A stretch of DNA of 33,616 nucleotides from an uncultured Gammaproteobacteria bacterium (lineage in GTDB: Bacteria; Patescibacteriota; Patescibacteriia; Patescibacteriales; JAGXOH01): assembly GCA_964512155.1 (NCBI GenBank), contig CAZEHL010000003.1, positions 1-33,616 on the forward strand, written 5' to 3'. This document shows, in pieces, positions 1 to 33,616 of the stretch. Position 1 is the stretch's first letter, and the number at the start of each line of letters is the position of its first letter. The translations under genes were made by a program, and so were the position numbers. Below the pieces are notes generated by a model. It saw only the letters and a program-made list of their open reading frames with translations, searched no databases and was not told the DNA's origin.

Positions 1-188
1 AAAAAAATTCCTTGCAAAAGATATGCCCAAATTGGAATTGCTTAATTTAATATAACGTTATAAAATTCTTCCGTTGCAATTTGGGGTAAAATGCGGGTTA
101 CCGAGATTGACTTATAGATTGAATTGTGGCAATATTGAATTATCTTAAAAAGAAAAAGGAGACAAAAATATTTAACAAGGAGGAATTT

Positions 189-785
189 ATGAAGAAGGTC
201 AAAGAAACAGTCAATTTCATTTTTGAGCTTGCACAGCTAAAACGACAACGCCATGTCGGGTTTCAACTTATTGGGGTCAAGAATCCTGGCACTGTAGCTG
301 AACATGCTCTTCGGGCGGCTCAGATCGGATATATTTTGGCTGTTCAAGAAGGAGTTTCTCCGGAAAAAGTAACCACTATGTTGGTGATCCATGATAACGG
401 CGAGACCCGCATAGGGGATCAGCATAAAGTGGCCGCCAGATACTTTTCCACTAAGGGGATTGAAGAGCAAGCTGTCCGGGATCAATTATCCAATGTAGAG
501 GAAGGTGTTCAGAAGAAATGGTTTGCTTATTGGAAAGAATATGAAGAAAGGGATACGTTGGAAGGAGTGGTGGCCAAAGATGCGGATTGGTTGGAAATGG
601 CTTTCCAAGCTAAAGAGTACCTGGATATTGGATATGCGGGCGCCCAAGAATGGATAGACAATATAGAGAAGGCCCTGGAAACAGACACGGCCAAGAAAAT
701 ATTGGCGGAAATGAAAGAGACCACTTTTAGAGAGTGGTTCAAGGGGTTGAAAAAAATGACCTATAACAAATTGAATAAACAGTAA
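189..785 (+). CDS. HD-domain metal-dependent phosphohydrolase (YfbR-like 5'-deoxynucleotidase family)
   Basis: ORF 126..785. I prefer the in-frame ATG at 189 because AAGGAGGA sits at 177-184. The HD-superfamily ligand pattern is visible: AEHALRAAQ, VIHDNGETRIGD, AKDADWLE. Confidence 0.8.
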   Translation: MKKVKETVNFIFELAQLKRQRHVGFQLIGVKNPGTVAEHALRAAQIGYILAVQEGVSPEKVTTMLVIHDNGETRIGDQHKVAARYFSTKGIEEQAVRDQLSNVEEGVQKKWFAYWKEYEERDTLEGVVAKDADWLEMAFQAKEYLDIGYAGAQEWIDNIEKALETDTAKKILAEMKETTFREWFKGLKKMTYNKLNKQ

Positions 786-803
786 TTTAATATGAAACTT
801 TGT

Positions 804-835
804 AGCCGTCATCTTTTTCGGGTGGCGGCTTTTTC
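804..835 (+). terminator. Intrinsic terminator after the HD gene
   Basis: Stem AGCCGTCAT / GTGGCGGCT (includes G-U pairs), 9-nt loop, then a T run. It starts 19 nt after the stop codon. Confidence 0.6.
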
Positions 836-955
836 ATTGCGGTAGAGTCTTCCATCGAAAATTCCGCCAATATATAATATACAAAAAGAAGCGCCTCTTA
901 TATTTTTGCCCGTAGAGATTTCTTTAGAGGCGTTTCTATAGATGTTTTTATTAAA

Positions 956-984
956 TTGACCCAATACAAGCCGAATGGTAATAT
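956..984 (+). promoter_or_regulatory. Sigma70-like promoter with extended -10
   Basis: TTGACC (956-961), 17-nt spacer, TAATAT (979-984), preceded by TGg (976-978). AT-rich upstream tract. Confidence 0.55.
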
Positions 985-1108
985 TTAAATAAGCTGGTAT
1001 TTTCGACAGAGCTTTTTGCGGAGCTTTCGGCAGCGAAAGGCGGTCAATGTTTGGAGCCGCCTATCGGAGAGGGTGATAATTAAAATTTTTGTCCGCAAAG
1101 GAGGTTTT

Positions 1109-1252
1109 ATGAAAAAGTTGCCATCTTCTAACCCGCTTTTCCCGCAAGACAACGTAAGAGTGGCGGTCGGAGAAGTTTTAAACAAAGCATTTTCCCGGGT
1201 TGAAACCAAAAATGGCGGCAAAAACAAGAGGAGGAGCAAAAAGAAAAAATAA
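1109..1252 (+). CDS. Small (47 aa) very basic hypothetical protein
   Basis: ATG at 1109 is preceded by AAAGGAGG (1097-1104). It has its own promoter (956-984) and terminator (1286-1315). Translation: MKKLPSSNPLFPQDNVRVAVGEVLNKAFSRVETKNGGKNKRRSKKKK. No recognisable family. Confidence 0.35.
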   Translation: MKKLPSSNPLFPQDNVRVAVGEVLNKAFSRVETKNGGKNKRRSKKKK

Positions 1253-1285
1253 ACTTTTTCAAGCTGAATGTTTTGTCAAACAAAC

Positions 1286-1315
1286 ACCGTCGGCGTTATG
1301 ATCGGCGGTTTTTTA
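1286..1315 (+). terminator. Intrinsic terminator after the small ORF
   Basis: Stem ACCGTCG / CGGCGGT (one G-U pair), 10-nt loop, followed by a T run. Confidence 0.6.
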
Positions 1316-1376
1316 TTTTATAAATATCGGCTTTTAGCCGGAGCGTACTTTGTATTATAGATGCCAAGAAAAATAT

Positions 1377-1410
1377 TAAATGTTTCACACTGGTCAGTGT
1401 GAAACATTTA
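1377..1410. repeat. 34-nt palindromic element, family member 1
   Basis: TAAATGTTTCACACTG-GT-CAGTGTGAAACATTTA. Perfect arms with central dinucleotide GT. Confidence 0.85.
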
Positions 1411-1466
1411 GAGAAAAGATGATCTTTGCGCGAGTATAAGTTTTTTATAATTTCTGCGAAAATTGT

Positions 1467-1504
1467 TTAGTATTTTATCGGCCTCATAGGTTCGGCATCG
1501 TTTT
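1467..1504 (-). pseudogene. Relic 3' end of a PspC-domain/DUF2807-like gene paralogous to 6472..8274
   Basis: The minus-strand reading gives ...KNDAEPMRPIKY-stop, against ...QNDAEPEKPIKY-stop at the end of the intact gene. There is no long ORF upstream of it. Confidence 0.5.
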
Positions 1505-1564
1505 TCGTCGCAACAGAGCCTCTTATCAAGGACTCTGCCAATATATAGATACAGATGTTTTTTA

Positions 1565-1593
1565 TTGTTTTTAAAGATGGACAGTGGTAAAAT
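1565..1593 (+). promoter_or_regulatory. Sigma70-like promoter with extended -10 for the dehydrogenase gene
   Basis: TTGTTT (1565-1570), 17-nt spacer, TGg TAAAAT (1585-1593). It lies about 35 nt upstream of the ATG at 1629. Confidence 0.45.
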
Positions 1594-1628
1594 GAATATA
1601 ATTATCTAATTTTAATAAATGAATTCCT

Positions 1629-2783
1629 ATGAATAAAAAAATATTCATAATAATAGTTCTGGCGCTTATATTTTTAGCCTTGTTCTTGTTTCTTAGAGAG
1701 GATGAAGGTAAAGATGTTAGCGGTCCAACCCAAAAGATAACCGAAGAACAGTATCAAGATGGATCATCCCAAGATAAAAAGGATGGCGATGAGATGCCGG
1801 AACTCAGCGTGGTGGCTGATGATCTGGAAACGCCTTGGTCAATAGTCAAATTGCCCAATGGCAACTTTTTATTAACTGAGAGAAGAGGGCAGATAAGGTT
1901 GGTGGAGGCAAATGGTGATTCAGAGATCATTGAGGTTGTTGAAGAGGCTAAAGAAAATGGTGAAGGCGGTCTTCTGGGTATGGCCCTTCATCCTGAGTTT
2001 AAAGATAATGATCTGATCTATCTTTATTATACTTATCAAAATGAGGAGGGAGATAAAATAAATAAAGTTATCAGAGCCTCTTATGAGGACAATAATTTTA
2101 CTGACATAGAAACGATCATTAATGATATACCCGGGGCACTCTATCATAATGGCGGAAGGATAGCCTTTGGCCCTAATGGTCATTTATTTATCACAACCGG
2201 TGATGCTCAAAGAGCAGAAAAGGCTCAAGACACTGATTTCCTGGGAGGGAAAATATTAAGATTGAATGAGGATGGTAATGTGGTTCCCGGCAACCCTTTT
2301 GACAATGAAGTTTATTCTTACGGCCACAGAAATCCTCAGGGTATAGCTTGGGATGATAACGGTAATTTGTGGGCCACTGAACATGGTCGCTCCGCCACTG
2401 ATGAGCTTAATTTGATAAAAAAGGGCGCTAATTATGGTTGGCCGACGATCATCGGGAGTGAAGAAAAAGAGGGGATGGAAACTCCTGTTATCAATTCCGG
2501 GGTGGATGAGACCTGGGCACCCTCGGGGGTCGCTTATTATGATGAGAACATTTTCTTTGTCGGACTAAGAGGAAACACTCTATATCAAGCTAATATTGAA
2601 GATATTGATGATGTCACCCTAACGAAGCATTTTGCCGGAGAGTTCGGGCGGTTGAGGGATGTGATGGTGGATGATGATATTTTGTATTTTATTTCCAATA
2701 ATACTGATGGTAGAGGAAACCCTTCCGAAAATGATGATAAGCTATATAGATTGGATCTGGATAGGTTTTTGAGCGAAGAATAA
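1629..2783 (+). CDS. PQQ-dependent sugar dehydrogenase (soluble glucose/sorbosone dehydrogenase family), membrane-anchored
   Basis: N-terminal hydrophobic anchor. Family motifs present: GLLGMALHPEF, HNGGRIAFGPNGHLFITTGD, YGHRNPQGIAWD, GANYGWP. Confidence 0.85.
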   Translation: MNKKIFIIIVLALIFLALFLFLREDEGKDVSGPTQKITEEQYQDGSSQDKKDGDEMPELSVVADDLETPWSIVKLPNGNFLLTERRGQIRLVEANGDSEIIEVVEEAKENGEGGLLGMALHPEFKDNDLIYLYYTYQNEEGDKINKVIRASYEDNNFTDIETIINDIPGALYHNGGRIAFGPNGHLFITTGDAQRAEKAQDTDFLGGKILRLNEDGNVVPGNPFDNEVYSYGHRNPQGIAWDDNGNLWATEHGRSATDELNLIKKGANYGWPTIIGSEEKEGMETPVINSGVDETWAPSGVAYYDENIFFVGLRGNTLYQANIEDIDDVTLTKHFAGEFGRLRDVMVDDDILYFISNNTDGRGNPSENDDKLYRLDLDRFLSEE

Positions 2784-3005
2784 CAAGGGGGCGACCATTT
2801 ATTTTGTGACAATTTTTGTTCCTTGTCTGCGGACTCCCAATGACAAAAAGTACGGCCGTCTTAGGCTGTGTTTTTATGCATCCTTAAAGATGTTTTTGTT
2901 TAAAATTGTTCCAATGAAAGCCGGATGATGTTTAGTCAATATTGGCATTTTCGGCAGAGTCCCGGGTAAAGATTCTATCGCGATAGATCCGCTCTTATTA
3001 TAATA

Positions 3006-3722
3006 TCACTCCTTAAAATCATGATTTTTTTCGGGCGCAGACAGTTTTTTGGAGGTTTTTGTATCAAACTTTTCTATCGATTCAAGTTGTCTCTTTAATT
3101 CCTTTAAAAAAGAATCAACATCCATGTCTTGGCTATAATTTTGGATATTAAAAGAAACCTTGGAAAAAGCTTGCGCCTCCTTACCTATAGCCGAACTGGC
3201 TCTTTTCACCTTGTCCGAAACCTGTTGTCCGCTTTCCTCTCTGGCATTTATCCAATTCATTATCTCGGAATTATGCCGTGTAACATGTTCTCCGAAAAGT
3301 CCGCAAATATTTTGGGATAAGTCAATTATTGTTTGTGTTTTTTGACGGATCAATTTTTGTTCGGCCGAAAGTTGGACTTTCTTTTTTAGAAGGGTTATCA
3401 AAAAAACAATGATGAGGTAATTTATAGTAACCAAAATGGCATTGGCTATGAAAATGATGCCGGCTGTGAGATCATCAACTATTTGGTATTTTATACCGAC
3501 CGATATTTCGGCGTTTATCCAAACCAATAGACTTATTATAGCAATAAACAAACTGTGATTCGGGCCAATGAACCAAGCGGCCAAAACAATAGGTAAAAGG
3601 TAAAAAGCGGAAAAATCCAAGTATTCGCCGGTCGAAACATCCACAAACCCCAATCCAACAACCATTAACAAACAAGCGATAAATAGAAGATTAAATTTTT
3701 GTTTATTAACAAAATTAAGCAT
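3006..3722 (-). CDS. Integral membrane protein of unknown function (about 4 TM helices plus a soluble coiled C-terminal half)
   Basis: 238-aa ORF. The hydrophobic N-terminal half (FSAFYLLPIVLAAWFIG...) resembles DUF4118-type sensor membrane modules. I saw no kinase motifs. AAGGGA lies 4 nt upstream of the ATG. Confidence 0.6.
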   Translation of the reverse strand: MLNFVNKQKFNLLFIACLLMVVGLGFVDVSTGEYLDFSAFYLLPIVLAAWFIGPNHSLFIAIISLLVWINAEISVGIKYQIVDDLTAGIIFIANAILVTINYLIIVFLITLLKKKVQLSAEQKLIRQKTQTIIDLSQNICGLFGEHVTRHNSEIMNWINAREESGQQVSDKVKRASSAIGKEAQAFSKVSFNIQNYSQDMDVDSFLKELKRQLESIEKFDTKTSKKLSAPEKNHDFKE

Positions 3723-4027
3723 ATATGATCCCTTTATAGTTCAAATATATTGATATTATTTTTTAGTTCATTTTTTGAGAGGGCGCCATTTCAAATTGGA
3801 GAAAATATCGTATTAGATCTTGAACGCACCTTAATAAAATATCAGTCGCCGAACTTCTTGTCAAAATTTATCCATATCATCTTTTTTCGTCTCAGCGGAA
3901 TTTTTGCTGTTATATTGATATATCATTAATTATTGAATTAGTGTCTCCGCAGCATTGGCTTTTCGCTTATGCACAGTATTGACTTTTTTTCTAACACCGT
4001 CCACGACTTCGAGCCACGTAAAATCAT

Positions 4028-4058
4028 AAAAAAATCCCGCTATCAGCGGGATTTTTTT
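4028..4058. terminator. Bidirectional intrinsic terminator-like hairpin in a divergent intergenic region
   Basis: AAAAAAATCCCGC-TATCA-GCGGGATTTTTTT. GC-rich stem flanked by an A-run and a T-run. Confidence 0.6.
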
Positions 4059-4260
4059 ATGACCACGTGGCGCAGCCTCATAAAATTTTATAATTTGTTA
4101 TAGATTATTCAAAATAATATGCTGATTATTCATTTTACGTGCGTCGCGTGGAAAACAAAATGAGCTTAAGCGAATTGTGTTTTCTTTACGCGACCTATCT
4201 TCAAAGAATTATTTGGAGTAAAATTTATGTAAAGAGGCATCTCTGTACATTTTTATTTTG

Positions 4261-4284
4261 ATCTATAGAGATATCTCTATAGAT
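4261..4284. promoter_or_regulatory. Perfect 24-bp palindrome, candidate operator in the copB promoter
   Basis: ATCTATAGAGAT|ATCTCTATAGAT. It overlaps a putative -35 TTGATC (4258-4263) and the following spacer, 79 nt upstream of the copB ATG. Confidence 0.5.
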
Positions 4285-4362
4285 ATTACATGATGTATTT
4301 TAAATTTTAGACAAAAACAATAATAAACTGTAAGATAAAATTAAATATAATTTCTTAATGTT

Positions 4363-6384
4363 ATGGAACATCAACACCATCATCATCAAAATGATCATGC
4401 TTCCGGCCATGAGGATCATGGCGGACACGACACGCACGCCGGCCATTCCGTGGCCATGTTCAAAGACAGGTTTTTCCTGTCTTTATTGTTGACCGTGCCG
4501 ATCCTTGCCCTCTCTCCCATGATCCAACAGTTCTTTAATTTCAGTTTTGCCTTTACCGGGGACAAGTATATATTATTCTTGCTGTCCACGCTTATTTTTT
4601 TCTACGGTGGATGGCCGTTTTTGGCCGGAGCCAAAGATGAGATCAAAGGGAGGTCCATCGGCATGATGACCCTTATCGCCCTGGCCATCACTGTTGCCTA
4701 TATTTACAGCTCAGCAGTGGTGTTCGGCTTCCCGGGAAAAATGTTCTTCTGGGAGCTGGCGACCTTGATCATCATCATGCTTTTGGGCCACTGGATAGAG
4801 ATGCGGTCTGTTATGGGTGCTTCCATGGCCTTAGAGAAATTATCCGCCCTTATTCCGGACAATGCCAATTTATTGAAAGGGGATGAAGTGGTGAAAGTAA
4901 AATCCGGGGAATTAAAAGACGGGGATACCATTCTTATTAGGCCGGGGGAAAGGATCCCGGCTGACGGATATATTGTTAAAGGAGAGAGCTATGTTAACGA
5001 ATCCATGCTTACCGGCGAATCCAAACCGGTTTCCAAAACCAAAGAAGATGAGGTTATCGGAGGCTCTATAAACGGGGATGGCTCTCTTTATGTGAAGGTG
5101 GAAGGAGCGGGAGACGATTCTTATCTTTCTAAGGTGGTCGGCTTGGTCAAGCAAGCCCAGGAGTCAAAATCAAAAACCCAAAATTTGGCGGACAAGGCCG
5201 CTTTTTGGTTGACCGTTATCGCTATTTCAGTGGGTGTTATCACTTTTGTTAGTTGGCTGGCGGTCGGAGAAGAAGTCGCTTTTGCCATAGAAAGAATGGC
5301 CACGGTATTGGTTATCACTTGCCCCCATGCCTTGGGGCTGGCTATTCCTTTGGTGGTGGCCATATCCACCACTCTGTCCGCCCGAAACGGGATCTTGATC
5401 AGGAATAGGACCGCCTTTGAGAATTCCGGCCGGATCTCTACTGTTGTTTTTGATAAGACCGGCACTTTGACCCGGGGAGTTTTCGGAGTAAAGAATATTC
5501 ACCCCTTAAGCGACGGATATGATAAGGACAAGCTTTTGAGCTTTTTTGCCGGGTTGGAAAAGGATTCCGAACACCCCATCGGCAAAGCTGTAGTGGAGGA
5601 GGCGAAAAAAGAAGGTGTTTCTTTGGCCGGGGTTGATAATTTTCAGGCTATAAAAGGCAAAGGCGTGAAAGGAGTGGTAGAGGGCAAGAAAATGATCATT
5701 GCCGGTCCCGGGTATGTAGAGGAATTGGGTTTGGCCATACCTGAGAATATTAAAGGAGTAAAGAATACATTAGTATTTTTATTAGTAGAAGAGAAGCAAA
5801 AATACAACTTAGCCGGAGCCATTGATCTGGCCGACACTATACGGGACGAATCCTATGAAGCAGTGAAAAGATTAAAAAAGGAAGGTATAAAGATATGGAT
5901 GTTAACCGGGGATAATGAGAAAATAGCTCAAAACGTATCAGAGGAACTCGGACTGGATGGATATTTTGCCGGAGTTCTGCCGGAACAGAAACAAGAGAAA
6001 ATAAAAGAGCTTCAAAGTAAAGGAGAATTTACGGCCATGGTGGGGGACGGCATTAATGATGCTCCCGCTTTGGCGCAAGCGGATGTGGGTGTAGCCATCG
6101 GATCCGGCACGGATGTGGCCGCGGAGACGGCGGATATCATTCTAGTGAACAGCAATCCCAAGGATATCTCTTCACTCATCCTGTTCGGCAAAGCCACTTA
6201 CAGGAAAATGCTGCAGAACTTGGCCTGGGCCACCGGTTACAATGTCTTTGCTATTCCCTTGGCGGCCGGAGCTTTGGCGGTTTACGGCATCCTGCTTTCC
6301 CCCGCTTTGGGTGCGGTTTTAATGTCCCTTAGTACAGTGGTAGTGGCCATCAACGCCAAACTTTTAAAGGTGGAAAAATATTAA
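4363..6384 (+). CDS. copB: P1B-type heavy-metal (copper) translocating ATPase, CopB-like subgroup
   Basis: His-rich N-terminus MEHQHHHHQNDHASGHEDHGGHDTHAGH. TM6 has the CPH motif (ITCPHALGL). Also DKTGTLT, SEHP, GDGINDAPAL, and no CxxC ferredoxin-like metal-binding domain. Confidence 0.9.
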   Translation: MEHQHHHHQNDHASGHEDHGGHDTHAGHSVAMFKDRFFLSLLLTVPILALSPMIQQFFNFSFAFTGDKYILFLLSTLIFFYGGWPFLAGAKDEIKGRSIGMMTLIALAITVAYIYSSAVVFGFPGKMFFWELATLIIIMLLGHWIEMRSVMGASMALEKLSALIPDNANLLKGDEVVKVKSGELKDGDTILIRPGERIPADGYIVKGESYVNESMLTGESKPVSKTKEDEVIGGSINGDGSLYVKVEGAGDDSYLSKVVGLVKQAQESKSKTQNLADKAAFWLTVIAISVGVITFVSWLAVGEEVAFAIERMATVLVITCPHALGLAIPLVVAISTTLSARNGILIRNRTAFENSGRISTVVFDKTGTLTRGVFGVKNIHPLSDGYDKDKLLSFFAGLEKDSEHPIGKAVVEEAKKEGVSLAGVDNFQAIKGKGVKGVVEGKKMIIAGPGYVEELGLAIPENIKGVKNTLVFLLVEEKQKYNLAGAIDLADTIRDESYEAVKRLKKEGIKIWMLTGDNEKIAQNVSEELGLDGYFAGVLPEQKQEKIKELQSKGEFTAMVGDGINDAPALAQADVGVAIGSGTDVAAETADIILVNSNPKDISSLILFGKATYRKMLQNLAWATGYNVFAIPLAAGALAVYGILLSPALGAVLMSLSTVVVAINAKLLKVEKY

Positions 6385-6509
6385 ATGTTTCACACTGACC
6401 AGTGTGAAACATTTAGAGGAAGCATGATCTTTGCGCGAGTATAAGTCTTTTATAATTTCTACAAAAACTGTTTAGTATTTTATCGGCTTTTCAGGTTCGG
6501 CATCGTTTT
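6373..6509. repeat. Copy 2 of the ~137-bp duplication (partner at 1368..1504)
   Basis: It spans the last codons and stop of copB, the palindrome, the spacer, and the stop plus last ~12 codons of the minus-strand gene 6472..8274. Confidence 0.85.
6382..6415. terminator. 34-nt palindromic element, family member 2; putative bidirectional terminator between convergent genes
   Basis: TAAATGTTTCACACTG-AC-CAGTGTGAAACATTTA. It begins with the copB stop codon. The central dinucleotide AC is the reverse complement of GT in member 1. Confidence 0.6.
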
Positions 6510-8274
6510 GATCCAATATTTCTTTTGGTGTTTTTATTTCCGGATCGCCTTTGTAATAAACTTGTCCATCCCCGACAACGGATTCCAAGGTTGAGCTGGC
6601 GTTAACTTGCGCCGTACCGTTACCCATCATGTTTACATTAACCTTATTAGCTTTCATTTCGAAAGCGAACAGATCCGAATGTCTTCTAAGATCCGCGTTC
6701 AATATATCGGTCAAGCCGCTCATATGCGCTTCAGCATGGTCATCCAGGAATATCTTTGCATTTTTCGAAATTATATCATTCGCATTCAGATCTCCGAACC
6801 CGTCCATAGTCAGCATAAGGTCGGTTGATGTTCCTGTTAGTTCCAAATCCGCATTGCCTGCTATTTTTATATCCTGATATGCATTGTATAACTCGGCCTC
6901 TACATCGGCCACTCTATCGGCTATGATTTTTATTTTTTCATTGTTAAATCCGACTATTTTCGCATCCGAGGCGCTCCCGGCATTTAAATATTTCAGGCTC
7001 GGCATGGTGATGTCGATCTTTACGGGCCTGTCATAACAAAAAATGCATATGCCGTTCTCTCGGTCTTTGCTTATTGACAACTCTCCGTTTGCAACGTTCA
7101 GATCCAGTCCTTCAAGGTCGCTTTCCCTACCGGTAAGCGATACTGAAAAATCATCGGCTTTATTTACTGTAACCCTGTTATTGTCCTCTATTGATATCCG
7201 GTTAAAATCTTTCAGATCTTTGGTCAATGTTATACCTTTTTCATTCATCGATCTGTCCACGCTCTCTCCGATGCGGGGAGCCACCTCCACCGCCACTAGG
7301 CTGAAAATCAATAACGCTATCATCCAGACGCCCACCAATGCGCCGGTGGAAAGAGTGGTAAAGATATTTTTTCTTTTAGCGAGGGATAAGCCTATTAAAA
7401 GAAATATTATGGCGGGAATTAGCAAGATAACATAAAAAGAGATCAGTCCTGTATAATATTGCGATGATGTCAGTATTTCACCCCAAGATATCTCTGAATT
7501 TATGTAAGCGGAGTTGATGTCAAAGAAAAATACCCCCAGAAGGAATGTAGCGACACCCAGTACGAATACATTGATAACTATAATGAATATTCCGGCGGTA
7601 ACCACCAGCGCGGGCCAAACTTTTTTGGCAAAATTCCCGAACACTTCGAACAGGCCGTTAATTATATTCAAGGGAGCGGACCTTAATTTAGCCTTTGTTT
7701 CAGGGTCAGCAACCTTGTTTTTAAAATTTTCTTCTATTTTTTTAAGCGTGACCGAATCTCCCTTCATTTCGAGTTTTTGGGCATTTGTTTCCGCCTTTGG
7801 CATGGCTATCCATAGAACAATATAGGCGAGAACGCTGGTGCCGTAAAACAGAAATGAAATAACGAATAATACCCGAAAGATCACGGGGTCGATATTAAAG
7901 TATGCTCCAAGGCCGGAGCAAACCCCGGCTAGAACCGCATTGTCGGGATCTCTGTAAAGTCTTTTGGCTACCTCTTGGCTACCACCTTCTTCTGAAGATG
8001 TATTTTCCGCCTCTTCGGCGATATCTTGCACCGAGCCCATGATCTCAATGATCTCCTTTACGTCCTTTGTTGTTATAACTTTCTTCTTGCTTGATATTTT
8101 AGAAGAGAATTTGTCCGCGATATTGCTTTCAATATCACCTATTATCTCGTCCCTGCCTTCAACTTCGGAAAAGTGTTGCTTGATGGAATCGAGATAATTA
8201 TTCAGCTTTTCATATCCGTCCTCTTCGATATGGAATATCATACCGTTAAGGGTGATTGAGATTGTTTTGTTCAT
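6472..8274 (-). CDS. PspC-domain membrane protein with C-terminal DUF2807/DUF4097-like beta-rich domain
   Basis: PspC motif LYRDPDNAVLAGVCSGLGAYFNIDPVIFRVLFVI, several TM helices, and a repetitive beta-rich C-terminus. It starts 16 nt downstream of the padR stop, so an operon is likely. Confidence 0.8.
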   Translation of the reverse strand: MNKTISITLNGMIFHIEEDGYEKLNNYLDSIKQHFSEVEGRDEIIGDIESNIADKFSSKISSKKKVITTKDVKEIIEIMGSVQDIAEEAENTSSEEGGSQEVAKRLYRDPDNAVLAGVCSGLGAYFNIDPVIFRVLFVISFLFYGTSVLAYIVLWIAMPKAETNAQKLEMKGDSVTLKKIEENFKNKVADPETKAKLRSAPLNIINGLFEVFGNFAKKVWPALVVTAGIFIIVINVFVLGVATFLLGVFFFDINSAYINSEISWGEILTSSQYYTGLISFYVILLIPAIIFLLIGLSLAKRKNIFTTLSTGALVGVWMIALLIFSLVAVEVAPRIGESVDRSMNEKGITLTKDLKDFNRISIEDNNRVTVNKADDFSVSLTGRESDLEGLDLNVANGELSISKDRENGICIFCYDRPVKIDITMPSLKYLNAGSASDAKIVGFNNEKIKIIADRVADVEAELYNAYQDIKIAGNADLELTGTSTDLMLTMDGFGDLNANDIISKNAKIFLDDHAEAHMSGLTDILNADLRRHSDLFAFEMKANKVNVNMMGNGTAQVNASSTLESVVGDGQVYYKGDPEIKTPKEILDQNDAEPEKPIKY

Positions 8275-8290
8275 ATCGGTTTTTTAAGTT

Positions 8291-8647
8291 TTATGAATGT
8301 TTATTATTTTTGATCAATGATGTTATGGATTTATTTATTTTTGCCCAAGATGCTTTCAATTCCTTGAGTGATTGTTTTCCCTTGTCTGTGAGAAAGTAAT
8401 ATTTTCTTGGAGGGCCGCTTTTTGACTCTTCCCAGTGATATTGTAATAATCCCGAATTCTTCAGTCTTGTCAGAATAGGGTAGAGAGTGCCTTCCATTAC
8501 TATCAGGTCGGCCTGTTTGAGCTTTTTTAGTATATCAGAAGCATAGGCTTTTTTCCCCGATATAACCAAGAGAATGCAAAACTCCAATATACCTTTTCTC
8601 ATTTGCGCCTTGGTGTTTTCAGTATCTTTGTTTATTTTTTCGGTCAT
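8291..8647 (-). CDS. padR: PadR-family transcriptional regulator
   Basis: Winged-helix signature EGTLYPILTRLKNSGLLQYHWEESKSGPPRKYYFLTDKGK. Confidence 0.85.
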   Translation of the reverse strand: MTEKINKDTENTKAQMRKGILEFCILLVISGKKAYASDILKKLKQADLIVMEGTLYPILTRLKNSGLLQYHWEESKSGPPRKYYFLTDKGKQSLKELKASWAKINKSITSLIKNNKHS

Positions 8648-8773
8648 ATAAATCGTTTTGAATAATTAATGATTTATAATGTAACACAATATACTATGCA
8701 ATACAAGGTACTTGGTTGTGGAAAACTTTGTTTATCGCGACAGAGGCATCTTTATAGATATTGATGCTCAAAA

Positions 8774-8802
8774 TTGACCCGGTAAAAGTTAAGTGGTAGT
8801 AT
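8774..8802 (+). promoter_or_regulatory. Sigma70-like promoter with extended -10
   Basis: TTGACC (8774-8779), 17-nt spacer, TGg TAGTAT (8794-8802). Same AAATTGACCC ... GGTA-TAT layout as the promoter at 956-984. Confidence 0.5.
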
Positions 8803-8910
8803 TGAATCAATATTAGCCTGATAATGATCCTTTCGTGATAAAAATTTAATTTAATTATTTATATTTTTACACCTTTGAAGACGAACAAAAAAGTGGTGGT
8901 GAACGATAAA

Positions 8911-9393
8911 ATGCAACAAAATTATGAGTACGAACTTGTTGAGCCTCAAGGCAAGAATTACCGCCCCGATTTTAAACCGGACCTGACTCCCAAGCAGATG
9001 CTGGGACTGGGTGTTTTCGGGGGTGTCTATATGCGCGATTGTCGAGAAGAATTCCCGGCGGAATGGTTCAACAACGCAAATTTTGCCCCCGGGGACACCA
9101 AAAAACATGTGGCAGAGATCAATTACTTTAAAATAAATGCCAGCCAACCCTTGAGGGTATGGAGAGAGAAGGGCTGGATCCATCCGGATGATCCCCGCGG
9201 GTGGTTCCAATGGTACTGCCGTTATTATATGGGCAGAAGGCACGAGGATGATGAAAGGCAGATAAAGAGGTGGAAAGCCTTTAAGCGCCATTGGTCGGCG
9301 GTGGAGAAGAATTGTTTGCAAGGGGATTATGGTTGTAGGCGTAAACAGAGGCAGGCTTTGCTTCATTGGGCTTATAATTCAAGAAAAATATAG
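8911..9393 (+). CDS. Conserved hypothetical protein (Trp/Arg-rich; family not recognised)
   Basis: ORF 8875..9393 opens with TTG. The first ATG is at 8911. The composition looks protein-like, with the block GWIHPDDPRGWFQWYCRYYMGRRHEDDERQIKRWKAFKRHW. The mirror ORF on the minus strand looks like a composition artefact. Confidence 0.6.
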   Translation: MQQNYEYELVEPQGKNYRPDFKPDLTPKQMLGLGVFGGVYMRDCREEFPAEWFNNANFAPGDTKKHVAEINYFKINASQPLRVWREKGWIHPDDPRGWFQWYCRYYMGRRHEDDERQIKRWKAFKRHWSAVEKNCLQGDYGCRRKQRQALLHWAYNSRKI

Positions 9394-9430
9394 AATCATA
9401 AACCGATAAATTATTGAAATATTGTACATA

Positions 9431-9464
9431 ATAAATGTATCACACTATAGTGTGATACATTTAT
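9431..9464. terminator. 34-nt perfect palindrome, family member 3; putative bidirectional terminator between convergent genes
   Basis: ATAAATGTATCACACTA|TAGTGTGATACATTTAT. It shares the AAATGT-TCACACT core with members 1 and 2 and is followed by TTTTCC. Confidence 0.55.
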
Positions 9465-9488
9465 TTTCCAAATTTATTTTTTAAGAAG

Positions 9489-11285
9489 TTATTGTTTTTT
9501 CTTGCCGGCCCGATTACGTTCATTTTCGGTTAGATGTTGTTTTCTTAACCTCACGCTACTCGGGGTTATTTCCAAAAATTCATCATCTTTCATAATTCCT
9601 ATGCCTCTTTCGATGTCCAGTTTGACCGGCGGATTCAAGTTAATGGCTTCATCAGAGCCGGAAGCTCGAACATTGGTCAGCTGTTTTCCTTTGGTGGGAT
9701 TGACGGCCATATCGATCCCTTTGGCCGTGTCTCCTATTACCATGCCTTCATAAACTTGGGTATTGGGTTCAATATATAGAGTTCCTCTGTCCTGGAGATT
9801 AAAGAGAGAAAAGGCCAAAACTTTACCGGTGGCCATGGATATCATCGATCCTTCACTTCTTTTTTTGATCTCTCCGGTGTGGGGCTTGAATCCGATCACT
9901 CTGGAATACATTATTCCTTCTCCTTTGGTGTCTATAACAAATTCATTCCGATAACCCAGTAGCCCCCTGGAAGGGATCTCAAAAACTATCCTGCTGTTGC
10001 CTCCGTCCTCTTTTTTGATTTCCATCATGGTTCCGTTCCGGCCGGATAATTTTTCTATCACCGAACCGGACATTTCTTCCGGCACATTTATAATAACCTC
10101 TTCAAACGGCTCCAATTTTTGCCCGTTTTCTTCTTTGATAATAACGTGCGGTTGGGAAATTTGGATCTCATATCCTTCGCGCCTCATATTTTCCAATAAT
10201 ATGGCGATATGCATTTCGCCCCTTCCTTGTATTTTGTAATAACCGGGTTGAGAAAAATCTATCTTTAAACCGACATTGACTTCGATCTCTTTTTCCAGCC
10301 TTTCTTTGATCTGCCTGTTGGTAACATACTTGCCTTCTTTGCCGGCAAAAGGGGAGTCATTGATGAATAGGTTGAAAGATATAGTGGGTTCATCGATGTT
10401 TATGGCCGGCAGTCTTTCCTGTTCTCGGTTTTCGCAAATGGTTTCTCCGATAAATATATTCGGAAGACCGGCTATGATCACAATATCTCCGGCGCCGGCG
10501 GAATCAACTTCTTTTCTTTTTTGGCCTTCAAAAGTGAACAGCTTGGTGACTTTGCCGGCGCGATCGCCTCCTTCTTTATCTTTAACAATAACTTCAGAAG
10601 CGGTTTTTATTTCTCCCTGATAGATCCTGCCGATGGCCAATCTTCCCAAAAAGTTGTCATAAGCCAAGTTAAAGGGCTGTATCAGTAAAGGTTTTTCTTT
10701 TAATTCCTTTCCGGAGGAGAGAGGGGATTTTTCTATAATAACATCCAAAAGAGGGTTTAGGTCGCCGGACTCGTCTTCCGGGTTATGTTTGGCTATTCCT
10801 TGCTTGGCTATGGTGTAAACAGTGGTGAAATCAAGCTGTTCATCATCGGCCCCCAGATCCAAAAACAATTCATATACCATTTCTTCAACTTCTTTCGGTT
10901 TGGCGGCCGGCTTATCTATCTTATTGATAACCACTATCGGCTTTAACCCCAGATCAAGGGATTTTTTCAATACGAATTTGGTTTGGGGCATGGGCCCTTC
11001 CTGGGCGTCCACGATCAGCACCACCGAATCAATAGAACGCAGCACCCTCTCCACTTCCGATCCGAAATCGGCATGTCCCGGAGTGTCCACAATGTTTATT
11101 TTGGTATCTTGATAATAAATGGAAGTATTTTTGGAATAAATGGTGATCCCTCTTTCTTGTTCCAAGGAGTCGCTGTCCATGCCGGAGCCGTCCTCAAACA
11201 TGCCGGTTTGCCGCATTAAGGAATCGGTTAAAGCGGTTTTGCCGTGGTCCACGTGGGCTATAATGGCGATATTCATTATTTTCAT
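9489..11285 (-). CDS. typA: Translational GTPase TypA/BipA
   Basis: G1 AHVDHGKT, G3 DTPGHADF, G4 NKID, and full-length collinearity with the TypA domain order (598 aa). Confidence 0.95.
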   Translation of the reverse strand: MKIMNIAIIAHVDHGKTALTDSLMRQTGMFEDGSGMDSDSLEQERGITIYSKNTSIYYQDTKINIVDTPGHADFGSEVERVLRSIDSVVLIVDAQEGPMPQTKFVLKKSLDLGLKPIVVINKIDKPAAKPKEVEEMVYELFLDLGADDEQLDFTTVYTIAKQGIAKHNPEDESGDLNPLLDVIIEKSPLSSGKELKEKPLLIQPFNLAYDNFLGRLAIGRIYQGEIKTASEVIVKDKEGGDRAGKVTKLFTFEGQKRKEVDSAGAGDIVIIAGLPNIFIGETICENREQERLPAINIDEPTISFNLFINDSPFAGKEGKYVTNRQIKERLEKEIEVNVGLKIDFSQPGYYKIQGRGEMHIAILLENMRREGYEIQISQPHVIIKEENGQKLEPFEEVIINVPEEMSGSVIEKLSGRNGTMMEIKKEDGGNSRIVFEIPSRGLLGYRNEFVIDTKGEGIMYSRVIGFKPHTGEIKKRSEGSMISMATGKVLAFSLFNLQDRGTLYIEPNTQVYEGMVIGDTAKGIDMAVNPTKGKQLTNVRASGSDEAINLNPPVKLDIERGIGIMKDDEFLEITPSSVRLRKQHLTENERNRAGKKKQ

Positions 11286-11358
11286 ACAAACTAAAAGCCT
11301 CTTTTGAAAAGAGGGTGAATTAAATTTATTAAATAACCTCTTTTAGGTCACCCAATTA

Positions 11359-11387
11359 TTTATACTACATAACTTAAGATCAGTCAA
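11359..11387 (-). promoter_or_regulatory. Sigma70-like promoter for typA
   Basis: On the minus strand: TTGACT (complement of 11382-11387), 17-nt spacer, TATAAA (complement of 11359-11364). Confidence 0.45.
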
Positions 11388-11401
11388 CACAGAGCTATTT
11401 G

Positions 11402-11430
11402 TTACCTTTTTAGTTAAAATTCGTTATAAT
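11402..11430 (+). promoter_or_regulatory. Sigma70-like promoter for the second PspC-domain gene
   Basis: TTACCT (11402-11407), 17-nt spacer, TATAAT (11425-11430). Confidence 0.45.
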
Positions 11431-11481
11431 TAAATAAGAGGGTTTTTTGTAGAAAATATGAATGATTATTAAGACAACAAT

Positions 11482-12312
11482 ATGAAAAAATTAAAAAGAA
11501 GTGACAAAAATAGGGTTTTAGCCGGTGTTTTCGGCGGGTTGGGGGAATATTTTGACGTGGATCCCAATATTTTAAGGCTCATCGGACTCTTTCTTTTTAT
11601 TTGGAGCGGATTCTTTGCTTTTTTAGTGGTTTATGTTATCGCCATTTTCATTATTCCTCTATCAAGTGAAAGATCTAAAGACGGAAAGCAAGAAGCCGGC
11701 GGGAGCGCCTGGTGGGTCTGGTTGCTTATCTTGTTTTTGATAGCGATATTGGTTTTCCCGTTTTTAATGTTTTTTGGCTTTCGTTCTTTTATGCATTCTG
11801 TTGATGTGCCCGGTTTTAGTCCTTCCGGCATCGAATGGAATATAGGAGAAAAGGGAAGCCAAGTGAACATGAGAGCTGATGATCCGATGGTCCGCCGGGC
11901 TACTGAAAAGACCTTGGTCCGCCTTCCGGAGATACAAAGAGCTGAAATTAACAATTATTTGGAAGACAATATTATATCCGCCAACTTTGAGGGAGAGATC
12001 TTTGCCGATCATTATACATTCGGACAAGACTCAGAAAATGTTTACATATGGGCTTATATCTCAGAGTATTATAAAGAGAACGGAGAGTTAAAACAGGGAA
12101 CGGCCGCTTCTTTACCTATGGCTGTTCATCTTGAAGGAGAAAAAGTAATCGGCTATGAGATCCCCGGAGACGGTTCTCATTATTCCAGGGATATCAGAAA
12201 AATTTTCCCGGCCGATCTTCAAGATCCGATTTTAAATTTTCAATCAAGATACAAAACAGTGCTTGAAAAATTTGATAGCTCATTAAGAGAAGAAGCGGAA
12301 AAAGAACTTTAA
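11482..12312 (+). CDS. PspC-domain membrane protein with unknown extracytoplasmic C-terminal domain
   Basis: N-terminal PspC motif RVLAGVFGGLGEYFDVDPNILRLIGLFLFI, followed by TM helices. Confidence 0.75.
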   Translation: MKKLKRSDKNRVLAGVFGGLGEYFDVDPNILRLIGLFLFIWSGFFAFLVVYVIAIFIIPLSSERSKDGKQEAGGSAWWVWLLILFLIAILVFPFLMFFGFRSFMHSVDVPGFSPSGIEWNIGEKGSQVNMRADDPMVRRATEKTLVRLPEIQRAEINNYLEDNIISANFEGEIFADHYTFGQDSENVYIWAYISEYYKENGELKQGTAASLPMAVHLEGEKVIGYEIPGDGSHYSRDIRKIFPADLQDPILNFQSRYKTVLEKFDSSLREEAEKEL

Positions 12313-12369
12313 GTTTTTGGCAAAAAGCAAGTGTAGGTTATTTTATTTTTTGTGTGTTATAATATTAAA

Positions 12370-12948
12370 ATGAATGTTATAACAAGACACAAAAAATTTT
12401 GGTCGCTTTTTTTACTGATATTGGCGTGGATAGGAGTGCTTTCTTTTGTTTCTCCTTCGGAAATAGTGGAGATGATCGGGGTAAAAACAGGGTATCTTAT
12501 TATTTTTATAACCGCCTTGTTGGGTATTTCCGGATTTGCTTCAGCTCCTTTTTATGCTTCCTTGTTTACTTTGTCCGCCAGTGGCGAACTTAATCTTTTC
12601 TTTGTTTTATTGATAGCTTCACCGGCCAGGACCGTGGGTGATATTTTGTTTTTTACATTGGGGCATCACGGACATTCCGTGATCAGGGATAATACTTTTA
12701 TAGGCAAAAAAATAAAAGATTTTTCTTTGTGGCTTTTCGGGAAACCGTATTGGATCGTTTTATTCTTTTCCTATTTATATACTTCGGCCGCCCCTTTTCC
12801 CAAAGATTTTTTAATGATAGGTTTGGGGGTGGGAAGATTAAAATTGCGCGATGTTATAATTGTAGCTTTACTGGGTAATGCCACGTTCATCGCTTTGGTT
12901 TATTTTTTTGCCATAGGCGTTATCCCCGACTTGCCGATGATCTTATAA
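12370..12948 (+). CDS. Polytopic membrane protein, unknown function (possibly DedA/VTT-like)
   Basis: ORF 12352..12948 opens with GTG. I prefer the ATG at 12370, which lies 7 nt after an extended -10 TGtTATAAT (12355-12363), so the mRNA may be leaderless. About 5 hydrophobic helices. Confidence 0.6.
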   Translation: MNVITRHKKFWSLFLLILAWIGVLSFVSPSEIVEMIGVKTGYLIIFITALLGISGFASAPFYASLFTLSASGELNLFFVLLIASPARTVGDILFFTLGHHGHSVIRDNTFIGKKIKDFSLWLFGKPYWIVLFFSYLYTSAAPFPKDFLMIGLGVGRLKLRDVIIVALLGNATFIALVYFFAIGVIPDLPMIL

Positions 12949-13033
12949 ATATTTTTAAAATTAGTGAAAAGATCTAACAAATGATCATTGTCATATTTCA
13001 GAATCAAACATTAAAAATAATAAAACCAAATTT

Positions 13034-14065
13034 ATGAGAATCGTAAAAATAATTTTTCCAATTTTGGGAACGTTGATCATTGTCGGTTTGATTATAGCCG
13101 GCGCCATATATCTTTCCAACAACGAGTCTGTTGACAACGATGGCGATAAAAACCGAAACGGAGAACGGAACGGAGAGGGGATAAACATAGATACAAGCGA
13201 TTGGGAGACTTATAGAAACGAAGAATATGGATTCTCTCTTCGTTATCCGAGTGGTTGGAAGATACATGAAGAAACCGATCATCCGGTATCGGTTATGTTC
13301 AATTTTTATAAGCCGTCGGAGGAAATAGGGGATCCTCCTTATGACCATCATTCCTCGGATGTAACTCATGTTTCGGTTTTTCCGGAAGGCATTCCCAAAG
13401 AAGGCATCTTTGGAGAATCTGTTGCAAGCGGGGTTGATTTTAAAGAAGAGGTTGTTGAACCCAAAGATTATGTATTGGCCGGTGATACGCCTTTTGCCAC
13501 AAAAGCCGATCTTTCTTCTCCTCCGGCCGAATGGAATGAATCGGCTTTCATATTCGCCAATACCCCCATTTCTAATTTGGAGGTTAAATGCAAAAACAAC
13601 GGAGAGGTTACCTCAAAGGAAGAGTGTGATGTTATGATGGGTGACACTCCGGTCAGGTATGGCAATATAAACGAGATAGACAGGGCGGTGGAGGTGGCCA
13701 TTCTGGAATCCTTTGAATTTATAGAGACAGATAACGGTGAAGATGATCTTATTAGAACTCTTCAGCCGGAGGAAGGCGATATTGTTTCCAGTCCGATCAA
13801 AGTTTCCGGTGAAGCCAGGGGCAACTGGTATTTTGAAGCAACCTTCCCTGTAAGAGTGGAAGATGCCAACGGAACAGTATTGGGAGAGCATTACGCCGAG
13901 ACCGAGGATGATTGGATGACCGAAGATTTTGTAAATTTTGAAAGCGAGTTTTCTTTTGAGGAGCCGGAAACCGCCACCGGTACCCTAATACTGGAAAAAG
14001 CCAATCCTTCCGGTTTGGAAGAAAATGCAGATGAAAGACGGATAACCATCCGCTTTAATGAGTAA
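13034..14065 (+). CDS. Membrane-anchored secreted protein with C-terminal Gmad2-type immunoglobulin-like domain
   Basis: N-terminal anchor IIFPILGTLIIVGLIIAGAIYL. The C-terminal block SPIKVSGEARGNWYFEATFPVRVEDANGTVLGE...DWMTEDFVNFESEF is typical of Gmad2. Confidence 0.7.
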   Translation: MRIVKIIFPILGTLIIVGLIIAGAIYLSNNESVDNDGDKNRNGERNGEGINIDTSDWETYRNEEYGFSLRYPSGWKIHEETDHPVSVMFNFYKPSEEIGDPPYDHHSSDVTHVSVFPEGIPKEGIFGESVASGVDFKEEVVEPKDYVLAGDTPFATKADLSSPPAEWNESAFIFANTPISNLEVKCKNNGEVTSKEECDVMMGDTPVRYGNINEIDRAVEVAILESFEFIETDNGEDDLIRTLQPEEGDIVSSPIKVSGEARGNWYFEATFPVRVEDANGTVLGEHYAETEDDWMTEDFVNFESEFSFEEPETATGTLILEKANPSGLEENADERRITIRFNE

Positions 14066-14073
14066 GTATTAAA

Positions 14074-14349
14074 ATGAAAAAATTTCAGAACCTGCCAAAA
14101 AAAACTAAAGTGTTTTTAACGGTTTTATCCGTGTTTTTATCTGTGCCTTTGGGAGCCGTGATCGGGGGTTTCCTCGGTTTAGTCTCGGTAACCTTTATTC
14201 CGGTCTGCTGTAATGATGCCGGATGCCATAATTGTTTTGAATTCAATGGAATGATAGGGTACGAAGCCACCGCTTTTTTGGGCTTTTGGGCCGGTGCGAT
14301 AATTGGCCCGATTTTGTGCACTATTTTTCTTATATATAAGTATAAATAG
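14074..14349 (+). CDS. Small two-TM membrane protein with Cys-rich loop
   Basis: 91 aa. Two hydrophobic helices flank CCNDAGCHNC. It starts 8 nt after the previous stop. Confidence 0.5.
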   Translation: MKKFQNLPKKTKVFLTVLSVFLSVPLGAVIGGFLGLVSVTFIPVCCNDAGCHNCFEFNGMIGYEATAFLGFWAGAIIGPILCTIFLIYKYK

Positions 14350-14442
14350 TAATTTACAGGGGGTTAAATTAAAAGTAAAATATCATAAAAAAAGATGTAG
14401 TTATATGTGTAAGAAGAATAATGGGCGGTTTTGTGTTTTGTA

Positions 14443-14490
14443 TTCAGTCTTGATACAATAGTTGTATTAAGACTGAATTTTTATTCTTTT
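14443..14490 (+). terminator. Intrinsic terminator upstream of the helicase gene
   Basis: Stem TTCAGTCTTGATACAA / TTGTATTAAGACTGAA (one G-U pair), 3-nt loop, then TTTTTATTCTTTTTT. Confidence 0.6.
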
Positions 14491-14498
14491 TTATTTTT

Positions 14499-16145
14499 AT
14501 GGATCAAGAGCGAGCTTTACAAATAATGAAGACCGGCAGGAATGTTTATTTAACCGGAGTGGCCGGAAGCGGCAAGACCTATGTTTTGAATCAATATATC
14601 CGTTATTTAAAAGAGCATAATATGGAAGTGGCGGTGACGGCTTCCACCGGCATTGCGGCCACCCATTTGGGCGGGGTGACCATACACTCTTGGAGCGGAC
14701 TCGGCATCAGAGAATTTCTAACCGATATGGAGATAGATGAGTTGGAGCAAAAAGAGTATTTATATAAAAGGATCATAAAGACCAATGTATTGATCATCGA
14801 CGAAGTATCCATGCTAAAGCCGGGTTTTTTCGATTCCTTGGAGAGGCTTTGTCGGGCTATTAGAAAGGAAGAAAGTCCTTTTGGCGGGATTCAGTTGGTA
14901 TTATCCGGAGACTTCTTCCAGTTGCCCCCCATAAATCGAGAAGGTGAAGATATTGAGTTTATAGATAGATCCCATGCTTGGCATAGTATGGACCTTCGCG
15001 TATGTTATTTACAAGAACAATTCCGGCATCAAGACAAGATATTGGAAGGCATCTTAAATGAGATGCGTTCCGGCTGGGTATCTGAGCCGTCCAAAAAAAG
15101 AATTTATGGCTTGGCCGAGCAAAACAGAGAATATGATATCACTCCCACCAGACTATACACCCATAACGCCAATGTGGATAGGATAAATGAAATGGAAATG
15201 GATAAATTGCCCGGCCGGGAAGAATGGTTTGTTATGAATTCCAAAGGCAAGAAGGCTATGGTGGATAAATTAAAAAAATCTACTTTGGCCCTGGAAGAGC
15301 TTCGCTTGAAAAAGGATGCCATAGTGATGTTTGTTAAAAATAATTTTGAAGAAGGATATGTAAATGGAACCTTGGGGATGGTCAAGGGTTTTCAAGACGG
15401 TTTGCCGGCGGTGGAGACCTTTGCCGGTTCTCGAGTTTTAGTGGAGCCGGCCCAATGGAGTTTTGAAGAAGACGGTAAAACTTTGGCGATGATCGAACAG
15501 ATTCCCTTGCGGCCGGCTTGGGCCATAACCATTCATAAAAGCCAGGGAATGAGTTTGGACGCGGCCGAGATCGATCTTTCTTCCTCTTTTGTGGCTGGCC
15601 AGGGGTATGTGGCTTTATCGCGAGTACGCACTTTGGCCGGTATTTTTCTCAAAGGAATAAATGAAACGGCGTTTGCCGTCCATCCTTATGTGTTGGATCT
15701 GGATAGGTGGTTACTCCGGGAATCAAAGAAATGGGAAGAAGTAACCGAGCGTTTTTCAGAAGAGGATTTTCAAAAATTGCATAACGATTTTATTATCAGA
15801 TGCGGCGGAGATCTGGAAGCCAAACAATTAGAGGAGCCGGAAAAGATCAAGGAAAAAGTGTCCACTTTTGAAAAAACCCGCCGAATGGTGGAAGAGGGGT
15901 TTTCTTTGGAAGAAATAGCCAAGCAACGCGGAGTTCAAAAAAGGACCATCCTTTCCCACCTGGAAAAGTTAAAAGAGAATGAAGTTGAAGCGGATTGGAA
16001 CCGATTTGCGCCGGCAAAAGAAGATTTTGAAATAATCAAGCAAACATTTGACAATTTTCCGGATCAGAAACTTAAACCGGTTTACAAGGAATTGGGTGAA
16101 AAATATTCCTATGAAACAATTCAGTTGGTGCGTTTATTTTTGTAG
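14499..16145 (+). CDS. Pif1/RecD-like SF1B DNA helicase with C-terminal helix-turn-helix domain
   Basis: Walker A GVAGSGKT, Walker B LIIDEVSM, ITIHKSQGMSLD, YVALSRVR. The C-terminal FSLEEIAKQRGVQKRTILSHLEKL is HTH-like. Confidence 0.85.
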   Translation: MDQERALQIMKTGRNVYLTGVAGSGKTYVLNQYIRYLKEHNMEVAVTASTGIAATHLGGVTIHSWSGLGIREFLTDMEIDELEQKEYLYKRIIKTNVLIIDEVSMLKPGFFDSLERLCRAIRKEESPFGGIQLVLSGDFFQLPPINREGEDIEFIDRSHAWHSMDLRVCYLQEQFRHQDKILEGILNEMRSGWVSEPSKKRIYGLAEQNREYDITPTRLYTHNANVDRINEMEMDKLPGREEWFVMNSKGKKAMVDKLKKSTLALEELRLKKDAIVMFVKNNFEEGYVNGTLGMVKGFQDGLPAVETFAGSRVLVEPAQWSFEEDGKTLAMIEQIPLRPAWAITIHKSQGMSLDAAEIDLSSSFVAGQGYVALSRVRTLAGIFLKGINETAFAVHPYVLDLDRWLLRESKKWEEVTERFSEEDFQKLHNDFIIRCGGDLEAKQLEEPEKIKEKVSTFEKTRRMVEEGFSLEEIAKQRGVQKRTILSHLEKLKENEVEADWNRFAPAKEDFEIIKQTFDNFPDQKLKPVYKELGEKYSYETIQLVRLFL

Positions 16146-16208
16146 ATGATAACTTTACATATTAGCTATAATAGTGTTGTTTAGAAGATGCGGGTAAATA
16201 TTTAAGAA

Positions 16209-16280
16209 GCGAAAGCGATTATTTTTGTTAACTTTGCCTACCTACCATACCCGTAGGTTAACAAAAATAATCGCTTTCTC
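16209..16280. other. Long perfect hairpin (22-bp stem, 24-nt loop), function unknown
   Basis: GAAAGCGATTATTTTTGTTAAC (16211-16232) pairs perfectly with GTTAACAAAAATAATCGCTTTC (16257-16278). The loop contains a nested CCTAC...GTAGG stem. Confidence 0.8.
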
Positions 16281-16354
16281 GAAAAAAGAAGACCGCAGCA
16301 AGCAGATCTAAAAAATTATTAATCATTTTAAATTTAATAACCGACTACATTTAT

Positions 16355-17293
16355 ATGAACAAATGCTTAATAACCGGCGGAGCCGGGTTTATCGGTTCCA
16401 ATCTGGCGGATAAATTAAAAAAGAATGGATGGGAGGTGGTAATAATCGATGATCTTTCTTCCGGCAAAAGGGATTACATCCCATCCGGCGCAAGTTTTTA
16501 TCAAGTTGATATCGCCGACAAAGAACAAGTAAAGAAAGTTTTTAAAGAAGAATTCGGTAAACAAAAAATAGATGCGGTCTTTCATTTGGCGGCCCAAATC
16601 GATGTTCGAATTTCGGTTAAGGATCCTGTTTTGGATAATAATATAAATGTTTTGGGAGGGTTGAATATTTTGGAAAATTGTCAAAAATTCGGAGTAAAAA
16701 AGATCGTTTTTACTTCCACCGGCGGAGCTCTTTATGACAGCGATGACGAAATTCCCACCACTGAAAACCAAATACCAAAGCCCATCTCTCCTTATGGAAT
16801 ACATAAATTAACCTTTGAGCATTATCTTAATTATTATTATCATGTCTTTGGACAAAAATACACCGCTTTAAGACTGGCCAATGTTTACGGACCGCGCCAA
16901 TTCAAAGGCGGAGAGGCCGGAGTTATTACCATTTTTATAGACAATGCCGTTCGCGGAAAGCAAAGCGTCTTATACGGAGACGGCAAACAGACCAGGGATT
17001 TTGTGTATGTGGATGATGTTTTGAACGCTTTGGAAAAAGCTTATTATTCCGATTTTGCCGGATGCTTGAATATAGGCAGGGGGGTGGAAACCAACATTTT
17101 AGAGGTTATAGAAAATATTGAATCCGCCATTGAAGGAAAGATGGATATAATTCAAGAAGAGGCTCGGGCCGGAGAGGTGAAGAGAAGTTGTCTTAACCCT
17201 TCTCTTGCCGAGCAAATATTAAAGTGGAGGCCAAAAGTGGATTTAGCCGAGGGGGTGAGACGGACTGTTCAATGGTCTCAAGAGAACATATGA
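16355..17293 (+). CDS. NAD-dependent epimerase/dehydratase (UDP-glucose 4-epimerase-like SDR)
   Basis: Rossmann motif GGAGFIGSNL, catalytic YGIHK (YxxxK), extended-SDR length. Confidence 0.85.
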   Translation: MNKCLITGGAGFIGSNLADKLKKNGWEVVIIDDLSSGKRDYIPSGASFYQVDIADKEQVKKVFKEEFGKQKIDAVFHLAAQIDVRISVKDPVLDNNINVLGGLNILENCQKFGVKKIVFTSTGGALYDSDDEIPTTENQIPKPISPYGIHKLTFEHYLNYYYHVFGQKYTALRLANVYGPRQFKGGEAGVITIFIDNAVRGKQSVLYGDGKQTRDFVYVDDVLNALEKAYYSDFAGCLNIGRGVETNILEVIENIESAIEGKMDIIQEEARAGEVKRSCLNPSLAEQILKWRPKVDLAEGVRRTVQWSQENI

Positions 17294-17330
17294 TTAAATT
17301 TTAGTATTTTTTGTTTATTTTAGCCTTAAG

Positions 17331-17358
17331 TTGCCAAATTCTCGGTTTCTTTTATAAT
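17331..17358 (+). promoter_or_regulatory. Sigma70-like promoter for the M23 peptidase gene
   Basis: TTGCCA (17331-17336), 16-nt spacer, TATAAT (17353-17358). Confidence 0.45.
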
Positions 17359-17399
17359 AAGATATGTAGTCATCTTTAAAAACGCACTAGGCGTTATAT

Positions 17400-18716
17400 A
17401 TGGCAAATAAAAGATTTCAAGCTATAACGGGCTTTATACTATTTATTGCTATTCTTTCCACAGCCGCTGTTTTTTTATACTCTCAAGAAAAAACAACGGC
17501 CTTTTGGAGTGATAAGGATCCGGAAAAAAAGGAAAAAAAGACGAACCGCACCGCTTCTTCTTCCAAGACGGCACTTGAAAAAGAGGAAAAGAAAAATCAA
17601 GACAAGATAAAAAAGGTGGATATTGAATCCGGAATAAATTATATCGATTTAATGAAAGACAACGGGTTGGATTATGAGCAAGCCATAAAGATCTATAACA
17701 CAGCCAAAGATAAATATGACCTGGCCGGTATAAGCGCCGGGAAATGCTTGGAAATGATCTATACTCCGGAAGATAAGTTGAAAAGAATCGTGTATGAAAT
17801 AAACTCGAATGATCGGCTTGTTGTGGAAAACAATACTCTCTGCCGGGCGGATGAAGCAAGGTCGGCTTCGGATGAAAAAGAAAAGTGGTCTGCCAAAATT
17901 GAATCCATCCCTTATAAAACGGAAGTGGAAGTATCGGAAGGCAATGTCGAATCTTCTTTTTACAGTTCCGCTTTGGACCAAGGGTTGGATGAAAGGACTA
18001 TAATAAAATTCGCTGAAGCGTTCCAGTGGACCGTGGATTTTGCCATGGGAGTCCGAAAGGGGGACACTTTTAAGCTGGTTTATGAAAAAAAATATTTGGA
18101 CGGGGAGTATGTTAGGCCGGGACGCATTTTAGCAGCCAGGTATGTTAATGACGGAGAAGAGCATGAGTTGTATTATTATGAAGGATCAGGGGATGAAGCC
18201 GGGTATTTTACCTATGAAGGCGAATCGGCCCAAAAAATGTTCTTAAAGGCCCCGGTGGCTTACAAACATATTTCTTCCGGATATTCAACAGGCCCCAGAT
18301 ATATTTCCAAGTTTAAAACCTTTACCAGCTCTCATAAAGCGATAGATTATGCGGCCGAAACAGGCACTCCCATAAGAGCGGTGGGGGACGGAGTTGTAAC
18401 AAGCGCCGGTTGGAGTAGCGCCGGCTATGGATATTTAACCACTATCAGGCATAATTCCACCTATACCACCAAATATGCTCATCAAGCGAGAATAGATGTT
18501 TCTGCCGGAGAAAAAGTTAAACAAGGAGATGTTATCGGAACCGTTGGTTCCACCGGTTTTTCCACCGGCCCTCATTTGCATTATGAAATGATCAAAAACG
18601 GAGCAAAGATCAATCCCTTATCCCTTGAATTGCCGGCCGGAGAGTCTGTCAGTTCCGAAAAAATGGAAGATTTCCATAAGTCCATAGAGGATTATAAGCA
18701 AAGACTGGATCGTTAG
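17400..18716 (+). CDS. M23-family (LytM-type) peptidoglycan metalloendopeptidase, membrane-anchored
   Basis: N-terminal anchor. HKAIDYAAETGTPIRAVGDGVV and GSTGFSTGPHLHYEM (HxxxD / HxH zinc motifs). Confidence 0.85.
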   Translation: MANKRFQAITGFILFIAILSTAAVFLYSQEKTTAFWSDKDPEKKEKKTNRTASSSKTALEKEEKKNQDKIKKVDIESGINYIDLMKDNGLDYEQAIKIYNTAKDKYDLAGISAGKCLEMIYTPEDKLKRIVYEINSNDRLVVENNTLCRADEARSASDEKEKWSAKIESIPYKTEVEVSEGNVESSFYSSALDQGLDERTIIKFAEAFQWTVDFAMGVRKGDTFKLVYEKKYLDGEYVRPGRILAARYVNDGEEHELYYYEGSGDEAGYFTYEGESAQKMFLKAPVAYKHISSGYSTGPRYISKFKTFTSSHKAIDYAAETGTPIRAVGDGVVTSAGWSSAGYGYLTTIRHNSTYTTKYAHQARIDVSAGEKVKQGDVIGTVGSTGFSTGPHLHYEMIKNGAKINPLSLELPAGESVSSEKMEDFHKSIEDYKQRLDR

Positions 18717-18741
18717 ACAATATTATCAAATTCAAAATATT

Positions 18742-20283
18742 ATGAAGATAAAAACCGGAAAAATATTGATTCTTATAAGCATGTTAGTATTATGCGGAGT
18801 TCCTTTTTGGGTCGATTCGGTTGATAGCTCGGTATCCAAAATGAAAGGCAGGATATTATTGCAAGTGGAAAAGAACGGAGAAGCTTGGTACGTAATACCT
18901 GAAACAGGAGAAAGGGTTTTTCTTTCCAGGCCGGCCGATGCTTTACAAGTAATGAAAAAATATAGTCTGGGGGTAAACCATAGGGATCTTTTGGAATTCA
19001 AGCTTTCCGGCTTTCCGGAGAAGTTGGCCGGTAAAATACTTTTGGATGTTGAAGATAAGGGTAAAGCTTACTATATTTCTCCGGATACTCTAAAAGAACA
19101 TTATCTGGGCCGTCCGGGGGATGCTTTTCAACTGATGCGGGAAAAAGGATTGGGAATAAGCGATAAATATTTGGTTAAAATACCGGAGGTGGCGGACAAC
19201 CAAGATACGGACATTGACAATGGATCTTTGGCAAACGGAGATAAAGATCTGTCCGCGGTTTCCGGCAATAAAAGCTATAGTTGGGAGTATAAGGGAAAAG
19301 AATTCAATATAAAATTGAATCTTTTCGATTCCGTCTATGATCATTATCGAAACAAACCAAAGGTTATCACTTATTTAGCTGATGAAGAATTTACGGATAA
19401 AACCGAAAAGTATTTCAACCATTATTTAAATACGGAATTCGCCGATGATACTTTTGTTGACTTGGCCTCAAGTATAAAAAAAGAGGCCGAAGAAGCCGGA
19501 CTAAACGAGAATGAGACTCTGGAGTTGGCATCGACATTTGTTCAATCCATTCCTTATGATCATGAATTGGCGGAAAATATATTAAATAACCCCGGAGATC
19601 ATTACATGAAATATCCTTATGAGGTTTTGTATGAAGGGAGCGGAACGTGTGGCGGAAAATCGTTTTTAACTGTTTTGTTATTTGATCGATTGGGCTACGG
19701 AACGGCATTATTCGAATTCAAAGAAGACAACCATTTGGCTCCGGCGGTAAAATGTTCTCCGGAGCATTCCACTTATAGTTCCGGTTATTGCTATGTGGAA
19801 GCAACCATCAAAGGTTACCCCATAGGTATCATGCCGGAAGACAATCCAACCGAGCCGAGTAATCCGAAAACGATTGAAAGCCAAGAAAATATTACCAACA
19901 TAACTCAAGATATATCCGATTTAAGCGAAGGAGAAATTCATCGAAAAACCGAAGGAAATACTTATACCGGCATCAAAGATAACATCGAAAGTTTTCAATA
20001 TATAACAGAACTAAAAAAGGATATAAAAGAAGAAAAGACATCCTTGGAAAAGAAAAGAGAAGAATTGAACAGCCTAAAAGAAGAGACCAAAACATTAAGG
20101 GATGAGTTGGATCGATATAAAAAAAACGAAGAATATGATAAGTATAATAACCTGCTTCCTTCCTATAATGATAAAGTTCAGAAAATAGAAAAAGAGGTCG
20201 AGGAATATAACGCATTGGTCAACAATTATAACAAGAAAACAAACGAATATAATTCTTTAAGCGCCGAGTTATATCAATATTGA
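18742..20283 (+). CDS. Secreted protein: two ~50-aa tandem repeats, putative transglutaminase-like Cys/His core, C-terminal coiled coil
   Basis: Signal/anchor at the N-terminus. Repeats GRILLQVEKNGEAWYVIPETGERVFLSRPADALQVMKKYSLGV and GKILLDVEDKGKAYYISPDTLKEHYLGRPGDAFQLMREKGLGI. Then GSGTCGGKSFL...NHLAPAV...YVEAT, followed by a heptad-rich tail. Confidence 0.65.
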   Translation: MKIKTGKILILISMLVLCGVPFWVDSVDSSVSKMKGRILLQVEKNGEAWYVIPETGERVFLSRPADALQVMKKYSLGVNHRDLLEFKLSGFPEKLAGKILLDVEDKGKAYYISPDTLKEHYLGRPGDAFQLMREKGLGISDKYLVKIPEVADNQDTDIDNGSLANGDKDLSAVSGNKSYSWEYKGKEFNIKLNLFDSVYDHYRNKPKVITYLADEEFTDKTEKYFNHYLNTEFADDTFVDLASSIKKEAEEAGLNENETLELASTFVQSIPYDHELAENILNNPGDHYMKYPYEVLYEGSGTCGGKSFLTVLLFDRLGYGTALFEFKEDNHLAPAVKCSPEHSTYSSGYCYVEATIKGYPIGIMPEDNPTEPSNPKTIESQENITNITQDISDLSEGEIHRKTEGNTYTGIKDNIESFQYITELKKDIKEEKTSLEKKREELNSLKEETKTLRDELDRYKKNEEYDKYNNLLPSYNDKVQKIEKEVEEYNALVNNYNKKTNEYNSLSAELYQY

Positions 20284-20367
20284 TCCGCAACGGGTAAAGT
20301 TTTTTCTATAGTCAAGGACCGTTTTATGTGTTAATCTATATATAGATATTAACTTAAATTCAACTAT

Positions 20368-20913
20368 ATGCGGATTGAACAAAAATTACCACAATTCAGC
20401 GATCAAAAAACCCTTATTATAGTTACCGGGCGTCAAGAGGCCGTTGCTTACATTGCCCTAAACGGAGAAATAAAAGAAAAAGAAAGATTGGAAGTGGAAG
20501 ATCCGGGCTACTCCGACAGAGAAGGTTTTTTTATGAGCAGCGGAGGAACAGCCGGAACATACAAAGCCGGTTCTGTATACAAAGAAAACATCACTCAAAA
20601 TTTAACCAAACAATTCTTAAATCAACTTCAAGAAAAGGTAAAAAATTTGGTCAAAAAAGAAAAAGCGGAAACGATCTATTTATTCTGCCCGGATTATATG
20701 AAAAAAGAGATCATGAGCAAATTTCCCAAAGCGTTAAAAAAAGATATTCAAACAATCAGATCCGGGAATTATATCGGGTCTCATCCGTTTGTATTGTTGG
20801 AATATATTAAAAAAGAGGGTGAAAAAAAGAAAGAAAAAACGGTAACCCCCATAAAAGAAAAGGCTATGAAAATATTGAAAAAAACCACCCGCTTTTCCAA
20901 CAAAGACCAATAG
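20368..20913 (+). CDS. Hypothetical protein, possibly Host_attach / bacterial eRF1-like family
   Basis: The layout is collinear with my memory of Host_attach proteins: LIIVTGRQEAVAY, a Gly-rich loop SSGGTAGTYKAGS, then IYLFCPDYMKKEI...GSHP. Tentative. Confidence 0.45.
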   Translation: MRIEQKLPQFSDQKTLIIVTGRQEAVAYIALNGEIKEKERLEVEDPGYSDREGFFMSSGGTAGTYKAGSVYKENITQNLTKQFLNQLQEKVKNLVKKEKAETIYLFCPDYMKKEIMSKFPKALKKDIQTIRSGNYIGSHPFVLLEYIKKEGEKKKEKTVTPIKEKAMKILKKTTRFSNKDQ

Positions 20914-20944
20914 TATTTAAAAGCAAAAGAACAGACTCGGCACG

Positions 20945-20973
20945 AAAAAGCCACTTTATCCCGGTGGCTTTTT
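20945..20973 (+). terminator. Intrinsic terminator
   Basis: AAAAAGCCAC-TTTATCCCG-GTGGCTTTTT. Confidence 0.65.
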
Positions 20974-21026
20974 GAACAAAAGATAAGTTGACTTGTATAA
21001 CTTTTTTATACACATTATTAAAATTT

Positions 21027-21926
21027 ATGGAAGAATGCCGGCTTTACAATAAATTGGATAATAATAAAATCCAATGTTTGGCTTGCTTTCATTTTTGCAT
21101 TGTTGAAGAAGGTAAAACCGGTTTATGCGGTGTCAGGCAAAACAAGAAAGGCGTTTTTTATTCTTTGGTTTACGGCCGGGTTGCCGCGGCCAACATCGAT
21201 CCGGTTGAAAAAAAGCCTTTATTTCATTTTTTGCCCGGAAGTTACGCTTTTTCAGTGGGTACTCTCGGATGCAATTTTTTTTGCGCCAATTGCCAGAATT
21301 TTGATATTTCTCAAATGTTCGGCGCCAAAGGGAATGTGGAAAAATATGGAGAATTTAATTTGGGAGATATCTTATCTCCGGAGCAAATAGTTGCATCGGC
21401 CATTAAATACGGATGTGAAAGCATTGCTTATACTTACAATGAGCCGACCGTTTTTTTGGAGTATGCTTTGGATACAATGAAGATTGCTAAGCAAAAGGGG
21501 GTAAAGAATATTTGGGTATCCAACGGTTATATGTCTGAGCAAACCTTGAATTTGATCGCGCCTTATTTGGATGCGATCAATATAGATATAAAATCTTGGA
21601 GCGAGGATTTTTATAAAGAATACTGCGGAGCCGAGGTGAAGCCCGTATTGGATAATTGCCAAAAATTAAAGGAAGAAGGAGTATGGCCGGAGATAACCAC
21701 TTTATTGATCCCCGGCCTAACCGATAATAATGAAGATATTCAAAGGATAGCCGGCTTTATCAAAAATAAACTGGGGCCGGAAATCCCTTGGCATATATCC
21801 GCTTTTTCTTCCCGAATTTCGTGGAAATTGCAAAATTTGCCCGACACTTCTCCGGAAAAAATGGAGAAAGCGAAAAGAATAGGAGAAGAAGCGGGCTTGA
21901 AATATGTGTATTTGGGTAATATATAA
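21027..21926 (+). CDS. AmmeMemoRadiSam-system-type radical SAM enzyme (PFL-activase-like)
   Basis: CNFFCANC (CxxxCxxC) cluster. N-terminal Cys-rich CLACFHFC...GLCGVRQN and DPVEKKPLFHFLPGS. The ATG at 21027 is preferred over the upstream start at 20988. Confidence 0.8.
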   Translation: MEECRLYNKLDNNKIQCLACFHFCIVEEGKTGLCGVRQNKKGVFYSLVYGRVAAANIDPVEKKPLFHFLPGSYAFSVGTLGCNFFCANCQNFDISQMFGAKGNVEKYGEFNLGDILSPEQIVASAIKYGCESIAYTYNEPTVFLEYALDTMKIAKQKGVKNIWVSNGYMSEQTLNLIAPYLDAINIDIKSWSEDFYKEYCGAEVKPVLDNCQKLKEEGVWPEITTLLIPGLTDNNEDIQRIAGFIKNKLGPEIPWHISAFSSRISWKLQNLPDTSPEKMEKAKRIGEEAGLKYVYLGNI

Positions 21927-21947
21927 TGCTAATAATAAAAATTATAA

Positions 21948-23165
21948 ATGGTTTTTTTTAAAAAGAACAAACAAAAAAACAAGCCTGCGAGAATCGGAAT
22001 TGACGCCCGCTTTTACGGTCCTCCGGGTAAAGGATTGGGAAGATACGCCCAAGAAATAGTGGATAATATCTTGGAAAGGGATAAAGAAAATCAATATGTG
22101 ATCTTTTTGAACAGTGAAAATTATGGAGAGTTGACGGTAAATAACGATAATGTGGAAAAAATTTTAACCGATGTAAGATGGTATACCGTCAAAGAGCAAC
22201 TAATAATGCCTTTTTTGATATGGAAGAAAAAATTGGATCTGATCCATTTTCCCCATTTCAATGTTCCCGTTTTAACCCCGACCAAGTTCGTTGTCACCAT
22301 ACATGACCTTATTTTAACCAAATTTCCCACTCCCCGGGCCTCTACATTGGGGCCGTTCTTGTATAAGATCAAGAATTCGGCTTACAAAATAACCATTAAT
22401 ACCGCCGTTAAAAGAGCCGAAAAAATATTTGCCGTTTCCGAATTTACCAAAAAGGACATTATGGATAAATTCAATGTTCAAGCCGCTAAAATAAAAGTAA
22501 CCTATGAAGGGGTGGCCGAGAATTTTCAACAAAAAAAACATTCATCCCTGTATAAAGATACCAATCTCTCGGATGACAAAAAAATGCTTTTAAGTTATAA
22601 TATAAAAAAGGATTTTTTTCTGTATGTAGGAAACGCTTATCCGCATAAGAACTTGGAAAAATTATTGGATGTATTTAATGAATTCAACCGCCGATATCCG
22701 GATAAACAATTGGTCTTGGTCGGCAAAGAGGATTATTTTTATAAAAGGTTAAAAGAAAAAGCGAGAAAGGATGGCTTGTGGACGGAAAAAAAAGACGGTC
22801 TCCCGGTTGTATTTGCCGGATATGTAAAAGACGAAGATCTAAGGATCTTATATAAAAACGCTTTGGCTTATGTTTTCCCTTCCATGTACGAGGGGTTCGG
22901 TTTACCTCCCTTGGAAGCCATGGCCAACAACTGCTTGGTTTTAAGTTCGGATAAGGCCAGCATGCCGGAGATATTGGGTGAAGCGGCCATATATTTTAAC
23001 CCTGAAAAAAGTAAGGATATATTGGATAAACTTGAAAAGGCGATCCATCTTGAGCGAAGCGAATCGGAAAAAATGAAAGAAAAAGGCAAAAAGCAGGTGG
23101 AAAAATATAGTTGGCAAGAATGTGCCCGAGAAACCCATAAAGTTTATATAAGCATTACCGGATGA
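21948..23165 (+). CDS. Glycosyltransferase family 1 (GT4-type)
   Basis: C-terminal EGFGLPPLEAMA (EX7E region), GT-B length and layout. Confidence 0.85.
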   Translation: MVFFKKNKQKNKPARIGIDARFYGPPGKGLGRYAQEIVDNILERDKENQYVIFLNSENYGELTVNNDNVEKILTDVRWYTVKEQLIMPFLIWKKKLDLIHFPHFNVPVLTPTKFVVTIHDLILTKFPTPRASTLGPFLYKIKNSAYKITINTAVKRAEKIFAVSEFTKKDIMDKFNVQAAKIKVTYEGVAENFQQKKHSSLYKDTNLSDDKKMLLSYNIKKDFFLYVGNAYPHKNLEKLLDVFNEFNRRYPDKQLVLVGKEDYFYKRLKEKARKDGLWTEKKDGLPVVFAGYVKDEDLRILYKNALAYVFPSMYEGFGLPPLEAMANNCLVLSSDKASMPEILGEAAIYFNPEKSKDILDKLEKAIHLERSESEKMKEKGKKQVEKYSWQECARETHKVYISITG

Positions 23166-23276
23166 ATATTCGAAAATAATTTCACTTTTTTATCCGTGGA
23201 AGTTATTAATGTTATTTTTTGGATTTTAATTTTTCCGAACAATTTTTAAAAAGCCTTGAAGACATTGCAAGTATTT

Positions 23277-26237
23277 ATGTTCAGAAGAAAAAGGAAAACA
23301 AAAAAAGATAAAATTGAGAACAATATTGAAAGAGTGGAAAAAGCCGCCGGTTTTGTGGTGGACCTAAAAAGGGGCCTGAATAAACAATTCTATGAAAATG
23401 AATCAAAGGAAGAAGCGCCTCAAAGACCGGAAAGAAAAAAAGAAAAAAGAAAAAAAAGGAGTTTGTTGTTTGTTGTTTTAAAAGTATTTTCTTTGCTTTC
23501 TTTTCTGTCGGTATTAAAGGAAAAAAACAAAAAAGGAGTATTGGATGGCTCCATCGGCTTGGATCGAATTGAAGACAAAAAAGAAAGAAAGAGCAAGAAA
23601 GAAGTTAAAGAAAGGTTAAGCGAGCTTATGATATTCAATGTTTTGAGGGGCACATATAAGATCTGTTATACAGTCGGTTGGTTTACTGTTTTTTTTGTCA
23701 GATTTTCATGGATCTTGGGGTACAGAACATTAAGATCCCTTATTTTTATCGCCTCTTTTGCGAAAAGAAAATTTTCTTTTAACTGTAGAAAAAAAATAAA
23801 AGAAACCGTTTTCTTTTTCGGTGGAAAAATTCAAACGGGCATTAAGTTTTTCCGGAGAAAAATAAAAGATACAAAAGATCGATCCTTTAAAATTATTGAA
23901 AAAAGCTTTTTGTCTTTAAGGGCCATAGCCGGCTTTGCAATTAATGCGGTCGGGACGGTATTCGGAGGTACAAAAAGTTTTTTTATCCGCCGTATCTCGG
24001 ATATAAGAGAAACTTTTTTATTGTGCAAGAAATGCATTCTTTCAATATCGGCCTCCTCGGGGGAAAAGATAAAAAACCTTGGTAAACAAAATCGGGAGAA
24101 AAAGTTGCAAGAAAGGATATGGGAAAAAAACAAGGTTTTGGAAGACATAAAAAATTATAAAAACAACGCTTTAAGAACGATTCCCGTCTTCGCTTTTTTG
24201 GCCGTTTTAATGATAATTCCGTTTAAAGCTATTACATATTACGAATCTTTGCAGATAGATGAATTAAAAAAAGAAGTTTTAGCCTCCACCCAACAGGCGG
24301 CCGCCGACCTTAAAGAAGCCGGAGCCTCGATATCGGCTTTAAATATGGACAAGGCTTATTCCGAGTTCGGAGAAGCCAATATCAATTTTTCCCAAGCCGA
24401 AGACAGAATTGCCAGAATAAACGGAGTTATTTTGGATCTGGCCAAGTTTGTTCCGTCCCAAGACGCTAAAATGGCTTCAATGAGCCGGCATTTAATAGAC
24501 GCCGGCAACCTTATCTCGGAAACGGGAGCGGAGCTGACTTTGGCGTTTGAAGGGATAAAAAAAGCGGATAAAAATGAAATAATAAAAGCCGTAGATGAAT
24601 TTGAGGAACATGGAAACAAAGCCGTAAAAAATTTACAAGAGTTGAACGGCGTTTTGGAAAAAATAGATTCCGAAGCGTTGCCGGAGCAATACCGAGGGAA
24701 AGTAAACGTGTTAAAAAAGGAGGCCGGCAACTTGGAAGATATGTTAACGGAATTGGTCGGCGTTACTAAGGAATTAAAGATACTTTTGGGAGCAGAAAAA
24801 GACAAAAACTATTTGTTGGTATTCCAAAATAATAATGAAGCAAGGGCTACGGGCGGTTTTATAGGCAGTTATGCGTTACTGGAGGTAAGCGAAGGCAGGA
24901 TAGACAATATAGAAGTACCGGCCGGGGGCAGTTATGATGTAAGAGCCGGCATGAGAGAATTCTACGAATCTCCGGAACCTTTACATTTAGTAAGTTCATT
25001 GTGGCATTTTCGGGACGCCAATTGGTGGCCGGATTGGCCCACTTCGGCCGAGAATTTGATGAAATTTTATTCTGACAGCGGAGGTCCCACAACCGACGGA
25101 GTTATAAGCTTCACCCCGACGGTTTTGGAGAGTGTTTTGGATATTACCGGCCCGATCTCCATGGAAGAAGACTATGGAGTGACCTTTACTTCCAAAAATT
25201 GTGAAGAAACGTTAAGGAATATCATTGAAAAAGAAGCCGGCCATGTTGATCCGGCCAAAGCGCGGCGGGAAAACAGGGACGTGACCGAACCCAAAAAAAT
25301 AATCGGCGATCTCATGGATATACTGGTAAAGAAAATAGGCGCCGATTTTGATCGAGATAAATTGATCGAGTTGATCGGAGCCACTTCTGATAACTTGCAA
25401 GAAAAGCAAATTTTATTTTATTTCACTGACAAAGAGTTGCAAAAAGAGATTGAAAAAAGAGGGTGGGGAGGCGAAATAAAAGAAACCGACAGGGATTATT
25501 TGTCGGTTATAAACACCAATATAGCTGGAAGAAAGAGTGACAAGAAAATAAATCAAGAAATAGAGCACAAAGCGACGATCAAACAAGACGGAAGTATTGT
25601 AAATGAAGTAAAAATAAAGAGGCATCATACGGGCGATAAGAACACTCCTTATTACGGAGAGAGAAACGTGAATTGGATGAGGGTTTACGTGCCGGAAGGC
25701 AGTGAGTTTATGGAAGCCAAAGGTTTTGATAATAGACCGGATGAGGTTTATTTTGATTCCCCTGAAAATGATTGGGAAAAACATTCTCTTGTGGAAAAAC
25801 AACAAAGCTCAATGAAAGAAATGGATAGTTCAAAAGCAAAAGTATATAATACCGAAATTTACGATAATGCAAATAAAACCGTAATTGCCGGCTGGTCCAT
25901 GTTGGATCCGGGAGAAAGCGAAATTATAACTTTAAAATATGAATTGCCCTTTAAACTGGTTAAGGAGAAAAAGAATAAGAATAAGAAAAAAGGTTTTTCC
26001 GAGATAGCCAAAGAAATGATAAGCCCGGAGGAGAAAGAATTGTATCCGTATTCTCTATACATACAAAAACAACCGGGAATTAAAACCGACAGCTCCACTG
26101 TCAAAAGCGAGGTAATTTTTTCGGACAGATATTCGGTGATATGGAATTATCCGAAAGGTGCGGAAAATAAAGAAAAAAAATATGAAGCTTCCTTAAATTC
26201 GGATCAGTATTGGGCGGTTTTACTGGAGAAAAAATAA
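23277..26237 (+). CDS. DUF4012-domain surface protein with ~300-aa Lys/Arg-rich N-terminal extension
   Basis: LLVFQNNNEARATGGFIGSYALLEVSEGRI is the DUF4012 signature. The TM helix RTIPVFAFLAVLMIIPF precedes it. The ORF opens at TTG 23256; the first ATG is at 23277. Confidence 0.8.
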   Translation: MFRRKRKTKKDKIENNIERVEKAAGFVVDLKRGLNKQFYENESKEEAPQRPERKKEKRKKRSLLFVVLKVFSLLSFLSVLKEKNKKGVLDGSIGLDRIEDKKERKSKKEVKERLSELMIFNVLRGTYKICYTVGWFTVFFVRFSWILGYRTLRSLIFIASFAKRKFSFNCRKKIKETVFFFGGKIQTGIKFFRRKIKDTKDRSFKIIEKSFLSLRAIAGFAINAVGTVFGGTKSFFIRRISDIRETFLLCKKCILSISASSGEKIKNLGKQNREKKLQERIWEKNKVLEDIKNYKNNALRTIPVFAFLAVLMIIPFKAITYYESLQIDELKKEVLASTQQAAADLKEAGASISALNMDKAYSEFGEANINFSQAEDRIARINGVILDLAKFVPSQDAKMASMSRHLIDAGNLISETGAELTLAFEGIKKADKNEIIKAVDEFEEHGNKAVKNLQELNGVLEKIDSEALPEQYRGKVNVLKKEAGNLEDMLTELVGVTKELKILLGAEKDKNYLLVFQNNNEARATGGFIGSYALLEVSEGRIDNIEVPAGGSYDVRAGMREFYESPEPLHLVSSLWHFRDANWWPDWPTSAENLMKFYSDSGGPTTDGVISFTPTVLESVLDITGPISMEEDYGVTFTSKNCEETLRNIIEKEAGHVDPAKARRENRDVTEPKKIIGDLMDILVKKIGADFDRDKLIELIGATSDNLQEKQILFYFTDKELQKEIEKRGWGGEIKETDRDYLSVINTNIAGRKSDKKINQEIEHKATIKQDGSIVNEVKIKRHHTGDKNTPYYGERNVNWMRVYVPEGSEFMEAKGFDNRPDEVYFDSPENDWEKHSLVEKQQSSMKEMDSSKAKVYNTEIYDNANKTVIAGWSMLDPGESEIITLKYELPFKLVKEKKNKNKKKGFSEIAKEMISPEEKELYPYSLYIQKQPGIKTDSSTVKSEVIFSDRYSVIWNYPKGAENKEKKYEASLNSDQYWAVLLEKK

Positions 26238-26270
26238 ACCATCATCCATTCCATTCTGTAAATAAATAAT

Positions 26271-28322
26271 ATGAAGAAAAATAATAAAAAGACAAAAAAA
26301 AGCGAAGAAAAGGTGGGTAAAAAGACGGAAAAAAGATCGAGCATCGCCGAGTTCGTTAAGAGGCCTTTGCCAACTGACAATGAAATGAAAAGATTTGAGG
26401 ACTATTTGACCGATCAAATGGAGAGAGACAATCAAAAAGGCGGGGGATTCGCGGACAAAGAAGAAAGAGAAGGCGATATAAATGATAGTCTGACTGAAAT
26501 ATATAAGGACTCCAAAGGAAATCCGGTGGATGTTGATAAGCTGGAAATAAAAAAGGGCAGAGGTATAATTTTCTGGTTCTTTTCCCTTCTCTTTTTCGTG
26601 TTGTTCTGCTTGGGGGCCGGCATGTATGGTTATTATTATATGTTCAATACGGGGTCCGGCTTGGAAGAAGTGGATATAAAAATAGAAGCCGAAGAAAGCG
26701 TTCTGGCGAACGAAGTGTTCACTTATAACATCATCTGCGAAAATAGAAGCAGGGTTCCTTTAAAGGATGCAAGGTTGGATATTAATTATCCGGACAATTT
26801 TATTTTGCTTAATTCCTCAAAAGAGCCGGACGAAGGAGATAATAGCTGGTCATTCGATAACATTCCGGCCGGCGAAGACAAGAAAATAAGCATAGAAGGC
26901 AAAATAATCGACAAAAAAAACTCCTCCAATGTTTTGTTGGCAACAATGAACTATATTCCTGAAAATTTTTCCAGTGAATTCAAAAAAGAAGACTCCTCCA
27001 ATTTAAAAATAAAAGAGACCGGAATCAATATAGCGGTTGAACATCCTTCCGATGTTTTGGTGGGAGAAGAGGAGGTAATTTCATTTGATCTGGAACCTCA
27101 AAAAGAGAATTTTATAGACGAATTCCAAATAAAAGGAAATATACCGGACAACATGGAGATACTTGATACTTCTTTATCCGGCAACCAAACTGAAGGTGCC
27201 GAAGAAAGCTCCGGTAAAGTGGAGGAGATTGAAAAAGGAAGGTGGAAGATCAAAGAATTGGGTGATGGGGAGCATAAATTGGATATAAAATTCAGATTCA
27301 ATGAAAAAGCTTCCGGTACCGAAGATATTGACTTTGATATTATAAAACAGGAAGAAAACAGGGATCATATCTTTGACACGAAAGAATTTTTTATAAAAGT
27401 CTTGGAAAGCGACTTGGAATTAAATATGATAATAGAAGGAGAAAAAGATGACCAAGCGGTCGATTTCGGGCAAAAACTGAATTATTCCATAACATATGCC
27501 AACAGAGGAGAATCGACTATGAAAAATGTGCTTATTATGGCGGTACTGGAGAACGGATTTTTGGATTGGACAACCTTGAAAGACGGCAATAACGGAGAAG
27601 AAAAAGGAAACACCATTACCTGGTCCGGCGAGGAAGTGCCGAAATTGGAAAAATTGGAACCGGGACAAGAAGGCAGTATAGATTTTTCCTTGAATGTGGT
27701 TGATTTTAGGGAAGAGATGCTGGAAAAAAAGAATTTTCAAATAAGAAGTTACGCCCAATACGAGATAAAAGGCGATAAAGAATCCTCCATCACCATAGAA
27801 GACAATAAAAGCAATGAGATCATAAATAAAATCAACAGCGATGTAAACATAAGTGAAGAGATCAGATATTTTGATGAAAGTAATATGCCGGTAGGATCCG
27901 GCCCCTTACCTCCCAGAGTGGGAGAAAAAACAGAGTTTAAAGTATATTGGACCGTTACCAATAATTTGCATAATCTAATCGACGGTAAAGTGGAGATGGA
28001 ATTGCCGGACCATATTGAATGGGAGGGGAAAAGCAGGGCTTCGGCCGGAAATATCGATTATAAAGAAGAAGAGGGAAAGGTTGTTTGGAATATCGGCAAA
28101 ATGCCGACAACCGTCTACCGTCTTGACGGCCAATTCAATATTTCCTTGACCCCCAAAAAAGAAGATATTGATAAAATAATGGTGCTATCTTCCGGCGCTG
28201 AAATTTCAGCCAAAGATGAGAACACCGAGGCGATCATAGAAAAGAAAGAAGAACCGGCAACCACTAAATTGAAAGATGATGATATTGCCGATATGAATAG
28301 CGACGGACGAGTGGTTGAATAA
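26271..28322 (+). CDS. Membrane-anchored protein with DUF11/CARDB-like repeat domains
   Basis: Basic cytoplasmic N-tail and one TM helix (IIFWFFSLLFFVLFCLGAGMYGYYY). Repeat-domain signatures: VFTYNIICENRSRVPLKDARLDINYP and LNYSITYANRGESTMKNVLIMAVL. Confidence 0.7.
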   Translation: MKKNNKKTKKSEEKVGKKTEKRSSIAEFVKRPLPTDNEMKRFEDYLTDQMERDNQKGGGFADKEEREGDINDSLTEIYKDSKGNPVDVDKLEIKKGRGIIFWFFSLLFFVLFCLGAGMYGYYYMFNTGSGLEEVDIKIEAEESVLANEVFTYNIICENRSRVPLKDARLDINYPDNFILLNSSKEPDEGDNSWSFDNIPAGEDKKISIEGKIIDKKNSSNVLLATMNYIPENFSSEFKKEDSSNLKIKETGINIAVEHPSDVLVGEEEVISFDLEPQKENFIDEFQIKGNIPDNMEILDTSLSGNQTEGAEESSGKVEEIEKGRWKIKELGDGEHKLDIKFRFNEKASGTEDIDFDIIKQEENRDHIFDTKEFFIKVLESDLELNMIIEGEKDDQAVDFGQKLNYSITYANRGESTMKNVLIMAVLENGFLDWTTLKDGNNGEEKGNTITWSGEEVPKLEKLEPGQEGSIDFSLNVVDFREEMLEKKNFQIRSYAQYEIKGDKESSITIEDNKSNEIINKINSDVNISEEIRYFDESNMPVGSGPLPPRVGEKTEFKVYWTVTNNLHNLIDGKVEMELPDHIEWEGKSRASAGNIDYKEEEGKVVWNIGKMPTTVYRLDGQFNISLTPKKEDIDKIMVLSSGAEISAKDENTEAIIEKKEEPATTKLKDDDIADMNSDGRVVE

Positions 28323-28377
28323 AGCCTTAACCCTTTATTTCGCTGTATTGTTTAAATAATATTTTTATTACATTATT

Positions 28378-31149
28378 ATGAAAAAAAATTCCAAATTCGT
28401 TTTATTACTTTTCCTTCTGTTTGTCAGTGCCGCTTTTATTTATTCAAAAGAAAAAGAAATCGACACATTTTTGAATATGAGGGCTCAAGCCCAAGACGAA
28501 CCGGATGCCGTTGCGGTCCGCATTCTACCCAATCCGGACCACCTTGATCCGCTTCGGTGGTATAAGGAACAGGGGTTTAAGGGTGATCCGGAAAGAATAA
28601 CAGTGGATGGCTACAACGGGATTAAAAATGACAGAACGGCCTATGTTAACGTCGGCCATGAGTCGGGAGGAGATTTTTATAACAACATCTATGTCTTTTC
28701 TTACACCCAGGACGCAAGCGCCAACACAGTGGAGATATTCAATAGATTTTTGGATAATTGGACATTCAACACCAACCAAATAGAAGAAGAAGATGATCTG
28801 GGATATTGTGCCATTTCCACTATAAATTGTGTTGAGGACGATGATTGTTCAGAAGAATACAAATGCAGTGATAACCGAAAATGCGTCCCGGAAGATCCCA
28901 TAAGATGCTACAAAGATTCGGCTTGTCCGGACAATATATATTGCGATAGCGACAAGGCCAAAACAACAAGGGATACGGAACGGTTGGCCGGAATGAAAGA
29001 AATCGAAATATTGGCCGATCATTACAAGGACATTCACGGACATTACCCCAAATTGGAAGCGGGAACTTATTTATCCGGCAAAACCGTGTCGGTTTGGCCC
29101 AGTTGGGAGGATAAGTTCCAACAAGAGATGTCGGATGTTATCGCCGAATATTCAGTGTTCAACTCTTTGCCCCGGGATCCGATAAACAGATTGGCCAGAT
29201 GTTCCGAAAGCTCATCTCCTCAATATGATCAAACCACCTGCTGGGATGAGCAAGACAAAACCTTTGCGGGAGATGTATCGGAGGATTCCATCGTTCTTCC
29301 CACCCACTCCGGAACTCATCCATACACCGGCGAAAGCCATGAATATGAGAGCCATGCTTATACTTATGTTTACGGCAGTTTTGATGTTTGCTCTCCTCTG
29401 GAAAACCCCGATATTATTAATGTGGGGAATTTTTTTAGAGGATCTTGCACTCCGGATTCCGGCAATAATGCTTCTTTGAGAAGATCCACGGAAAATAATC
29501 CTCCGGAAATTATGTGCGGCACTTTGTCCGCCCACCCGGGAAGTGAATTGTCCGCTTACATTCAAGCTCAGGATCCGGACGGAGACGCCATCTCCGATTG
29601 GAGTATTTCCGGCGCCGATTGGTCGGGATGGTCTTTAGAGCTACAAGAATCTCCGATGGAAGGATTTATAAGAGTTTATTCTCCTTCAGTCGGGGAAGAA
29701 GGGACTTACGATTTTCAACTGACCGCCACCGACAATCAAGGCAATTCCGGTTCGGCCACTTGCGGCATAGAAGTGGGCAATAGCGCTCCTTCGGTATCGG
29801 TTGATTGTGATAATCAAATAAGAGTAAATGATGATTATTCCTGCAATATCAATGTTTATGAACCGGATGGAGATGAAGTAAGTTACGACATTAGTGGTCT
29901 GCCTCCGGGTTTAAGCCACTCATCCGGTTATATTCAAGGCACCCCTTCTTCTAAGGGAGAATATCCTATAAATATTTCAGTTGAAGATCCTTTCGGTAAA
30001 GAGGATTCAACTTCTTATACTTTAAGGGTTAATACTTACTGCGGAGACGGAACCGTCCAAAACCCTAACGGAGAGGGAGTTGAAGAAGAATGCGATGATG
30101 GAGAAGATAATGGAGAAGTATGCGACCCCGACTACAACGACCCTTGCGAATATTGTAGCAATTCTTGCCAATTGATCAGCAAGAACGCCCCGGGAGAGTG
30201 TGGAAACGGAATAGTGGAAGCCGAATATGGAGAGGATTGCGATCCTCCGAATGAAAGTGATAATTGTAATGAAAATTGCCATTGGGGATGTTTTAATTAT
30301 GATGAAGACGTTAGTTTAAGTTTTGCCGAGGGTTCGCAAGCTCAGTTAGCCAAAGATGAATCAACAACTTTATCATTGCCGGTTTGCACCGGAGTGAAAA
30401 CTGATAGTTTTAAAGTTGATGTAGAAATGATAGATGTTTCTTCCGGTGATTCCATGGGAGTTGTGTTTGTAACCGATACCTCCGGAAGCATGGGAGGGGA
30501 AATAGGAGATGTAAGGGAGGCCATTAAGGATAGTATAGACCAACTGAATAGTGAATTAACCAATCCGACCGAGGTGGGATTGGTGGAATTCTCAAGTAGT
30601 TTGGAATCCAGCCATGGCCCCTTGGAATTGAATAATTCCAATGCGGACACATTAAAAAATTATGTTGATAGTTATAACGACGGCGGAGGAACAGATGTAA
30701 GCGCCGGCACCAACGAGGCCTATGACATGCTGAGTTCCGGAGGATATGATGATAAAATTATGGTGATCTTGGCCGATGGTGACGGAGGAGATCCGGAATT
30801 GGAGGCGGCCAAAGGGGAAGGAATGGAGATCTACACCATAGCTTACGGAGGCGGAGCTCCCGATATGGAGGATTGGGCCACTGATCCAAGTTATGCTTAT
30901 AGCGGCAGTGATGCCGACCAGGTCTATAATGATATAACAGAGTCAATTATAACCAGTCCGGAAGGAGATATTGAGGTGGTTGTAAACGGTAATGTCAACA
31001 CAATAGAGGCCGAGGATGATACCAATGTGTCTTTGTCCGGAGTGTCGTGCGACTCTGATAATGAAAGTTTAATAAATTTTAGTAATAATTTCGAACAAGG
31101 GGAGGTAAGGTATAGTAATCCACGCATTGATATATGCACCATTGATTAA
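28378..31149 (+). CDS. Large mosaic surface protein: pilin-like core, Cys-rich repeats, two Ig/cadherin-like (He_PIG-type) domains, C-terminal vWA domain
   Basis: N-terminal anchor. RDTERLAGMKEIEILADHYKDIHGHYP...LPRDP (pilin/GspG-like). AQDPDGD and YEPDGDEVSYDISGLPPGL...GTPSSKGEYPINI. CGDGTVQ...EECDDG and CGNGIVE...EDCDP. MIDAS motif DTSGSMGG...GGGTD...ADGDG. Confidence 0.8.
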   Translation: MKKNSKFVLLLFLLFVSAAFIYSKEKEIDTFLNMRAQAQDEPDAVAVRILPNPDHLDPLRWYKEQGFKGDPERITVDGYNGIKNDRTAYVNVGHESGGDFYNNIYVFSYTQDASANTVEIFNRFLDNWTFNTNQIEEEDDLGYCAISTINCVEDDDCSEEYKCSDNRKCVPEDPIRCYKDSACPDNIYCDSDKAKTTRDTERLAGMKEIEILADHYKDIHGHYPKLEAGTYLSGKTVSVWPSWEDKFQQEMSDVIAEYSVFNSLPRDPINRLARCSESSSPQYDQTTCWDEQDKTFAGDVSEDSIVLPTHSGTHPYTGESHEYESHAYTYVYGSFDVCSPLENPDIINVGNFFRGSCTPDSGNNASLRRSTENNPPEIMCGTLSAHPGSELSAYIQAQDPDGDAISDWSISGADWSGWSLELQESPMEGFIRVYSPSVGEEGTYDFQLTATDNQGNSGSATCGIEVGNSAPSVSVDCDNQIRVNDDYSCNINVYEPDGDEVSYDISGLPPGLSHSSGYIQGTPSSKGEYPINISVEDPFGKEDSTSYTLRVNTYCGDGTVQNPNGEGVEEECDDGEDNGEVCDPDYNDPCEYCSNSCQLISKNAPGECGNGIVEAEYGEDCDPPNESDNCNENCHWGCFNYDEDVSLSFAEGSQAQLAKDESTTLSLPVCTGVKTDSFKVDVEMIDVSSGDSMGVVFVTDTSGSMGGEIGDVREAIKDSIDQLNSELTNPTEVGLVEFSSSLESSHGPLELNNSNADTLKNYVDSYNDGGGTDVSAGTNEAYDMLSSGGYDDKIMVILADGDGGDPELEAAKGEGMEIYTIAYGGGAPDMEDWATDPSYAYSGSDADQVYNDITESIITSPEGDIEVVVNGNVNTIEAEDDTNVSLSGVSCDSDNESLINFSNNFEQGEVRYSNPRIDICTID

Positions 31150-31174
31150 TAATATATAACTATAATATATAATT

Positions 31175-32086
31175 ATGTTTAATAAAAAAGAAAAAATTAT
31201 AATTTATTTTTTTTTCGGAATTATTTTGTTAATAATAATGTTGTTTTTTGTTTTTACTAAAAATCAAAATTTATCTGATAAACCGGAAAATTTAACAAAT
31301 GAAAACGAGAAAGAAATTGTAAAAGATCAAGACTCTTTAGAGGACGATAAGAAAAGCGAGGATTCTACAGAAGACACGGAGAGACAATCTCGTCAAGAGA
31401 TTGACAATATTTACGCAAAAGCTCAAAAATCCAATAGTATAGATGAGTGTCAAAATATTAAAAATAAAGAAACAAAAGATCATTGTATTATGAATCTGGC
31501 TTTGTCTAATGATAATAACAATGATTGCGAAGTTATAAGTGATGAAAGGATAAAACAAGATTGCATCAACAATATTTATTTAAAACAAGCCAAATCAACT
31601 CAAGATATTAGTGTGTGCGAAAAAATGCTTTCAGATAAATATAAAGAAAAATGTGTTGCCTCTGTCGTTAACGAAATTGATGATCCGCAAAATATTGAAA
31701 TATGCAATACCCTGGAAGGTGAAGCAAAAAGTACTTGTCGTGATAGAATAAATTTTAATTTGGCGATAAAAGAGCAAGATATGAAAGCTTGTGAAGAAAT
31801 CAACTCTGAATTGGAAAGAAAAGAATGTATAAATAAAATGATATTTGAATTAAAATTAAGGGATACCGATGAATGCCAAAAAAATCTTAATGGAGTCGGG
31901 GTCGAATACTGCAAGGAGAAACTAACAAAATTTTTAAATAGTGAAGAATTTGATTTTGATCAAGACGGACTTAGCAATGCGGAAGAAAAAAAGCATGGAA
32001 CCGATCCCTATTTAGAAGATACGGACGGGGACGGTTATAATGACAAAGAAGAAGTGGAAAAAGGATATAATCCAAGCGGAAATTAA
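31175..32086 (+). CDS. Membrane-anchored protein with six C-x(10-11)-C repeats and C-terminal TSP3-type calcium-binding repeats
   Basis: Anchor IIIYFFFGIILLIIMLFFVF. Six units such as CQNIKNKETKDHC and CEVISDERIKQDC. Tail DQDGLSNAEEKKHGTDPYLEDTDGDGYNDKEE. Confidence 0.7.
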   Translation: MFNKKEKIIIYFFFGIILLIIMLFFVFTKNQNLSDKPENLTNENEKEIVKDQDSLEDDKKSEDSTEDTERQSRQEIDNIYAKAQKSNSIDECQNIKNKETKDHCIMNLALSNDNNNDCEVISDERIKQDCINNIYLKQAKSTQDISVCEKMLSDKYKEKCVASVVNEIDDPQNIEICNTLEGEAKSTCRDRINFNLAIKEQDMKACEEINSELERKECINKMIFELKLRDTDECQKNLNGVGVEYCKEKLTKFLNSEEFDFDQDGLSNAEEKKHGTDPYLEDTDGDGYNDKEEVEKGYNPSGN

Positions 32087-32120
32087 AATAGATCTAATTA
32101 TAAAAAAGAAAAGCGATCAT

Positions 32121-33203
32121 ATGATTCAAAATAAATTTATATATAATAAAAATAGGAACTTGCAGGTTCCTATTTTTATGCCGGATGCCACTCGAGGGCT
32201 TATAAAGCTTTTAAGTTCTCGGGAACTTAAAGATAGCGGAATTGAAGCTTTGGTCGTGAATGCTTACCACTTGCATCTACAACCCGGCACAGAGATCATA
32301 AAAAAGGCCGGGGGAATACATTCTTTTATGAATTGGGATCGCCCCATTCTTTCCGATAGCGGAGGATTTCAGATCTTTTCTTTAATTTACAATAATCCCA
32401 AAATGGGGAAAATAATGCCGGATAAAGTGATTTTCAAATCTCCTTTAGACGGCCAAGAAATAGAGTTTACCCCTGAAAGATCAATTCAAATTCAGTTTGA
32501 TCTGGGGGTGGACATGATGGTCTGTTTGGATGATTGTCCTCCCAACAGCGCTCGTCCGGAGGATGTGAGATCATCAGTGCAAAGAACAATAGAATGGGCC
32601 CGAAAATGCAAAAATGAATATGAGAAGCAGATCAAAAAAAGAAAGATCTCAAATAACAGTAGGCCTTTACTGTTTAGTGTTGTCCAGGGCGGCAATGACA
32701 TAAAGTTGCGCAAACAATGCGCCCAAGAATTGCAAAACATCGGATTCGACGGTTATGGATTCGGAGCCATGCCTTTGGATGCCGAAGGTAAATTCAATGT
32801 CCGATTATTAAAAAAAGTGGCCGAATTTATCCCGGATAATTCTTTAAAATTCGCTTTGGGCGTGGGAAACCCGGAAAATATTGTTAAATGCCGGGATCTG
32901 GGATGGGATATGTTTGATTGTGTTATACCCACCAGGGAGGGCAGGCATGGCAAATTGATGTTCAGGAAAGCCGAAAACCGATTGCGTTCTTTAAATTTCT
33001 ATTATTCTTTAAATATCGGCAATACCAAGTTTAAAAAGGATTTTTCTTCAATAAATACAAACAGTCGAATAAAAGAATTGAACGAATATAGTAAAGCATA
33101 TCTTCATCATCTTTTTAAGATCAAAGATCCCTTGGGATATCGTTTGGCAAGCTTAAATAATTTGGAGTTTTATTCTCGATTATTAAAAGAATTAAAGATG
33201 TAA
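32121..33203 (+). CDS. tgt: tRNA-guanine transglycosylase (Tgt) homolog, divergent
   Basis: Collinear with bacterial Tgt: FMPDAT, SDSGGFQ, LDDCPP, VVQGG, DMFDCVIPTREGRHG, YSKAYLHHL. The ATG at 32121 avoids overlap with the previous gene. See the findings for the missing active-site and zinc residues. Confidence 0.8.
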   Translation: MIQNKFIYNKNRNLQVPIFMPDATRGLIKLLSSRELKDSGIEALVVNAYHLHLQPGTEIIKKAGGIHSFMNWDRPILSDSGGFQIFSLIYNNPKMGKIMPDKVIFKSPLDGQEIEFTPERSIQIQFDLGVDMMVCLDDCPPNSARPEDVRSSVQRTIEWARKCKNEYEKQIKKRKISNNSRPLLFSVVQGGNDIKLRKQCAQELQNIGFDGYGFGAMPLDAEGKFNVRLLKKVAEFIPDNSLKFALGVGNPENIVKCRDLGWDMFDCVIPTREGRHGKLMFRKAENRLRSLNFYYSLNIGNTKFKKDFSSINTNSRIKELNEYSKAYLHHLFKIKDPLGYRLASLNNLEFYSRLLKELKM

Positions 33204-33270
33204 GATCTGGGCCGTTCCGATCCAAAATCGAAAAATAATGCTAACAAGTATTAAAAATAAAAGAGCAAAG

Positions 33271-33299
33271 TTGACTATAGTCTCTTTATATATTATATT
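33271..33299 (+). promoter_or_regulatory. Orphan sigma70-like promoter upstream of rnpB
   Basis: TTGACT (33271-33276), 17-nt spacer, TATATT (33294-33299). No obvious gene lies before rnpB. Confidence 0.35.
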
Positions 33300-33365
33300 T
33301 TAACAATGTTTGGAAAATCAAACCCCCAAACTATAATAAGGTTATTGCTTTTTAAAATTTAACTG

Positions 33366-33395
33366 TTGAACATTCAAAATTGATGGCGGTAATAT
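33366..33395 (+). promoter_or_regulatory. Sigma70-like promoter for RNase P RNA
   Basis: TTGAAC (33366-33371), 18-nt spacer, TAATAT (33390-33395), just before the first helix of the RNA. Confidence 0.45.
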
Positions 33396-33399
33396 TGGA

Positions 33400-33616
33400 A
33401 TAAGCGGAGGATCGCCCCCGCCGTTTGTAAGCGGCGGGGGAGGAAAGTCCGGACTCCCTCTGTTGTTGTTAACAATGGAGAGCGGGTAGTGGGTAACACC
33501 CACCGCCCCGCCGTTCGTGAACGGCGGGGTAGGGAAAGTGCCGCAGAGACTATACTACCCAGCCCCGGTTTTATGTTTATGTTAATGGCAAAGTATAAAT
33601 ATCTTTGCAAGGGTAG
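33400..33616 (+). ncRNA. rnpB: RNase P RNA (bacterial type), 5' portion, truncated by the window edge
   Basis: The universally conserved P4 strand GGAGGAAAGTCCGGACTCC is present, preceded by the P3-like hairpin CCCCCGCCG...CGGCGGGGG. Downstream are GGGTAACACCCACC and GGGAAAGTGCCGCAGAGA, which match the conserved GGUAACGCC and AAGUGCCACAGAAA regions. Confidence 0.85.

What the first reader, a model, noticed from the sequence alone, without database searches (positions are those of the whole stretch)
32121..33203. Tgt homolog that appears to lack the catalytic nucleophile Asp and all four zinc ligands
I aligned this protein by eye to E. coli Tgt as I remember it. SDSGGFQ (general acid/base Asp) and LDDCPP are retained. 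However, the GVGKPEDLV segment reads GVGNPENIV, so the nucleophile Asp is Asn (codon AAT at 32877-32879, one nucleotide away from GAT). The zinc site PECDCYTCRNYSRAYLHH ... IHNLRYY reads INTNSRIKELNEYSKAYLHH ... LNNLEFY, so all three Cys and the His are gone (about nt 33043-33170). The preQ1-pocket segment GGLAVGE reads GAMPLDAE. Together these changes suggest a catalytically altered or non-canonical Tgt. It could have a different substrate, act as a non-catalytic subunit-like protein, or use a different mechanism. It lies directly downstream of the surface gene cluster and next to rnpB.
Basis: partly seen in the sequence, partly recalled or inferred. Interest (0 to 1): 0.6.

Follow-up and report, generated by a model that had tools for sequence, protein, structure and literature searches.

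The report
Zinc-free but catalytically intact tRNA-guanine transglycosylase
This gene encodes a queuosine-pathway tRNA enzyme (Tgt) that keeps every catalytic residue but has replaced all four ligands of a structural zinc site that a 2010 survey of the family called absolutely conserved, and the same replacement is shared by many related ultra-small (Patescibacteria) bacteria.

Summary
ORF 32121-33203 (+) is a real bacterial-type Tgt (Pfam TGT E 5e-97; NCBIfam Tgt equivalog 316.9 bits, cut-off 306.75).

The claim of a lost nucleophile is wrong. The AAT codon at 32877-79 aligns to Z. mobilis Asp267, a variable non-catalytic position. The true nucleophile (Zm Asp280) is Asp266, GAT 32916-18. Zm Asp102, Asp156 and Gln203 are also kept.

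The zinc claim is right. Zm Cys318/Cys320/Cys323/His349 are Ser315/Ile317/Leu320/Asn346. This is not a lesion:
- All 121 closest proteins have Ser and Leu at the first and third positions.
- 77 of 80 species genomes with the closest Tgt lack the site.
- All 27 scorable loci from the window's own family and order lack it.
- 14 of 29 sampled families of the class lack it.
- Catalytic residues are kept in almost every row.

The genome has a single tgt plus queA and queH. No queC, queD, queF, YhhQ or QueT was found. One relative has queA-queH-tgt adjacent.

Best reading: an active, zinc-independent Tgt that inserts salvaged preQ1. The variant pocket loop (Pro at the peptide-switch position) belongs to a separate, deep Tgt subtype.

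No structure model could be made because the tools were off.

The parts
32121..33203 (+). tgt coding sequence (360 aa, P0001). The start at 32121 agrees with the N-termini of the nearest relatives.
32355..32357 (+). Asp79 (GAT), equivalent to Z. mobilis Asp102. Retained.
   Evidence: 121 of 121 homologues have Asp
32529..32531 (+). Asp137 (GAT), equivalent to Zm Asp156 (base recognition). Retained. The Cys two residues on (Zm Cys158) is also kept.
32763..32786 (+). Pocket loop G215-A-M-P-L-D-A-E222, aligned to Zm 229-235 with one extra residue. Ala replaces Zm Gly230. Met-Pro replaces the Leu231/Ala232 peptide switch. Asp220 is near-invariant in the clade.
32877..32879 (+). It aligns to Zm Asp267, a position that varies across the family.
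32916..32918 (+). Asp266 (GAT), equivalent to Zm Asp280, the true catalytic nucleophile. Retained.
32961..32993 (+). 11-residue insertion (residues 281-291) relative to Z. mobilis TGT. Relatives also carry an insertion here, of varying length.
33054..33080 (+). Former zinc knuckle: Asn312, Ser315 (Zm Cys318), Ile317 (Zm Cys320), Leu320 (Zm Cys323).
33087..33110 (+). Dimer-interface helix. Tyr323, Tyr327 and His330 correspond to Zm Trp326, Tyr330 and His333. The partner Phe69 (Zm Phe92) is at 32325-27.
33156..33167 (+). Asn346 (Zm His349) and Glu349. Together with Asn312, Ser315 and Leu320 they form the zinc-less signature.
33396..33616 (+). 5' part of rnpB (bacterial RNase P class A). It continues to contig position 34128. 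A neighbour, with no functional link shown.
31175..32086 (+). Upstream ORF with bacterial TSP3 repeats, the last gene of the surface-protein cluster. A neighbour only.

Best explanation
The gene encodes an active bacterial-type tRNA-guanine(34) transglycosylase. It exchanges G34 of GUN-anticodon tRNAs for a 7-deazaguanine precursor, most likely salvaged preQ1. QueA and QueH then convert that precursor to queuosine on the tRNA.

Catalysis is canonical. Asp266 is the nucleophile forming the covalent enzyme-tRNA intermediate. Asp79, Asp137 and Gln189 line the base pocket.

The difference lies in the C-terminal subdomain. In every described Tgt this subdomain is held by a Cys3-His zinc ion. Here it is stabilised without those ligands: two positions are hydrophobic (Ile317, Leu320) and polar residues appear alongside (Asn312, Ser315, Asn346, Glu349).

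Shown here: homology, retention of the catalytic and dimer-interface residues, substitution of all four ligands, conservation of the substitution across a large lineage, and co-occurrence with queA and queH.

Inferred, not shown: enzymatic activity, absence of any metal, homodimer formation, and preQ1 as the base.
For: Family and catalytic residues:
- PF01702 E 5e-97. TIGR00430 is above its cut-off.
- The alignment to Z. mobilis TGT chains shows Asp102, Asp156, Gln203 and Asp280 retained and the four ligands replaced.

The replacement is conserved, with catalytic residues kept:
- Query plus its 120 best database hits (57-91% identity): Ser at Zm 318 in 121 of 121, Leu at Zm 323 in 121 of 121, a hydrophobic residue at Zm 320 in 117 of 121, Asn at Zm 349 in 118 of 121. 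Asp102, Asp156 and Asp280 are present in 121 of 121.
- 80 species genomes with the closest Tgt: 77 lack the CCCH site, 3 keep it, and all 80 keep D-D-Q-D.
- 29 loci from the window's family and order: 27 of the 27 that include the C-terminus are S-hydrophobic-L-N.
- A six-position signature (Asn312, Ser315, hydrophobic 317, Leu320, Asn346, Glu349) separates 120 zinc-less sequences from 91 CCCH sequences.

Dimer interface:
- The aromatic residues (Zm Phe92, Trp326, Tyr330, His333) are Phe69, Tyr323, Tyr327 and His330.

Genomic context:
- One TGT gene in the genome. queA scores 396 bits. queH scores 223 bits.
- Among 41 relatives, 38 have Tgt, 30 have QueA and 30 have QueH. By my count from the tables have all three.
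- In G336, queA, queH and a zinc-less tgt are adjacent on one strand.
- tRNA-Asp(GTC) and tRNA-Asn(GTT) are present.
- No QueF, QueD, YhhQ or QueT match. The weak QueC hits are MnmA and a ThiI-like protein.
Against: - No structure model could be made. The claim that the subdomain folds without metal is therefore inference from sequence.
- As I recall (paper not read here), Chong et al. 1995 (cited in that paper) found that mutating the zinc ligands of E. coli Tgt damages the enzyme. Loss of zinc is therefore not trivially tolerated.
- The pocket loop departs from the canonical one. Pro sits at the Leu231/Ala232 peptide-switch position. The residue aligned to Glu235 is not conserved in the clade: Glu in 37 of 121. 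Base selection may therefore differ.
- No preQ1 transporter was found.
- Seven genomes of the same family have this type of Tgt but no QueA or QueH match. The link to QueA and QueH is not universal.
- tRNA-His and tRNA-Tyr were not found in the 90.8%-complete assembly.
Confidence: 0.72

Rival explanations
1. Same enzyme chemistry, but a different base substrate. The variant pocket (Ala for Zm Gly230, Met/Arg-Pro for the Leu231/Ala232 switch, invariant Asp220) would select another 7-deazaguanine, such as preQ0 or queuine, instead of preQ1.
For: - The pocket loop differs from the canonical g-g-l-a-v-g-e.
- Pro has no amide hydrogen. The guanine/preQ1 peptide flip described in PMC3660597 therefore cannot work the same way.
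- The pocket type is a deep, well-supported split of the family: SH-aLRT 100, and one change on the barrel tree.
- No de novo preQ1 genes or known transporters were found.
- Seven genomes of the same family have Tgt without QueA or QueH.
Against: - queA and queH are present in this genome. They are adjacent to a tgt with the same pocket type in G336. QueA needs the aminomethyl group of preQ1-tRNA, by established knowledge of the pathway.
- Zm Cys158 is kept, and a bulky residue (Leu/Val/Ile) sits at Zm Val233. PMC3660597 treats these as the bacterial-type determinants.
- Both pocket types co-occur with QueA and QueH in the order.
Confidence: 0.15
2. The site still binds a metal, but a hard cation such as Mg, Ca or Na. 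The ligands would be the oxygen-donor residues that replaced or accompany the old ones (Asn312, Ser315, Asn346, Glu349). This would be a metal swap rather than a metal-free fold.
For: Four polar O-donor residues appear together and are near-invariant only in zinc-less forms. Glu349 is in 100% of 120 zinc-less sequences against 0% of 91 CCCH sequences. Asn312 is in 97% against 0%.
Against: - Two of the four former ligand positions became purely hydrophobic (Ile/Leu317, Leu320). That looks like core filling.
- No geometry is available because no model could be made.
- The same residues fit an H-bond network equally well.
Confidence: 0.1
3. One reading: a catalytically dead or subunit-like Tgt homologue, analogous to eukaryotic QTRT2.
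For: The zinc site and the pocket loop are non-canonical. The NCBIfam equivalog score is only about 10 bits above its cut-off.
Against: - All catalytic residues are retained and invariant in the clade.
- Per PMC3660597, QTRT2 does the opposite. It keeps the zinc ligands and lacks the catalytic residues.
- There is only one TGT-family gene in the genome.
- queA and queH are present.
Confidence: 0.02
4. Decaying gene or assembly or sequencing artefact.
For: None beyond the unusual residues.
Against: - The frame is intact.
- The identical substitutions occur in well over 100 independent sequences.
- Contigs from runs of another study match.
Confidence: 0.01

Closest known systems
Bacterial tRNA-guanine(34) transglycosylase Tgt (Z. 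mobilis and E. coli type; PF01702, TIGR00430)
   Same: - Alignment runs nearly end to end (query 11-358 to chain 34-361, E about 1e-68).
- Nucleophile Asp280, Asp102, Asp156, Gln203 and Cys158 are kept.
- The dimer-interface aromatic residues are kept.
- It works with QueA and QueH.
   Different: - All four Cys3-His zinc ligands are replaced.
- The pocket loop has Ala for Gly230, Met-Pro for Leu231-Ala232, and one extra residue.
- There is an 11-residue insertion after the catalytic strand.
- The query's first 10 residues stand where the Z. mobilis chain has 33, and both termini fall short of the Pfam model's ends (profile positions 11-336 of 357).
Phage 9g DpdA (DNA 7-deazaguanine transglycosylase of the TGT superfamily)
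   Same: It is a precedent for a degenerate zinc site in the superfamily. PMC5699537 states that two of its four zinc-site residues are not conserved (passage read).
   Different: - DpdA acts on DNA and has an arcTGT-like pocket.
- It loses only two ligands.
- The present protein is a tRNA-type Tgt by HMM. It has no dpd neighbours in the stretch scanned, 14499-33203.
Eukaryotic QTRT2 (QTRTD1), the non-catalytic Tgt subunit
   Same: It is a TGT-family member that departs from the canonical residue set.
   Different: The pattern is opposite. QTRT2 keeps the zinc ligands and lacks the catalytic residues (PMC3660597; PMC3074131). PDB QTRT2 chains match the query only at E about 1e-10, over residues 111-277.
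QueA-QueH-Tgt 'late pathway only' gene sets in DPANN archaea
   Same: PMC8204110 (passages read) reports co-localised QueA, a QueH-like protein and Tgt in small-genome symbionts. The same three genes occur here. In relative G336 they are adjacent.
   Different: In the passages I read, that paper does not discuss zinc ligands.

Membership tests
Bacterial Tgt (tRNA-guanine(34) transglycosylase, PF01702 / TIGR00430) | Sequence-family score above the curated cut-offs | tested here: met
   PF01702 325.6 bits against 26.3. TIGR00430 316.9 bits against 306.75.
Bacterial Tgt (tRNA-guanine(34) transglycosylase, PF01702 / TIGR00430) | Catalytic nucleophile Asp (Zm Asp280) | tested here: met
   Asp266, GAT 32916-18. 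Present in 121 of 121 homologues. Role taken from PMC3660597 and PMC5699537.
Bacterial Tgt (tRNA-guanine(34) transglycosylase, PF01702 / TIGR00430) | Purine-pocket residues Zm Asp102, Ser103, Asp156, Gln203 | tested here: met
   Asp79, Ser80, Asp137 and Gln189. Residue list from PMC5699537.
Bacterial Tgt (tRNA-guanine(34) transglycosylase, PF01702 / TIGR00430) | Zm Gly230 and the Leu231/Ala232 peptide switch with Glu235 | tested here: not met
   The query has Ala216, Met217-Pro218 and an extra residue. The position aligned to Glu235 is Glu in only 37 of 121 clade members. Placement of the loop alignment is uncertain without a structure.
Bacterial Tgt (tRNA-guanine(34) transglycosylase, PF01702 / TIGR00430) | Structural zinc site Cys318, Cys320, Cys323, His349, called absolutely conserved in PMC3074131 | tested here: not met
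   Ser315, Ile317, Leu320 and Asn346. Literature statement read.
Bacterial Tgt (tRNA-guanine(34) transglycosylase, PF01702 / TIGR00430) | Homodimer-interface aromatic cluster (Zm Phe92, Trp326, Tyr330, His333) | tested here: met
   Phe69, Tyr323, Tyr327 and His330. The preprint says Trp326 is Phe or Tyr in most bacteria. Dimer formation itself was not tested, because complex prediction did not complete.
Bacterial Tgt (tRNA-guanine(34) transglycosylase, PF01702 / TIGR00430) | Downstream pathway enzymes QueA and QueG or QueH in the genome, and GUN-anticodon tRNAs | tested here: met
   queA, queH, tRNA-Asp GTC and tRNA-Asn GTT. tRNA-His and tRNA-Tyr were not found in the 90.8%-complete assembly.
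Bacterial Tgt (tRNA-guanine(34) transglycosylase, PF01702 / TIGR00430) | Guanine/preQ1 exchange activity on tRNA | not testable with these tools
   Needs an enzyme assay or complementation.
QTRT2-like non-catalytic subunit | Catalytic residues lost, zinc ligands kept, and a catalytic paralogue in the same genome | tested here: not met
   Catalytic residues are kept and zinc ligands lost. The genome has a single TGT gene.
Archaeosine TGT (TIGR00432) | Score above the equivalog cut-off, with C-terminal C1/C2/PUA domains | tested here: not met
   80.8 bits against a cut-off of 350. The protein ends 12 residues after the L-E-F-Y motif.
DpdA (DNA transglycosylase) | dpd gene-cluster context and an arcTGT-like pocket | tested here: inconclusive
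   The 10 scanned ORFs between 14499 and 32086 are surface, cell-wall and housekeeping proteins, and rnpB lies downstream. Only Tgt models appear among the NCBIfam hits. No DpdA-specific model or PADLOC scan was run.

The most novel reading that the evidence does not exclude
Patescibacterial Tgt has replaced the supposedly invariant Cys3-His zinc knuckle with one recurring metal-free solution: Asn312, Ser315, hydrophobic 317, Leu320, Asn346, Glu349. This solution appears in two deeply separated Tgt subtypes. Trees of the barrel and of the C-terminal module disagree. The zinc-free module may therefore have spread by exchange between tgt alleles, or arisen repeatedly by convergence. Either could be an adaptation of these tiny-genome organisms to zinc-poor, for example sulfidic, habitats.
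Probability: 0.35. Interest if true: 0.55.

Novelty: new variant of a known kind. Interest (0 to 1): 0.42.

Why it matters
The Tgt zinc site is described as absolutely conserved in bacteria, archaea and eukaryotes. One phylogenetic study even discarded sequences lacking it as suspect (PMC3074131).

A large natural lineage that keeps all catalytic and dimer-interface residues, keeps the downstream queuosine enzymes, and has no zinc ligands would show that the zinc is dispensable for the fold. It also offers a ready-made design for a metal-free C-terminal subdomain.

It bears on how queuosine modification survives metal limitation. PMC9894224 treats Tgt as a zinc metalloenzyme in the queuosine pathway of metal-starved A. 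baumannii.

Practically, annotation pipelines and alignment-based filters should not treat absence of the CxCxxC...H motif as a sign of a broken tgt.

The accompanying pocket subtype, with Pro at the peptide-switch position, is a second lead that can be tested separately.

Tried and rejected
Structure and complex tools:
- A homodimer prediction (two copies, alignment A1) was sent three times as the same request. It did not complete and gave no result.
- The ESM Atlas does not hold the query. The stored homologue P0048 returned only ordinary TGT clusters and has no structure model.

Sequencing runs:
- The look-up of sequencing runs listed no RNA holder.
- Read laying used Logan contigs only, so it gives no read-level allele support.
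- In run X2, the contig over 32960-33207 has 9 differences, of which 5 are listed. None of the listed ones falls in a former-ligand codon. 23 differences over the whole stretch were not shown, so for X2 this remains unverified.

Literature searches for a described zinc-less tRNA Tgt. None of these found such a description. The library lacks most subscription journals, and supplements were closed:
- 'queuosine' + 'Patescibacteria': 3 irrelevant papers.
- 'tRNA-guanine transglycosylase' / 'zinc' / 'Candidate Phyla Radiation'.
- 'queuosine' + 'Candidate Phyla Radiation'.
- 'tRNA-guanine transglycosylase' + 'zinc-independent'.
- The four ligand names.
- 'TGT superfamily' / 'zinc' / 'DpdA'.

Candidates considered and rejected:
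- The weak QueC matches are MnmA (390 bits) and a ThiI-like PP-loop protein.
- The radical SAM gene at 20988-21926 is not QueE. It is an AmmeMemoRadiSam-type enzyme.

Not searched: QueE, FolE, QueG, and queuine-salvage families other than YhhQ and QueT.

Considered but not run: a check for genome-wide zinc economy, such as Cys-less forms of ribosomal proteins.

Trees:
- The FastTree included the zinc columns and is only an overview.
- Searches used the quick IQ-TREE search with LG+G4.
- The C-terminal tree rests on 77 columns and has 3 starred branches. The module-exchange idea is a lead, not a result.

Rows dropped:
- One search left out P0004 and P0027 (short) from the alignment.
- One search kept 133 rows: 123 of the 151 rows of the alignment (the query plus 150 representatives; length 330-470 aa, at most one gap at the four sites) plus 10 clade members.
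- One search kept full-length rows only (340-450 aa).
- One search used 120 zinc-less sequences and 91 CCCH sequences.

The tally of 263 of 301 phylum genomes with a Tgt match includes the unpublished genome G154. No other claim rests on it.
Full report
**What is there.**
The window holds an intact ORF at 32121-33203 on the + strand, 360 aa. It scores as Pfam TGT (E 5.1e-97, 325.6 bits). It passes the NCBIfam equivalog for tRNA guanosine(34) transglycosylase, at 316.9 bits against a cut-off of 306.75. The archaeosine model fails, at 80.8 bits against 350. Against the PDB sequences the best matches are Z. mobilis TGT chains (E about 1e-68, query 11-358 to chain 34-361), then T. maritima, QTRT1 and, far weaker, QTRT2. 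The start at 32121 matches the N-termini of the closest relatives.

**The nucleophile claim is a mis-assignment.**
I counted residues along the HMMER alignment, whose chain numbering equals the Z. mobilis numbering. The segment g-v-g-k-p-d-d-i-v is Zm 261-269.

The nucleophile is Zm Asp280 (passages in PMC3660597, and PMC5699537). It lies in d-m-f-d-c-v, which the query keeps letter for letter. Asp266 is GAT at 32916-18.

Zm Asp102, Asp156 and Gln203 are also kept, as Asp79, Asp137 and Gln189. In the query plus its 120 best database hits, Asp102, Asp156 and Asp280 are invariant (121 of 121) and Gln203 is present in 120 of 121.

The Zm 267 position is Asp in 118 of those 121. Among 50%-identity representatives it varies (N, D, E, H, S, A, Q), including in proteins with a full zinc site. 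The Asn is real. P0002, a 91%-identical protein from another record, shares it. A contig of a run from another study covers 32787-33057 without a difference.

**The zinc claim is correct, and it is a lineage trait.**
Zm Cys318, Cys320, Cys323 and His349 align to Ser315, Ile317, Leu320 and Asn346. The same replacement recurs at every sampling depth:

| Sample | Zinc-site state | Catalytic D-D-Q-D |
|---|---|---|
| Query plus 120 best hits (57-91% identity) | Zm 318: Ser 121/121. Zm 320: I 62, L 46, F 5, V 3, M 1 (hydrophobic in 117); T 2, S 1, N 1. Zm 323: Leu 121/121. Zm 349: Asn 118, H 1, Q 1, S 1 | the three Asp 121/121; Gln 120/121 |
| 80 species genomes with the closest Tgt (54-63% identity; titled Patescibacteria, Falkowbacteria, Parcubacteria and others) | 77 lack CCCH (72 S-x-[L/I/V]-N/S, 5 S-I-L-H); 3 keep CCCH | 80/80 |
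| 29 loci from the window's family and order | all 27 that include the C-terminus are S-hydrophobic-L-N | 26 full; 1 with His for Gln; 2 cut at the N-terminus |
| 29 families of the same class | 15 CCCH; 14 not (8 S-x-L-N, 2 with the loop deleted, 4 other patterns) | 29/29 |
| 150 nearest 50%-identity cluster representatives | 135 cover the C-terminus: 100 have 4/4 ligands, 3 have 3/4, 2 have 2/4, 14 have 1/4, 16 have 0/4 | kept in almost every full-length row; the exceptions are gapped or truncated rows |

I compared 120 zinc-less clade members with 91 CCCH proteins. Six C-terminal positions switch together: Asn312 (Asp in 70% of CCCH forms), Ser315, hydrophobic 317, Leu320, Asn346 and Glu349 (0% in CCCH forms).

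This is what purifying selection on a working alternative looks like. It is not decay.

**Is the rest of the machine intact?**
The dimer-interface aromatic cluster is Zm Phe92', Trp326, Tyr330 and His333 (preprint 10.1101/2020.09.01.277731, passages read). The preprint notes that Trp326 is Phe or Tyr in most bacteria. In the query these are Phe69, Tyr323, Tyr327 and His330. The helix that follows the former zinc knuckle is therefore conserved.

**Genomic logic.**
The assembly is 950,593 bp in 84 contigs and 90.8% complete. It has one TGT-family gene. It has queA (396 bits) and queH (223 bits).

No match was found for QueF, QueD/PTPS, YhhQ/Vut_1 or QueT. The only QueC matches are the PP-loop ends of MnmA and a ThiI-like protein. 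tRNA-Asp(GTC) and tRNA-Asn(GTT) are present. tRNA-His and tRNA-Tyr are not in the assembly.

Among 41 genomes of the family and order, 38 have Tgt, 30 have QueA and 30 have QueH. By my count from the tables have all three. In G336, queA (C10:423-1397), queH (1464-1982) and a zinc-less tgt (2080-3189) are adjacent on one strand.

The same three-gene late pathway, co-localised, has been reported in DPANN archaea (PMC8204110, passages read).

The simplest reading is that a precursor base, most likely preQ1, is taken up by an unidentified route. Tgt inserts it, and QueA and QueH finish it on the tRNA.

**The pocket loop.**
The query reads G-A-M-P-L-D-A-E where the Z. mobilis chain has g-g-l-a-v-g-e. 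In the clade the motif is G-A-[R 100 / M 20]-[P 103 / H 18]-[V/I/L]-D, with Asp in 119 of 121.

This is not peculiar to zinc-less proteins. The nearest CCCH relatives read GG[W/R]P[L/I/V]D.

I built a tree of 78 sequences with the zinc columns removed. It splits with SH-aLRT 100 into this type I pocket and the canonical type II pocket, GGL[A/S]VG. Both types occur in the window's own order, and both are zinc-less there.

PMC3660597 describes a flip of the Leu231/Ala232 peptide bond. It exposes C=O to preQ1 or N-H to guanine, and Glu235 steers it. A Pro at position 232 has no amide hydrogen. The residue aligned to Glu235 is unconserved in the clade. By inference, type I enzymes cannot use that switch in the same way.

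This is the main reason I keep an altered-specificity rival at 0.15. The presence of queA and queH, together with retention of Zm Cys158 and a bulky residue at Zm 233, argues for preQ1.

**How often was zinc lost?**

| Tree | Rows and columns | Fewest changes of zinc state | Fewest changes of pocket type |
|---|---|---|---|
| FastTree overview, zinc columns included | 133 rows | 17 | not counted |
| IQ-TREE quick, zinc regions dropped | 78 rows, 369 columns | 14 | not counted |
| Barrel only, pocket loop dropped | 78 rows | 17 | 1 |
| C-terminal module only, six signature columns dropped | 78 rows, 77 columns, 3 starred branches | 8 | 12 |

The two halves therefore tell different stories. Possible causes are exchange of the C-terminal module between tgt alleles, repeated convergence on one solution, or simply lack of resolution. 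I leave this open.

**Comparison with what is known.**
[quoted passage not shown] It also says that sequences lacking them were deleted from its data set.

PMC5699537 describes the zinc domain as involved in dimerisation. It notes that phage 9g DpdA lacks two of the four ligands. That is the only precedent I found in the superfamily.

Six literature searches found no description of a zinc-less tRNA Tgt.

**Verdict.**
The gene is a Tgt by sequence family, catalytic residues, dimer interface and pathway context. It fails two features of the canonical definition: the zinc site and the peptide-switch loop. I therefore file it as a new variant of a known kind, not as a standard member.

The second observation, no zinc ligands, is confirmed and turns out to be widespread in a class of Patescibacteria.

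Activity, metal content, dimerisation and base specificity are inferred, not shown.

Noticed in passing
L005:1498-2397 (-) = G000:C2, QueH match at C2:29588-30106: The genome's QueH is a 299-aa ORF. The QueH domain covers residues 127-298. Ahead of it is an N-terminal extension of about 125 aa with a sub-threshold VanZ-like (membrane protein) match, 27.9 bits against a cut-off of 30.1. Many relatives also show open frames of 300-370 aa around QueH. This may be a membrane-anchored epoxyqueuosine reductase.
   Followed up: partly
G302-G308 (family f1, genera g249 and g250): Seven genomes of the window's own family (80-90% complete) have this type of Tgt but no QueA or QueH match. The window's genus (G000, G301) has both. 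Those lineages may stop at the inserted base, or may insert a finished base.
   Followed up: no
G336:C10:423-3189 (part of it is L096): queA, queH and a zinc-less tgt are adjacent on one strand in a relative. In the window's genome the three genes lie on three different contigs (C22, C2, C3).
   Followed up: partly
L110, L112, L114, L115 against the other loci: Two deeply separated Tgt subtypes, the canonical GGL[A/S]VG pocket and the G[G/A][R/M][P/H]xD pocket, occur in different genomes of one order. Both are zinc-less. Trees of the barrel and of the C-terminal module disagree.
   Followed up: partly
window 33396-33616, continuing to G000:C3:34128 (L001:2749-3481): The rnpB match spans 733 nt for a 367-position Rfam model, matched end to end. 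The RNase P RNA therefore carries large insertions.
   Followed up: no
G322:C18:45573-46341: Next to an intact tgt (C18:42851-43912) lie tgt-like fragments with several in-frame stops. This looks like a decayed second copy.
   Followed up: no
G312:C8:14420-15559; G327:C42:17281-18390; G329:C70:905-2107: In several relatives the Tgt match is split into two parts within one open frame of 408-449 aa. This suggests lineage-specific insertions, near residue 178 or near residue 288.
   Followed up: no
window 20988-21926 (+), 14499-16145 (+), 23256-31149 (+): The window also holds an AmmeMemoRadiSam-type radical SAM enzyme (299 bits), a PIF1-like helicase with an HTH_40 domain, and three large surface-type proteins (DUF4012; DUF11; Ig/VWA).
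   Followed up: no
whole genome G000: aragorn reports two tmRNA hits. It finds no tRNA-His, Tyr, Gln or Trp among its 36 tRNA hits. The latter is probably due to assembly gaps.
   Followed up: no
window 32000-33400: Contigs 99% or more identical to parts of this stretch occur in runs labelled microbial mat metagenome (X3, X4) from a study other than that of the likely source run. X2 (hypersaline lake metagenome, same study as X3 and X4) holds contigs ranging from under 90% to over 99% identity.
   Followed up: partly
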